A stretch of 51,201 nt of DNA from Candidatus Woesearchaeota archaeon (lineage in GTDB: Archaea > Nanobdellota > Nanobdellia > Woesearchaeales > GW2011-AR9): positions 1-51,201 of the forward strand of contig JAGVYE010000046.1 in NCBI GenBank assembly GCA_018303445.1. Reading direction: 5' to 3'. Shown here in pieces: positions 1-51,201 of the stretch. The notes under the pieces are model-generated. The model did not search any database, had not been told where the DNA came from, and saw only the letters and a program-made list of their open reading frames with translations. How positions within the stretch are numbered: position 1 is the first letter of the stretch; each line of letters begins with the position of its first letter. The translations under genes were made by a program, and so were the position numbers.

Positions 1-100
1 CACGCCAAAGCTTTTCTTCCTAGATAGGGAATCCTCGCTCCGTAGCGAAGCGGAGGAGTTGCCCCGCAGGGCAACCCTTTAGGGTGAGGAGGATGTCAAT

Positions 101-529
101 GTGAAAGACAAAAAAGCAGTTGCCATTTCTATCACCGAAGATTCTGTTGGAGATAATAAAGAAGTATTATTGTTAATCGATGCTGCTCGTAAAAGAGGTA
201 CGATAGCGAAAGCTCTTTTAGATGGAGCATATGATACATTCGAAATTTGGAATGGACTTCATGCGCGAGGAATTCGATCCCTGATACGACTGCGGAAAAA
301 CGCAGTCGTAAATAATAAATCTCCAACACGGTCGCAAGAGATCAAGTGCTACCAAGGAAATGAGAAAGAATGGGCCAAAGCGACTGGCTTTGGTCAGAGA
401 TGGCAAGCTGAAACTTTGTTCTCATCGTTTAAACGAAGATTTGGTGAGAATTGCACTGCAACGAGACCACAAAATGTAATACCTGAAATTCTATTTAAAG
501 CCATGTTGTGTAATTGGTTAATTAGCTAA
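101..529 (+). mobile_element. IS5/IS4-family DDE transposase, C-terminal fragment (N-terminal part missing or disrupted)
   Basis: Carries LLDGAYD (second catalytic D) and GQRWQAETLFSSFKRRFG (Y/R-x-x-R-x-x-x-E signature of DDE_Tnp_1). An in-frame stop lies at 80-82 and the upstream sequence is non-coding and hairpin-rich, so this is not a full-length transposase. Confidence 0.7.
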
Positions 530-657
530 TTCTTAGAGAAGTTGCAGAGACTCCTGCAAAGCAGAGTCGTGCAACATAGGAATTTATACTCGTTCTTTCA
601 TATATCACTCGCGTCTTTTTATTACGATTATTATGTACGCTCGCTATACATACCTCT

Positions 658-1377
658 TTACAGCCTAAATTTCTTTGCTAACTCCTGCGCTTCCTGCAAT
701 TGTTCAGGCGTGCCAATGTCCAGAATATAGTTGCTTTTTTCATATTCAAATGTCATTCCTTTATCGATGAGAGCTTGTAAAGCATCAGTAATCTCGTATT
801 CCCCCCGGGGACTGAGAGAGACGTGCTTACATTCTGGGATTATTTCTTTAGGAACAATATAAACACTAAAGTTCGCGAGATTAGAAGGAGGATGTAATGA
901 TTTTTCAATAATTTTTTTAACTTTCTTTCCTTCTACGGCGATAGTTCCATAACGTGAAGTGTCTTCAACTTCCTTAACCGTAAAAACTCCCTCAGATTGA
1001 TGTGAAAGCAAACGTTTCAGAAGATCTGTCTCAAAAAGGGAATCAATAGCCAGGAGAAAAAATCGTTCTTTTTTTATATAAGGTTCAACGTAGGGAAGGG
1101 CGTTGGCATTTCCCTTAAGCTCTTTCTGTTCAACAAACGTCAGTTTTACTCCAAAATGAGAACCGTCGCCAAAATGACTTATTACTGTATTTTTCAGATG
1201 ATGGACGACAACAATAATCTGGGTTATGCCGACAGTTTTTAGTTGTTCGATAAGAATTTGCAGCAAAGGCTTGCCATTAACTTTAATGAGGGCTTTGGTA
1301 GTATTATTAGTTAAAGGGCGGAGGCGTTTGCCTTCTCCTGCGGCTAGAATCACAGCTTCGGTTGGTTTTAAGATCAT
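658..1377 (-). CDS. sugar-1-phosphate nucleotidyltransferase (NTP_transferase family)
   Basis: N-terminal AVILAAGEGKRLRPLT (GxGxRL signature). About 240 aa, typical of single-domain sugar nucleotidyltransferases. ATG at 1377 chosen over the TTG at 1386. Confidence 0.8.
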   Translation of the reverse strand: MILKPTEAVILAAGEGKRLRPLTNNTTKALIKVNGKPLLQILIEQLKTVGITQIIVVVHHLKNTVISHFGDGSHFGVKLTFVEQKELKGNANALPYVEPYIKKERFFLLAIDSLFETDLLKRLLSHQSEGVFTVKEVEDTSRYGTIAVEGKKVKKIIEKSLHPPSNLANFSVYIVPKEIIPECKHVSLSPRGEYEITDALQALIDKGMTFEYEKSNYILDIGTPEQLQEAQELAKKFRL

Positions 1378-2041
1378 AGTCAGCAATAATTTTCTTGAGC
1401 TCGCGAAGTTTTGTGATGGAATAATCTACCTCGCCTGGAGAAGGGAAGTCGACCTTTCCTCTTCCCCAAAGGACATGAACTGTTTTCATGCCTAATTCTT
1501 TAGCTGGGAGGAGATCGGTTTTAAATTTATCGCCACAAACAATAATCTCGTGGGGAGGATAGGCTAAATCTTTTTGGATTATTAAATATTCTTTTTTCTT
1601 ATTATAATCACCAGTAAGAATAATTTTGCGGAAAACGGAAGGATCAATTTTTGCTTTCTTCATTTTCCCATATTGTTCTTCTTTCACCCCACTGGTTATA
1701 AGAACGAGATCGTGATGTTGGTCTCTTAGATACGTGAGAAGATCTAAGGCTCCTTCCAGAGCATGCACTGGAAAATTAAACTGTTTACCCCCATAATAAG
1801 TGTTCACACCAAGAGCGTAGATATTCTCGGAGGAATGGCACGGATTAAGAAAGCGGCGCAACGTTTCTTTGCCGTTCGTGGTAGTCTTATTAATTTCCAT
1901 TAATTGTTGAAAAGCAGCATCAAAAGAAGTTACTTTTAATCCCGCCTGAATCATTTTTTTCAAAGCGAGGCGGAATTTCACGGGCTGGCTGCAGCCGAAA
2001 GTATCGATTAGCGTGTCGTCTAAATCAAAGATGATTAACAA
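1307..2041 (-). CDS. HAD-superfamily hydrolase/phosphatase
   Basis: N-terminal IFDLDDTL (DxD motif I), ITSG (motif II) and CGDKFKTD (motif IV-like). TTG start. The 3' end overlaps the next gene by about 70 nt. Confidence 0.78.
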   Translation of the reverse strand: MLIIFDLDDTLIDTFGCSQPVKFRLALKKMIQAGLKVTSFDAAFQQLMEINKTTTNGKETLRRFLNPCHSSENIYALGVNTYYGGKQFNFPVHALEGALDLLTYLRDQHHDLVLITSGVKEEQYGKMKKAKIDPSVFRKIILTGDYNKKKEYLIIQKDLAYPPHEIIVCGDKFKTDLLPAKELGMKTVHVLWGRGKVDFPSPGEVDYSITKLRELKKIIADYDLKTNRSCDSSRRRRQTPPPFN

Positions 2042-2999
2042 TCTTCATCAGCTCGGCGGCAAGTTTATATGGATCATGGCGAATAAAGGCTCTGGTTTTA
2101 GCGATAGCGTCGCTTTTACTGTATTCTGATTCCTCAGTATCGAGAAGGTCAGCAGCAATAACACGCGAATCATTAATGAGGTCGTTGGCGATAAGGTCAG
2201 CTTCTTCCGCATAGGCGTCAAGCAGTTTTTTGGGAGGAGATTTATGGTTAATGAGAATATAATCAAAAAGATCCTTGCCGATAAAACGCCGCACTTCATT
2301 AAGATACTGCGATGCTTTAAATCCGGGAGTTTGGACTTTTTTATTCATGATATTAACGATAAAGATTTTTTTTGCTTTGGTTTCTCTTAGGGCCTTGCCT
2401 ACGCCTTCGACGAGAAGGTTGGGAATTAAACTGGTGTATAAACCACCTGGACCGAAGATGACAAGGTCAGCATTGCGAATTTCGTCAAGGGCCTGAGAGT
2501 GAGCTTTAGGAAAAGGTTCCAGATAGATGCTGCGATAATCAAGAAGACTCTCTTTAGCGAGAATAACCTCTTTTTCTCCCTTTAACTGCTTGCCATTTTT
2601 GAGAATCATGTGCAGGCGAACTTGATTGGTGGTAACAGGCAACACTTTTCCTTTAATGGAAAGGATTTTACCCGCTTCTTCAATTGATTTTTCAAAACTT
2701 CCCGTCACTTTTTCTAAAGCCGAAAGAAGAAGATTGCCAAAACTGTGCCCCTCCAAACCACCATTTTCAAAACGATAATTCATGAGATCACGCAATAGTC
2801 TGCTGGAATCAGAGAGAGCAACTAAACATTGACGCACATCGCCTGGAGGAAGAACGCCTAATTCATCTCTCAGAATGCCAGTCGAGCCTCCATCGTCGGC
2901 CATGGAGACGACGGCAGAGAGCTCCAGATCATATTTTTTTAATCCGTGAAGAACAGTAAAGTTACCGGTTCCGCCACCGATAACCACAATTTTTTTCAT
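2025..2999 (-). CDS. CofD/YvcK-family protein (UPF0052, 2-phospho-L-lactate transferase-like)
   Basis: MKKIVVIGGGTGNFTVLHGLK, then MADDGGSTG and GPGGLYTSLIPNL, all typical of the family. The start is trimmed to ATG 2999 because the longer ORF (to 3146) would overlap the uS2 gene. Confidence 0.8.
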   Translation of the reverse strand: MKKIVVIGGGTGNFTVLHGLKKYDLELSAVVSMADDGGSTGILRDELGVLPPGDVRQCLVALSDSSRLLRDLMNYRFENGGLEGHSFGNLLLSALEKVTGSFEKSIEEAGKILSIKGKVLPVTTNQVRLHMILKNGKQLKGEKEVILAKESLLDYRSIYLEPFPKAHSQALDEIRNADLVIFGPGGLYTSLIPNLLVEGVGKALRETKAKKIFIVNIMNKKVQTPGFKASQYLNEVRRFIGKDLFDYILINHKSPPKKLLDAYAEEADLIANDLINDSRVIAADLLDTEESEYSKSDAIAKTRAFIRHDPYKLAAELMKIVNHL

Positions 3000-3060
3000 A
3001 GGAAAAAGCGTGAGAAAGATGTTTTTAAACGTTGTGGAAGAAGATAGGTTAATTGAAGTT

Positions 3061-3666
3061 TTATTCTTCCATGAACTCTTCCATTTTCGCCGGCATTTCT
3101 TCATCTCCTTTGAGCACGCCTTTTTTCTTAAGGTATTCTCGCGCAATTAAGTAAAAGACGAGACCGACAGATTTTTTCCCTTTATTATTGCAGGGAACAA
3201 CTAAATCGATGTTATTCGATTGGTTGTTAGTATCGCAGAGAGCGATGATGGGAATACCTATTTTTGCCGCATCTTCTACAGCATTTTTATCCGGCCAGGG
3301 ATCGCAGACCAGGATAATTTTCGGTTCGATGAATGTTTCCAAGTTAGGATTTGTTAAAATTCCAGGAGGATACCTGCCAATGATAACTTTAATGCCTGTG
3401 AGCTCGTGAAGTTTCTTGAGTCCTTTCCAGCCATTTTCGCGGCGGCTGATAACAAGAATATCCTGAGGATCGTATTGGGAAAGAAAATTCGCGGCTATAC
3501 GTACTCTCTCGTCGATTTTTTTTAGGTTTAAAACACTCAGGCCGTCTGGTCGTGTTTTGTAAATAAAATTAGACATATACTTTGTTTTAAACTTAGTCCC
3601 GATGTGAATTCCAGATTTAAGATATTCGTTGGAATTGATGAGGAGGTTTTCCTCTTGTTCGACCAT
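3061..3666 (-). CDS. rps2: 30S ribosomal protein uS2 (archaeal/eukaryal type)
   Basis: YLKSGIHIGTKFKTKYMSNFIYKTRPDGLSVLNLKKIDERVRIAANFL and VCDPWPDKNAVEDAAKIGIPIIALCDTN match the archaeal S2/SA pattern. Confidence 0.93.
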   Translation of the reverse strand: MVEQEENLLINSNEYLKSGIHIGTKFKTKYMSNFIYKTRPDGLSVLNLKKIDERVRIAANFLSQYDPQDILVISRRENGWKGLKKLHELTGIKVIIGRYPPGILTNPNLETFIEPKIILVCDPWPDKNAVEDAAKIGIPIIALCDTNNQSNNIDLVVPCNNKGKKSVGLVFYLIAREYLKKKGVLKGDEEMPAKMEEFMEE

Positions 3667-3880
3667 TTTTTACTCCCACACAAACAAGAATAAGATGAAT
3701 TCTTGTCTGCGATTTTTTTTGCCTCACGCAGCATTGTCTCCCTCTAATATTGAGGGAGTGTTGGCTTTCATTTACGAAATTTGTCACAATATTTATAAAG
3801 ATTATGGTGATTAAGATAAAATTAATGGTGGAAAGTTTTTTAGGGCGGTTTGAAAATGATTTCTTCAGGGGGTGTTTATT

Positions 3881-4426
3881 ATGGATTATGTTACAAAAGG
3901 AGTTATGGCATTAGCAGTGATGGTTGGCGTGGCGGGATGTGCAACGCCACAGCAGGAAAGGCTTAAAGGCAGTGTTCTTGATGTTCCTGGCAAATGTTTG
4001 GATTATGATACTTTTGATGAGGACCAGCATCCAGACTGTAGAGCTATTTTAGGGAGAGAAACAGACCACTTAGGAGGAATTGACGACTTTCTGGATGATG
4101 TAAATGTTGGAGCTGCTCCTTCGCCTCATCCTGTTTTTCAAGGAAATAATCCTTATGGGATGATCAAGCGTTTAGGTGTTCCAGATACTCTGATCACCCC
4201 TCCAAGCGAATGGAATGAAAGGTGTTATGATACTTCACTTTCCAACCCAAACATTCTCACTGATGGATGCGGCTACCATCAAGGTGTTGATGAAAGTCAA
4301 ATAGAAATACTTTTAGACTATGCTCTTCCCGATGAAACTCATAAGAAGCCGATAGAAATAAAAAGTGAAGAGACGAGGACAGGCACGACGACGCAAAGCA
4401 TAACAATCATAGAACACGAAGAGTGA
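3881..4426 (+). CDS. predicted secreted lipoprotein, acidic and Cys-containing, function unknown
   Basis: Signal peptide ends in the lipobox-like VAGC. GGGGGTG lies 7 nt upstream of ATG 3881. Four further Cys are consistent with extracytoplasmic disulfides. Confidence 0.55.
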   Translation: MDYVTKGVMALAVMVGVAGCATPQQERLKGSVLDVPGKCLDYDTFDEDQHPDCRAILGRETDHLGGIDDFLDDVNVGAAPSPHPVFQGNNPYGMIKRLGVPDTLITPPSEWNERCYDTSLSNPNILTDGCGYHQGVDESQIEILLDYALPDETHKKPIEIKSEETRTGTTTQSITIIEHEE

Positions 4427-4454
4427 ATAGTGGACTTGGAGGATAGATAATAGT

Positions 4455-4488
4455 AAAAAAAAGTTTATTTTTTCTTTCTGTTTTTTTT
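4455..4488. terminator. bidirectional oligo-T/oligo-A tract between convergent lipoprotein genes
   Basis: A8 (4455-4462) is followed by T-rich runs including T8 (4481-4488). This gives an oligo-T signal on each strand after the stops at 4426 (+) and 4505 (-). Confidence 0.4.
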
Positions 4489-4504
4489 CAGAATATTTTG
4501 TTTT

Positions 4505-4750
4505 CTACCAATGCTGGATATACAAAATGTCTTTTCCATCCGCGTTTTCACAAATAAAATAATAACTTCGGTGCCGCGGCTCCACCCACTTTAATTTTAC
4601 ACAATCCTTAGGTAGGTAGGTTCCGAAAGCATCTTCTTTAATAGTATTATCCGATAGAGGTTTATCTGATCGAGGTGAAGAGCATCCACTTAAAAAACCA
4701 GCCAACCCCATAACCGCCATTCCTTGTTTTAAAGTTTTATTTATAACCAA
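4505..4750 (-). CDS. small predicted lipoprotein, function unknown
   Basis: N-terminus MVINKTLKQGMAVMGLAGFLSGCSS has a positive n-region, a hydrophobic core and a canonical LSGC lipobox. TTG start. Confidence 0.5.
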   Translation of the reverse strand: MVINKTLKQGMAVMGLAGFLSGCSSPRSDKPLSDNTIKEDAFGTYLPKDCVKLKWVEPRHRSYYFICENADGKDILYIQHW

Positions 4751-4824
4751 TTAACAGCACCCATTCTTTTTTAAATTTGACCAACCCCTGTTTATTATAC
4801 TGAAAGAACAAAATCATCGTAAAT

Positions 4825-5616
4825 TTATCGTCGTTCTTTCATAATATCCACCAACCCGTAATCATTAGAACCAATAACTACATCGCAAGTTCTAAAATCA
4901 TCATTCATTTCTAATGAACGTTTAAGGATTAGAACACCTTCTACTGGACTCCATTTCTGTCTCAGGTAAAATTTAGCCGTATTAATCATCTCATTTTCAG
5001 CCACGCCGTCAATCCGGAAAATTAATCTTCTCATGGAATGATCGCTAAGTAAAAGGCGTTCCAGAGCGGCTTGCTTCTGTTTAACTTCAGACAGAGCGTC
5101 AGTAAATCCTAAAAAACCTGCATAAGCTTCCACGATGGGCTGCAAATTCCTGGAAAGGTAGATTTTTTTTGCCGGAAGGACCTGATAAAATTCTTTTACA
5201 CCTCGGAATAAGGACCTAGCGATATATCTTTCATTAACCAACTTGGCCAGTTCCTGCTTTACTTTACTTTTCAACTCCCGCTGGTAATTAGGAGCCATGG
5301 GATTTCTAAGAACGGTGCGGTCATAAGCGCTAAAACGCCGTTCCCTAACCGTTTCCATAGCTGTTTCGCGGTCTTCACTGCTGAAAGCAGATGAAAATTC
5401 CAGGCCAGTCCAAAAGGCCCAACTAACTAATTTCAAGTGTCCAAAAGATGTTGAGGAAACACCTATTCTCTTCTTAGCCACATCTATAGCCGGGGAACCA
5501 TCAACATCGGTATGATCTAAATCAGAAAGGCAGTGACTTGCTGATAATAGAATCTTTTTAAGAACTTCTTCTGTAAGAGAATCCTTAACTGCGACGGTGG
5601 AGCGCAAAAGTTTCAT
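4825..5616 (-). CDS. hypothetical protein (no family recognised)
   Basis: Clean 263-aa ORF with an ATG start and an AT-rich upstream region. No motif recognised. Confidence 0.5.
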   Translation of the reverse strand: MKLLRSTVAVKDSLTEEVLKKILLSASHCLSDLDHTDVDGSPAIDVAKKRIGVSSTSFGHLKLVSWAFWTGLEFSSAFSSEDRETAMETVRERRFSAYDRTVLRNPMAPNYQRELKSKVKQELAKLVNERYIARSLFRGVKEFYQVLPAKKIYLSRNLQPIVEAYAGFLGFTDALSEVKQKQAALERLLLSDHSMRRLIFRIDGVAENEMINTAKFYLRQKWSPVEGVLILKRSLEMNDDFRTCDVVIGSNDYGLVDIMKERR

Positions 5617-5782
5617 GTGAATTTTAAGACCAATTTTAATTTTTTACTAAATTGGTTTGAATTAAATTTAAAGTTTTATTTAGCTTTAAGCACCAGAATC
5701 TTTAGGCCTGGTTCTTAACTTAAGATTTTTAAAGATTTAAGGAAAGGTTTTATTAAATTTATGAAAGAAAGGAGCGAAATAA

Positions 5783-6457
5783 TTACTTTACCTCTTCAAT
5801 CCCTTCCTGTACAATGTTAAATTTCAGCCCCTTTCCTTCCGGAAGAAAGCGATGCTTGCGTAAAATTAAGCCGCGGCAATGGGTATATTTCTGTACTTCA
5901 AGTAAACACTTGCTGCCATATTTCAACAAATCTCCGCCAACCATCTTTACCTGATCACGATTATCAAAATCAGTATACACTTGATTCGTAATCAGAACGG
6001 GAATTTTCTGAGAGCGGGTAATTTCCACGAGACAGGCTAATTGTTTTCCCAGAGCAGAATTTGTGTTATAGACGTCTTCATTTTTTCCTAATTCCAGACG
6101 ATAAAGCATAGAAATAGAATCAACGATAATAAGGCCGATTTGAGAAGTGATCATCTGAGGGAGAGTTTCAAAAACCTCTTTCTGTTTTTCAAAGGTAAGG
6201 GGATTGAAGAAAAGGAGGCGTTCCAAAACGTCTTTATAGTTTTGAGAAATCTGTTTAATTCTTTCAACGGCAATTCCCCCTTCAGTATCAATGAAGATAA
6301 CTTTCTTCCCAAGTTCAGCACTGGTGATGGCGGCAAGAAGACATAAATTCGTTTTTCCGCTGCCGGAAGGACCATAAATAGTAGTAACAACATCTGGATC
6401 GTATCCGCCCCCAAGGAAAGTGTTAAGGAATTCAGCGCCGGAAGAGATTTTTTTCAT
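5783..6457 (-). CDS. radB: RadB-like RecA-superfamily ATPase (DNA repair and recombination protein RadB)
   Basis: FLGGGYDPDVVTTIYGPSGSGKTNLCL (Walker A) and GLIIVDS (Walker B). About 224 aa with no N-terminal HhH domain, which fits RadB rather than RadA. Confidence 0.82.
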   Translation of the reverse strand: MKKISSGAEFLNTFLGGGYDPDVVTTIYGPSGSGKTNLCLLAAITSAELGKKVIFIDTEGGIAVERIKQISQNYKDVLERLLFFNPLTFEKQKEVFETLPQMITSQIGLIIVDSISMLYRLELGKNEDVYNTNSALGKQLACLVEITRSQKIPVLITNQVYTDFDNRDQVKMVGGDLLKYGSKCLLEVQKYTHCRGLILRKHRFLPEGKGLKFNIVQEGIEEVK

Positions 6458-6480
6458 ATCATTCTAGGAATAAGGAGTAC

Positions 6481-6492
6481 ATTTAAATATTT
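6481..6492. promoter_or_regulatory. palindromic TATA-like box in divergent intergenic region (radB / GT-C gene)
   Basis: ATTTAAATATTT lies 24-35 nt upstream of the radB ATG (6457). It could also drive the plus-strand gene, which would then start at ATG 6514 as a near-leaderless transcript. Confidence 0.4.
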
Positions 6493-6504
6493 TGGAGATG
6501 CCCT

Positions 6505-8007
6505 ATGCAGTTTATGGAAAGAAAGGAGTTATTTTTCATTTTAGGACTATGTCTTGTGGTTTTCATAGTACGGTTAGTATTAGCCTTTCTCGTTCCTAAC
6601 CTAACTTACGAATCTTATTTCCATGTCCGGCAAGTGGAACATATTCGAGAAACGGGCTTGCCTCTCTTTGAGGATGATCTTTCGTACGGCGGAAGAATAC
6701 ATCGCTTTCTGCCTTTTTTTCATTACTTTATGGCTTTCTTTACACTGTTCTTGCCTTTAGATTTAGTGACAAAAATTCTGCCTAATCTTCTCTTGGCGAT
6801 GCTTCCTTTCATTGTCTATCTCATCGCTAAAGAAATAACAACTAATAAACTGGCCCCTTTTTATTCGGCATTTATCACGGGATTTTTACCGATACTTTAC
6901 ACCCCTAATGCTTTTACGATAGAAACACTCTTCCTGCCGCTGCTGTTTTGCACGCTCTATATGTTTTTGCGTTTAGAACATAAACCTTATCTATATGGCT
7001 ACCTCTTTTTATTCCTTCTTCTTAGTGTCACCAGTCCAAATACTTATCTTTTACTTCTAGGTTTTGGAATTTACCTGCTTCTTTCCGTCATTGAAAAGAA
7101 AATTATCAATAAGGCGGAGATAGAATTAATCATCTTTTCTGTCTTTTTCTTTGTATGGATTCAGTTTCTCTTTTTTAAAGATCTGTTTTTGCAAGAAGGA
7201 TTGGCTTTTATCTGGCAAAACATACCTTCGCAGATTATTCAAGAATATTTCCCTAAATTATCAATTACGAAAGCTTTAGTGTTAGTAAGCATTATTCCTT
7301 TTCTTACGGGCATTTTTGTCGTCTATAGGTCTTTATTCGCATTAAAAAACTTGCGCTCCTTTTTACTGATAAGTTTTACCATTACCACGACGATCCTAGC
7401 TTGGTTTCGCTTGATTAAATTTGAATTTTCATTAGCATTTTTTGGCGTAATTTTAGCGATTTTTTTTGCCGTGTTCTATGAAGAATCAATAAATTACATT
7501 AAAAAAACGAAATTCCCCAAACTGCAGAAGTCCTTCTCCGTGGCAATGATATTGCTTCTGATGATAACGATGATTTTTCCTTCCTTCCAAGAGGCACTAC
7601 AGCAAGAGACGCCAAGTAATGAAGAACTACTGGCCTTTCACTGGATGGGAGAAAATCTTTCCGGCGAAGGGGGAGTTCTCGCCTTATTGGAAGAAGGCCA
7701 CTTAGTAACTTATCTTAGTAAAAGAAAAAATCTGATGGACGACCAATTTGTTCTTATCGACGATGTAGATCAGAGATTTAAAGATCTTACCATTCTTTAT
7801 ACTACTTCTTTCCAGACCCAAGCTTTTGATCTTTTTGACAAGTATCAAATCAGGTATATTGTGCTGACGCCGTTTGCCAAAAAAAAGTATGATCTCCAGA
7901 ATTTTCATTATCTCGCGCCGGGATGTTTCCGACGTTTATTTAAAGAAGAAATAAAAATTTATGAGGTGACCTGTTCATTAACTGAAACAAATAAAAATGC
8001 GCCCTGA
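6505..8007 (+). CDS. polytopic GT-C-fold membrane glycosyltransferase, STT3/AglB-like paralog lacking WWDxG
   Basis: More than 10 predicted TM helices. YESYFHVRQ follows TM1 (compare the D/E-x-Y-x-x-R loop of STT3). The C-terminal soluble domain has LLEEGHLVTYLSKRKNLMDD in register with AglB WWDFGHWFQSIPERRVTFDG. Alternative start at 6514. Confidence 0.6.
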   Translation: MQFMERKELFFILGLCLVVFIVRLVLAFLVPNLTYESYFHVRQVEHIRETGLPLFEDDLSYGGRIHRFLPFFHYFMAFFTLFLPLDLVTKILPNLLLAMLPFIVYLIAKEITTNKLAPFYSAFITGFLPILYTPNAFTIETLFLPLLFCTLYMFLRLEHKPYLYGYLFLFLLLSVTSPNTYLLLLGFGIYLLLSVIEKKIINKAEIELIIFSVFFFVWIQFLFFKDLFLQEGLAFIWQNIPSQIIQEYFPKLSITKALVLVSIIPFLTGIFVVYRSLFALKNLRSFLLISFTITTTILAWFRLIKFEFSLAFFGVILAIFFAVFYEESINYIKKTKFPKLQKSFSVAMILLLMITMIFPSFQEALQQETPSNEELLAFHWMGENLSGEGGVLALLEEGHLVTYLSKRKNLMDDQFVLIDDVDQRFKDLTILYTTSFQTQAFDLFDKYQIRYIVLTPFAKKKYDLQNFHYLAPGCFRRLFKEEIKIYEVTCSLTETNKNAP

Positions 8008-9352
8008 TTTATTTGGAGATAGAACACGAATTTTTCAGTATTTTGTAAGAAGAAGAGTGATGTTCTTTTTTCTTCTTCTCGCCGTGGTCCTGATGGTGCC
8101 GATAGGGCAGAATATCGCCGCAGGAGAATTAATGATACGAGGAGAAGAAAGTTATTACCACCTTGTCAAAGCACAGGAAGCGCAGTGGTATGAGGCCCAG
8201 TATTTGCCCTTAACTTGGACCCTCAAAATTTTGCCAGAAAAAGGGTTGATTTTCCTGCTTTTTGTCATGACCTTTGCTTCACTCGCTATGTATTTCATAC
8301 TGGAAAGAAGATTAAAAATTGAACCTTCCGCCAGTTCCTGTTTTCTCTTTTTCCTGATTCTTTCGCCAGCCTTCATTGCCGCTTATGGAACTCTTTCTAC
8401 GGCCGCTTTTTTCACGTTTCTCATTCTCTGCGGCTTCTTCTTTCTCACCTCGAGAAAAAAGATGCGATTTCTGGCCATTTTACCTTTTTCTTTAGCCGTG
8501 CTTTTTGAGATCTTTTATTTTATGCTTACCATAAGTCTTATCGCCGCCTACCTTCACCGTCGGAAAGAAAGATTCAAAAAAGAAAAAGACTGGAGTGTTT
8601 TTTTTGTCCCTTTGGTAATAATCATCTTATTCACCATTGCTTTGATGGGGCATGAACCTCCTCTAATGTTAGGACCGTTTGACAACGAAGGAGGTTTTAC
8701 GAATATCATTTCTGATTTTGGCAGTAGTGGAGGAATAAGTTTCTTGGTGTTGCTTTTAGCCTTCGTAGGAGCAATGATAGCAGGGAAACATCCTCTTCTT
8801 TATTCTTCCTATTTTTTTCTTCTCTTTGTTATTCTCGCCTATGTTGTAAATGGCCGAGTATTGTTTTTTCTGTCCTTACTTCTTATTTTTTTTGCAACGA
8901 GAGGTTTTATCACTCTGTTTGAATGGCGATGGAATTTCTCAACGCTAAAAAAGTTCACGGCTTGGCTGCTGTTGCTAGGAGTACTTTTTTCGTTCACAAC
9001 ATTTTTGGACAGATTTAACAGTCTCCCCCCCAGCGCAGAGGAAAAATCAACGCTTCTCTGGATTGAAGACCATACCAGCAAAAAAGAAATTGTTTTCTCA
9101 ATGAAAGAGAATGAATATTTTATCCGTTACTTTGCAAAAAGAAGTGTAGTCTCTGATCCTAAAATCCTGGCCGCGACGTATATTAATGAGTTATTTCCTT
9201 TATTAGAGGAAAACAATATTTCCATCATTTACATTACAAAAGATATGAGACGAAAACTTACTGAAGAACAAGGATTCTTATTTCTTCTTAAAAACGAAAG
9301 ATTTAAATTGGCCCATGCCTCTAAAGAGGCAGAAGTGTGGTTGTTTCGATAG
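7997..9352 (+). CDS. polytopic GT-C-fold membrane glycosyltransferase, STT3/AglB-like paralog lacking WWDxG
   Basis: Multi-TM protein. GEESYYHLVKA follows TM1. The C-terminal MKENEYFIRYFAKRSVVSD is in register with the AglB WWDFGH...R....D segment. Overlaps the upstream stop by 11 nt. Confidence 0.6.
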   Translation: MRPDLFGDRTRIFQYFVRRRVMFFFLLLAVVLMVPIGQNIAAGELMIRGEESYYHLVKAQEAQWYEAQYLPLTWTLKILPEKGLIFLLFVMTFASLAMYFILERRLKIEPSASSCFLFFLILSPAFIAAYGTLSTAAFFTFLILCGFFFLTSRKKMRFLAILPFSLAVLFEIFYFMLTISLIAAYLHRRKERFKKEKDWSVFFVPLVIIILFTIALMGHEPPLMLGPFDNEGGFTNIISDFGSSGGISFLVLLLAFVGAMIAGKHPLLYSSYFFLLFVILAYVVNGRVLFFLSLLLIFFATRGFITLFEWRWNFSTLKKFTAWLLLLGVLFSFTTFLDRFNSLPPSAEEKSTLLWIEDHTSKKEIVFSMKENEYFIRYFAKRSVVSDPKILAATYINELFPLLEENNISIIYITKDMRRKLTEEQGFLFLLKNERFKLAHASKEAEVWLFR

Positions 9353-9387
9353 TAGAATATTCGTGAAAAGTGCTGGTGTTGAGGGTA

Positions 9388-10662
9388 ATGAACATTTTTG
9401 TGGAAATCATCATCTGGATAGCTTATATATTATCGCTCTATTTCTCGGTGTTCTTTCTTTTGGTGTATCTTGATAAGAAAAAAATCTTAGATCATGAGAA
9501 GTCGACAACACTTCTCAGAAGCACTCCTTTTGTTTCCATTCTCGTTCCGGCCTACAATGAACAAGAGACGATTGAGCGTACCTTGGAATCACTGAACAAT
9601 CTTAAGTATCCAAAAGACAGAATGGAAGTTATCGTTGTCAATGATGGATCTTCAGACAGAACTGAAGAAATCGTCGAAGAATACAGAAAAGACAAGCCTC
9701 ATTTTCGCGTTATTTCACAGAAGAATAAGGGAAAAGCCGCCGCGTTAAACCGCGCTTTAGGTGTTGCTCGTGGAGAATATTTTGCTTGTCTTGATGCTGA
9801 TTCTTTTGTCGAGCCAGAGACGCTGCGGAAGATGTTAGCCATTTATGAAAAAGAAAACGATCAAAAATTAGCGATTGTTACTCCAGCGATGAAAGTTGAT
9901 GCGCCAAAAACCATATTGCAGAAAGTGCAGTGGTTGGAATACATTATCATTATTTTTATGGCCCGCCTCACAAGCCATCTTGATTCTTTGTATGTGGCGC
10001 CAGGACCTTTTTCATTGTATCAAACTAAGATCATCAAGAATCTGGGAGGATTTGATGAAAGTAATATTACTGAGGACCAAGAAATTGCCTATAGAGTACA
10101 GCAACATAATTACAAAATACGGCAATGTTTTGATGGTTATGTTTATACGACCGCACCGCGGGAGTTTAAACCATTTTATCATCAGCGAAGACGCTGGTAT
10201 CTTGGAAGTTTGATCTGTCTTCACAAGTACAAAAAGATGATTGCCAACAGAAAATACGGAGATTTTGGGATCTACCAACTGATCAAGAATGTTCTGGGTT
10301 TTTTCTTGGCCATTACCGGGATTACATTAGCTTTTTATTTTATCTTTATTCCGCTGTTAGAATGGATGCGTCAAATGGCGGTAGTTCATTTTAATATCTG
10401 GCCATATCTTTCTAATTTTACGTTAAAAATAGGGATGATAGACGTGCTTCTGGCGGATTTTAAGAAAGGGCTTATTATTACCTTTCTTTTTATGTTTAGC
10501 CTGCTCTTTTTTTATCTTGCTCATCGTAACGCCAGAGAACGAATCCATAAGTTTGGATGGATCCCTCTCCTGCCTTATTTTTTGTATTATTATCTGCTGA
10601 AGGGAGTCATCCTCCTCTTTTCTTTATGCCAATTTTCGCGCCGGAGGAAAATAAAATGGTAG
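9388..10662 (+). CDS. processive family-2 glycosyltransferase (PgaC/NodC/chitin- or cellulose-synthase-like polysaccharide synthase)
   Basis: SILVPAYNE, VVNDGSSDRT, CLDADS, ITEDQE and QRRRWYLG (QxxRW), plus N- and C-terminal TM helices. ATG 9388 is preceded by GAGGG. Confidence 0.85.
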   Translation: MNIFVEIIIWIAYILSLYFSVFFLLVYLDKKKILDHEKSTTLLRSTPFVSILVPAYNEQETIERTLESLNNLKYPKDRMEVIVVNDGSSDRTEEIVEEYRKDKPHFRVISQKNKGKAAALNRALGVARGEYFACLDADSFVEPETLRKMLAIYEKENDQKLAIVTPAMKVDAPKTILQKVQWLEYIIIIFMARLTSHLDSLYVAPGPFSLYQTKIIKNLGGFDESNITEDQEIAYRVQQHNYKIRQCFDGYVYTTAPREFKPFYHQRRRWYLGSLICLHKYKKMIANRKYGDFGIYQLIKNVLGFFLAITGITLAFYFIFIPLLEWMRQMAVVHFNIWPYLSNFTLKIGMIDVLLADFKKGLIITFLFMFSLLFFYLAHRNARERIHKFGWIPLLPYFLYYYLLKGVILLFSLCQFSRRRKIKW

Positions 10663-11345
10663 AGAGAAAAATTAGTGTAAGCAAATATGTTGCCTCGGGG
10701 ATCATTACGCTGTTGGTTTTTTCATTGGGATTAACGCTGGGATTAGTTATAGAAGATGAACGATACAATTTAATAGAGACGATTAACCAAAACCAGGATG
10801 CGAAGTTTAGAAGTGTTCAGCTTCAATATTTATTTTTAAATTCTTTTAAAGGAGAAAATAATTGCCCTATACTTTCGACAACGTTGAAAGATGCGGTGAG
10901 AGATCTCGATGACTCGTTGAGTAGAGTTATTGCGCAAGAAGAAGAGAAAAGATCTTCTTCAGAGAGAAAACTTCTTATTCAAAAATTATATGTTTTAGAT
11001 AACCTGCGATATTGGCTCTTAGCCATTCAAACAAAAGAACGATGCAATTTAAAAATTATCCCCATTCTTTATTTTTACACTGAGAAGTGTTCTTCCTGCC
11101 CAAATCAGGGGACAGTTCTGACCTATTTTAAGAAATTATTTGGAGAAAGAGTACTGGTATTCCCCATAAACTTAGATCTTAGAGAAGAAGAGTCCATGGT
11201 TGAAATTGTCAGAAATCAGTTCAATATTAGCAAAGTGCCGACGATTGTTCTGGATAATAAAAAATACGAAGGAGTTGTACAACGAGATACACTGCAAAAA
11301 ATTATTTGTGAAAAATTGCCTGATCTGGAACAATGCGCGTCATGA
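10656..11345 (+). CDS. membrane-anchored thioredoxin-fold protein (CSSC active site)
   Basis: One N-terminal TM helix. ILYFYTEKCSSCPNQ (CxxC after a beta-strand) and KVPTIVL (cis-Pro loop). ATG 10656 overlaps the upstream stop (ATGGTAG). Confidence 0.65.
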   Translation: MVERKISVSKYVASGIITLLVFSLGLTLGLVIEDERYNLIETINQNQDAKFRSVQLQYLFLNSFKGENNCPILSTTLKDAVRDLDDSLSRVIAQEEEKRSSSERKLLIQKLYVLDNLRYWLLAIQTKERCNLKIIPILYFYTEKCSSCPNQGTVLTYFKKLFGERVLVFPINLDLREEESMVEIVRNQFNISKVPTIVLDNKKYEGVVQRDTLQKIICEKLPDLEQCAS

Positions 11346-12793
11346 AAAAAATTTCAGCTTTCGGGAGTATTGTTCAGGAGCGGCCCTTATTATTTATCGT
11401 TGTGGGATCACTTCTGGTACGCTTATTATACCTTCTTTTAGACTGGCCGCTGTGGTGGGACTCTCATGTGTATATAGGCATGGGAAAATATATTTTTTCA
11501 CAAGGAGGAAGCGGAATTTGGGAAGTGTACAGGCCTTTGTTACATCCGATAATGTTGGGTGGTTTATGGAAAGTGGGGTTTAACCCTTTCATAATGGGAA
11601 AAATTTTGGATGTCCTTTTCTCGACTATTTCTATTTACTTGGTCTACCTTATCGGAAAGAAAATATTTGATGAGAAAATAGGCCTCGTTGGAGCGTTTAT
11701 TTTTAGTATAGACGCGATGTTTATTACGATCACGGGACTTATTCTGGCTGATCCCTTGGCGCTTTTTTTTGGTTTATTAGGGGTACTGTTCTTCCTTAAA
11801 GAAGATTGCAGATGGGCTGGCTTGGGAAGTGGCGTGTGCTTGGCATTCTCATTCTTAACGCGGTTTCCATATGGGATTTGGTTTGGATCAATGCTCATTA
11901 TTTTAGCTTTGCAAAAAGAAGGAGCGAGATCTAAAATAAAGAAAGGGCTCTTCCTTTGCCTGGGCTTCTTTATTCCTGTTGGGGCATTTTTATATTTTAA
12001 TTACCTCCGTTATGGAGATCCGCTTCTTCCCCTAACCACTGGTTCATGGATTATTACGACCGCAACATGGCTATATGGGTCGGGAATTTTCTTTTATTTC
12101 AAAGAGTTTTTTCTGGCGAACCCTGTTTATCTTTTCTTTTTCCCATCAGTATATTTTTTCTTCAAGGAACGATTATGGAAAGAAAATGGAGAAGGGGTTG
12201 TTTTTATTGTTCCTCTTTTAACACTTCTTTATTTTCTCTACGTCCCCAGAAAAGAAGTCCGGTATCTTTTAGTGGCCTTGCCTTTTTTTGCGTTAACCGC
12301 GGCCTATGGCCTGAGATTCACTTTATATTGGCTTAAAAATAAGACAAAACCAATTATCCTGTCACGGGCTTTTGTTGTCATTTGCGCCATTCTTATTCTT
12401 TTGCCTGTCCCAACAACATTAAATATCGAACGTGTGCCAATCTTCACTGAGAATATTAAAGTGGCGATAACGCAGTATAATGTCACGGGGTTAGTATTAT
12501 CTTCAAGCCCAGCATATGTTTCATTTTTAGATCATCCTTTAGCTACCCTTGACGGAATGACCTTTGCCCCTGAACGCTATGGGATGTTTCAAGGAAGATA
12601 TGCCATTCTCTTTGTTAATGATTGTGATTTAATATGTTCTGTTACCGACGGAGAGTGTAATGAAAGACGAGAACGCTTGTTAGGAAAGATAGAAAAGGAA
12701 AATAAGAGAATTTTCAGAGAAACTTATATCTTTGAAGATGCTAGCCTTAAGTGCAGATATTCAATGTATCTGCCAATGAAGGTGCGAAAATGA
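11342..12793 (+). CDS. polytopic GT-C-fold membrane glycosyltransferase (PMT_2/ArnT/STT3-like)
   Basis: More than 10 TM helices. WWDSHVYIGMG loop follows TM1, and there is a C-terminal soluble domain. ATGA overlap with the upstream gene; alternative ATG at 11333. Confidence 0.58.
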   Translation: MKKISAFGSIVQERPLLFIVVGSLLVRLLYLLLDWPLWWDSHVYIGMGKYIFSQGGSGIWEVYRPLLHPIMLGGLWKVGFNPFIMGKILDVLFSTISIYLVYLIGKKIFDEKIGLVGAFIFSIDAMFITITGLILADPLALFFGLLGVLFFLKEDCRWAGLGSGVCLAFSFLTRFPYGIWFGSMLIILALQKEGARSKIKKGLFLCLGFFIPVGAFLYFNYLRYGDPLLPLTTGSWIITTATWLYGSGIFFYFKEFFLANPVYLFFFPSVYFFFKERLWKENGEGVVFIVPLLTLLYFLYVPRKEVRYLLVALPFFALTAAYGLRFTLYWLKNKTKPIILSRAFVVICAILILLPVPTTLNIERVPIFTENIKVAITQYNVTGLVLSSSPAYVSFLDHPLATLDGMTFAPERYGMFQGRYAILFVNDCDLICSVTDGECNERRERLLGKIEKENKRIFRETYIFEDASLKCRYSMYLPMKVRK

Positions 12794-13644
12794 AGCTGGA
12801 AGACATTATAAGTTTGGCGCGAGTGCGGCAATGGTATAAGAATCTCGTCGTCTTTCTCGCCATCTTTTTCTCCGGTGGCTTAGTTCAAGTTAATTTATTG
12901 GCAACAATAATAACCGCTTTTATTTCTCTGTGTTTAATTTCTTCTGCTGGATATATTATTAATGATATCCTTGACGTGAAAAATGATAGAGAAAATCCTG
13001 AAAAAAGAAAGAGGCCTCTCGCCAGTGGAAGAATCAAGAAAGGACTAGCGCTTTTCTTAATGATAATATTAGTTGCCGGGGGATTCATTATCGCTGAAAC
13101 CATCACTATTTTTTTTCTTTACAGCACTTTTTTCCTGTTTCTGGCAACCTTGTTATATACTTTTGTTTTAAAAAAAATTATCTTTGCTGATGTACTGTCT
13201 ATTGCCGTCCTTTTCGTTCTTCGGGCCGTGGCGGGAGCTTTGGCCATTAAAGCCGTGATTTCGCCATGGCTTATTTTAGGGCCATTTTTTCTCTCTCTTT
13301 TTTTGTCTGTGGGAAAGAGGCACGCAGAGTTGTCTTTGCTTAAAGAAAAGTCACAAAGGTCACGAGAGGTCCTTAAAGATTATAACTTTAGCTTGACAAC
13401 ATCTTTAATGATCATTTCTACAACGTTACTGATTATTTCTTATGCTCTTTATTCTTTCTTAAGCGAATATAATTATCTAATTTACACTATTCCTTTTGCG
13501 TTGTTCGTGATTTTCCGCTTTTACTATCTCATTCAACAAGGATCTTTCATTGCCCGCCATCCAGAAGCTGTGATACAAGATCTTCCCATGGTGATAGGGA
13601 TGGGATTATTGGTTATGGCAACAGTGATGATTATTTATGGGTGA
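12790..13644 (+). CDS. UbiA-family prenyltransferase, decaprenyl-phosphate phosphoribosyltransferase (DPPR synthase)-like
   Basis: ARVRQWYKNLVVF, YIINDILDVKNDRENPEKRKRPLASG and LRAVAGALAI...GKRHAEL...LKDY parallel the RPRQWVKN / NDxxDxxxD / GKRYAEL motifs of Rv3806c-type enzymes. ATGA overlap with the upstream gene. Confidence 0.78.
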   Translation: MKLEDIISLARVRQWYKNLVVFLAIFFSGGLVQVNLLATIITAFISLCLISSAGYIINDILDVKNDRENPEKRKRPLASGRIKKGLALFLMIILVAGGFIIAETITIFFLYSTFFLFLATLLYTFVLKKIIFADVLSIAVLFVLRAVAGALAIKAVISPWLILGPFFLSLFLSVGKRHAELSLLKEKSQRSREVLKDYNFSLTTSLMIISTTLLIISYALYSFLSEYNYLIYTIPFALFVIFRFYYLIQQGSFIARHPEAVIQDLPMVIGMGLLVMATVMIIYG

Positions 13645-13685
13645 GAAGTTAATTCGGGAATGGTCAAAAATTTGTTATAAGAAGT

Positions 13686-14150
13686 TTATTTCCCTCTTTT
13701 CCTAACCTTAACAAAATCTCCTAACGTAAACGTGTCTGCTCGCTTAGAAGATTTATTTAGAGGTAAATCTATCGTATTTTTTTCAATTTTTTCTATGAGA
13801 TAAATTCCAAGTTTTTTCTCCAAGCGGCGGGCCGTGTCAATTCCCGGGGGCATGGTTCCTTGCTCCCATTTCTGGACAAGGGAGACGCGTTCGTTGAGAA
13901 ATTGGGCGAAGTCTTCCTGATTCAGATGACGACTTTCGCGTGCAGTCTTGAGGAGTGAAGCATAATCTAAAGTTACAGTAAATTCTGGTTCCTCAACTTT
14001 ACTAACTCTTTGTTGTGAAAATGCGACTAAAGAAGTTCTGGCTTTCACTTTCCCAAATTTAGCGCATTCAGCGCAGACGCTCATCTCGACGCTTTCAACT
14101 TCAACTGCAAGAAGGTGTTCTTCTCTGCCACAGAGTTCACAGACCGCCAT
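13686..14150 (-). CDS. mbf1: archaeal multiprotein-bridging factor 1 (aMBF1): zinc ribbon plus XRE-type HTH
   Basis: N-terminal CELCG...CAECAKFG zinc ribbon. HLNQEDFAQFLNERVSLVQKWEQG is a cro/C1-type HTH. Confidence 0.85.
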   Translation of the reverse strand: MAVCELCGREEHLLAVEVESVEMSVCAECAKFGKVKARTSLVAFSQQRVSKVEEPEFTVTLDYASLLKTARESRHLNQEDFAQFLNERVSLVQKWEQGTMPPGIDTARRLEKKLGIYLIEKIEKNTIDLPLNKSSKRADTFTLGDFVKVRKRGK

Positions 14151-14218
14151 GGATAAGTTCTAGAAAAAGAAGGAGTATTAAAATTTAATGGAATTTCTAA
14201 CGGATGAATCATAACAAA

Positions 14219-14230
14219 CTTTATATAAAG
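14219..14230. promoter_or_regulatory. palindromic TATA box upstream of aglB
   Basis: CTTTATATAAAG is centred about 30 nt upstream of ATG 14254, matching archaeal TATA-to-start spacing for a short or absent leader. Confidence 0.5.
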
Positions 14231-14253
14231 GACGCAGTTTAAGCCGAAAGAGG

Positions 14254-17076
14254 ATGGAAACGGGTGGGGAGGAAATAAAGAAACCTGAACAGAAGAAAGA
14301 AGAGGAAATTTCTCTCGATTTTAAACTCTGGAAAGAAAAAGGGAAAGCTTTTTTTCGTAAATTAAAGAATAAAGACCAGCAAGAAGCCACAGCGCCAGAA
14401 ACAATGTGGATCAAGAACAATATGAAGTGGCTGCTTCCCCTGATCTGTCTTCTGCTGGTCATTTCTGTTTCTAGTTATTTTCGTCTGATGCCGGTATGGC
14501 TGCCAATAACTGATGACTGGGCGACAAATAACGTTCATTCGTACTATGAGCAGCAAATTAAGAGGCAAGTAGAGCAGCAGTATCCAAACCTTCCTGAGAG
14601 AAATAAAGAAGTGATTGTAGCACGTGAGTTACAAAAGCAGTTGGAGCAAAATAAAGAAGTAGTAGCGCAGCAAATTGCCCAGACCTCAAAGCAGCTCAAA
14701 AATCAGCTGAAGAATGATGAAGGCGATACCTATCTTTTAGAAATCGATACATACCTGTGGTTTAGTGAAGCGCGGAATTATCTCCGACATGGACATTTAG
14801 GAGATAAAATTAATGAACAAGGACAGTCTGTTTATTCTTTGCGTAATGGGCGAATGGAGAAAGTTGTTAACAAGAACCTTAACCCTTATGTTGGAGCTTA
14901 TTTGTTTAAAATTCTCCATTTTTTTAACAGGAATATTTCTCTTCATGCCGCTTTCTTTCTCCTTCCCGTATTCTTGATCGGGCTGGCTCTTATTCCTACT
15001 TTCTTCATCGGAAGAAGAGTCGCGGGAAATGTGGGAGGATTTTTTGCAGCTTTATTTTTAGCGATTAATGGGCCCTTGTTAGGACGAACTCCAGCGGGAT
15101 TCTCCGATACTGATTCTTATAACGTTCTCTTACCGCTGCTAGTGGCGTGGTTTTATCTTGAAGCGATCTATGCGAAAAAGCTTTCACGGAAGATTCTTTT
15201 TGCTTCTCTCGCGGGGTTTTGTATCGGGTTATTTGCTGTAGCCTGGAGTGGTTGGAGCCATTTCTTTATGATTCTCAGCGTGGCCGTGGTGTTAACTTTA
15301 GTTGGAAAGCTTTTTCTTTCTTTGCACGAACATAAATATAAAATCAAAACTGCTGCAGTTTCATTTTTCAAAGGAGAATATCTGAAACAACAACTACTAA
15401 TGCTGGGAACGTTTATTCTCTCCTCAGGAATATTTGTTTCTTGGTTTCAGAGTTATGATATTTTCTCTGCCGTGGTCGCCAGGCCTCTCCGTTTTATCAC
15501 TATCAAACAAGTGGGGGTTAAAAACATTTGGCCAAATGTTTTGACGACTGTAGCAGAGTTTACCACGACTTCCTTTAATAATATCATTGACCAAATGGGA
15601 GGCAATTTACTCGCTCTTTTAGCCGTCATAGGGGTGCTTTTTACGGTAATGAAAAGGGAAAAAGAAGAGCAAAGGGATTTACTGTATTTTTTTCTCTTAA
15701 CGGTCTGGTTAGGAGCAACTGCCTATGCTTTTACAAAAGGGGTCCGTTTCTCAGTTCTGGCGGCAGCCCCTTTTTCTCTCGGTTTGGGAATTGCTTTAGG
15801 AACGATCTATCAAAAAGGAAGTTCCTGGATAAACAAACACATCCATGTGGAAAAAAGATTGTCAAGCGCGATCGTTTTGTTGCTACTATTAACACTTCTT
15901 ATAAGTCCTTTTTCCATCGCCCAAAGAGTTAGCAAAAGCCAATTACCACATTTTAACGATGCTTGGTACACAACGTTAATAAAAATTAGAGATGATACTC
16001 CAGATTCCATAATTACTTCCTGGTGGGATTTTGGACACTGGTTCCAGTCTATACCTGAAAGGAGGGTTACTTTTGATGGAGGGGATCAAGGAGATCGTAT
16101 TCATTGGGTGGGAAGAGCTCTTCTCACTGATAATGAAGCGGAAGCAATCGGAATTTTGCAGATGCTGAACTGCAGGCAGGAATTGGCTCCACATAAATTG
16201 GAAGAATATCTGAAAGATGACTTACTCTCTATCAAGACTGTCAAAGAGGCTATTCTTCTTCCTCGCGCTGAAGCAATGAAATTCTATAAGGGGAAAGGGT
16301 TAACTGATCTCCAAGTGAAGGAAATGATTGAATACACGCATTGTGAAAATCTTCTGCCAAATTATTTCATCACTTCGGAAGATATGGTCAGTAAGTCAGG
16401 AGTGTGGGGGCATTTCGGAGCTTGGGATTTTGCAAAAGCAGCAATGTATCAAAGGACAAGAAATCTTCCTACTTCAGAAGCAGTTTCTTACCTTAAAGAA
16501 AATTTTGATCTCACAGAACAAGAAGCTGCCCAATTACATGCAGAAATAAAAACGGCGAATGCGGATAAATGGATTGCTCCCTGGCCAGGATATATCAGCC
16601 CCTTCCGTTCCTGTTCAAAAATAGATGATACGAAGGCTCGATGTCTGCTTTCCCTTCAAGACGGGCAATTAGCATTTATAGTTGATACGGAAACATACGA
16701 CGTGAAACTTGAAGGCAATGAAGAGGTTAAACCAAATTCCATAGTCTATGTGACTAAAGATGGAGTGAAAGAAAGAAAATTTGAGGAAAAGAAGGTAGGG
16801 TTTTCAATTCTCTTTGCCCCACAGGAGGATGAATATAAAGCCATGCTGGCTGATCCGTTGCAAGTTGGAGGGATGTTTACACGCTTATTCTTTTTAGATG
16901 GACATGGACTGAAGTGCTTCCAGCGTTTTGACGAACGAAGAGATTTTACAGGACTGAAAATAGTGACTTGGAAGGTGGATCACAAATGTGTGCAGGATAA
17001 TAAAGTGTATGTGTTCGGGAGAGAAAACACTACAGAAGAAAATATAGAAAGTGAAACGAATAGTTCTCTCAATTAA
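14254..17076 (+). CDS. aglB: archaeal oligosaccharyltransferase AglB (STT3 family)
   Basis: SWWDFGHWFQS (WWDxG catalytic motif), EIDTYLWFSEAR first-loop acidic motif, 13-ish TM N-terminal domain and a large C-terminal soluble domain. 940 aa. Confidence 0.9.
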   Translation: METGGEEIKKPEQKKEEEISLDFKLWKEKGKAFFRKLKNKDQQEATAPETMWIKNNMKWLLPLICLLLVISVSSYFRLMPVWLPITDDWATNNVHSYYEQQIKRQVEQQYPNLPERNKEVIVARELQKQLEQNKEVVAQQIAQTSKQLKNQLKNDEGDTYLLEIDTYLWFSEARNYLRHGHLGDKINEQGQSVYSLRNGRMEKVVNKNLNPYVGAYLFKILHFFNRNISLHAAFFLLPVFLIGLALIPTFFIGRRVAGNVGGFFAALFLAINGPLLGRTPAGFSDTDSYNVLLPLLVAWFYLEAIYAKKLSRKILFASLAGFCIGLFAVAWSGWSHFFMILSVAVVLTLVGKLFLSLHEHKYKIKTAAVSFFKGEYLKQQLLMLGTFILSSGIFVSWFQSYDIFSAVVARPLRFITIKQVGVKNIWPNVLTTVAEFTTTSFNNIIDQMGGNLLALLAVIGVLFTVMKREKEEQRDLLYFFLLTVWLGATAYAFTKGVRFSVLAAAPFSLGLGIALGTIYQKGSSWINKHIHVEKRLSSAIVLLLLLTLLISPFSIAQRVSKSQLPHFNDAWYTTLIKIRDDTPDSIITSWWDFGHWFQSIPERRVTFDGGDQGDRIHWVGRALLTDNEAEAIGILQMLNCRQELAPHKLEEYLKDDLLSIKTVKEAILLPRAEAMKFYKGKGLTDLQVKEMIEYTHCENLLPNYFITSEDMVSKSGVWGHFGAWDFAKAAMYQRTRNLPTSEAVSYLKENFDLTEQEAAQLHAEIKTANADKWIAPWPGYISPFRSCSKIDDTKARCLLSLQDGQLAFIVDTETYDVKLEGNEEVKPNSIVYVTKDGVKERKFEEKKVGFSILFAPQEDEYKAMLADPLQVGGMFTRLFFLDGHGLKCFQRFDERRDFTGLKIVTWKVDHKCVQDNKVYVFGRENTTEENIESETNSSLN

Positions 17077-17106
17077 TATAAAACTACGTTTTCTTCTTCC
17101 ATAACC

Positions 17107-17115
17107 ATTATAAAG
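17107..17115 (+). promoter_or_regulatory. TATA-like box upstream of GT2 gene
   Basis: ATTATAAAG lies about 27 nt upstream of ATG 17139. Confidence 0.4.
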
Positions 17116-17138
17116 CTCTTTTTAGCGTCTACTAATCT

Positions 17139-17789
17139 ATGGATTATATTGTCATTCCCGCGTATAACGAAGGGAAAAAATTAGGTGAAGTGATACGGAA
17201 AGCGCAAGAATGTGGGGAGAATATTGTCGTCGTCGATGACGGAAGTAGTGATGATACTTTCCAACAGGCAAAGCAGTGTGGGGTAACGGTTCTTAAGCAT
17301 CTTGTGAATATGGGCAAAGGCGCGGCATTAAAAACGGGATGCGATTTTGCTTATAAACAGGGGGCAGAAAGGTACGTTGTTTTAGACAGTGATGGACAGC
17401 ATGATCCAAAAGAAATTCCCAGATTCTTTAAAGAATTAGAAAAACAGGATATCGTTTTTGGTTATCGGCAACTGTCACCAACTATGCCCCTCGTGTTAAA
17501 GTTCGGTAATTGGTTTATCAACAGAACGCTGGCAACATTGTTTCATATCGATTTACAAGATAGTCAATCTGGATATAGAGCTTTTACACGAAAGGCTTAT
17601 GAACAAATACGCTGGGAAGCGACTGATTATTATATGGAAACAGAGATGATCATTAAAGCCGGAAGAAAGAAGCTTCTTTATACACAAATTCCTATTGAAA
17701 CCATTTACGGGGATAAATATAAAGGAACAACAGTTTTAGATGGGGTAAAAATTGTCGTGAAAATGCTTGGAAGCAAGGTGTTAAAATGA
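17139..17789 (+). CDS. family-2 glycosyltransferase (polyprenyl/dolichyl-phosphate sugar synthase-like)
   Basis: IVIPAYNEGKKLGEVI, VVVDDGSSDDT, VLDSDGQHDP and QSGYRAF are typical of DPM1/GtrB-type GT2 enzymes. Confidence 0.85.
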   Translation: MDYIVIPAYNEGKKLGEVIRKAQECGENIVVVDDGSSDDTFQQAKQCGVTVLKHLVNMGKGAALKTGCDFAYKQGAERYVVLDSDGQHDPKEIPRFFKELEKQDIVFGYRQLSPTMPLVLKFGNWFINRTLATLFHIDLQDSQSGYRAFTRKAYEQIRWEATDYYMETEMIIKAGRKKLLYTQIPIETIYGDKYKGTTVLDGVKIVVKMLGSKVLK

Positions 17790-18127
17790 CAACGACGTTC
17801 TGGATTCAATTTTTGGGAGTTATTTTTGGTTCAGCGATGGTTTATTTTACGTTTGTTAAGTATAAGCGAAAAGAATTAAGTAAATTGGAGATGTCCATTT
17901 GGATGACAGGATGGATTGTTCTAATAGTTATCGCCATACTTCCTTTCGCTCTGGATCCGATCATTGCGCCATTAAACTTTTACCGCCGCTTAGATTTCTT
18001 TGTGGTCTTTGGTTTCTTTGTACTGCTTGGTTTTAGCTTCTACAATTACAGCACGTTGCGAAAAATAGAGAGGAAAGTAGAGAAGATCGTACGTCGGGAA
18101 GCATTAGAGAATATAAAAGAAAAATGA
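17786..18127 (+). CDS. small 3-4 TM membrane protein (DUF2304-like GT2 partner)
   Basis: 113 aa and hydrophobic. ATGA overlaps on both sides. Position directly after a GtrB-like GT2 matches the usual DUF2304 context. Confidence 0.55.
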   Translation: MTTTFWIQFLGVIFGSAMVYFTFVKYKRKELSKLEMSIWMTGWIVLIVIAILPFALDPIIAPLNFYRRLDFFVVFGFFVLLGFSFYNYSTLRKIERKVEKIVRREALENIKEK

Positions 18128-19260
18128 AGATTCTGTTTATTTGTGAGAATTATTATCCTCACATTGGTGGAGCGGAAGTTGTCTTTAAGAATCTTGCAGA
18201 ACGCTATGTTCAGCAAGGACATAAAGTTACAATTCTTACTCATTTATTAAAAGGGACGAAGAAAAGAGAGACCATTAATGGTGTAGAGATATATAGAGTG
18301 CCTTCAGTTCATTCGCGATATGTTTTTACTTTTTCTTCTCTTCAATTGGCAGTTAAACTTGCTCGGAAGCAGGATATTATTCAAACGACATCTTTTAATG
18401 GAGCTCCTCCGGCCTGGCTGGCAGCAAAGATTACAGGGAAAAAAGTGGTAATTACTGTTCATGAAGTGTGGATTGGGAAATGGCAGGAAGTAACTGAATT
18501 TTCCTGGATAAAGAGCAAGATTCATGAGCTTTTAGAACGAGCAATATATGTGCTTCCCTTTGATCGTTACATTTGCGTTTCTCACGCCACAAAAAAAGAT
18601 TTGCTGAAACTAAAGATTGATGAAAAACAGATTGATGTCGTTCATAACGGCTTAGATTATGAATTTTGGAATGAACATTCTGTATCTGAAAAAGAGGCTC
18701 AAGAAGTGAGAAAAAAATTACAAATAGGTAGAGAATTTGTATATTTCTCTTGGGGAAGGCCTGGTCATAGTAAAGGGTTTGAGCATTTAATCAAAGCTGT
18801 CCCGATAATTTCTCAGCAGTTACCTCATTCCACACTCCTTTTAATGCTTAATCCGCAAGAAAAATACAGAGAGAAGTATGAAGAGCTACTGAGCTTAATT
18901 AAGGAAAATAACGGCCAAGATCAGATCAAACTAATTCCGCCTGTTGCCTATTCTGAACTTAAAAAATACATTAAAGCCGTAAATTGTGTAGTTATCCCTT
19001 CTGTGGCGGAAGGTTTTGGCTATACAGCCGTCGAAGCAACAAGTATGGGAATACCTGTAGTTGTCAGCAATACAGGATCTTTACCGGAAGTTGTATCAGG
19101 GAGATTTCAGATTTTTGAAAATAAAAATAGTACTGATTTGGCTGAGAACGTGGTAAAAGTGGCTAAAAAACAATGGCAAGAAACTCAGCGGAAAATATTT
19201 CCCTGGGAAGAAAGCGTGAAACAATATTTACAAATTTATAATAAACTTCAATCTAAATAA
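18124..19260 (+). CDS. family-4 (GT-B, group 1) glycosyltransferase
   Basis: MKILFICENYYPHIGGAEVVFKNLA and C-terminal PSVAEGFGYTAVEATSMGIPVV (EX7E region). Confidence 0.85.
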   Translation: MKILFICENYYPHIGGAEVVFKNLAERYVQQGHKVTILTHLLKGTKKRETINGVEIYRVPSVHSRYVFTFSSLQLAVKLARKQDIIQTTSFNGAPPAWLAAKITGKKVVITVHEVWIGKWQEVTEFSWIKSKIHELLERAIYVLPFDRYICVSHATKKDLLKLKIDEKQIDVVHNGLDYEFWNEHSVSEKEAQEVRKKLQIGREFVYFSWGRPGHSKGFEHLIKAVPIISQQLPHSTLLLMLNPQEKYREKYEELLSLIKENNGQDQIKLIPPVAYSELKKYIKAVNCVVIPSVAEGFGYTAVEATSMGIPVVVSNTGSLPEVVSGRFQIFENKNSTDLAENVVKVAKKQWQETQRKIFPWEESVKQYLQIYNKLQSK

Positions 19261-19291
19261 ATACGAACTGTAGAAAAAGTCTGCATGCCTA

Positions 19292-19298
19292 TTTTTTT
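19292..19298 (+). terminator. oligo-T tract (archaeal-type terminator) after GT4 gene
   Basis: T7 run 32 nt downstream of the stop at 19260, followed by a new TATA box. Confidence 0.35.
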
Positions 19299-19334
19299 CA
19301 CCTAAAACCACCAACTGATGCGTGATTTCATAAT

Positions 19335-19344
19335 CTTTATATAG
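19335..19344 (+). promoter_or_regulatory. TATA box upstream of the Lrp-HisH gene
   Basis: CTTTATATAG lies 24-33 nt upstream of ATG 19368. Confidence 0.5.
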
Positions 19345-19367
19345 ATTGATGCGGGAAAATAGCAAAA

Positions 19368-20501
19368 ATGGTTGGTTTGGATCGAAAAGATTGTGCTATC
19401 CTTGGTATTCTCCAGAAGAACTGTCGGGCAACGCTCTCAGACATAGGACAAGCTGTTGACCTTTCACCCGATTCTGTCCGAAGAAGAATCGATAAGATGG
19501 TGGAAAACAAGATCTTTCATCCTAAAGTTCAAATGCGCCCACCCCATTTTGGGTATCCTAATGTCATAGAAGTCAAAATTAAGTTAAAAGACCATTCCAA
19601 TGAGAAGTATGATCAGTTTATAGCCTATTTACAGGATCATAGCAGAATTGTAGAAATCTTTAAGGTAAGCGGTCCTTGGGATCTTTCCATTGTGGTTATT
19701 TCCAAAGATGCTGCAGATTTACGCAGCATTTCTGACGAAGTCAAAGGACGATTTGGCGGTATCATTTCAGAATGGATTGAATCGATGACGTTAGATTCTT
19801 ACAAGTTTGAATTGTATGATATGATGAAACTTATGGAAGAAGAAAGTGCTGGCCCAGAAGTCGTAATTATTGATTACAAATTAGGGAATGTAACTTCCGT
19901 ATTAAATGCGTTAAAGGTGTTAGGAGTAAAAGCTGAAATTACCAATGATGTAATGAAGATTCGAAAGGCAAAAAAGATTATTCTTCCTGGAGTGGGAGCC
20001 TTTGCAGAAGGAATGAAGAATCTGAAAGAGGTAGGATTAATTAAGGTCTTATATGAGGAAGTCCTGGTTAAGAAAAAGCCGTTTTTAGGAATTTGTTTGG
20101 GAATGCAAATTATTTGCACCAAAGGATATGAAGGAGGAGAGTTTAAAGGATTAGGATGGATCGATGCGGAAGTGGTTCGTTTTGAAGGAGAAAATTTACG
20201 TATTCCTCATATTGGTTGGAATGACGTGAAATGTAACTTAGCCTGCCCTATTCTTTCAAATGGAAAAGATGTTCAAACATTTTATTTTGTACATAGTTAC
20301 TTTGTAAAACCAAAAGACTCATCAATCATTGTTGGAAGCTGTGATTATGGAATCCCTTTTGCGGCTGTAATTCAAAAAGAAAATATCTTTGCCACGCAAT
20401 TTCATCCAGAAAAAAGTCAGCATGAAGGTTTAGAAATTTTACGAAAATTTGCGACTTTAGAAAATGTTAAAGAAACGCCTGATACCGTGCTTGTTTCTTA
20501 A
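19368..20501 (+). CDS. fusion protein: full-length Lrp/AsnC regulator (HTH + RAM domain) plus HisH-type class-I glutamine amidotransferase
   Basis: Residues 1-150: LDRKDCAILGILQKNCRATLSDIGQAVDLSPDSVRRRIDKM (AsnC HTH) plus a RAM-like beta-alpha-beta-beta-alpha-beta segment. Residues ~164-377: VVIIDYKLGN, ILPGVGAF, GICLGMQ (Cys nucleophile), HSYF and QFHPEKS (His/Glu). Confidence 0.8.
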   Translation: MVGLDRKDCAILGILQKNCRATLSDIGQAVDLSPDSVRRRIDKMVENKIFHPKVQMRPPHFGYPNVIEVKIKLKDHSNEKYDQFIAYLQDHSRIVEIFKVSGPWDLSIVVISKDAADLRSISDEVKGRFGGIISEWIESMTLDSYKFELYDMMKLMEEESAGPEVVIIDYKLGNVTSVLNALKVLGVKAEITNDVMKIRKAKKIILPGVGAFAEGMKNLKEVGLIKVLYEEVLVKKKPFLGICLGMQIICTKGYEGGEFKGLGWIDAEVVRFEGENLRIPHIGWNDVKCNLACPILSNGKDVQTFYFVHSYFVKPKDSSIIVGSCDYGIPFAAVIQKENIFATQFHPEKSQHEGLEILRKFATLENVKETPDTVLVS

Positions 20502-21321
20502 AAACGGGCACCTTGTACGAAGTGAACGGTTTGAGTTCCACCAGTTATTGGGTGATCCAATTCATCAGGTAGATCGCATTAATGCCTGGTCTGCAGATGA
20601 GTTAATTTACGTAGATATTAGCAATGAGGAATATTATGATTTGAGGAGAGATGATATGCGGGTAAAAAGAATGGACGACATTTATGATATTATCGCTCAT
20701 GTTAGCAAAACTTGCTTTATCCCTTTAACATTCGGTGGAAATATTAGAACTATTGAAGATGTCAGAAAACGATTAAAATGTGGCGCAGATAAAGTGATTA
20801 TTGATACCAGAGCGCATGAACGACCAGAGTTTATTACCGAAGCAGCGGAGCGTTTTGGCAGTCAATGCATTGTTATGGGGATAGACGTTAAGAAAGAACA
20901 AGATGGAGCATACCAAGTGTATAGCCATCATGGAAAAACGGCAACAGGAAAGAACCCTGTTGACTGGGCTAGGGAAGTAGAAAAGTTAGGAGCGGGAGAG
21001 ATTTTTTTAAATTCCATTGATCGCGATGGCGCCCAAGAAGGATATGACATCACATTAATTAAAATGGTTGCAGCAGCGGTCAAAATTCCTTTGATTGCCT
21101 GTGGAGGAGCCGGAACATTTGAAGACCTGGTTGAATGTGTGAAAGAAGGAGGTGCAGATGCTGTTGCGGCAGGAAACATCTTCAATTACACTGAAAATGC
21201 CGTATTACGAGCAAAAAAAACGTTAATCCAACATGGAGTGGAGATGCGACCTATTGTACGACCTCCTACATTATTCAAAAGCCAAGATCATATCCTGGAA
21301 GGATATATTAAAAATATTTAG
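20464..21321 (+). CDS. HisF-like cyclase subunit (WbuZ-type, glycan acetamidino formation)
   Basis: MLKKRLIPCLFLKNGHLVRS, then TFGGNIRT, GADKVII and ACGGAGTFEDL, the (beta/alpha)8 HisF pattern. Lies between a HisH-like gene and an N-acetyl sugar amidotransferase. Confidence 0.85.
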   Translation: MLKKRLIPCLFLKNGHLVRSERFEFHQLLGDPIHQVDRINAWSADELIYVDISNEEYYDLRRDDMRVKRMDDIYDIIAHVSKTCFIPLTFGGNIRTIEDVRKRLKCGADKVIIDTRAHERPEFITEAAERFGSQCIVMGIDVKKEQDGAYQVYSHHGKTATGKNPVDWAREVEKLGAGEIFLNSIDRDGAQEGYDITLIKMVAAAVKIPLIACGGAGTFEDLVECVKEGGADAVAAGNIFNYTENAVLRAKKTLIQHGVEMRPIVRPPTLFKSQDHILEGYIKNI

Positions 21322-21333
21322 AAGGTGATAACT

Positions 21334-22641
21334 ATGGAGATAGCAAGACCAGCAAAAATGCGGTATTGTACAAAATGCGTCTATCCAAAATCTTCCGCTG
21401 TTCCTTTAGCGTTTGATGAAAAAGGAGTGTGTAGCGGATGTAGAGTCCATGATCAGAAAATACATATCGATTGGAAAAAAATGGAAGAGAAACTTAAAAA
21501 ATTAGTCGAACCGTACCGCTCAAAAGGAAATAAGTATGACTGTATTGTTCCGGTAAGCGGGGGAAAAGATAGTTACTTCCAGACATGGTATGTTACCAAT
21601 GTCTTAAAGATGAAACCATTGTTAGTTACTTATCAAGGAAATGATTATTATGATGTTGGTTTAAAGAATTTACATAATATGAGAAATGTGTTTAATGCCG
21701 ATCATTTCATTATGGGGCCCAGTGTTGACATTCTCAAGAAACTTCATAAAAAGTGTTTTAAGATGATGGGGGACATGAGCTGGCACAATCATTGCGGTAT
21801 TTTTTCTTTTCCCGTGCAAGCTGCGGTAAAATTCAAAGTTCCACTAATTATTTGGGGCGAACACGGATACACTGATATTGGCGGCATGTATAATATGAAT
21901 GACTTAGTGGAGATGACCAAGAAATATCGAACGGAACATGCCTGCCGCGGCTTTGATTGGTATGACATGATTGATGAAGAGATCGGAATTACCGAGAAAG
22001 ATTTGTTGTGTCATAAATATCCGACTGATGAAGAATTAGAAGAAAATGATATTCGGGGAATTTATATGGGATTTTACGTGTTCTGGGATGCAAACGCCCA
22101 TTTCAAAAGGATGACGGAAGAGTTAGGTTTTCTTCCAGCAGAATTTCCTTTCGAAAGAACCTACCGCCGCTTCTCAGCTCTTGATGACATGCACGAAGCA
22201 GGTATTCATGATTACATGAAATTCATCAAATTTGGTTATGGAAGAGGTTCTGATCATCCTTGTAAGGATATCCGTTTAGGGTATATGACCAGAGAAGAGG
22301 GAATTGCCAATATAAAAAAGTATGATGCAGTGAAGCCCATGCAGGATTTGAACCGCTGGTTAAAATATGTTGAAATGACGGAAGAAGAGTTTGATAGAAC
22401 TGCCGATACATTTAGAGATCCATCTGTTTGGTGGATCCAGGATGGTGAATGGTGGAAAGACAATATTTGGGGAGAACCTTCAAGCTACGGAAAGGTTTGG
22501 CTAACTGAAGAGCTACAGAAGAAGTATTATTGGAATGATACAAAAAAAGGCATAAGTAGAGGTCCGCTCCTGATCACACAAGGAAGGCAGGACATTAAAA
22601 AGAGCAGTGAAGAAAAATTATCTACTGTTCCACAGAATTAG
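21334..22641 (+). CDS. N-acetyl sugar amidotransferase (WbuX/PseA-like, PP-loop ATP pyrophosphatase)
   Basis: N-terminal zinc ribbon CTKCVYP...GVCSGC followed by the PP-loop VPVSGGKDS. AAGGTGA lies upstream of ATG 21334. Confidence 0.85.
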   Translation: MEIARPAKMRYCTKCVYPKSSAVPLAFDEKGVCSGCRVHDQKIHIDWKKMEEKLKKLVEPYRSKGNKYDCIVPVSGGKDSYFQTWYVTNVLKMKPLLVTYQGNDYYDVGLKNLHNMRNVFNADHFIMGPSVDILKKLHKKCFKMMGDMSWHNHCGIFSFPVQAAVKFKVPLIIWGEHGYTDIGGMYNMNDLVEMTKKYRTEHACRGFDWYDMIDEEIGITEKDLLCHKYPTDEELEENDIRGIYMGFYVFWDANAHFKRMTEELGFLPAEFPFERTYRRFSALDDMHEAGIHDYMKFIKFGYGRGSDHPCKDIRLGYMTREEGIANIKKYDAVKPMQDLNRWLKYVEMTEEEFDRTADTFRDPSVWWIQDGEWWKDNIWGEPSSYGKVWLTEELQKKYYWNDTKKGISRGPLLITQGRQDIKKSSEEKLSTVPQN

Positions 22642-22664
22642 ATTTAAGAAAAAGGTGGTTTATA

Positions 22665-24026
22665 ATGAATTTAAAGGAAGAATTGTTAACGGGAAAAAAG
22701 AAGTTAGGGGTATGGGGGTTAGGATATATCGGATTTTCCTCTATTGCCTACTTCGCACGAGCCGGTGTCACATGTATAGGCACAGATGTGAGCGAACAAC
22801 GCATCAGTGATGTTAACGGGGGAAATGTTACCATTCCTAATTTGAGATTCTGGCTTGGTTTTGACACTTCAGTATTAGCAAAGCATAAGCAAATGTCGGC
22901 AACGAAAGATTGGAAAGAATTGATTCAATCAGATGTCGCAGTTCATCTTATTACTATTCCCACGGAAATGAATGGAAAACCGTATCATGATATCTTAAAA
23001 GATGTCGTGGATAAAATTTCTGGTTTTAAGAATGTAAAGATGGAACATCCCTCCTTAGTTATCGTCGAGAGCACGCTTACGCCGACGGTAGCGGATAGCA
23101 TTGTCATACCACTTTTTGAAAAAAATGGCTTGAAAGTGGGGAAAGATATTTTGTTTGGAATTGCTCCAAGAAGGGATTGGTTTACTTCACCAGATAAAAC
23201 TCTAGAATTATTACCGAGAGTTGTCGGAGGTACAACGAAAGAAACGACACAGCTTATGGCTGACATTCTGGGAATTATTTGTAAGAGCATTATCAAAGCT
23301 CCCGACCATAAACATGCTAGTATTGTCAAAAGCATCGAAAACGCCTATCGCCAACTAGAGATCACCTTTGCAAACCAGCTTTCTCAAGCATATCCGGACA
23401 TGGATATGATGAGTGTTCTTCAAATGGCAGGAACAAAATGGAACATTGGCTCTTATCATCCTTCGTTTGGGACGGGAGGTTATTGTATCCCGCTAGCACC
23501 CCAATATGTACTTGAAGGAGCGACACACCCGGAAAAATTAACTTTATTACACGAATCTATGAAAACCGATTTTAACTTACCTCAGGTTGTAGCAGAAAGT
23601 GTAATTCAACGGGGAGCGCAAAAAGTTGCCGTGTTAGGATTAGCATATACTGGCGATCTCAAAGTTGATGTCCTCAGCCCAGCAAAAGGAATTTGCAAAT
23701 ATCTAAAAGAAAAAGGCGTAGATGTTAAAGTCCATGATCCTTACTATTCTTCAGAAGAAGTGCAGAAATTAGTGCAATGTGAAAGAATCTCATTCCCTGA
23801 AGGACTAGAGGATCGGGATTGCATCTTAATTGTCTCACCCCATAGAGTGTATAAATTCACGAAGAAGAGAGAAGTAGAAAAATTTTTGGGAAACACCAAG
23901 CTTGTGCTTGATAATATGGGGATTTGGCGCGACATTAAATTGCCTGCGCACATCGAGTATTTCGAAGCAGGAACAGCTTACTGGTTAAGTCATAATCACC
24001 ATGAAAATCGCCTTAGCACAGATTAA
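22665..24026 (+). CDS. nucleotide-sugar 6-dehydrogenase (UDP-ManNAc/UDP-GlcNAc dehydrogenase clade)
   Basis: LGVWGLGYIGFSSIAYFA (Rossmann) and the catalytic GGYCIPLAP (GGxCI type). GGTGG Shine-Dalgarno-like element upstream. Confidence 0.85.
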   Translation: MNLKEELLTGKKKLGVWGLGYIGFSSIAYFARAGVTCIGTDVSEQRISDVNGGNVTIPNLRFWLGFDTSVLAKHKQMSATKDWKELIQSDVAVHLITIPTEMNGKPYHDILKDVVDKISGFKNVKMEHPSLVIVESTLTPTVADSIVIPLFEKNGLKVGKDILFGIAPRRDWFTSPDKTLELLPRVVGGTTKETTQLMADILGIICKSIIKAPDHKHASIVKSIENAYRQLEITFANQLSQAYPDMDMMSVLQMAGTKWNIGSYHPSFGTGGYCIPLAPQYVLEGATHPEKLTLLHESMKTDFNLPQVVAESVIQRGAQKVAVLGLAYTGDLKVDVLSPAKGICKYLKEKGVDVKVHDPYYSSEEVQKLVQCERISFPEGLEDRDCILIVSPHRVYKFTKKREVEKFLGNTKLVLDNMGIWRDIKLPAHIEYFEAGTAYWLSHNHHENRLSTD

Positions 24027-25599
24027 TCCTACTGTAGGAGATATACAGAGAAACAAGAATAAAATAATTGAGAATCTGAACAGAGCAAGAAAAGAAAACG
24101 TTTCTCTGGTAATATTTCCTGAATTAGTAGTTACCGGTTACCCTCCAAAAGACCTGTTACTAAAGAAATCTTTTGTAAAAGCCAATAAAGAAGCTGTGAA
24201 AGAAATAGCGAGAATGACAACTGGAACTGCTGCCATTGTCGGCTTTGTTGACGAAAATAAAGGTGTATTGCACAATGCAGCTGCCGTGTTAGAAAATGAA
24301 GAGCTTAAAGGAGTTTATCACAAAAAACACCTTCCTAACTATGATGTTTTCGATGAGAAGCGATACTTTGCACCAGGTTCAACATCAGGTTCATTTTTCG
24401 TAGCTGGAAAGAAAGTCGGGATTACCATTTGTGAAGACATTTGGGTAGAGAATAATCCCCTTCCTGGGCTAAAAAAAGAAGGAGTCGAACTTACCATTAA
24501 CATTTCTGGATCTCCTTTTCATGCCGGAAAGAGAATGCTGCGGGAAGAACTCATTAAGAAAAGAGCATTGGAGAATAATCTGCCTATGATTTACCTTAAC
24601 ATCATTGGCGGGCAGGATGATCTGATTTTTGATGGCAGAAGCTATGTTTTTAGCAAAAAAGGGGAAATACTCGCACGGGCAAAGAGTTTCGAAGAAGATT
24701 TTTTAATCATCTCTGACTTTGAAAATATAGCACGAATTGAGAGAGAACAAGAAGTGATTGAAGAAATTTACCAAGCTATTATTTTAGGAATTCGAGATTA
24801 CGTTTTTAAAAATGGATTTAAGAAAGTAATTCTCGGTTTGAGTGGAGGCATCGATTCCGCTGTTACAGCGACTTTAGCAGTACATGCCTTAGGAGCCGAT
24901 AAAGTAGAAGGCATTACTATGCCCAGTGAATTCTCCTCTTCCGGAAGTGTTGATGATTCCGTTCAATTAGCAAAGAACTTAGGAATAAAATGTGAAACCG
25001 TTGCCATCAAAGAAATTTACCAAAGTTATCTTAAAGGATTGCATCAGCAATTTAATGGAACTTTCTTTAACGTAGCAGAGGAAAATGTACAAGCGAGAAT
25101 TAGAGGGAATCTGTTAATGGCGGTTTCAAATAAATTTGGACATTTAGTTTTAACAACAGGAAATAAATCTGAGCTGTCAGTTGGTTATGCAACGTTATAT
25201 GGAGATATGTCTGGGGGATTGGCCGTTATTTCGGACATATTTAAAGTAAAAGTATATGAACTTGCTAATTTTATAAATGAGCGGGAGGAGAAGGAAGTTA
25301 TTCCCAAAGAAATTATTGACAAAGAACCTTCGGCAGAGCTACGAGATAATCAGAAAGATAGCGATTCACTGCCACCTTATCCCGTTCTCGATCCTATTCT
25401 TCAGGCCTATGTTGAAGAAGATAAAAGTAAAGAGGAAATTATCGCTTTAGGTTTTAACGCTGAGACAGTTGCAAAAGTGATTAAGCTTGTCGATAGAAGT
25501 GAGTATAAACGAAATCAAGCGGCTCTGGGAATAAGAGTAACACCGCGAGCTTTCGGATCGGGAAGAAGAATTCCGATAACAAATGGATGGAGGGAATGA
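24001..25599 (+). CDS. nadE: glutamine-dependent NAD+ synthetase (CN-hydrolase + NAD synthetase domains)
   Basis: CN-hydrolase triad context: FPELVVTGY, HKKHLPNYDVFDE and ITICEDIW. PP-loop LGLSGGIDSAV. C-terminal PSAELR...QKDSDSLPPY. The start overlaps the dehydrogenase stop by 26 nt. Confidence 0.88.
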   Translation: MKIALAQINPTVGDIQRNKNKIIENLNRARKENVSLVIFPELVVTGYPPKDLLLKKSFVKANKEAVKEIARMTTGTAAIVGFVDENKGVLHNAAAVLENEELKGVYHKKHLPNYDVFDEKRYFAPGSTSGSFFVAGKKVGITICEDIWVENNPLPGLKKEGVELTINISGSPFHAGKRMLREELIKKRALENNLPMIYLNIIGGQDDLIFDGRSYVFSKKGEILARAKSFEEDFLIISDFENIARIEREQEVIEEIYQAIILGIRDYVFKNGFKKVILGLSGGIDSAVTATLAVHALGADKVEGITMPSEFSSSGSVDDSVQLAKNLGIKCETVAIKEIYQSYLKGLHQQFNGTFFNVAEENVQARIRGNLLMAVSNKFGHLVLTTGNKSELSVGYATLYGDMSGGLAVISDIFKVKVYELANFINEREEKEVIPKEIIDKEPSAELRDNQKDSDSLPPYPVLDPILQAYVEEDKSKEEIIALGFNAETVAKVIKLVDRSEYKRNQAALGIRVTPRAFGSGRRIPITNGWRE

Positions 25600-25600
25600 A

Positions 25601-26581
25601 ATGACGCAAACGACACCAACATTAGAAGTTTTGACGGAGTTATTGATGGGAGAAGCTTCTTTTTTTCCAGATACAAGAGCTCCGAAGGTTTTCTTTGATA
25701 GAGAGAATTCCCAACAAAAAGGGGGAGTAATGATTACTCCGCTTTATTATCCGAGTCGAAAAATTCCCGTATCTTTTCTAGACGGAAAGACAGGAAAAAT
25801 AAGAAGAAAATTTAGAAGAGACCACATTTCCGCGCTCTTATTAGAAAAAGAAGGGGAAAATTCACCTAAAAGAAATGTTATCGCTCTTCATCAACACGCA
25901 CTTAATTTTGAAATTGGAAAAAGTGAACCAGCAGGTTTGAAAGGGGATCCTGAGCAAGCGTATGGGTTTGAATTAGCGCAGAGAGGATACCGTGTTCTTT
26001 GTTTTGATTTTCCTCCTTTCGAGGAAAGAATACTTGATTTTCCTGGTGAACCTTTTTTAAAACAAGAGCTTTCTTTGGAGGGTGTTGAACTCATGGGAAA
26101 ATACATGTGTGACACGATGAGAGCCGTGGATGTGCTTTTATCACTTAATCCAAATCCCGTTAATCCAGAAGTAGGATTAATCGGTCATTCTCTCGGCGGC
26201 ATGGTTGCGGTCTATACACAAGCCTGTGATCCCAGAATTACAGCAGCGGTGGCTAATTGTGGAGTTTCAACATACGATAGCATTACAGATACAGGACAGA
26301 CCCATAACTGGGCGTATCCCATTCATGGAATGAGACCCAGATTTGGAGAATGGCATGAAGTATTTGCTTTCTTACAAGGAAGACCTTTACTTATTTCTGC
26401 TTCTTTTGAAGATGATCTTTTCCCTATCGAGGGGGTAGTCGACTTTGTTCGTTTTGCAAAAAAGTTTGAAGGAGCTTCTCATCTGAAATTTAAAGAGTGG
26501 AGAGGTGGTCATTCGTTTTCCAAGGAAGCGAGAGAATTTGCGTATGGTTTTCTCGACCGCCACTTAGAAAGAGGAAAATGA
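25601..26581 (+). CDS. alpha/beta-fold hydrolase (dienelactone hydrolase/esterase-like)
   Basis: Nucleophile elbow GHSLGG and C-terminal GGHSF. GGAGGG lies upstream of ATG 25601, directly after the nadE stop. Confidence 0.62.
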   Translation: MTQTTPTLEVLTELLMGEASFFPDTRAPKVFFDRENSQQKGGVMITPLYYPSRKIPVSFLDGKTGKIRRKFRRDHISALLLEKEGENSPKRNVIALHQHALNFEIGKSEPAGLKGDPEQAYGFELAQRGYRVLCFDFPPFEERILDFPGEPFLKQELSLEGVELMGKYMCDTMRAVDVLLSLNPNPVNPEVGLIGHSLGGMVAVYTQACDPRITAAVANCGVSTYDSITDTGQTHNWAYPIHGMRPRFGEWHEVFAFLQGRPLLISASFEDDLFPIEGVVDFVRFAKKFEGASHLKFKEWRGGHSFSKEAREFAYGFLDRHLERGK

Positions 26582-28425
26582 AAACAATTTTGCTTATCGG
26601 AGGGAGTAGTTTTATCGGATTGCAGTGTCTACCTTATTTTTCTAAACAATATAATTGTTACGCCACATATTATAAAAACAAGATCGAAGTTAATGATAGT
26701 AAAATTTTACAACTAGACCTGCACGATAAAGAAAAGACAGAGAAATTAATTTTCTCCGTAAAACCAGATGTGATTATTCTTTGCTCCGCTATTTCAACAT
26801 TAGTTGAAGAGAAAGAATTTGAAAAAGAAATCGAAGAGATTAATATTAACGCGGTGAAGAATGTGTCAGAAGCGTCTAAAGTCATTGCAGCAAAACTTAT
26901 TTTAATTTCCACTGACTGCGTCTTTTCGGGAGAAAACGGACCTTACAAAGAAAGTGATGTAGTTTCACCAAAACAATTGTATGGAGTAACAAAAAAAGAA
27001 GCCGAGAAGATAGTGCGGGAACTTTCAGATTATGCAATTATAAGGACATCTTTAGTTTATGGCTGGCCTCAGCAATTTCAGCATGACAATTTCGTTACGA
27101 ACCTTATTAAAAAAATTCGGAAAAGGGAAGAATTTTCGGCTCACCTTGATATGTATCGCACGCCAACGTATGTTAGTGATATAAGCAAAGCGATAAGCAA
27201 TATTATCAAAAACCATTTAAAAGGAACGTTTCATGCCGCTGCTCCTGAATTCGTAAACATGTTTGATTTCGGTTTAAAAGTTTGTGAAGTGTTTAACCTT
27301 TCGAAAGACCAACTGAAGGCTAGTTTCGCTCCTGAAGAGTATCGGCAAAGACCAAAAAGGGCAGGGTTGTACTGTAAAAAATCAGAGGAACAATTAAACA
27401 TAAAATTTAAAACTATTGAAGAGGGACTGCAAGAAATGAAAAACACAACACCGCCACAGTATAATATTATTTATCCTCAGCAAAAACAAACAGTGTTAGT
27501 AACAGGTGGAGCAGGATTTATTGGCAGTCACCTCGTCGAAGCTCTGGTGAAAAAACGATTTAAAGTTAAAGTTCTCGACTCTTTAGTTAAAGGAAAGATT
27601 CAAAGTATTAAGTATTTAATAGACCAAGGAGAAGTTCAGTTTATTGAAGGAGATATTCGCAATAAAGATGCCGTAGATGAAGCGATGAAAGAAGCATCAT
27701 TTGTATTTCACACGGCAGGAATTCATATTGACAAGAGTGTTAAATCACCAGACGACTGCATAGCTAATAATATTCAAGGCTCTTACAATGTGTTCAAATC
27801 AGCATTGGATCATAAAGTCCAGCGCGTGATTTTTTCTTCTTCTTCGAGTGTCTATGGGGATCCAAAAAAACTACCAATGGTGGAAGATGACCCTTTGCTT
27901 CCTGCAGAACCGTATGGTGCATCAAAACTATTTTGTGAGCATCTTCTTCAGCACTTGGCAAAAAAAGGACTAAAATACAACACCTTGCGCTATTTTAACG
28001 TGTATGGCGAACGTCAGGCTGCCCACGCTTATTATACAACTGTTGTCATTCATTTCATTAAAAGAATCATCAGTAATGAACCACCTACAATTGACGGAAA
28101 AGGCGACCAATCTATGGATTTTACTCATGTTTCAGATGTGGTGCAAGCAAATATTTTAGCCATGGAATCAAAAACAGAAAATGAAGCTTTTAATGTAGGA
28201 ACAGGCGTAAGCACATCAGTAAAAAAACTAACAGAAATTATCATTAAAGCATTAGAGAGAGACTTACAACCAATTTTCCGTGAACGAGACGTGTTCGTCA
28301 CAAAAAGGCAAGCTGATACACGAAAAGCAGAAAGTCTCTTGGGATTTAAGACTTCAGTAAAAGTAGAGGATGGAATTACTCAAATAGCTCACGAGATTGC
28401 TCATCACCCAGAAAGATATTATTAA
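26578..28425 (+). CDS. double-SDR fusion: RmlD-like sugar reductase domain plus GalE/WbpP-like NAD-dependent epimerase/dehydratase domain
   Basis: Domain 1: ILLIGGSSFIG, STDCVFSG and YGVTKKEAE (YxxxK). Domain 2, from about nt 27484: VLVTGGAGFIGSHLVEAL and YGASKLFCE. ATGA overlap with the upstream gene. Confidence 0.8.
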   Translation: MKTILLIGGSSFIGLQCLPYFSKQYNCYATYYKNKIEVNDSKILQLDLHDKEKTEKLIFSVKPDVIILCSAISTLVEEKEFEKEIEEININAVKNVSEASKVIAAKLILISTDCVFSGENGPYKESDVVSPKQLYGVTKKEAEKIVRELSDYAIIRTSLVYGWPQQFQHDNFVTNLIKKIRKREEFSAHLDMYRTPTYVSDISKAISNIIKNHLKGTFHAAAPEFVNMFDFGLKVCEVFNLSKDQLKASFAPEEYRQRPKRAGLYCKKSEEQLNIKFKTIEEGLQEMKNTTPPQYNIIYPQQKQTVLVTGGAGFIGSHLVEALVKKRFKVKVLDSLVKGKIQSIKYLIDQGEVQFIEGDIRNKDAVDEAMKEASFVFHTAGIHIDKSVKSPDDCIANNIQGSYNVFKSALDHKVQRVIFSSSSSVYGDPKKLPMVEDDPLLPAEPYGASKLFCEHLLQHLAKKGLKYNTLRYFNVYGERQAAHAYYTTVVIHFIKRIISNEPPTIDGKGDQSMDFTHVSDVVQANILAMESKTENEAFNVGTGVSTSVKKLTEIIIKALERDLQPIFRERDVFVTKRQADTRKAESLLGFKTSVKVEDGITQIAHEIAHHPERYY

Positions 28426-28542
28426 AAATAAAAATCCCAGCCACTGCAAAGGATGGTATTTTTAATTAATAATACTTTACAAATTCCAAAAAAAAGACAA
28501 AAAAGAAACCAAGCCACTATAAGCAGAGGGGTATCATAACGA

Positions 28543-31500
28543 ATGAAAATTCGAACAGATTTCCTTTTATTAGCAAAACCAACAATCGAAGAAGAGGAAC
28601 GAAAAGCAGTAGACGAAGTTCTATGCTCTGGATGGTTAACAACCGGGCCTAAAGTTAAAGAATTTGAAGAGAAAATGCAGCAATACCTTCAATGTGAAAA
28701 AGCAATAGCTTTAACCTCATGCACAGGGGGGTTGCATATTGCTTTGGCAGCAGTAGGAGTAAGTCCTGGCGATGAGGTGATCGTTCCTGTGTATACTTTT
28801 GTCGCTTGCGCTCATGTAGTAGAATGGCTCGGTGCAAAGCCTGTTTTTGTTGACGTAGATAAAGATACTTTTAACATTGACCATTCAAAAATTGAAGAAG
28901 CAATTACGTCGAAAACAAAAGCGATTATGCCCGTGCACTTTGCCGGTCATGCCTGTAATATGGATAAAATCTTGGAGATAGCAAAAAAACATCATCTTTT
29001 TGTCGTAGAAGATGCCGCCCATGCCATCGGAACAGAATATCGCGGAAAGAAAATAGGAACGCATGGTGATGCGACTGTGTTCAGTTTTTATGCTACCAAA
29101 ACCATGACTACAGCAGAAGGGGGGATGATCACAACTAATAACAAAGTACTAGGTGAGAAATTAAAACGATTTTCTTATTTCGGTGTTGACAAAGATGCTT
29201 ATGGAAGATATTCTGACAGAGGCACATGGTATTACGAAGTTATTGAAAAAGGATTTAAATATAACATGGACAACATCCACGGTGCTTTAGGTGTTGAGCA
29301 ATTAAAAAAAGTAGAAGGGTTTATTGCTAGAAGAAGAATCCTCGCAGCTTTGTATAATGCCCTTCTGCGAGACGTTCCAGGCATCGTCACCCCAGTAGAA
29401 AAAGAATACACGAAACATTCTTATCATCTTTATCCGATACTTTTAGACGTTGACAATGTTAAAATAACACGTGCTGATTTTATTGAAAAATTACGTGAGT
29501 ATAAAATTGGTTCCAGTGTCCATTTCATCCCTCTTCATTTGCATCCTTATTACCAAAAAAAATATGATTATAAACAAGGAAATTTCCCCATAGCTGAGTA
29601 TATTTATGATCACGAAGTGTCCCTTCCTCTTTTTCCTTCAATGACGGCAGAAGACGTCAAGTATGTAGTCGACGCGATAAAAGAAATCATCGAAAAAGCT
29701 GGGAACGTACAAGAAAAAAAAGAACGGAGTGATTCTAATAGGCTAAAGAAGAAGGTTATTACGATTGGAAACAAAACGATAGGCGGAGACAACCCTTGCT
29801 TTACAATAGCTGAGATAGGTATTAATTTTAATGGCTCTCTAGAAAAAGCGATGACCCTTATTGATTCAGCAGTGGAAGCAGGCTGCGATGCGGTAAAGTT
29901 TCAAGCATTCACTGCCAAAAATTTATACTCAAAAACAGCAGGCAACTTAGATTGGGAAGATAAAAAAAATAAGTATTCTTACTCGATCTATGATAATGTA
30001 AAGCAATTTGAACTGCCAAAAGAGTGGGTGCCTTTACTGAAGCAATATTGTGAGAAAAATGGCATTATTTTCTTTTCCAGTATTTGCGATGAAGAACAAG
30101 CTGATTATTATGACACATTAGGAGTTCCTTTATTTAAAACGACAAGTTATGCCATTACTCATCTGCCACTTATGGAGCATATCGCAAAGAAAAGAAAACC
30201 ATTAATCATTTCAACTGGAGGGGCCACTCTTGAAGAAATTAGGGAAGCGTATGAAACCGCTAGAAAATATAATGACAAAATAATTATTCTTCATTGTATG
30301 ATTAAGTACCCTGCTCCACTATCAGAAATAAACATGAACGTCCTAGAAACATTGCAGAATGAATTTCCCGAGGCAGTTATTGGGTATTCAGACCACTCAG
30401 CTGAACCTGCTGATGCTCCAATCGCAGCTATCTATAAAAAAGCAAAAGTGATTGAAAAGCACATTACTCTTGATAAAAAAATGCCGGGACCTGACCATTT
30501 TTTTGCTTTGGAACCAGAGGAATTAAAACAGATGGTAAGAACGATAAAAGAAACCGAAAAAAAAATAGCACAAGCAGAAAAGATAGATATAAATCCCTTA
30601 ATCTTAGGAAATTCAGAAAAAATAATTAACTCGAGTGAGAAATATCTGCGAGAATTCGCCTATCAGACCATTATTACTTCCGGCTCCATAAAAGAAGGAG
30701 AAACAATTTCTGTAAATAATGTAAAAGTTTTACGTCCCGGAAAGCTTAAAAAAGGTCTTCCCCCGAAAGATTACCCTTCTTTAACAAACGGTTCTTTCAT
30801 GGCCAAACATTCTTTTCCTGAAGGAGAAATTATATTATGGGGAGACGTCGAAAAAACAAGAAAAAATGGAGCTGAAGCTATAAAAAATCTTTTAGAAAAA
30901 AATAGAGAAAAAAACAATAGCTTAAATGAGGAAAAAAAAACGTATATTATAGCTGAAATTGCTTCGGCTCATTGCGGTGATATTCACAGGTTAAAGACTA
31001 TCATTAAAAAGAGCGCTGAAACTGGAGTTAATGCGATAAAATTTCAAGTATTTAATGTAGATTACTTTGTTTCAAAATTTCATCCAAATTATGAGAACAA
31101 CAAAAAGAACCAATTTAGTATTGAACAATGGACAGAAATCTTTGAATTTAGCCAACAGTTTAATATTGATCTCTGGGCTGACGTTTTTGACGAAGAAAGT
31201 GCTAATTTAGCTGATAAATACGTTTGTGGATTTAAATTACATTCTACCGATATTACAAACAATTTCATGATTGAACACATCGCCAAAAAAGGAAAGCCAA
31301 TCATCTTAGCAACAGGCGGAGCATCGCTGGAGGAATTAAAAAAAGCTGTACAAAAAATAGAAGACCTGGGAAACAACCAGATTATCTTAACGCAGGGATT
31401 TCAAGCATATCCTACAGATATTAGTAAAGTTAATTTAAAAAGAATTGAAATTCTTAAAAAAGAATTTCCACAATGCATCTTGGGATATCATGACCATACT

Positions 31501-32679
31501 GACGCTGAATCAGTGATGAAAATTATTCTCCCCGTCGCATCCGTAGCGTATGGAGCGAAAGTTATTGAAAAGCATATTACTGATGATCGCTCTTTAAAAG
31601 GTTTTGATTACGAGTCTGCATTGAATCCAGACGAATTAAAAGAGCTTGTAAAGGCTATTCGCGCTTTTGAAAGTAGCGTTGGAAAAGAAGGATTTGAACT
31701 ATCTTTAGATGAACTACAATATCGCGATTACACGAAAAGATACATTGTTGCAAAATGCCCTCTTAACAAAGGCAACATCATTCAACAAGAAAATCTAGCG
31801 TTTAAGCGTTCTACCAAAGGGATTACTCCAAATCAGTACCAAAAAATTGTTGGATTGAAAACTATACGGGACCTAAAAGAAGACGAAAGTATTACACCCC
31901 TTGATGTTAAAAACAAAGTTGTTATTACCTTGGCTGTCCGTCTCAAATCAAAAAGGCTGCCTAAAAAAGCAATATTAGACATTGAAGGTCAGACCGCTAT
32001 CGAGCACCAGATTGATCGCTTAAAACGGTGTAAGGAAGGGGAAGTTATTCTTTGTACTTCAACCCTAGAAGAAGACGAGCAACTCATTGGAATTGCTCAA
32101 AAGAAAGGAATTAAGTATTTCGCGGGTGATCCTGACGATGTAATGGATCGTTTTGTGCAATGTGCTGAACGAGAAGAGGCAAACATAGTAGTAAGAACAA
32201 CAGGCGATTGTCCTTTGATTGATCCCGAAATTGTAGATAAATTGATTATTCATCACCTTAAGACTGGGGCTGATTACACAGGGATTGAGGATGTACCTAT
32301 CGGATTTGAAGCAGAAGTGATAAACGTAGCAACTTTAAAAGAAGCGAAAGGAAGAGTAAAAGATCCAAAAGATACAGAATTCATGACTTGGTTTATTAAA
32401 GATCCTTTCCATTTTAAAGTCGAAATTTTGCCCATTGACGAAGCAATAAAATGTAATTATCGTATGACTTTAGACACACCCCAGGATTTACAGGCGATTA
32501 GGGAAGTGTTTAAAGCACTGTACCCCAAAAAACGAGATTTTACAATAGGGGATATAGTCGATTTCTTAAACGAGCATCCTGAAGTTGTTAGTATTAATAT
32601 GGACTATCAGCAGATTAAAAGACCACCCAAGCTGGCTGAGATGAGAGAACATAAAACTGTATTTGAAGAAGCAAAATAA
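28543..32679 (+). CDS. four-domain fusion: DegT/PseC-type aminotransferase + NeuB-type nonulosonate synthase + second NeuB-type synthase + SpsF/PseF-type cytidylyltransferase
   Basis: aa 1-386: SFYATKTMTTAEGG (PLP Lys). aa 404-770: NPCFTIAEIGINFNGS, IGYSDHS, IEKHITLDK and a SAF domain. aa 798-1122: YIIAEIASAHCGD, LGYHDHT, IEKHITDD and a SAF domain. aa 1125-1378: ITLAVRLKSKRLPKKA and TGDCPLIDP. One uninterrupted 1378-codon ORF. Confidence 0.85.
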   Translation: MKIRTDFLLLAKPTIEEEERKAVDEVLCSGWLTTGPKVKEFEEKMQQYLQCEKAIALTSCTGGLHIALAAVGVSPGDEVIVPVYTFVACAHVVEWLGAKPVFVDVDKDTFNIDHSKIEEAITSKTKAIMPVHFAGHACNMDKILEIAKKHHLFVVEDAAHAIGTEYRGKKIGTHGDATVFSFYATKTMTTAEGGMITTNNKVLGEKLKRFSYFGVDKDAYGRYSDRGTWYYEVIEKGFKYNMDNIHGALGVEQLKKVEGFIARRRILAALYNALLRDVPGIVTPVEKEYTKHSYHLYPILLDVDNVKITRADFIEKLREYKIGSSVHFIPLHLHPYYQKKYDYKQGNFPIAEYIYDHEVSLPLFPSMTAEDVKYVVDAIKEIIEKAGNVQEKKERSDSNRLKKKVITIGNKTIGGDNPCFTIAEIGINFNGSLEKAMTLIDSAVEAGCDAVKFQAFTAKNLYSKTAGNLDWEDKKNKYSYSIYDNVKQFELPKEWVPLLKQYCEKNGIIFFSSICDEEQADYYDTLGVPLFKTTSYAITHLPLMEHIAKKRKPLIISTGGATLEEIREAYETARKYNDKIIILHCMIKYPAPLSEINMNVLETLQNEFPEAVIGYSDHSAEPADAPIAAIYKKAKVIEKHITLDKKMPGPDHFFALEPEELKQMVRTIKETEKKIAQAEKIDINPLILGNSEKIINSSEKYLREFAYQTIITSGSIKEGETISVNNVKVLRPGKLKKGLPPKDYPSLTNGSFMAKHSFPEGEIILWGDVEKTRKNGAEAIKNLLEKNREKNNSLNEEKKTYIIAEIASAHCGDIHRLKTIIKKSAETGVNAIKFQVFNVDYFVSKFHPNYENNKKNQFSIEQWTEIFEFSQQFNIDLWADVFDEESANLADKYVCGFKLHSTDITNNFMIEHIAKKGKPIILATGGASLEELKKAVQKIEDLGNNQIILTQGFQAYPTDISKVNLKRIEILKKEFPQCILGYHDHTDAESVMKIILPVASVAYGAKVIEKHITDDRSLKGFDYESALNPDELKELVKAIRAFESSVGKEGFELSLDELQYRDYTKRYIVAKCPLNKGNIIQQENLAFKRSTKGITPNQYQKIVGLKTIRDLKEDESITPLDVKNKVVITLAVRLKSKRLPKKAILDIEGQTAIEHQIDRLKRCKEGEVILCTSTLEEDEQLIGIAQKKGIKYFAGDPDDVMDRFVQCAEREEANIVVRTTGDCPLIDPEIVDKLIIHHLKTGADYTGIEDVPIGFEAEVINVATLKEAKGRVKDPKDTEFMTWFIKDPFHFKVEILPIDEAIKCNYRMTLDTPQDLQAIREVFKALYPKKRDFTIGDIVDFLNEHPEVVSINMDYQQIKRPPKLAEMREHKTVFEEAK

Positions 32680-32700
32680 AATATAAATCCTAATGACTAC

Positions 32701-33156
32701 ATGGAAACAAAAAATATAGAAAATATTGAAAAATATATGGAAATCCTCTGGAATCATGACGTAAAAAATCGGCAAATTAATTTTCTAAGAGATAGTCCTC
32801 AGCGTCAGATTTTTGAAGAAAGGATAAGGAAAGAATTTCAAGATCAACCACAGGGATTTTTTTTAGTTTATGAAAATAAGAAAGTGATAGGCTCTCTTAT
32901 TCTAAAAATCTCGTTTAACCCTTATCGTCAGCAGAAATATGGGGATGTTCGAGCCATCTTTTTAGAATCACAATGCCGCGGCAAAGGATACGGAACAAAA
33001 TTATTAGACTTTGCGGATGAATTTTTTAAGAAGAACGGCTGTGCTTATGCCTTTGCTGGTATTGCTACTCATAATTCTGCTTCAAATGCTTTATTTGCTA
33101 AAAGTAATTATGTTCATACCAGAACAATTTTAGAAAAAAATTATGATGAAACATGA
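32701..33156 (+). CDS. GNAT-family N-acetyltransferase (PseH/SpsD-like position)
   Basis: AIFLESQCRGKGYGTKLLDFA (acetyl-CoA binding R/Q-x-x-G-x-G/A). 151 aa. Confidence 0.75.
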   Translation: METKNIENIEKYMEILWNHDVKNRQINFLRDSPQRQIFEERIRKEFQDQPQGFFLVYENKKVIGSLILKISFNPYRQQKYGDVRAIFLESQCRGKGYGTKLLDFADEFFKKNGCAYAFAGIATHNSASNALFAKSNYVHTRTILEKNYDET

Positions 33157-34205
33157 CTTTTCTCATTGGCATTCGCACCGACGGGAGTACAAGTTATGGT
33201 TTAGGACATATTAGTAGTTGCCTAGCTCTGTGTGAGTTTCTGAAAGATTATCCTGATTTGAAAGTATTATTTATTATGAAGAACTGGAGAGAGGGTGTTA
33301 ATAAAGTAAAATCTGAAAGTTATGACGTTATAACTATCGACCCCAAACTTTCAGAAGAAAAAGTAGCCGAAGAAACAACTAAAATTCTTTGTGAACAAAA
33401 AGCGCATCTTTTACTCACAGACCTTCTCGAAATAAGTTATGATTTCTCACCATCACTGAAAAGTAATGGGATCAAAACAATAAGTATTGATATTTTGGGA
33501 AACATTAATTTAAAAAGTGATATTATTATTAATAGAACGATAGTCAATTTACGATGTCATAAGTATAACAAAAATCAGGGAACTATTTTTTTTGTAGGGC
33601 CAGAATATGTTATTCTACGAAAGCAATTCCTTAATTTCAGGGAGAGAGAAATTCAAAAAAAAGTAAAGAATGTTTTAGTGTGTATGGGGGGAGGAGATGA
33701 ATTTAACATTACAACGAGAGTAATAAAGATTCTGCAAAATATAAAGCATATAAAAGTAGTTGCGGTCATAGGAGCAGCATTTAGAGGAGAAGATGAATTG
33801 CGAAAAACAATGGAAAGAAATATCAAACAATTTGTCTTGCGACGTAACGTAAAAAACATGGCTAAGTTACTGCATGATTGTGACGTTGCTGTTAGTGCTG
33901 GCGGCTCGATGCTGTACGAACTTGCTGCCACAGGAACTCCAGCTTTAATAATCCCCATGAATGAACATCAAATTGAGAATGCTCGTGAATTTGTGGAACG
34001 TAAAAGTGTCATATGTACAGAAATCCATAGTAAAGTAGGTAATAAGCAAATTGAAATTAATTTAGATAGGCTTTTTAAAGATTATCTTCTACGACAGGAA
34101 ATGAGCAAAAAAGGGCCTCAAATCACAGATGGAAGGGGAGGAGAACGGGTGGCAAAGATTATCTACGAACATTTAAACGGAAAAAGAATAAATTTAGAAA
34201 AATAA
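33153..34205 (+). CDS. PseG/SpsG-like UDP-sugar hydrolase (GT28-C-like fold)
   Basis: LIGIRTDGSTSYGLGHISSCLAL matches the PseG N-terminal R-x-D-G-x-x-x-x-G-x-GH signature. C-terminal AGGSMLYELAATGTPALIIP. ATGA overlap with the upstream gene. Confidence 0.75.
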   Translation: MTFLIGIRTDGSTSYGLGHISSCLALCEFLKDYPDLKVLFIMKNWREGVNKVKSESYDVITIDPKLSEEKVAEETTKILCEQKAHLLLTDLLEISYDFSPSLKSNGIKTISIDILGNINLKSDIIINRTIVNLRCHKYNKNQGTIFFVGPEYVILRKQFLNFREREIQKKVKNVLVCMGGGDEFNITTRVIKILQNIKHIKVVAVIGAAFRGEDELRKTMERNIKQFVLRRNVKNMAKLLHDCDVAVSAGGSMLYELAATGTPALIIPMNEHQIENAREFVERKSVICTEIHSKVGNKQIEINLDRLFKDYLLRQEMSKKGPQITDGRGGERVAKIIYEHLNGKRINLEK

Positions 34206-34214
34206 TTGTTAAAA

Positions 34215-35786
34215 ATGTCACTTATGAATATTATTGATGAACTTAATCCGGGATGGAACACAAAGAAGATTGATGGTGCAAGCATCCAAGATTCATTAAA
34301 AATAGAAAGTATAGAACTGTGGTGGTTTTATCAGAGATTTTTAGTAAGGTACGTCCTTCCGAGTTATCTTAAACAAAAAAATGGAAATTTGAGTGAAAAT
34401 CTAAGTCAAGGAAAAGAATGGTTTTATTCTATTTTTTTTAGATTCATGAATTACAGAAACCGTAAATTTTTGAAATATAATGAATCTATAAAAAGAAAAA
34501 TTTCAAAGCAAAATTCTCCTACAGGAAATATCGAAAGAGAGAAAGCCCTCTTTCTAACGTATACAAATCACCTCACGGAAAAAGGGGAAATATACAGAAT
34601 TGAAAAAATAGTACAAAAAATATCCCAAGAAGGGATTTTAAAGCCATTGGTGATTTTTGCTGACCCCCTTTCTGGAATATCATACTTTAAAATCAGGAAG
34701 CAAAATCATACCATTTACGCGTTTATAAGTGAAGAGGTTAAAAAAAAAGCGGAAGAGGCTTCTCAGGATCTTGTTAAAAAATGGAAGTCGTTCAACAAAA
34801 AATGGTTATTTGGAAATCAATGGGAAGAAGTTAAATGGCCATTAGAATTATTTTTTTCACGAGAGTTTATATGCCATACAGCTTTGTATTATTTTGCATT
34901 TAAAAATCTTTTACAACAACAGAAAGTTAAAGCTGTTGTTATTACCGCGAGTAATGGATTATACGAACGATGCTGTATGGCGGCTGCTTTTAAATTAGAA
35001 ATCCCCGTTATTAATATACAGCATGGTGAAGGATTAGGTTGTGTTAACCCGGGGTTATTGCCAGGAGTGACTTTTGCCGTGTTTGGAGACGCTTACAAAG
35101 AAAGACTCACTTCTTGGGTGAAAGAAAAAGACATTGCCATTACTGGACCTCTTACTTTTGACCAAATATGTGATTATAAAAAAAAATCAACGATGAGAAA
35201 AAGCGGAAAGATTACTTTGATTACGGGCCCTTTCGTTGATAATAACCTTCTTCCTTCAGAAGTTTATTTTGAATACATTAATAAGATTTTGCAGGCTACT
35301 TCACCATTTTATAAAGAGATTATTATAAAATTGCATCCCCGTGAAAGAATGAGAGAAGAATACCAGAAAGTTATAGAAAAGAATAATTTTAAGAATGTAA
35401 TGATTGAGGAGAGGAAAGACGTTAATGTATTATATCAATTATTAAGTTCGAGCGACTTAGTAATCAATTTCGATTCAACAGTTGCCTTGGAAGCAATGAT
35501 CTTAGGAAAGCCCATTCTTACGATTAATTTTCAGTTAAATCTCGTGCCTAATTACCAAGAATCACCTTTTATTGGTGGGTTAATCGTAACGATGAACGAT
35601 AACCTCAAAGAAGCTGTAAAAGAAGCAATGGATCAAAAATGGGAAGCTAAACGTGAACAAATTGTTCAGAAGTTTTGCTTTAAGACTGATGGGAAAGCAG
35701 CAGAAAGAATGGTTGAGTTAATTTACGAGAAAGCAGGTATGGATCATAAGACCCCCGTAAGAGAAACTCTTAAAAAATCATTCTGA
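34215..35786 (+). CDS. putative GT-B-fold surface-carbohydrate transferase (Glyphos_transf/Capsule_synth-like); candidate nonulosonate transferase
   Basis: C-terminal half ITLITGPF..., IIKLHPRE and LLSSSDLVINFDSTVALEAMILGKPILTI resembles the nucleotide-sugar-binding half of CDP-glycerol/capsule-type transferases. Weak, by-eye only. Alternative TTG start at 34206. Confidence 0.45.
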   Translation: MSLMNIIDELNPGWNTKKIDGASIQDSLKIESIELWWFYQRFLVRYVLPSYLKQKNGNLSENLSQGKEWFYSIFFRFMNYRNRKFLKYNESIKRKISKQNSPTGNIEREKALFLTYTNHLTEKGEIYRIEKIVQKISQEGILKPLVIFADPLSGISYFKIRKQNHTIYAFISEEVKKKAEEASQDLVKKWKSFNKKWLFGNQWEEVKWPLELFFSREFICHTALYYFAFKNLLQQQKVKAVVITASNGLYERCCMAAAFKLEIPVINIQHGEGLGCVNPGLLPGVTFAVFGDAYKERLTSWVKEKDIAITGPLTFDQICDYKKKSTMRKSGKITLITGPFVDNNLLPSEVYFEYINKILQATSPFYKEIIIKLHPRERMREEYQKVIEKNNFKNVMIEERKDVNVLYQLLSSSDLVINFDSTVALEAMILGKPILTINFQLNLVPNYQESPFIGGLIVTMNDNLKEAVKEAMDQKWEAKREQIVQKFCFKTDGKAAERMVELIYEKAGMDHKTPVRETLKKSF

Positions 35787-35879
35787 GACGACAGTAGACG
35801 ATGAAAAATTTAAGTTATTAATGAAAAAAATAAAACTTTTGGAAATACTTAAAAACTACCATCCTCCAGAGCTTTTATC

Positions 35880-37304
35880 ATGACAAACCTCCTTTTCATT
35901 GCTATCGATGCTGCCACCTGGAAAGTTATAAACCCCTTAATGCAAAAAGGATCACTTCCAACGATCAGCTCATTAGTAAAAGAAGGTGTTTCTGCTCCAT
36001 TGCAAAGTCTTCCCGGATACAAATCGCCTGCGTTATGGATGAGCATTGCCACTGGAAAAATGCCGGAAAAAACTGGAATAACGTATTTTTCTAATTTGTT
36101 TCTTGACTTGCCAAAAAAAAACTACAAAAAAGACTTAACAAACCATTTTCTTGTAGATTGGCCTTTGCGCCTAGGGAAATTATTTTCTCAAGATCTTAAG
36201 AGTCCCTCCAAAGCAACCATAAAATGTAAGCAGGCATATATTTATTCCATGCTGAAGTACGGAAATCTTTTAGCGAAATGGAATCTGGGAGGAAATTACC
36301 TTATCACCAGTTCTTTTCTCAAGGAGAAAACAATTTGGGATATTCTAAGCGAAGAAAAAATAAGTTGTGGTGTGGTAAGCTGGTTAGTAACATGGCCGGC
36401 TGATCCCGTGTACGGAGCACTGATTTCACAAAAAACGATTGAAGGCTTGCGCGATCTGGAAAACTCAATTTTGCTGTATAAATCAAAAGGCGAAGGAAAT
36501 TTGATGTACCCTGCAACGATGCTTCAAAAAGTAAAGAAATTAAATAAAACACCTTCAGAGATTAATGATACTGAGATTGAAACGTTCTTTGAAAGTCTTA
36601 CTACAGAAGAAAAAGAACAAGTAAAAAGTATGCAGTTTAAGAAAACAAATCTCTTCAATTTTTTTGCTCGTGTGTATCTCAGCGACTGCTTTTCTGGAAA
36701 GTCCGCTCTACACGTAAAAGCAAAGCTCAATCCCCAATTCCTTACTGTCTACTTTCCCGGGCTTGATGGCATCCAGCATATGTTTTGGCAGTATATGAAG
36801 CCAGAAGAATTCCCTTTCATTTCTTACCTTCAAGAAGAGCTAAAAAAATTCGGAAAAGTTATCGAAAAATATTACGCTTTTCTCGATCAGCAGATAAGTA
36901 CACTTATCGATAACGATACCATTGTTATTATTGCTTCAGATCACGGTATGGAAGCCATCCCCCAACAACAATATAATCAGCAAACTCTGCGCTCTGGACA
37001 ACACGAAGATTCCCCCGATGGCGTTTTAATCATGAAAGGCAGTCCTTTAAAGAAAGACTTCAAGCTTGCTTCGGCTCACATTCTAGATCTTGCTCCTACT
37101 GTTCTTTATCTCCTGGGAAAAGAGATTGACGAAGATATGGATGGAAGCATCCTCACAGAAGCAATAGATCCAGACTTTCTCCAGAATAATCCTCCAAAAA
37201 AGAAAAAATATGGAAAACGAGAACCGAAAGAATATTCTTTCTATACGGAAGCTGAAGAACAGAAAGTGAAAGAAAGGTTGAAGGTGCTGGGGTATTTGGA
37301 TTAA
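35880..37304 (+). CDS. alkaline-phosphatase-superfamily type I phosphodiesterase/nucleotide pyrophosphatase-like protein (paralog 1)
   Basis: LLFIAIDAATW (metal Asp), KSPALWMSIATG (nucleophile region) and IIASDHGM. C-terminal tail EEQKVKERLKVLGYLD. Confidence 0.72.
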   Translation: MTNLLFIAIDAATWKVINPLMQKGSLPTISSLVKEGVSAPLQSLPGYKSPALWMSIATGKMPEKTGITYFSNLFLDLPKKNYKKDLTNHFLVDWPLRLGKLFSQDLKSPSKATIKCKQAYIYSMLKYGNLLAKWNLGGNYLITSSFLKEKTIWDILSEEKISCGVVSWLVTWPADPVYGALISQKTIEGLRDLENSILLYKSKGEGNLMYPATMLQKVKKLNKTPSEINDTEIETFFESLTTEEKEQVKSMQFKKTNLFNFFARVYLSDCFSGKSALHVKAKLNPQFLTVYFPGLDGIQHMFWQYMKPEEFPFISYLQEELKKFGKVIEKYYAFLDQQISTLIDNDTIVIIASDHGMEAIPQQQYNQQTLRSGQHEDSPDGVLIMKGSPLKKDFKLASAHILDLAPTVLYLLGKEIDEDMDGSILTEAIDPDFLQNNPPKKKKYGKREPKEYSFYTEAEEQKVKERLKVLGYLD

Positions 37305-38245
37305 GGAATTTTAAACTCATTCATTCTTCTCTCCTTCAATCTCTCAAACATTTCCATAGAGATACCACAATCTCCTAACATAATAGGTCTAATAATTCCA
37401 TGAAAGTCAGACCCGCCAGTTTGTAATAAGCTTTTCTCTTGAGCTAACTTCTGGACCAAGGCATTCTTATGTTGAGATTCTTCCAAAGAAACTCCTTTCG
37501 CATTAACATAATATGGGTAAAACGTTTCAAGCGCATCACCACCACAAGCAACAAAATAGGAAACTAATTCAACAACATCTTCATCTTTATACAAACAAGG
37601 ATGTGCCAAAGAAGCTATACCGCCTGTAGTATGGATGAGACTAATGGCTTCTTTCACTTTGATTTTATCGAGACGGGGAATGTAGGCTGGCTTTCCACTG
37701 CCAATATAGTTTTCAAAGACATCCTGTACGGTTTTAAATTGTTGAGGATATTTCTCAACGAGAATTTTCGCAATGTGAGGCCTGCCAAAGGCTACACCAA
37801 CACGAGCGGCAACTTCTTCAAAAGTTATATCAAACCCAAAACTCTGTAATTTTTCGATCATTTTCTGTTCTCGTTCTTTTCGTTTCTCTAAGAGATGAAC
37901 AAGACGTTTTCGTAATACTTCGTTACGATGATCGATAAACAAACCAAGGATATGGACTTCTTCAAAGCCTCTCGGCAATTCTTCGCAACTAAACTCAATT
38001 CCTTGAACAATAAGAAGAGGTTTGTTCTTGGTGTAGTCAATGGCAAAAGGAAGAGCATCGACTGTGTCATGATCAGTTATCGCTAAGGCAGAAAGACGGC
38101 GCTGCAAGGCCAAATCGATGAGTTCTTTTGGTGTAAGTGTTCCATCTGAAGTAGTGGTGTGAGAATGTAAGTCCGCAAGTTCTTCCGAGAGGATAGGAAG
38201 ATTCTGTAACTTTTGGAAATACTCTTTCCTTTCTTGCTCATTCAT
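37301..38245 (-). CDS. PHP-domain metal-dependent phosphoesterase (TrpH/YciV-like)
   Basis: ADLHSHTTTSDGTLTP, ALAITDHDT, SLAHP and GGSDFHG, the His/Asp motifs of the PHP fold. Confidence 0.85.
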   Translation of the reverse strand: MNEQERKEYFQKLQNLPILSEELADLHSHTTTSDGTLTPKELIDLALQRRLSALAITDHDTVDALPFAIDYTKNKPLLIVQGIEFSCEELPRGFEEVHILGLFIDHRNEVLRKRLVHLLEKRKEREQKMIEKLQSFGFDITFEEVAARVGVAFGRPHIAKILVEKYPQQFKTVQDVFENYIGSGKPAYIPRLDKIKVKEAISLIHTTGGIASLAHPCLYKDEDVVELVSYFVACGGDALETFYPYYVNAKGVSLEESQHKNALVQKLAQEKSLLQTGGSDFHGIIRPIMLGDCGISMEMFERLKERRMNEFKIP

Positions 38246-38870
38246 GATTCATCAACTCAATCAATTTTCTTGACAAGTATTCAAATCTTTCGGAAGGAAG
38301 AATCTTTTTTCGTATCGGCATCATACGCACAAATTCCCCTTTCTCATCACGTTCTATTTCTTTTCGTTCGAATGAACTGTCAACTGTAGATGGTTGCCCT
38401 AAGAGACCACGAAAAGGGAATAATTTTAAGTGAAGGTGTTCTTTTTTTTCTTTCCACGTGGTGCATTTTCCATACGTAGCAAGGGATATTCCCGTTTCCC
38501 GCGTTTCCGAAAGGGCTTTAAATTGAGGATTTTCTAGCATTATTGTTGTCATAGCAGAACAGGCATTTGCCAGAATAATTCCATAATTTTTTGCCAACTC
38601 GGAGTTAAGAGAGAGTTGGCTAAAGTGAGTGAAATGAAGTTGTGTCATCAGTTGGATGGTAAAGTCCTCCTCTGGATTTCCTCCAGTTTTTGGTGAGAGT
38701 GTGGCAAACCAGCCGTTTTCTGTAGATCCTATTTTACAAACGATGACGGAGTTGTATTTTGCCGTTGAACCAACACCCATAGTACTTTCTTGACAAATAT
38801 TACAGTCTTCTCGCAAAGATGTGTTTTCGTGGTGCAGTTTTTGTAGCTCTAAGGGGAGATTCTTATTCAT
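38238..38870 (-). CDS. HIT-superfamily-like protein with degenerate histidine triad
   Basis: N-terminal CNICQE (compare C-x-F-C of HIT proteins) and EHLHLKLFP where HIT proteins have H-phi-H-phi-H-phi-phi. By-eye assignment only. Confidence 0.42.
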   Translation of the reverse strand: MNKNLPLELQKLHHENTSLREDCNICQESTMGVGSTAKYNSVIVCKIGSTENGWFATLSPKTGGNPEEDFTIQLMTQLHFTHFSQLSLNSELAKNYGIILANACSAMTTIMLENPQFKALSETRETGISLATYGKCTTWKEKKEHLHLKLFPFRGLLGQPSTVDSSFERKEIERDEKGEFVRMMPIRKKILPSERFEYLSRKLIELMNHE

Positions 38871-38873
38871 ATT

Positions 38874-39846
38874 TCATTCCTTTAATTTAATGAATTCTTC
38901 TTCTCTTCGATCTGAAATATAAGCATCAAGATAGCCAACAACAACACGGTGATACTTTTCGCCATTTTTAGGGATGACTTTTTCCAAAATTCCCCTAGCT
39001 TCGATTTTCTCCCCAGGAAAAGCCACCATACAATAATCACGATTGTAAAAAACTATTTTTTTAATATTTTCTTTGTTTTCTCCTCTCATCACGATAACGT
39101 CGCTAACTTCATAACATCCTGGGCGCACGACACTGCTCTTATTATCAACAACCGTTGCTTGAACCGTAACTAATCCTTGTTCTTGGTATTGTTCTTCTCC
39201 CCACTTGAACCAAACTTCTTCTTCTTTTTCTGCTGCGAAAATATTCCTGCCATTCTTCGTCGCTCTTCCAGCGAAGTGAAGGATGCTGTACTTTTTCCAT
39301 AAAAGACATCAATTTCCAAAATTGTTCTTTTCCATAGACGACAATATTAATGTCTGAAATATTTTGCATATAATGCCCCATCAGCGTTGAATACGTGACG
39401 CCAAGATCTTTCAGACGTAAGCCACTTTGCACGAGAAGTTGGACAAATTGATAGACATTCCGAAGATGGGGATCCAAGGCTTCCAAAGGCATGCTCATGA
39501 GTTCTTTTAATCCCCTTCGGGGAAAGTAAATGCGTTCTATCTGCTCAATGGGAACAGCAAAAAATAGGCGATGGGAATCATGGAAGGAACTTTTATAGAG
39601 GTAATAGGGATATGCTATTGTGAAATTTTCAATGTATTGCCGCAATCCTTCTTTTTCCACCCAAAAGTTAAGGCGATTCATCTTTCTGCTGGAGATAAAG
39701 CGATACGGTAAAACGGAAGATTCGATTTTATCAGTGGGGATGTATTTTGGCTTCACGAGAACGGCTTCTTTTGGATGCTCATTTCCATACACTTGGCAAT
39801 GAAGCCCATCTTTAGTAGTGATTATTGATGATTCATAGAAATGCAT
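38874..39846 (-). pseudogene. degenerate, frameshifted paralog of the nucleotidyltransferase/beta-rich-domain gene at 39822-40877
   Basis: The two ORFs 39145-39846 and 38874-39128 align end to end with the upstream paralog. The frame changes (+1) at the A4/T4 run at 39238-39241. About 33 aa are missing relative to the paralog. The NTase motif reads SDINIVVYG (D to N). Confidence 0.65.
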
Positions 39847-40877
39847 CTTAGGCGGTAGTAAAGCTCTCCTGCTTTGGGTGTTACTAATTCCAAAAGACCG
39901 CACGCTTTCAATGTTTCTCCCGTTACTGCTTGTTGAACGAAAGGAATAGAATATGTAACAACTCGTCGAAGAGGAACATTTTTATCGATTGATTTTCCTG
40001 GCTCTATCTCCAAGACTTCTCCCTCTACAAGTTCATAATACCCCGGACGAACATGACTGTTATAGTGATCGACTACTTTCCCCTGAATCGTAGCTACACC
40101 AAGGGGTTGATATCTTTCCTCTCCCCATCTAAACCAAGTTTCATCTCGCTCCTCAGAAGTGAACAGGGTGAATACTGTACCGCCAAATGTTCCTTCGTAA
40201 TTTTTTCGAATCATATGGCGAACGTATTCATCTTCGGTGAAATGTTTTGACTCAGACGTTTTATGTTCCTGATAGTATTGACGCCATTGCTCTTCTGTTT
40301 TCCATTTTAATAATGGATGGGTTGCAGTCTGAAGATAATTTAAAATTTTCCAACCATTTTCTTTCCCATAAATAATAATATCAATATCTGAAGTTCCAGG
40401 AGTGTAATTCCCCAGTAAAGTTGAATGAGTGATGCCTAAATCTGTTGTCGGGACGCCACTTTTCTTGAGAAATTCAATGAGTTCACGCACTAAAATTAAG
40501 TATGAATCTAAATCTTTTTTTGGTATTTGAAGGAGTTCCTGCAATCCTTTTCGTCCATCATGTATAGTTTTAATTTTATCAAAAGGAATGACAAAAAACC
40601 AGTTATGGTGGAGAGGGCAATCGTAAATATAATCCGAAAATTTTTTGCGAAATTGAGAGACATAATTTTGTAGTTTTTCCTTCGAAACAAAGAGATTAAA
40701 GCGAACCAGGCATTTTTCAAATAAGAAGCGATATTTTAAACCGTCACCCTCCAAAGCACTTTTAGGGATATACTTAGGTTTAACAATAATATACCCCGGA
40801 GGATGTTCACTGGCATAGGATTTACATTGGAACCCATCAATCGTATCAATAAGAGTAGATTCAGGAAAATAAACCAT
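39822..40877 (-). CDS. Pol-beta-superfamily-type nucleotidyltransferase with C-terminal beta-rich (OB/TRAM-like?) domain, uncharacterised family
   Basis: LGITHSTLLGNYTPGTSDIDIIIYG fits the hG[GS]-x(n)-D-h-D-h minimal NTase motif. The C-terminal ~90 aa (VRPGYYELVEGEV...GETLKACGLLELV) look like a small beta-barrel. 17-nt overlap with the upstream gene. Confidence 0.55.
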   Translation of the reverse strand: MVYFPESTLIDTIDGFQCKSYASEHPPGYIIVKPKYIPKSALEGDGLKYRFLFEKCLVRFNLFVSKEKLQNYVSQFRKKFSDYIYDCPLHHNWFFVIPFDKIKTIHDGRKGLQELLQIPKKDLDSYLILVRELIEFLKKSGVPTTDLGITHSTLLGNYTPGTSDIDIIIYGKENGWKILNYLQTATHPLLKWKTEEQWRQYYQEHKTSESKHFTEDEYVRHMIRKNYEGTFGGTVFTLFTSEERDETWFRWGEERYQPLGVATIQGKVVDHYNSHVRPGYYELVEGEVLEIEPGKSIDKNVPLRRVVTYSIPFVQQAVTGETLKACGLLELVTPKAGELYYRLRCISMNHQ

Positions 40878-42258
40878 ATGTAAAAACCTCCAATGGTTTA
40901 ACTTTTAGATCTGAAGGAATGGGAACTTGAAGGATTTTCATAACGGTAGGAGCGACTTGGCAAATGTCGATATCTGGCATCATTCCTTTCTTTTTAATCT
41001 TTTTACCACTTATAACGAAAAAGCCTTGTCGGGAATGGCCAGCACTGTCTGCACCCATAGCACTTTCCCAGGAATAAAGCCCTGAAAGACCTAAATCAGG
41101 GTTTGAAGCCCAGCGAAGATCGTCAAAGTACACGGTTAAGTCCGGACAGTTTGGATCAGAGGTGTTTTTGTAAATATCTTCTGCTTTGTATACTTTTGTA
41201 TCAAGGGGATTACCTTTGTCATCAGGGATGGATTTAAGCTTTTGAATAATTTCTTCACTAATTTTAGGATAACGTGATCCAACAATTTGTTTATTGATGA
41301 AAACTCTAGCATTGTATGCTCCACTACCATAGGCAATCGTTTTTTCCATATTTATGAAAGAGCTGCTAAAACGCTGCTTTTGAGAAAGATCAACATCTTT
41401 GTGAAGAACCAAATAGCCTTGTTCTATCAGCCAATTGTTGATGTTTATTTTTCCTTCTTGCTTGATCATGCCATGGTCAGAAGCGACGATGATAACAGTA
41501 TCATCATCGAGTGCGGAGAGAAGTTCGCCCAATTTTGCGTCTATGTAAATATAATAATTCTTAATGGCATCGTGGTAAGGAGAATTGGCAATAAAACGGC
41601 GATGGGTTTCATCAAAATGGCGCCAGAGCATATGTTGCAAGCGATCTGTTCCTAACATCACGGCCATAAAAAAATCCCATTTCTCATTATGAAAGAGATC
41701 TTTTAATAAAGTAAATTGCATGTCTGTCATCAGGTAAGCACGTTTAATGAGATCTTCCGGATCGAGATGTTTATGCTCTGCTAAACCTGCAACAACGTCA
41801 AAGAAAACTTCTGTGTTGCCTAATTTCTTTATTTTTTCTTTTAATGATTCTGGATATGCGCAGTTGCTTTCAATATCGGGAGTTAAGAAATCGCTGACGA
41901 GACAGCCGCGGATAGGATGTACAGGATACGATAGAGGAACAAAGAGACCAATACTGCGTTTATTATATTCCCCGATAATGTCCCACATAACTTTACATCG
42001 GAGATTTTGTGAACTTACTAAGCGAGTTTCTCCTGAAGGTGTTTTGTAAGTATAACTGAAAACACCCAGTTCACTGGTATCTCTCCCAGAAATCATCGAA
42101 TTCCAAGCGACGATGGTATTGGGAGGAATAGTGCTGTTCATTCTGGCATAGGAGCCGTTTTCCATAAGTTTCTTTATGTTCGGAAGAAGATCACGCCATT
42201 TTTCAAAGACGAGAGAAGGTTCTCCTCCGTCCATGCCAAACAAAAGAACTTTCGTCAT
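40861..42258 (-). CDS. alkaline-phosphatase-superfamily type I phosphodiesterase/nucleotide pyrophosphatase-like protein (paralog 2)
   Basis: VLLFGMDGGEP, STIPPNTIVAWNSMISG and IVASDHGM. Lacks the LGY tail seen in paralog 1. Confidence 0.72.
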   Translation of the reverse strand: MTKVLLFGMDGGEPSLVFEKWRDLLPNIKKLMENGSYARMNSTIPPNTIVAWNSMISGRDTSELGVFSYTYKTPSGETRLVSSQNLRCKVMWDIIGEYNKRSIGLFVPLSYPVHPIRGCLVSDFLTPDIESNCAYPESLKEKIKKLGNTEVFFDVVAGLAEHKHLDPEDLIKRAYLMTDMQFTLLKDLFHNEKWDFFMAVMLGTDRLQHMLWRHFDETHRRFIANSPYHDAIKNYYIYIDAKLGELLSALDDDTVIIVASDHGMIKQEGKININNWLIEQGYLVLHKDVDLSQKQRFSSSFINMEKTIAYGSGAYNARVFINKQIVGSRYPKISEEIIQKLKSIPDDKGNPLDTKVYKAEDIYKNTSDPNCPDLTVYFDDLRWASNPDLGLSGLYSWESAMGADSAGHSRQGFFVISGKKIKKKGMMPDIDICQVAPTVMKILQVPIPSDLKVKPLEVFTYGLFS

Positions 42259-42259
42259 T

Positions 42260-42439
42260 TTAATCTATATATCCTAAGCTACGCAAGCGTTCTTTGACTT
42301 TTTCTTCATCATTCTCTGTATAGGGTTGATTTTCTTGCAGGTCTTTTTCGATGAGTGTGAGGAGATAGTGTGAAATCGATTGATTTCCAATCTTCTTTTG
42401 GATACGCTCAAGAACTTCTGAAGGAAGGAGAATTTCCAT
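42260..42439 (-). CDS. 59-aa ribbon-helix-helix-like protein with C-terminal KVKERLRSLGYID tail (below the ORF-track size cut-off)
   Basis: My translation: MEILLPSEVLERIQKKIGNQSISHYLLTLIEKDLQENQPYTENDEEKVKERLRSLGYID. GGTGG lies 8 nt upstream of the ATG. The stop is 1 nt from the next start. The tail matches the C-terminus of the 35880-37304 protein. Confidence 0.5.
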   Translation of the reverse strand: MEILLPSEVLERIQKKIGNQSISHYLLTLIEKDLQENQPYTENDEEKVKERLRSLGYID

Positions 42440-42634
42440 GATAAACCACCTTTGATGACTGCTGAAAGAGGCTTTTTAAAGGTTGTTAATCTATGGTTCA
42501 GGTTTATTATTCTCTAATTACTTTCTCCGTAGAATTTTTTGCCGTTTCTATAAAATGAAAGGGGTTCAAAATCCTAGAAATTATCAGAAGATAGTTACGA
42601 AACCTTTAAAACCAAAAATAGTATTCTCTGAAAA

Positions 42635-43015
42635 GTGGGCATTTTAAACAAAGTAATGTTTTGGAAAAAAGATGATGATTTTGATTTTGACCACCTTGCA
42701 GATAAAGAGCTGGGTGGTCACAACACTTCCTTGCAAGAAGATTTAGGATTAGAAGAAAAATCTCTCTTCCCGGAAGAACCATCATTTGAACCACAGTCCA
42801 TACCACGAAGTCCTTTAGAACAGGCACAGTTCGCCCCTCTTACACAAGCCAAACCATCCTTTCGAGAATCCCCACAACAACAGTTTAGTTCACGAGATCT
42901 GGAGCTTATTAGCAGCAAGTTGGATACGATTAAAGCCATGCTCAGTTCTCTCGAACAAAGGATGACGCAAGTTGAGAAAGCAGTAGGAGCGGAACAAAAG
43001 TCGCGTCTTTGGTAA
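42635..43015 (+). CDS. hypothetical protein: acidic, probably disordered N-terminal part plus C-terminal coiled coil
   Basis: GTG start (alternative ATG at 42656). DLELISSKLDTIKAMLSSLEQRMTQVEKAV is heptad-like. The stop overlaps the lspA start. Confidence 0.42.
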   Translation: MGILNKVMFWKKDDDFDFDHLADKELGGHNTSLQEDLGLEEKSLFPEEPSFEPQSIPRSPLEQAQFAPLTQAKPSFRESPQQQFSSRDLELISSKLDTIKAMLSSLEQRMTQVEKAVGAEQKSRLW

Positions 43016-43449
43016 TGATGAAAAAAAATTTTGTTTTCTTTTTTGTGTGTGTAGCAGTTCTTGTTTTTCTTCTCGACCAAGCTTTAAAATATTGGGTATT
43101 AGTCTTTTTGCCAGAATGGCAAAGGGGAATATTAAACATTCATTTTGTAAAAAATACCGGGGCAGGATTTGGAATTTTACAGGGACAGCCCTTGTTTCTA
43201 GGAATTATTTCTTTGGTGGTAGCGATTCTCGTGATAATTAATTATGCCAAAATTGGAAAGGAAATAGTTCCGCAATTACTCTGGGCGTTTTTTTTAGGAG
43301 GAGTGATGGGAAATCTTGCAGATAGAATTTGGAGAAGATACGTTATTGACTTTATTGACTTTTCTTTCTGGCCGGCATTTAATGTGGCAGATGCGGCATT
43401 GACAGTAGCGGTGATAGGGTTAATAGTATATTATTATTGGAAGAGATAA
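43015..43449 (+). CDS. lspA: lipoprotein signal peptidase (signal peptidase II)
   Basis: NTGAGFG, GGVMGNLADR and PAFNVADAAL (both catalytic Asp motifs). Four TM helices, about 145 aa. Confidence 0.85.
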   Translation: MMKKNFVFFFVCVAVLVFLLDQALKYWVLVFLPEWQRGILNIHFVKNTGAGFGILQGQPLFLGIISLVVAILVIINYAKIGKEIVPQLLWAFFLGGVMGNLADRIWRRYVIDFIDFSFWPAFNVADAALTVAVIGLIVYYYWKR

Positions 43450-43459
43450 TAATTAAAAT

Positions 43460-43524
43460 ATGATTTTTCCACCAGTGTATGGTTCCACTGGTGGCGTAGC
43501 CCTCACTTTAATTGGAAAAATCAT
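43460..43524. other. nested inverted repeats (possible structured RNA or bidirectional terminator) between convergent genes
   Basis: Outer 12-bp perfect inverted repeat ATGATTTTTCCA / TGGAAAAATCAT encloses an 8-bp perfect hairpin CACCAGTG-TATGGTTC-CACTGGTG. Confidence 0.4.
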
Positions 43525-43622
43525 GGTCGAAAAACCGCCCCGAGCGGAGCGACAGAGAGATCCTAAACTCCGATTAAAGAACACGCTATGAGCATCAAAG
43601 AATAGATTTTCTCAGATCTCTT

Positions 43623-44132
43623 TTAGCGGACATCACACACTTTCGCCGCTATTTTCTTTGAAAGATACAATATCGAGATAAAAAGAGCAAAAACGGCAAT
43701 AACTCCTAATTCCAAGCCTTTAAAAGGTAATATTGCTAAAAAACTTCCTACCCCTAACACACTGAGCAAACCGATGGCACAGGAAGGGCACGCCGGCGCG
43801 ATAACCCCTGCTAAGATACTTAAAGAGCTCATTCCCACCTTTGCCGTTGCCTGCCTTTTTACCAGAAAAATCGTCATTGATAAAACAATACCCGCAAGAA
43901 GAGACATCAACACCAGTAAAAGCAAAGAAATTATGTTTATGGAACTTAACGTCCCTCGTACTAAAGATAAAGTCAATAAAAATGAAAACGAAGAAGAAAA
44001 AATTATTCTATAATTATTAATGAGGGCATTAAACAATATCAGAAAGGTGGCAAAGCCTAAAGTTGCCATTATATACGCCGGAGAGATATATACCTCTTTT
44101 AGCGCGTCCCGAAGCTGTCGAAATGAATCCAT
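43623..44132 (-). CDS. polytopic membrane protein with intramembrane CPSC motif (candidate redox partner of the adjacent DsbA-like protein)
   Basis: 4-5 TM helices. GVIAPACPSCAIGLLSVLG lies inside a hydrophobic segment. Immediately downstream of the DsbA-like gene on the same strand. Confidence 0.5.
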   Translation of the reverse strand: MDSFRQLRDALKEVYISPAYIMATLGFATFLILFNALINNYRIIFSSSFSFLLTLSLVRGTLSSINIISLLLLVLMSLLAGIVLSMTIFLVKRQATAKVGMSSLSILAGVIAPACPSCAIGLLSVLGVGSFLAILPFKGLELGVIAVFALFISILYLSKKIAAKVCDVR

Positions 44133-44165
44133 TTATGAAGTAAAAAGAAGTAAAAATAAAAAGCT

Positions 44166-44906
44166 TTACCTCAACTCTTGTTCAATAATTTGCTGAAATA
44201 CTGAAAAAGGCTGTGCTCCCGAGACCACTTTTCCATTAACAAAGAATCCCGGCGTTCCTTGAACTCCCGCCCGTTGACCGTCAAGGAAATCTTTTTGAAT
44301 TTCTTGTTTTTGTGCTGGGTCGCTTAAGCATTTCTCCCATTGAGCAACATTCAGTTTAAGTTCCTGAGCCCATTTTTTGTAATCAGCTGAACTCTTTCCA
44401 GCAGCTCCCCCATCATCAAAGATTTTGTCATGGTATTCAAAATACTTCCCTTGTTGACCAGCACAATTAGCGGCAATAGCTGCCGGTTCTGCTTGCTGAT
44501 GGAAACTAAGTGGGAAATCCCTATAAATCAATTTTACCTTCCCTGTCTCAATGTAATTGCTTTTAATCTGAGGTAACGTTTGGGAATAAAATCTTGCACA
44601 AAAAGGGCATTCATAATCACTAAATTCTACAATAGTTATTGGTGCATCTTTTTCTCCTAAAGAAGGATCATCATCAACGAGTTGTTTCATATCTACGTTT
44701 GCTACAGGCTGTGGTTCCGGATCAGCGACTCCTCTTTCAACCGTTGGCGCTCCGGCAACAGCCGCCCCTTGGATAGTTCCTCCTATGCCCCCTATTTGCA
44801 TTGCTATATATACAAGCAAAACCACTTGTAAAAAAGATGTAACTAAAAGCCAGTTTTGGCTCTTGTGCGTCGAAAGATTCTCTTTTTTTATTGTTTGTTC
44901 TTCCAT
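44166..44906 (-). CDS. DsbA-family thiol:disulfide oxidoreductase, membrane-anchored
   Basis: ITIVEFSDYECPFCARFY (CPFC active site), GVQGTPGFFVNG (cis-Pro loop) and an N-terminal TM anchor. Confidence 0.85.
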   Translation of the reverse strand: MEEQTIKKENLSTHKSQNWLLVTSFLQVVLLVYIAMQIGGIGGTIQGAAVAGAPTVERGVADPEPQPVANVDMKQLVDDDPSLGEKDAPITIVEFSDYECPFCARFYSQTLPQIKSNYIETGKVKLIYRDFPLSFHQQAEPAAIAANCAGQQGKYFEYHDKIFDDGGAAGKSSADYKKWAQELKLNVAQWEKCLSDPAQKQEIQKDFLDGQRAGVQGTPGFFVNGKVVSGAQPFSVFQQIIEQELR

Positions 44907-45033
44907 TCTTAACCAACTCCTTTTATTTGTCGTAAAGGAAGAAAAGCATCTAATATATTAATATTTAATCTCCAGAACGGAGATGCTTAGAAAGTCCATA
45001 ACTTCTGAATTTTAAAGAAAGAACGTTCATAAC

Positions 45034-45537
45034 CTAAATTTCTTCTTTAAGATGTATAGTATATGTTTTTCCTTTTTTATTCTTGACAATAAGATCTTTC
45101 TTTTCCAAATCCTGTAAAACATAACTTAACTTAGCCTTTGACATCTCCGTACGCAAACGGAGCGTGTTTTGGGTAATTCCCTCCTGTTCTTTTACTGCCT
45201 TCATAACTCTTCTTTCATATTCATCAAGCCCTTTTAGAATAAGCGTAAACTTATCTTCCTCCAGCTGCTTATTTTTCGTCTCCTCTAACGTTTTCACAAT
45301 AGCTTCTTCTCCTTTTGAAAAAAACAGCAAGTAGAAACCAAGCGCGAGAATAAAGCCAATAACTCCAAAAGCAAAGTGAGTTATTGATAACGTCGATTCA
45401 ATTTTAATACACCCTTTATCTTTAAAACAACCCAATTCCTGTGCTTTCGTATCTAAACTGTATATAAGCTGAAGAAGAATGAAAATCAAAATACCACTTA
45501 GAGCCAGAAAAACTATTCCTAATTTCTTGTTATTCAT
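45034..45537 (-). CDS. membrane-anchored winged-helix (MarR/ArsR-like) protein
   Basis: Two N-terminal TM helices, then ITQNTLRLRTEMSKAKLSYVLQDLEKKDLIVKNKKGKTYTI (wHTH). Alternative starts at 45549 and 45555. Confidence 0.62.
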   Translation of the reverse strand: MNNKKLGIVFLALSGILIFILLQLIYSLDTKAQELGCFKDKGCIKIESTLSITHFAFGVIGFILALGFYLLFFSKGEEAIVKTLEETKNKQLEEDKFTLILKGLDEYERRVMKAVKEQEGITQNTLRLRTEMSKAKLSYVLQDLEKKDLIVKNKKGKTYTIHLKEEI

Positions 45538-45622
45538 GTTTTTCTCCATCCACAACTGTAAAAAACTTTAATAGCTTCTTTACGACTAAAATCTTTTCCA
45601 CAGTTTTTACAACTATGTTGCA

Positions 45623-45790
45623 TCATCGTTCTTTATGGCAGCAGGCCCTTTTCGACTCTACGAGCCATTTGTAGGTGAGCCAAAAAATCACCGAGAACAC
45701 AAATGCTAAGATCGCCAGCCACAAAACCCAAAAAAGGCTCATCCCTAATATGTTCCCTCCCATCATCGAATATCCATACTGATGCATCAT
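45623..45790 (-). CDS. 55-aa single-TM protein (below the ORF-track cut-off)
   Basis: My translation: MMHQYGYSMMGGNILGMSLFWVLWLAILAFVFSVIFWLTYKWLVESKRACCHKER. The ATG overlaps the copZ-like stop (ATGA). The Gly/Met-rich N-terminus plus one TM resembles small proteins often seen in metal-resistance operons. Confidence 0.4.
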   Translation of the reverse strand: MMHQYGYSMMGGNILGMSLFWVLWLAILAFVFSVIFWLTYKWLVESKRACCHKER

Positions 45791-46008
45791 TTTTTTTCAC
45801 CCCAAGATTTTATTTTATATGTGCCAACTTTTTCTATTTCTTTCTTTAATTTGTCCCAATTTACTGTTCCTTCATGTTCAATAATCATCTTTCCGGTCTT
45901 ATAATCAAGCTCGCATGACTTTATCCCTGAAATCTCAGAACATATTTCCTCTATAAGCATCTTACATGACTGACAGTGTGTTCCTTCAACTCTCATCACG
46001 GTTTTCAT
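45787..46008 (-). CDS. copZ: heavy-metal-associated (HMA) domain metallochaperone, CopZ-like
   Basis: MRVEGTHCQSCKMLIEE (GxxCxxC metal site). 73 aa, beta-alpha-beta-beta-alpha-beta size. Confidence 0.78.
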   Translation of the reverse strand: MKTVMRVEGTHCQSCKMLIEEICSEISGIKSCELDYKTGKMIIEHEGTVNWDKLKKEIEKVGTYKIKSWGEKK

Positions 46009-46020
46009 TGCCTTTCCCTC

Positions 46021-47409
46021 TCACGTGTTTTGAACAACGGTAAACGTTCCCGGCCCTGCCATTCCCATGCCACAACTAAAACGAATTGTTCCCGCTTTAT
46101 TTGGAGTAAAAGAGATAGTTTTAATTTCCTCTCGAGGTAATGATTCGATTATTCCCAGTGCCGGAACAGAAAGGATTTGGGCACAGCCTTGCGCTTTTCG
46201 TCCATCAACTCTCCATTCTACAGGAACTCCTTGCCTTAAAGTAAATACGGAAGGGAAATAATCTAACCCCTTTACTTCCATCTTAATAATTTGTTTTCCT
46301 TCTTCAAGAGGGATAGTAAGAGGTATGGAAAGAGAAGAAGTTGTCGCGGGCGTAACCACGGTCGCTCCTGTAAGGACTAAACCACTGGGAATATTAAAAA
46401 TACCTAAAATGATTACCAACACTGCAGAGAAAGTTGTAAAGTGTCTCTGGAATGAACCTTTTGAAAAACTTGAAAGAGCCCCGATTGATATCAAAGCGGG
46501 CAAGGTTCCTAAGGAGAACGCTAACATTGTTAGTCCTCCCGTCAAAAAATCACCTTTACCTAACACATACAACTGCAAAGCTTGTGTGAAACCACAGGGC
46601 AGAAAAAAGGTTCCTGCTCCAAACAAAAAAGCATTTCGTCTGGTAGCTTCCGTCTGTTCATGGCTTCCTGCATCATAAAGTTTATGGGCAATAAATTTCG
46701 GCATTTTAAGCTGAAATCGTTCCAGCCACGGAAAGATTTTGAGCAGCTGCAATCCTACTAAAATCATAAACAAGCTAGCCACAATGGTCAGGATTCCATT
46801 AACAGTAGAAGAAAGTGTCAGGAACGAACCAACATATCCTATCAGTCCGCCAAACAACGTGTATGCGCCTACTCTTCCAAGGTTAAAATAAAGATGAGGA
46901 ACTGCTTTTAGTCTATTTGTTAAATCCTGGTTTTTTTCATTAAATTTTGCCGAAACCGCTAGGAGTAATCCTCCTGCGACTGCTAAACACGTTGAGGTTC
47001 CCGCTGTTAATCCTAACAAGAAAATAAATCCATAACTCATATTTTCCGTGACCCCATACCCTTTTGGAAGGATACCAAAATAGGTTAAAAGAAGGTATAT
47101 TCCTCCAATGAAAAGAAGCATAGCTCCAATTTCCGCAAAACGCTTCTTGTGAGTGGAAAAATATGATTCTTTTTCAAAAGGAAGAGTTTCTCCACTCTCA
47201 TCTTTGAGAGAAAGAGTGTATCCGTTCTCCGCTATCGCTTTTTGCAGCTCTGAAAGAGGAATCTCACATTCACACGTAACTTCGGCGTGTTCTTTCGCCC
47301 TACTTACTTTAACATCACTTACTCCGGGCACTTTTTTAAGATTCCGCTCAATAAGAACTTCACAGCTTGTACAAGTCATCCCCTTAACCGCTAGGTTTAG
47401 TTTTTTCAT
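46021..47409 (-). CDS. three-module protein: HMA domain + TauE/DsbD_2-like polytopic membrane domain + C-terminal cupredoxin-like domain
   Basis: LAVKGMTCTSCEVLIERNL (HMA). 6-8 TM helices with TSTC and FFLPCGF. C-terminal VEWRVDG...GCAQ...IRFSCGMGM (Cys/Met ligands of a cupredoxin-like fold). Confidence 0.62.
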   Translation of the reverse strand: MKKLNLAVKGMTCTSCEVLIERNLKKVPGVSDVKVSRAKEHAEVTCECEIPLSELQKAIAENGYTLSLKDESGETLPFEKESYFSTHKKRFAEIGAMLLFIGGIYLLLTYFGILPKGYGVTENMSYGFIFLLGLTAGTSTCLAVAGGLLLAVSAKFNEKNQDLTNRLKAVPHLYFNLGRVGAYTLFGGLIGYVGSFLTLSSTVNGILTIVASLFMILVGLQLLKIFPWLERFQLKMPKFIAHKLYDAGSHEQTEATRRNAFLFGAGTFFLPCGFTQALQLYVLGKGDFLTGGLTMLAFSLGTLPALISIGALSSFSKGSFQRHFTTFSAVLVIILGIFNIPSGLVLTGATVVTPATTSSLSIPLTIPLEEGKQIIKMEVKGLDYFPSVFTLRQGVPVEWRVDGRKAQGCAQILSVPALGIIESLPREEIKTISFTPNKAGTIRFSCGMGMAGPGTFTVVQNT

Positions 47410-47428
47410 CGTCAACTTTTATGTTATA

Positions 47429-47887
47429 TCACTTTATTAATTTTATCTTCACTTTTTCGCAATTCTTTCTTTTCAGTTTAAGGTAAAGAAAAGCTAAAAT
47501 GACATCGATAATTAACGCTATAAATAATATCTGACGAAATTCATCCACCACAGGATGAAAAAAGAAAATATTTTCCCAACTCTGATGTTGCGGAACTTCT
47601 CTTAGAAAGACTACGAGATCAGGGAAATGTGACCACAAAATTGTTATCCCGAGAATAATTGGTTCCGGCCATTGTTTTTTCCAGAAGAATAAAAGAAATA
47701 ATAAGCCAAAGAAAAGGCCTACGGTGTAATGAATTCCAAAATGTTCTAAGGTCGTTATCCCTTTCAGATAAAGGCTGAGTTCCTCTCCATGTTCTTTCCC
47801 AGAATAAAAATAACCTAAAAAGAGGAGAACACTTATTACTCCAAAAATCAACCAAGAGATCAACCAGTAGTATTTTTGTTTATTCAT
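47429..47887 (-). CDS. hypothetical His-rich polytopic membrane protein
   Basis: 152 aa with 4 TM helices and several loop His (EH, HY, SH, HQ, HP). Abuts the copA stop. Confidence 0.45.
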   Translation of the reverse strand: MNKQKYYWLISWLIFGVISVLLFLGYFYSGKEHGEELSLYLKGITTLEHFGIHYTVGLFFGLLFLLFFWKKQWPEPIILGITILWSHFPDLVVFLREVPQHQSWENIFFFHPVVDEFRQILFIALIIDVILAFLYLKLKRKNCEKVKIKLIK

Positions 47888-50092
47888 TTAGAACCTTTTC
47901 CTTCTTAGTAATAAAGAGTTGGTTACAACGCTTACTGAACTTAACGCCATTGCCCCTCCGGCAATAATCGGATTCAGCAACCAGCCTGTGAACGGATAGA
48001 ATATCCCCGCGGCTATAGGAATTCCTAAAACATTATAAATCAAGGCCCAAAACATATTTTGCTTAATTTTTGTCATCGTCATTTTACTTAATTTGATCGC
48101 TTTTGGCACATCTAGCAAGTTATCACGCATTAAGACAATATTTCCAGTTTCCATCGCCACATCTGTTCCCGAACCCATGGCAATGCCAATATCTGCCTGA
48201 GCTAATGCTGGAGCGTCGTTGATGCCATCCCCGACCATTGCCACTTTACCCTTTCTCTGCAATTCTTTCACTTGTTTTGCTTTCTCATCAGGAAGAACTT
48301 CAGCCAAGACCAGTTCAATTCCTGCTTTTTTTGCAATCGCTGTTGCTGTCCGTTGGTTATCTCCGGTAATCAGATAAGGAATAACTCCCATGGATTTAAG
48401 GATACTAACCGCTTTTGGCGAATCTTCTTTAATCTCATCCGCAACACTAATCATTCCCAGGACTTTTCTTCCTTCTGCCACAACCATCACTGTTTTTCCT
48501 TCCATTTCCAAAATGCGAATTTCCTTCTCCAGCGAAGAAAGATTTACTCGTTTCTCAGTCATAAACTTAAAGTTACCAATAAAATAGTCGCGATTCTTAA
48601 TTCGTCCTTGAATTCCATGACCGGGAATGGCTTTAAAAGCTGTTACCTTTACCGTTCTAATTTTTTCCTTCTCCGCTTTCTTAACAATCGCCTCTGCCAA
48701 TGGATGTTCTGATTTTCCTTCGATGCTCGATGAAATTTGGAGTAGTTTTTCCTTCGTCGTTCCATTCTTTGGAATGATGTCCATAACTTCAGGTTTTCCT
48801 TTCGTTATCGTTCCTGTTTTATCGAAAACGACAAATTTCACTTTATGCGCCGCTTCTAAAGCATCTCCTCCTTTGATGAGAATTCCTTTTCCTGCCCCTT
48901 TTCCCGTACCAACCATAATCGCTGTTGGTGTAGCTAAACCTAAGGCGCAGGGACAGGCTATCACGAGAACCGCTACGGCCGCAATGAGAGAAAAACTCAG
49001 TTCCGCGTTAAGAATGAAAAACCAGATCACAAAAGTAAGTATGGCTATACCTATGACGACCGGCACAAAATACGCTGATACTTCATCTGCGAATCGTTGG
49101 ATGGGCGCTTTCTTTGTTTGCGCTTCTTCGATTAGTTTAATAATTCTTGCCAAAACCGTTTCACTTCCTACTTTTGTTGCTCTAAAAGTCAATGTTCCTT
49201 GTTTATTAATCGTCGAACCAATCACAAAATCTCCTTTCTTTTTTTCCACGGGGATACTTTCTCCCGTGACCATACTTTCATCAAGGGCTGAATGTCCTTC
49301 TATAATTTCCCCATCAACTGGAATCTTTTCTCCCGGCTTAACTAAAATAAGATCCCCTTTTTGTACTTCTTCTATAGGAATCTTAACTTCCTTCTTTCCT
49401 CGAAGTACCGTTGCCGTTTTCGCTCCAATTCTCATCAATTTACTAATCGCCTGGCTTGTTTTTCCTTTCGCTATTGCTTCCAGATATTTCCCTAAAAGAA
49501 CTAACGTTATTAAAACAGCAGAAACTTCAAAATACTGAAACCCTTCGACACTAAAAAAAACCACTGCTACAGAATAAAAATACGACGCACTTGTGCCGAT
49601 GGCAATGAGGCTGTCCATGTTCGCCGTTTTATTTTTAAACGCCGCTAACGTTCCTATGTAAAATGTTTTCCCGACATAAAACTGCACAGGAGTCGTAAGC
49701 ACAAACAAAAGATACTCTGCAAAGGGAAGCTCAAATCCTGAAAAAAGAATTCCTTCATCCATAAATATCATTCCGATAAGTAAAGCTGGAAATGATAACA
49801 GAGCGCTTAAAATAACTTTTCGTCTTAATCGTCCAATCTCTTTTTCTTTCAAGATTTCTTCATGGTGCGCATGTTCGGCTTTAAATATCGTCGCTCTATA
49901 TCCTTTCTTCTTCACAGTTTCTATTAAAGTCTCTTCTGTGGTTCTTATTTCGTCGAACTCTACCATTCCTTTCTCTGTAGAGTAATTTACCACGGCTGAT
50001 TGCACGCCCTCTACTTTTTGTAATGCTCGCGTTAAGACATTTGCACAGCTCGCACAATGCATTCCTGAAATACTCAGCGTCGTTTTTTTCAT
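47888..50092 (-). CDS. copA: copper-translocating P1B-type ATPase
   Basis: N-terminal [18 protein letters not shown] ([12 protein letters not shown]), [15 protein letters not shown] and TGES. Confidence 0.93.
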
Positions 50093-50736
50093 GATTTTAT
50101 TTCCCCCGCTTCTGCCTCTTTCTTTCCCACGGTCATGACGGCAAATAAGAAAGTTCTCTCCTGTTTTAAAACCTTTAAACCAACTTTCTCAAAGAGATCT
50201 TTCATCTCTTTTTTATTATTAATTTTAACACACCCAGGCTCTAGTTTTTGCCATAACCAATGTACTGGTCTATGAAAAAAATTAATATCTACAATGATCA
50301 CTTTTCCTGTGCTTTTTGTCACTCTCTTCATCTCTTGTAATGCTTTTTCTTGATCATAATAATGATGAAATGCTTCTGTCGTGATGGTGTAATCAAACTT
50401 ATGATCTTTAAATGGAAGTTGATGTGCATCCGCCTCTTTCAAAACGACCTCTGGAGGTAATTTCTGTCGTGCTTTTTCCACCATCTCACTAGCTAAATCA
50501 ATGCCAACTAATGTTCCTTTTCCCTCGCTTTTTTGGTAAAGTGCCTTCAAAAATTCTCCTGTGCCACAACTCACATCTAAAATAGCGCCTAATGAAGAAA
50601 AATTTATCTCTTGAAATACTGGTTTCTGAAATCGTCTCATCCAAAATCGAAAGAGCGGAAAATCATACGTAGAAGACCATTTATTAAAGAGAACTCTATT
50701 TTTTTCCCTTGTTCGGATCGTTTCCTCCTCTTTCAT
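50089..50736 (-). CDS. class I SAM-dependent methyltransferase (Methyltransf_11-like)
   Basis: [11 protein letters not shown] (motif I) and VIIVD (post II). ATGA overlaps with both the arsR-like gene and copA. Confidence 0.78.
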
Positions 50737-51050
50737 CGTTCTCCTCTTGCTATTTTACAGCAATATTCCCGCATATGGGCATCAATAAGTTCTAAAAGAG
50801 GTTTAATCGTCTTTTTGTTTAGATCGTAATATCTAAACTTTCCCTTCTTTTCAACAAACACCATTCCATGATATTCTAACATTTTCAAATTATGAGAAAC
50901 CATACTTTGTTCAAATTCTGTCTCTCTGCAAATTTCTTTCACATTTTTTTGTCCACTTCGCAAAATATTGAGAATCTTTAATCTGCTTTGGTTCGCCAGC
51001 GTTCCGAAGAACAATTTATATACTTCTTTGTCACATGAATCCATAATCAT
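50733..51050 (-). CDS. ArsR/SmtB-family metalloregulator
   Basis: LANQSRLKILNILRSGQKNVKEICRETEFEQSMVSHNLKMLEYHGMV (wHTH of ArsR). C-terminal Cys pair (EYCCK). Confidence 0.85.
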   Translation of the reverse strand: MIMDSCDKEVYKLFFGTLANQSRLKILNILRSGQKNVKEICRETEFEQSMVSHNLKMLEYHGMVFVEKKGKFRYYDLNKKTIKPLLELIDAHMREYCCKIARGER

Positions 51051-51063
51051 ATGAAAAAAAAGT

Positions 51064-51076
51064 CATATATTTAAAG
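51064..51076 (-). promoter_or_regulatory. TATA-like box upstream of the arsR-led copper operon
   Basis: The minus strand reads CTTTAAATATATG, centred 20-26 nt upstream of the two candidate ATGs (51050 and 51044), which suggests a leaderless transcript. Confidence 0.4.
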
Positions 51077-51167
51077 ATTGTGGTAGTAAATTCTCCATTT
51101 CAAGATACTGTCTAATTAACGACATCTTTAAATAATCGAAAGCTCTACTTCTTTTGAGGTGTTGGAT

Positions 51168-51201
51168 ATGGTTATTATTTGTGATACTTGTAAAAGTGAA
51201 A
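51168..51201 (+). CDS. 5' end of an ORF truncated by the window edge (begins MVIICDTCKSE, possible zinc ribbon)
   Basis: ATG preceded by GAGGTG and a CTTTAAATAA box about 38 nt upstream. Only 11 codons are visible. Confidence 0.25.
   Translation, partial: MVIICDTCKSE

Follow-up and report, generated by a model that had tools for sequence, protein, structure and literature searches.

A four-module gene fusion with two different NeuB units in a nonulosonate-type gene cluster of a Woesearchaeota-like archaeon

Does a single reading frame with two NeuB synthase domains, found in a 51,201-nt stretch of DNA (the window) from an uncultured groundwater DPANN (Woesearchaeota-like) archaeon, represent a real gene, and if so, where do its two NeuB units come from and what might each contribute? 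We consider it likely that the 1378-aa ORF is a genuine multi-enzyme gene fusion, in which four adjacent genes from a conserved operon of the sps/Pse-like CMP-nonulosonate kind would have been joined into one polypeptide, and whose NeuB modules would both be active PEP-dependent synthases with non-redundant roles (Table 1).

Table 1. Features of the fused ORF and its surroundings (nt positions in the window; aa positions in the 1378-aa protein).
Feature	Position (nt)	Strand	Description
AglB/STT3 oligosaccharyltransferase	14254..17076	+	PF02516, E 1.2e-39
Amidotransferase set for acetamidino group	19368..22641	+	AsnC-HTH fused to HisH-like GATase; HisF-like cyclase; WbuX
Fused SDR pair, upstream	26497..28425	+	RmlD-like and GalE/LegB-like 4,6-dehydratase-type domains
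AT-rich spacer			117 nt, precedes the 28543..32679 ORF
Putative RBS (GAGGGG-like)			~12 nt upstream of the start of the 28543..32679 ORF
Whole ORF	28543..32679	+	1378 aa, ATG start, no in-frame stop
PseC/SpsC-like PLP aminotransferase module	28573..29697	+	aa 11-385; Pfam DegT 448 bits
PLP lysine K186 (SFYATK)	29098-29100	+	in aminotransferase module
Linker 1	29698..29754	+	AGNVQEKKERSDSNRLKKK; missing from stand-alone aminotransferases
NeuB-1, SpsE-type synthase	29755..30849	+	TIM barrel aa 405-674; linker helix and SAF domain aa 675-769
NeuB-1 key residues			E424, K452, K532, H618, E638, H640, D651, R731
Linker 2, between NeuB-1 and NeuB-2	30850..30933	+	poorly conserved; length varies among relatives
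NeuB-2, "GxQ-type" NeuB and SAF domain	30934..31908	+	aa 798-1122
NeuB-2 key residues			E805, K833, K898, G952/Q954, H983 (replaces Ser213), H985, E1009, H1011, D1022, R1089
SpsF-type CTP_transf_3 cytidylyltransferase	31909..32676	+	aa 1123-1378; 6OEW E 6e-22
GNAT N-acetyltransferase (PseH/SpsD role)	32701..33156	+	directly downstream of the ORF, also conserved there in relatives
PseG/SpsG-like UDP-sugar hydrolase	33153..34205	+	TIGR03590, 174.3 bits (cut-off 153.55)
Surface-carbohydrate biosynthesis protein, candidate nonulosonate transferase	34206..35786	+	

The ORF call, Pfam and custom HMMs confirmed that the frame encodes a PseC-like aminotransferase, an SpsE-type NeuB/SAF unit (NeuB-1), a second NeuB/SAF unit (NeuB-2) and an SpsF-type cytidylyltransferase. 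The initial annotation had thus described the four modules, their order and the open frame correctly; its nucleotide boundaries match the recomputed ones to within a few codons, and all the motifs it quoted are in the translation (SFYATK...AEGG, AEIGINFNG/AEIASAHCG, SDHS/HDHT, EKH twice, and GPDHFFAL/GFDYESAL). In Pfam, DegT_DnrJ_EryC1 covers aa 14-379 (E 3.6e-134), NeuB (E 5.6e-133) and SAF each match in two stretches, and CTP_transf_3 covers aa 1132-1268 (E 5.5e-18, 66 bits); the custom HMMs delimit the two NeuB units as aa 398-772 and 786-1125, with the transferase following as aa 1126-1358. The aminotransferase module scores best as PseC (TIGR03588, 405.8 bits, below the cut-off of 423.5) and shares 68-76% identity with the separate aminotransferases of related loci, K186 being invariant. 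The transferase motifs RLKSKRLPKKA and TGDCPLIDP are largely invariant across the family (R, L, K, S, R, L, P, K and A in the former; T, G, D, P, D and P in the latter). Linker 2 has a mean pairwise identity of 0.41, compared with 0.76 for the barrels, and a pLDDT below 50 in both predicted models.

That the frame is an artefact or a pseudogene, in which assembly collapse, a chimera or a frameshifted read-through joined separate genes, appears extremely improbable to us. One could suspect it from the A8 homopolymer in linker 1 (29714-29721), from the presence of three gene fusions within one cluster (AsnC-HisH, SDR-SDR and the 1378-aa ORF), and from the coverage of the region by contigs and not by reads, integrity being assessed on assembled contigs only, the A8 run included. 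However, in four independent groundwater and soil metagenome runs, Logan contigs match positions 28300-32800 throughout, with 0 mismatches and 0 gaps; three runs (X1-X3) have one contig spanning the entire interval and the fourth (X4) has two overlapping contigs, and the frame is the same in the ENA, NCBI and JGI assemblies. The identical protein (P0387) is recorded on 6 contigs (NCBI, JGI, Logan and ENA), and the fusion is also present on a separate ENA scaffold (L029), where it has a single in-frame deletion of 9 nt. NeuB-1 also lacks a start codon of its own in the fused ORF (the ancestral start Met has become AAG, encoding Lys); about ten further proteins, obtained from different samples, contain the NeuB-NeuB-transferase part at 63-69% identity; and conservation acts on all modules, all of which argue against an artefact.

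The NeuB units had been taken for old, diverged copies of a duplicated domain; the age and divergence were borne out (NeuB-1 and NeuB-2 share 31% identity), but duplication was not. Judged by their sequences, the two are anciently separated paralogues, belonging to different subfamilies. NeuB-1 matches B. subtilis SpsE (1VLI, E 1.9e-96), shares about 44% identity with the SpsE-like protein P0250, and its predicted model superposes on SpsE at TM 0.88. NeuB-2 belongs to a large clade that has Gly182/Gln184 ("GxQ"; residues are numbered here and below as in N. meningitidis NeuB), lacks the conserved Ser213, is often fused to a transferase, and has no solved or characterised member among the PDB hits; NeuB-2 shares 57-68% identity with NeuB-transferase proteins and 45-49% with stand-alone homologues that have G182/Q184. 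Each unit falls below the NCBIfam equivalog cut-offs (300 and 242 bits for NeuB-1 and NeuB-2 against 399.65 for NeuB; 235 and 198 against 340.25 for PseI). In the relative L027, one gene encodes NeuB-1 (370 aa) and another, overlapping it by 4 nt, encodes NeuB-2-transferase (584 aa). L009/L010 have NeuB-1 without NeuB-2, joined to a GNAT domain, and L026, L028 and L008 have NeuB-2 without NeuB-1, joined to a transferase. Since the units belong to different subfamilies, are separate adjacent genes in L027 and are each found alone, the ORF reflects gene fusion rather than internal duplication. In loci L001-L005 of related Woesearchaeota, the SDRs and the aminotransferase, encoded separately, are followed by a ~960-aa NeuB-NeuB-transferase protein, a GNAT and a PseG-like gene; stand-alone aminotransferases stop at the point where linker 1 starts. 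The SDR pair is likewise encoded by separate genes in L001, L002 and L027, but is fused in L005; in the window, its start is probably the Met at aa 28 (giving 615 aa, as called in L029).

NeuB-2 and the transferase together correspond to the two-domain NeuB-CTP_transf_3 proteins (~575-600 aa), which are uncharacterised, widespread in metagenomes and share the GxQ signature; identity is 57-68% to those of Woesearchaeota (P0121-P0125) and 31-46% to distant members, mostly marine or from soil. Neither the aminotransferase nor the N-terminal SpsE-type NeuB is part of these proteins, and a canonical NeuB is instead encoded by a separate nearby gene. Multi-enzyme NeuB fusions are generally common in metagenomes, but we found no description of a tandem NeuB-NeuB protein in the literature searched, as the initial annotation had asserted, and the covalent tandem is very rare, forming one 50%-identity cluster among 1.84 billion representatives. 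A search for the architecture in other genomes showed that the tandem itself is not unique, being shared by the approximately ten related ~960-aa proteins (in one of which, P0008, only a few residues link the two NeuB units), whereas the additional fusion to the aminotransferase is confined to this population.

The two NeuB types are also paired where they are not fused. Of the metagenomic loci holding a GxQ-type NeuB, 26 have at least 4 kb of sequence on each side of it; in 23 of these, a canonical NeuB lies within 0.7-7 kb (same strand in 19 cases), and the pairing is seen again in L030 and L032; this co-occurrence suggests that the two types are not redundant. Pfam searches of 8 paired loci yielded 17 NeuB proteins and 10 CTP_transf_3 proteins.

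Is each unit then a synthase? Judging from sequence, both NeuB modules most likely act as PEP-dependent synthases, each with a non-redundant role. The two modules retain both metal-binding His contexts, as had been proposed, and alignment with known synthases (residue roles from PMC11339185 and PMC8208679) extends this to the other active-site residues: E25, K53, Q55, K129, S132, Y186, D214, H215, E234, H236, D247 and the SAF-domain R314 are retained in both units of all 9 tandem proteins compared, except that the NeuB-2 unit of P0004 (one of the nine) has Asn for D214. We think it quite unlikely that one unit, NeuB-2 or NeuB-1, is instead a binding, scaffolding or regulatory domain, or performs other chemistry, beside the transferase. 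Such a role could be read from the altered PEP-phosphate pocket of NeuB-2 (Ser154Ala and Ser213His at phosphate contacts, together with C182G and N184Q), from the variability of position 213 over the whole GxQ clade (M/H/A/Q/S/L), in which the PDB hits include no characterised member, and from NeuB-1, which has Ala at the catalytic Glu134 position and Phe in place of His30. In addition, L026 has a DHDPS/NanA-family aldolase gene at the NeuB-1 position, upstream of NeuB-2-transferase, hinting that NeuB-1 is the backbone-forming enzyme and NeuB-2 something else. Yet in the wider GxQ clade, E25, H215, H236, D247 and R314 are invariant or nearly so, which would be unexpected if its members were non-catalytic; K53 and K129 are less constant, 13 of 85 stand-alone members having Gln for K53, and K129 being substituted in 2 of 34 long members and in 8 of the 85 stand-alone ones. 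Stand-alone SpsE-like proteins commonly have Ala or Ser at position 134, and Asp134 is reported to be common in archaeal and eukaryotic synthases (PMC8208679); Gly182/Gln184 may offer compensating phosphate binding. A synthase-transferase fusion joins consecutive steps, arguing that NeuB-2 feeds the transferase, and both barrels are under equal purifying selection (mean pairwise identity 0.759 and 0.763). The evidence from sequence therefore leans to both units being catalytic.

A different division of labour would follow if the SpsE-type and GxQ-type units were obligate partners in one two-site synthase, the fusion hard-wiring the pair within one chain or between two, with sites that may differ or be asymmetric; we regard this as possible, but on the unlikely side. 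NeuB works as a domain-swapped homodimer, each barrel being capped by the SAF domain of the partner chain, which also provides the essential Arg314 (PMC11339185, PMC8208679), and this Arg is retained in both SAF domains. The co-occurrence of the two gene types in 23 of the 26 loci, their 4-nt overlap in L027 and their fusion in about ten proteins are classic signs of interacting subunits, and the presence of a single transferase for every two NeuBs suits cooperation between them at least as well as it suits two parallel products. Nevertheless, each type is seen with no partner in view (L009/L010, L026, L028, L050, L061 and L100), the canonical partners are of several kinds (SpsE-like, PseI-like and others at 35% identity or less), which is odd for a specific interface, and the two NeuB genes often have one gene between them and are sometimes on opposite strands. 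AlphaFold2 folded both units (mean pLDDT 91.4), but the pTM of 0.59 gives no confident mutual packing, and the very short linker in P0008 also argues against the pairing. Two synthases with non-redundant roles remain our preferred reading.

The genes around the ORF suggest a pathway for such synthases, with the steps, the product and the division of labour read from sequence. The upstream SDR pair would generate a UDP-4-keto-6-deoxy-HexNAc, which the PseC-like module would transaminate at C4 through its PLP lysine (Lys186); the downstream GNAT would acetylate the new amine, and the PseG-like hydrolase would release free 2,4-diacetamido-2,4,6-trideoxyhexose. A NeuB module would then condense this sugar with PEP to a Pse/Leg-type 5,7-diacylamido-3,5,7,9-tetradeoxy-nonulosonate, to be activated as the CMP-sugar by the C-terminal SpsF-type module. 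WbuX (334 bits against TIGR03573, cut-off 203), HisH and HisF may convert an acetamido into an acetamidino group, and the sugar may become part of a surface glycan or an AglB-dependent N-glycan. The region is an archaeal protein-glycosylation island, marked by AglB/STT3, and the likely product is a CMP-activated Pse/Leg-type nonulosonate destined for a surface glycan or N-glycan. Pse and Leg are indistinguishable here, since the dehydratase is of a type other than PseB/SpsM and the position published as specificity-determining (Gly/Phe) is occupied by Tyr and Thr in the two NeuB units; profile searches found neither a PseB-type dehydratase nor a PseF equivalog. The candidate nonulosonate transferase matches TIGR04396 and the BFO_1060 family below their cut-offs, with weak polysialyltransferase and capsule-synthesis Pfam matches.

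The closest pathway precedent is the B. subtilis SpsM/C/D/G/E/F route to CMP-legionaminic acid (Dubois et al. 2020, PMC7439481), which uses the same enzyme families on UDP-linked precursors (DegT aminotransferase, GNAT, PseG-like hydrolase, SpsE-type NeuB and SpsF-type cytidylyltransferase). Its proteins, however, are all separate and include a single NeuB, its first enzyme, SpsM, is of CapD/PseB type rather than a GalE/LegB-like and RmlD-like SDR fusion, and it serves the spore crust, whereas the fused ORF lies in an archaeon with AglB nearby. Compared with the PseB/C/H/G/I/F pathway of Helicobacter and Campylobacter, the archaeal hydrolase passes the PseG equivalog cut-off and a GNAT is at the PseH position, but there are two synthases instead of one, neither reaching the PseI cut-off (NeuB-2 is equally close to CjPseI, 8H2C, and SpsE), and the aminotransferase is just under that of PseC. 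N. meningitidis NeuB (1XUZ), the structural and mechanistic reference of the family, shares with both archaeal units the TIM barrel and SAF domain, the His215/His236 metal site, Glu25/Glu234, Lys53/Lys129, Asp247 and SAF Arg314, but it forms homodimers from a single type of chain and acts on ManNAc, unlike the fused ORF with two different units per chain. Fusions in nonulosonate pathways have precedents in the Leptospira NeuB-phosphatase (PMC3438082), the mammalian GNE epimerase/kinase and a Vibrio SpsF-like transferase fused to an aldo-keto reductase (PMC7371886), none of which has two NeuB units or four modules. The legionaminic acid N-glycan pathway of Halorubrum sp. PV6 (PMC6137143) is likewise an archaeal nonulosonate pathway tied to protein N-glycosylation, but with separate LegB/C/H/G(NeuC-type)/I/F proteins, a NeuA-type transferase and a single synthase.

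The stretch 28543-32679 (+) of the window is one ORF with an ATG start and no internal stop, encoding 1378 aa. The initial annotation had described an uninterrupted assembly line, and its module boundaries and every motif that it quoted agree with the translation and the computed coordinates (see the table); that no stop or frameshift separates the modules also holds at contig level, in four runs and in the NCBI, JGI, and ENA assemblies. The sequence is found in 19 public runs (groundwater and soil metagenomes), and Logan contigs of four runs from different samples and studies cover 28300-32800 with 0 mismatches and 0 gaps (the whole stretch is on a single contig in runs X1-X3, and on two overlapping contigs in X4). 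Six contigs in NCBI, JGI, Logan, and ENA encode an identical protein of 1378 aa (P0387), which public databases already list with an automatic annotation. The same fusion is present in L029, a separately assembled ENA scaffold (ANAN16) of the same population, with one difference in the 10.1 kb compared: 9 nt (ATGTAAAAG, flanked by GTAAA repeats; window 30727-30735, first SAF domain) are missing in frame, which removes three residues and changes a Val to Ile three residues ahead of the essential SAF R731 of NeuB-1. The contigs of four runs and the independent assemblies thus rule out, on contig-level evidence, an assembly artefact. A run of eight A (A8) lies in linker 1 at 29714-29721, and all assemblies have it at this length; if one A were lost, the aminotransferase would end at a TAA a few codons on. 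Where relatives of NeuB-1 have their start Met, the window has AAG (Lys), which leaves NeuB-1 here without a separate start codon.

NCBIfam results are in accord with the Pfam module content of the ORF, and the HMMs built here found no second strong transferase and no further NeuB outside the ORF in the whole window. The N-terminal module is a DegT-family member (Pfam DegT 448 bits; the PLP-binding Lys186 is invariant), for which PseC is the nearest, though not a secured, specific assignment (405.8 bits for PseC TIGR03588, cut-off 423.5; 264.9 bits for LegC, cut-off 420). The C-terminal module has the features of an SpsF-type transferase: a CTP_transf_3 score of 66 bits (Pfam gathering threshold 22.6), a match to 6OEW (E 6e-22 across 229 residues), and an N-terminal R/K-rich nucleotide loop and a TGD..P..DP motif whose defining residues do not vary among 9 proteins; NCBIfam gave it no equivalog match to PseF or NeuA. 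Both synthase units comprise a NeuB TIM barrel that scores above the Pfam gathering threshold and, behind it, a SAF domain (PF03102 + SAF), and each matches SpsE, NeuB, and PseI in the PDB.

Features of the glycan island, modules of the fusion ORF, and radical SAM genes at marine loci (nucleotide positions are those of the window unless a locus is named)
Feature	Position	Strand	Remark
AglB/STT3 oligosaccharyltransferase	14254-17076		GT2 and GT4 glycosyltransferases next
AsnC-type HTH/ligand-binding regulator fused to HisH-like glutamine amidotransferase	19368-20501		
HisF-like cyclase, then WbuX	after AsnC-HisH fusion		WbuX TIGR03573, 334 bits (cut-off 203)
UDP-sugar dehydrogenase, then NadE-like amidotransferase (CN_hydrolase + NAD_synthase)	22665-25599		
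Alpha/beta hydrolase	between NadE-like gene and fused SDR pair		
Fused SDR pair, RmlD-like + GalE/LegB-like	26497-28425		directly before ORF
Aminotransferase module	ends nt 29697	+	
DegT/DnrJ/EryC1 aminotransferase domain	aa 14-379		Pfam, E 3.6e-134
Linker 1	29698-29754	+	
NeuB-1	29755-30849	+	
Linker 2	30850-30933	+	
NeuB-2	30934-31908	+	
NeuB units	aa 398-772, aa 786-1125		HMMs built in this analysis
Two NeuB and two SAF stretches			Pfam; NeuB E 5.6e-133 for whole protein
Transferase	31909-32676	+	
Transferase	aa 1126-1358		HMMs built in this analysis
CTP_transf_3 cytidylyltransferase domain	aa 1132-1268		Pfam, E 5.5e-18
GNAT, PseG-type hydrolase, surface-carbohydrate transferase candidate	downstream of ORF		PseG TIGR03590, 174 bits (cut-off 153.55)
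Type I phosphodiesterase/nucleotide pyrophosphatase family (PF01663)	35880-37304, 40861-42258		
Copper/heavy-metal block	43623-50736	-	adjoins glycan island
Radical SAM/SPASM gene between canonical NeuB and GxQ NeuB-transferase, marine loci	L054:8626-9987, L069:3460-4857, L038:5211-6605		

The two NeuB units are 31% identical. NeuB-1 is closest to B. subtilis SpsE (1VLI; E 1.9e-96), with ~44% identity to the SpsE-like representative P0250, and Foldseek aligned it to the SpsE chain at TM 0.88 (TM 0.70 and rmsd 26 Å for N. meningitidis or C. jejuni chains). NeuB-2 is about equally far from SpsE (E ~1e-38) and C. jejuni PseI (E ~1e-36), and belongs to a large group, the GxQ type, that has Gly182 and Gln184 (N. 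meningitidis NeuB numbering), whereas canonical NeuBs have Cys182 and Asn, Ser, Ala, or Ile at 184. The GxQ group has Asp at position 134, one of Ser, Ala, or Gly at 154, and varied residues at 213; many members are ~575-600-aa proteins fused to an SpsF-type transferase. The PDB matches include no characterised or solved GxQ member, and the profile of the clade found nothing nearer among solved structures than PseI, SpsE, and Leptospira NeuB (~250 bits each), all of which are Cys182/Ser213. Taken alone, both units score below the cut-offs for NeuB_NnaB TIGR03569 (300.5 and 242.1 bits; cut-off 399.65) and PseI TIGR03586 (235.2 and 198.0 bits; cut-off 340.25); the full ORF exceeds these cut-offs only because the scores of the two units add up.

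We mapped the residues of both units onto N. meningitidis NeuB, with roles taken from PMC11339185 and PMC8208679. Glu25, Lys53, Gln55, Lys129, Ser132, Tyr186, Glu234, Asp247, and the SAF Arg314 are kept in both units of all nine tandem proteins, and so are the metal ligands His215 and His236, whose contexts had been recognized in both units of the window; Asp214 is kept as well, except for an Asn in NeuB-2 of one tandem protein (P0004). The set formed by the third catalytic Glu134 and the PEP-phosphate serines (Ser132, Ser154, and Ser213) is complete in neither unit. NeuB-1 retains the three serines and deviates by His30Phe, Glu134Ala (Ser or Gly in two relatives), and Asn184Ile; NeuB-2 deviates by Asn29Ala, Glu134Asp, Ser154Ala, Cys182Gly, Asn184Gln, Ser213His, and Phe288Tyr. 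The departures from that set are no proof of inactivity: an inactive NeuB-1 is unsupported, since stand-alone SpsE-like proteins often have Ala or Ser at 134, and an inactive NeuB-2 is unsupported as such, since the loss of Ser154/Ser213 is a trait of the whole GxQ clade and the other catalytic residues are kept. Asp134 is reported as typical for archaeal and eukaryotic synthases (PMC8208679). Across the family, mean pairwise identity of the barrel is 0.759 for NeuB-1 vs 0.763 for NeuB-2 (48% vs 47% invariant columns), and the linker between them is unconserved (0.41). We conclude that both NeuB units are probably under selection as enzymes.

The homologue search returned eight proteins of 951-964 aa (64-69% aligned identity, 71% query coverage) with the order NeuB-NeuB-transferase and no aminotransferase. 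The architecture sought in other genomes therefore recurs in part: the tandem with its transferase is shared with these relatives, and the version that includes the aminotransferase was not found beyond this population. In the relatives the operon runs dehydrogenase, NadE-like gene, SDR, SDR, separate aminotransferase (379-383 aa), NeuB-NeuB-transferase, GNAT, PseG-like gene, phosphodiesterase, and GT4. Their separate aminotransferases share 68-76% identity with the N-terminal module of the ORF, and their C-terminal end falls exactly at the start of linker 1. Other loci show separate or alternatively fused states, from which it follows that the modules were shuffled as independent units: in L027, NeuB-1 (370 aa) and NeuB-2-transferase (584 aa) are separate genes with a 4-nt overlap; a NeuB-1-type unit with 68% identity is joined to a GNAT instead in L009 and L010; L026 and L028 have a NeuB-2-transferase protein with no NeuB-1 in view; and L008:854-3550 encodes 898 aa, in which a ~320-aa N-terminal region (no Pfam or NCBIfam match) precedes a GxQ NeuB and transferase 50% identical to those of the window. 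The window is the most fused state seen. The ORF is thus a fusion of neighbouring genes rather than a duplication, and a recent tandem duplication is ruled out by the 31% identity, by each unit being closer to relatives elsewhere, and by the separate genes of L027; of the initial annotation's "duplicated" domains, described as old, diverged copies, the age and divergence stand and the duplication does not. In L026 a DHDPS/NanA-family (pyruvate aldolase) gene (L026:368-1279) lies directly upstream of NeuB-2-transferase, at the usual place of NeuB-1, and may stand in for the first synthase as a non-orthologous replacement.

When 1.84 billion cluster representatives were searched with the NeuB-NeuB segment, only one 50%-identity cluster (P0009) matched both units; P0148 is a truncated member whose own cluster also includes a full 964-aa protein. 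We checked the ten matches longer than ~620 aa or with large extra domains, and none was NeuB-NeuB: the partners were radical SAM/SPASM, formyltransferase, GT2, NeuC-type epimerase, GNAT, transferase plus GT2, and transferase plus PseG, so fusion around NeuB is common but NeuB-NeuB is not. Matches in the genome scan from Saccharibacteria/Patescibacteria (L016 and L023) are separate genes. No tandem NeuB is described in the literature searched, as had been supposed at the outset, and neither a fused NeuB nor nonulosonates of DPANN archaea turned up in it.

As separate genes, the two types often occur in pairs. When metagenomes were scanned with a profile of the GxQ-NeuB-transferase, they gave at least 589 matching stretches encoding a relative; 80 loci were fetched, 26 of them with at least 4 kb on either side of the GxQ gene, and in 23 of these 26 (~88%) a canonical NeuB (Cys/Ser182, Ser213) lies at a distance of 0.7-7 kb; in 19 the two share a strand. 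L030 and L032, reached by another route, show this pairing too. According to Pfam, the 95 ORFs of eight paired loci include 17 NeuB and 10 CTP_transf_3 proteins, as well as SDRs, DegT aminotransferases, and UDP-sugar dehydrogenases. The canonical NeuBs in these pairs are of several kinds, among them SpsE-like and PseI-like ones. Overall, loci L033-L112, L030, and L032 look like a widespread, uncharacterised module of two NeuBs and, usually, a single transferase. The gene between the two NeuBs often encodes a radical SAM/SPASM or PseG-like protein. In P0344 a NeuB is fused to radical SAM-SPASM, and the "spiro-SPASM" family TIGR04321 is a weak match of the transferase domain; together with the intervening genes of the marine loci, this suggests that NeuB/SpsF-type enzymes are linked to radical SAM chemistry.

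To our knowledge, the characterised nonulosonate pathways all use one NeuB-family synthase per sugar. We favour two non-redundant active synthases. A rival reading is that NeuB-1 and NeuB-2 together form a hetero-dimeric two-site synthase; the NeuB family forms domain-swapped dimers, in which the SAF domain of one chain caps the barrel of its partner (PMC11339185, PMC8208679). AlphaFold2 folded both units (718 aa, mean pLDDT 91.4), but with a pTM of only 0.59 confident mutual packing is not predicted, and the 993-aa model reached pTM 0.43. One of the units might instead have a non-synthase role, a reading to which the incomplete Glu134/serine set is relevant on one side, and the near-equal constraint on the two barrels on the other.

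A reading that goes further, and that we consider unlikely, makes the canonical, SpsE-type NeuB and the GxQ NeuB depend on each other: as obligate partners they would serve an undescribed, widespread nonulosonic-acid route with two NeuBs and one transferase, and the Woesearchaeota tandem would be the Rosetta-stone fusion that reveals it. The partners could then make up a hetero-oligomeric synthase; alternatively, the GxQ unit, whose PEP-phosphate pocket is re-modelled, could catalyse a reaction other than the classical condensation. Each component is an ordinary member of a known family, and such pathways offer precedents for natural fusions. What is new, and described nowhere in the literature searched, is the covalent NeuB-NeuB arrangement, which is confined to one lineage, its aminotransferase extension in the population of the window, and the suggestion that the uncharacterised GxQ subfamily would work alongside a canonical NeuB, the two being functionally tied by the fusion. 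The label "N-acetylneuraminate synthase family protein" becomes a concrete, testable question, namely why a pathway would have two synthases. As a natural single-chain assembly line of aminotransferase, two synthases, and activating enzyme, the ORF is also a compact candidate for enzymatic production of CMP-activated rare sugars.

Nonulosonic acids (sialic, pseudaminic, and legionaminic acids) are microbial surface decorations, and the genes around the ORF predict such a pathway in DPANN archaea, whose surface glycobiology is little known. By annotation, the closest relatives of the protein come from Candidatus Woesearchaeota (DPANN) MAGs, and the window carries archaeal markers (AglB/STT3, CofD, and a RadB/Rad51-like protein); scanning it for tRNAs and Rfam families gave no matches. 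We propose a route by analogy with the B. subtilis sps pathway, which leads to CMP-legionaminic acid (PMC7439481), and with the Pse pathway: the SDR pair would form UDP-4-keto-6-deoxy-HexNAc, the N-terminal module would aminate C4, the GNAT would acetylate the amine, the PseG-like enzyme would remove UDP, a NeuB unit would condense the free sugar with PEP, and the C-terminal module would yield the CMP-sugar, an acetamidino group possibly being added by the WbuX/HisH/HisF set. From the sps set (SpsM, C, D, G, E, F), equivalents of C, D, G, E, and F are present in the window; the SpsM/CapD-type dehydratase is absent from the cluster, which has the GalE/LegB-like and RmlD-like fusion instead and, unlike the sps set, an extra GxQ NeuB. 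Pse and Leg are not distinguished, because at the published Gly/Phe specificity position (PMC7371886) NeuB-1 shares the Tyr of SpsE and NeuB-2 has Thr, because PseC falls short of its NCBIfam cut-off (PseG passes its own), and because the dehydratase is not of PseB/SpsM type.

Fusion is not limited to the ORF. The SDRs are separate genes in L001, L002, and L027 and fused in L005; the listed GTG start of the window's SDR fusion overlaps the preceding gene, and the Met at aa 28, from which the call in L029 gives 615 aa, is the likelier start. The AsnC-type HTH and HisH-like proteins are separate adjacent genes in L028; their fusion in the window is the third within the cluster. The UDP-sugar dehydrogenase and the glutamine-dependent NAD-synthase homologue lie inside the glycan cluster of all related loci, and the latter may serve to amidate a uronic acid instead of making NAD. 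PF01663 genes recur directly 3' of the PseG-like gene (window, L001, L002, and L026). The adjoining metal block encodes a P-type ATPase with HMA, a DsbD-like membrane protein with HMA and cupredoxin, and a DsbA-like thioredoxin. In L005, genes for 5-formyl-THF cyclo-ligase and methylene-THF dehydrogenase/cyclohydrolase (L005:10853-13292) are inserted after the NeuB-NeuB-transferase gene, a hint that this lineage may make an N-formyl nonulosonate.

Follow-up and report, generated by a model that had tools for sequence, protein, structure and literature searches.

A bacterial-type lspA gene and its archaea-specific partner gene are widespread among Woesearchaeota

Gene content of the locus

The stretch of DNA analysed here, called the window, is an entire contig of 51,201 bp (C3) from a genome of 1.22 Mb in 54 contigs with 95% completeness. 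On its plus strand lies lspA, the gene of signal peptidase II, at 43015–43449. It encodes 144 aa when read from the ATG at 43015, which is the likely start and whose A is also the last base of the TAA that ends the upstream ORF (TAATG); an alternative in-frame TTG at 43009 gives 146 aa. The stop codon ends at 43449. The upstream ORF (42635–43015, plus strand, GTG start) encodes a protein of 126 aa, which is called the partner protein below. Reading the sequence further upstream, we observed a TATA-box-like TTTAAAA at 42605–42611 on the plus strand, centred about 27 nt before the GTG. It may be the archaeal promoter of a leaderless or short-leader transcript that carries both the partner gene and lspA.

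Directly 3′ of lspA sits a 99-nt inverted-repeat element (43453–43551, no strand assigned). It is bounded by 12-bp terminal inverted repeats and contains a hairpin. An identical (100%) second copy was found at C16:3923–4021, downstream of another lipoprotein gene. In two metagenome runs the summed contig depth at the element was 170–205x, compared with 5–10x for its flanks. No Rfam family matched the element. The data suggest a MITE-like mobile mini-element that is multi-copy or widely shared, or possibly a small RNA. The genes downstream of lspA encode a 169-aa CPSC membrane protein, a DsbA-like protein, and a wHTH protein. None of these three was found beside lspA in other loci, and the upstream partner alone is conserved.

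Identity and active site of LspA

The ORF at 43015–43449 matched PF01252 (Peptidase_A8) with 104.8 bits (cut-off 25) and TIGR00077, the NCBIfam lspA equivalog, with 85.7 bits (cut-off 73.95). It also matched the S. aureus LspA 6ryo with an E-value of 1.5e-14. The AlphaFold2 model, built with 70 sequences, reached a pLDDT of 94.7 and a pTM of 0.88, and showed four long TM helices together with the strands of the beta-cradle. When the model was compared with the PDB in Foldseek, LspA structures alone were retrieved at E < 1e-3 (6ryp, 5dir, and 6ryo), and the top structural match was 6ryp (TM 0.86, E 1.7e-10). The first-pass annotation had called this ORF LspA, and both family profiles, the 6ryo alignment, and the predicted fold bear this out.

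The ORF carries the NTGAGFG motif, as had been reported, along with GNLADR and FNVADAAL. These last two motifs had been taken to hold the catalytic aspartates. Both catalytic Asp residues are indeed present and the assignment to FNVAD was right, but the other residue lies in VIDF and not in GNLADR. In the 6ryo alignment the dyad was formed by D114 (VIDF) and D128 (FNVAD) in TTG numbering, corresponding to D112 and D126 in ATG numbering. The Asp dyad of the crystal structures is D118/D136 in S. aureus LspA and D124/D143 in P. aeruginosa LspA. The Asp of GNLADR is conserved, but it is outside the catalytic dyad. In the alignment of 70 archaeal and bacterial LspA sequences, D21, K25, N47, G49, G96, N100, D103, V110, D112, P120, F122, N123, and D126 were invariant (ATG numbering), and both catalytic Asp residues belong to this set. 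Judged by profiles, alignment, and model, the ORF is a genuine, intact, and canonical LspA, as an enzyme a further member of the known family.

Partner gene upstream of lspA

The partner protein starts with a conserved N-terminal MxxLxKxxFWKK motif (MxxLDKLxFWKK in orthologues), followed by a variable, disordered linker rich in Pro, Gln, and Gly. The orthologues share a conserved C-terminal helix, usually with a terminal Trp. The AlphaFold2 model of the partner showed disorder and one confident helix (residues 86–124). Searches against Pfam gave coiled-coil noise below threshold only, a profile search of the PDB gave nothing below E 0.4, and all matches of the structure search in the Atlas had TM values below 0.45. 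The clusters of the partner protein contained Woesearchaeota only, the largest of them with 932 members.

The partner profile found one copy in 39 of the 41 genomes of the order, and the two genomes without it (G020 and G031) are the very ones that lack lspA. In 39/39 relatives the partner was located on the contig and strand of lspA and upstream of it, within 200 nt in 36 of them. Outside the order, the gene pair was also present in two of five examined genomes of the class, whereas the partner was found at 0/67 bacterial lspA loci. It is also found at L029, L030, and L088, archaeal loci whose LspA lies outside the main tree cluster, and this supports a common origin. The partner is a putative dedicated cytoplasmic accessory or scaffold of archaeal LspA.

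At three loci, L006 (G032:C114), L012 (G026:C73), and G030:C5, the partner was 0.9–1.4 kb away from lspA. A 358-aa ORF of G032 begins with the LspA domain and may be a fusion.

Archaeal character of the genome and continuity of the contig

The host genome is archaeal. It gave an SSU_rRNA_archaea match of 1417 bits and encodes PCNA and a TBP with two repeats. In the window itself, STT3/AglB (137 bits), a RadB-like Rad51-family protein, and uS2 were confirmed, and an HTH_3 protein is present which may be MBF1. The window had been described as archaeal in character from these same genes, and the genome-level markers agree with that description. Neither Rfam nor tRNA searches matched anything in the window.

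The GC content was level at 0.38–0.39 across lspA. Groundwater and soil metagenomes from 11 studies contained DNA of the window; no RNA run was listed among the datasets with this DNA, which says nothing for or against expression. Contigs from three further studies, not counting the possible source, span 41428–43482 with zero differences (X4: 41428–43364, X3: 42607–43482, X8: 42629–43366), and each of them runs from the upstream genes into lspA or across it. Chimerism at the 5′ junction of lspA is excluded, and the linkage of lspA to the 43 kb of archaeal genes on this side is firm. At the 3′ junction, no single Logan contig crossed 43482–43552, and the contigs stopped at 43450–43552, because the 99-nt repeat sits there. 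The metagenome depth was the same on both sides of lspA and the repeat. The first-pass annotation had raised a chimeric assembly as a concern; the 5′ junction is cleared by contigs from three independent studies, and on the 3′ side the equal depth and the 5′ linkage stand in for a bridging contig.

Candidate substrates and the remaining pathway genes

Two ORFs with textbook lipoboxes had been pointed out in the window, and both are real. The protein encoded at 3881–4426 (plus strand) has a signal peptide ending in VAGC with the Cys at residue 20, and the small protein encoded at 4505–4750 on the minus strand has a signal peptide ending in LSGC. Both are candidate substrates of LspA. For the whole genome, a simple gene call of 1319 ORFs was screened with the G+LPP lipoprotein pattern. 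The pattern fitted 34 ORFs including the two in the window, mostly with textbook signal peptides (IIGC, VVGC, LAGC etc.), giving a genome-wide count of about 34 lipobox proteins. After normalisation for composition, Cys at +1 after a lipobox-like context was about 4-fold commoner than the next residue and 5- to 20-fold commoner than polar residues.

Known LspA enzymes need the lipid made by Lgt on the Cys before cleavage. The window holds no Lgt, as previously noted, and a search of the genome found one outside it, at C53:807–1511 (PF01790, 228 bits). It is located on a 14.9-kb contig together with PCNA, which lies 10 kb further along. The protein retains the residues corresponding to E. coli Y26, H103, R143, N146, E151, G154, and R239, and has a Glu at the position aligned with E. 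coli Y235. A gene of a lipobox protein, with a signal peptide ending in LSSC, was found 76 nt downstream of lgt (C53:807–2081).

For Lnt, no PF20154 (LNT_N) match was obtained in the 95%-complete genome. A membrane protein of the Lit family (PF07314) was found at C38:11579–11896 (L112:1294–1923) with 59.4 bits (cut-off 24) over model positions 70–176, and Lit was found in 34 of the 41 genomes of the order. When aligned with the B. cereus Lit 7b0o, all six highly conserved residues were kept, namely H85, H153, V89, F149, F157, and W162; the catalytic His85/His153 and the other conserved residues of the B. cereus enzyme are listed in PMC8275575.

Membrane lipids

GGGP synthase, PlsC, and PlsY were not found in the genome. 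CDP-archaeol synthase (CarS) was detected with 107.5 bits, adjoining one of four CDP-alcohol phosphatidyltransferases. A UbiA-family prenyltransferase at 12751–13644 of the window (82 bits) stands beside glycosyltransferases and AglB, and could be the DGGGP synthase or an enzyme of the glycan-carrier lipid. On these annotations, the encoded lipid steps are of archaeal type. Archaetidylglycerol, an ether lipid, is favoured as the probable Lgt donor because CarS, UbiA, and the four CDP-alcohol transferases are present and PlsC and PlsY are absent.

The set of genes (Lgt, LspA, Lit with both catalytic His residues, and no Lnt) is the same as in the monoderm Lgt–LspA pathway with Lit, which yields lyso-form lipoproteins (B. 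cereus Lit 7B0O, PMC8275575). The lipids differ. Lit moves an ester-linked sn-2 acyl chain and needs it (PMC8275575), whereas the archaeal genome has no PlsC, PlsY, or GGGPS but has CarS. An archaeal diether anchor would have no ester-linked sn-2 chain, so the ether-lipid donor is in tension with an active Lit. A more speculative reading, which we regard as doubtful, takes the three genes to imply ester-linked acyl-glyceryl anchors, and with them bacterial-type ester phospholipids in Woesearchaeota membranes that would be scavenged or shared, e.g., from bacterial partners. Otherwise Lgt and Lit would be re-tuned to ether lipids, with a new Lit chemistry. Under both versions of this speculative reading, the cytoplasmic partner would be newly evolved and obligatory for LspA.

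Distribution and history of LspA

As controls, the LspA and Lgt profiles matched 10 bacterial genomes and none of four model archaea. In the order, LspA was found in 39 of 41 genomes and Lgt likewise in 39 of 41. In a sample of 301 genomes of the phylum, each at least 90% complete, LspA was found in 265 and Lgt in 264. Two genomes of this sample, G261 and G262, are unpublished, and each has Lgt and LspA; without them, the counts were 263/299 and 262/299, respectively. LspA was also present in single-contig genomes, e.g., G040, G044, and G216. Elsewhere in the class, Lgt and LspA were missing from an identical set of eight genomes belonging to five families (G056, G069, G096, G120, G124, G127, G140, and G169). 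Genes kept or lost jointly in this way fit two steps of a single pathway. Inside the order, the absences of LspA and Lgt were scattered and mostly not common to both.

Among named relatives, the LspA came closest to sequences of a ‘Nanoarchaeota archaeon’ (58% identity) and of numerous ‘Candidatus Woesearchaeota archaeon’ MAGs, while the nearest bacterial sequences showed an identity of only 32–42%. The LspA phylogeny was calculated as an unrooted tree of 91 rows and 150 columns with a weak backbone. In the free tree, 20 of the 24 archaeal LspA grouped in a single cluster (SH-aLRT 88) that also took in two rows with bacterial labels, and four archaeal sequences fell outside. The bacterial rows nearest to the archaeal ones came from many phyla. 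When all 24 archaeal LspA were forced into one clade, the log-likelihood was 7.8 units above that of the free quick tree (AU p 0.60), so this alignment is consistent with one origin of archaeal LspA, which was not rejected. Because the backbone is weak, no bacterial donor could be named from the 91-row tree; the phylogeny that had been proposed as a check leaves a single archaeal clade standing and, with its 150 columns, decides neither donor nor history.

Near-universality, the constant upstream gene, and the unrejected single clade show that lspA is an old, vertically kept trait of the whole lineage rather than a feature special to one genome. The first-pass annotation had imagined a single archaeon making use of an LspA it had acquired. 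Of this, the bacterial-type LspA and the lipobox substrates in a genuine DPANN archaeon stand; the gene is not private to that organism, as the order and phylum counts show.

LspA in Methanosarcinales was considered and rejected. Two contigs labelled ‘uncultured Methanosarcinales archaeon’, L032 (CAYGYR010000003.1) and L095 (CAYJXD010000030.1), carry the Woesearchaeota pair of partner gene and lspA. The genome of L032 measures 1.4 Mb, and its Lgt match is identical in contig, coordinates, and score to that of G213, a member of the window's own order; L095 belongs to a 0.9-Mb genome. The taxon labels of both contigs appear to be wrong, and both appear to be members of the Woesearchaeota lineage.

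Proposed pathway and alternative explanations

We consider it very likely that LspA is an active aspartyl signal peptidase II which, together with Lgt, forms a lineage-wide and vertically inherited lipoprotein pathway of Woesearchaeota/Nanoarchaeia, and that it is neither a contaminant nor a recent transfer. The activity of the enzyme and the order of the steps are inferred, and the pathway would run as follows. About 25–34 preproteins would be exported with an N-terminal signal peptide ending in [LIV][IVAST][GAS]-C. Lgt would put a glyceryl-lipid on the Cys thiol, and LspA would then cleave just before the lipidated Cys. With Lnt absent, the anchor may be remodelled by the Lit-family enzyme, whose two catalytic His residues are intact. 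The lspA gene would be co-transcribed and translationally coupled with the lineage-specific cytoplasmic partner protein.

An artefact of assembly or binning, in which a bacterial lspA segment was joined to or binned into an archaeal MAG, would fit a family that is otherwise bacterial (10 bacterial against 0/4 archaeal control genomes) and assembly graphs that break at the repeat 43453–43551 just after lspA. Its probability is nevertheless negligible: the window is one whole 51-kb contig with AglB, RadB, and uS2, the GC content is flat at 0.38–0.39 across lspA, the link between lspA and the genes upstream of it recurs without any difference in contigs of three other studies, the depth is equal across the repeat, 265 of 301 phylum genomes, single-contig ones included, have LspA, and Lgt is located on the PCNA contig. 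Next to no weight falls either on a recent horizontal acquisition private to the organism or genus. LspA and Lgt are hallmarks of bacteria, and DPANN genomes are rich in bacterial-like genes; against this, LspA is near-universal in order and class, the same pair with the archaea-only partner occurs in 39/39 relatives and two genomes of other orders, the nearest bacterial identity is 32–42%, and archaeal monophyly is not rejected.

The gene could also be old and real and still not process lipoproteins, either as a relic or after recruitment to non-lipidated membrane or secreted substrates, with the lipobox proteins lipidated by an AliA-type route. This has a precedent in Haloferax, where lipobox proteins are lipidated by AliA/AliB, which are not homologous to Lgt; some DPANN also have AliA (PMC12462473). 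However, the catalytic and invariant LspA residues are kept across hundreds of genomes, LspA and Lgt were lost together in the same families as expected for one pathway, and the lipobox Cys is strongly over-represented. The requirement of known LspA enzymes for an Lgt-made lipid also speaks against such a role, and we judge it quite improbable. An alternative of history rather than of function would have Lgt and LspA come from a pre-archaeal ancestor and be lost in the other archaea, instead of one bacterial transfer into the ancestor of the lineage. It is unlikely, although it deserves somewhat more credit than a non-lipoprotein role: the archaeal sequences can form one clade, there is no identifiable donor, the nearest bacterial rows belong to many phyla, and a possible distant relation of AliA and Lgt is discussed in PMC12462473. 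Both genes are, on the other hand, absent from the four model archaea of the controls and from several families of the same class, and the unrooted tree with its weak backbone shows neither history.

Comparison with known systems

Compared with bacterial LspA (signal peptidase II, MEROPS/Pfam A8), the archaeal protein has the same family HMMs, the same predicted fold (TM 0.86 to 6RYP), the same Asp dyad, and the same other invariant residues; Lgt as the partner enzyme and the lipobox type of the candidate substrates are likewise alike. Solved bacterial structures are S. aureus 6RYO/6RYP and P. aeruginosa 5DIR/6FMS. The differences are that the host is an archaeon, that the protein is compact (144 aa against 155–170 aa) with shorter extracytoplasmic loops, and that the gene is coupled translationally to an archaea-only disordered/helical protein seen at none of the 67 bacterial loci. 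The membrane lipids at hand are probably ether lipids.

Lgt/LspA machinery had been described in the first-pass annotation as regarded as bacterial, and recent papers agree. In 2025, it was stated that no archaeal Lgt or Lsp homologues were identified and that the archaeal lipoprotein signal peptidase is unknown (PMC12462473). In 2026, Lgt was reported from RefSeq genomes as ‘absent from archaea’ (PMC13251419). LspA proved to be common in the lineage, and in the literature on DPANN/Woesearchaeota with lspA, Lgt, or lipoprotein we found no description of these genes, a search of incomplete coverage that is not proof of their absence from print. The nearest archaeal comparison is the lipidation by AliA/AliB in Haloferax volcanii (PMC12462473), which also acts on lipobox substrates and for which the expected product is also a thioether-linked lipid on Cys+1. 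In H. volcanii, however, AliA/AliB have no detectable Lgt homology and the downstream signal peptidase is unidentified, whereas the Woesearchaeota genome has the canonical bacterial enzymes.

A species-rich archaeal lineage that keeps canonical bacterial enzymes contradicts the current statements on archaea; this contradiction, the conflict in lipid chemistry, and the strictly conserved partner gene make the system of interest. Some lipoprotein-rich archaeal genomes have neither AliA nor AliB (PMC12462473), and Lgt/LspA may account for some of them. The system also gives an experimental handle on whether Lgt, LspA, and Lit can use archaeal ether lipids and on which lipids these uncultured archaea have. 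The archaea-only partner is a new lead on how LspA is fitted into an archaeal cell.

Other observations in the window

A fragment of a DDE transposase (PF01609) was observed at the contig start (101–529). At 39242/39243, the contigs of all four independent runs have 104 extra letters which are absent from the window. The NTase paralogue that appears frameshifted in the window may therefore reflect a deletion in the assembly or strain, and not a homopolymer slip.
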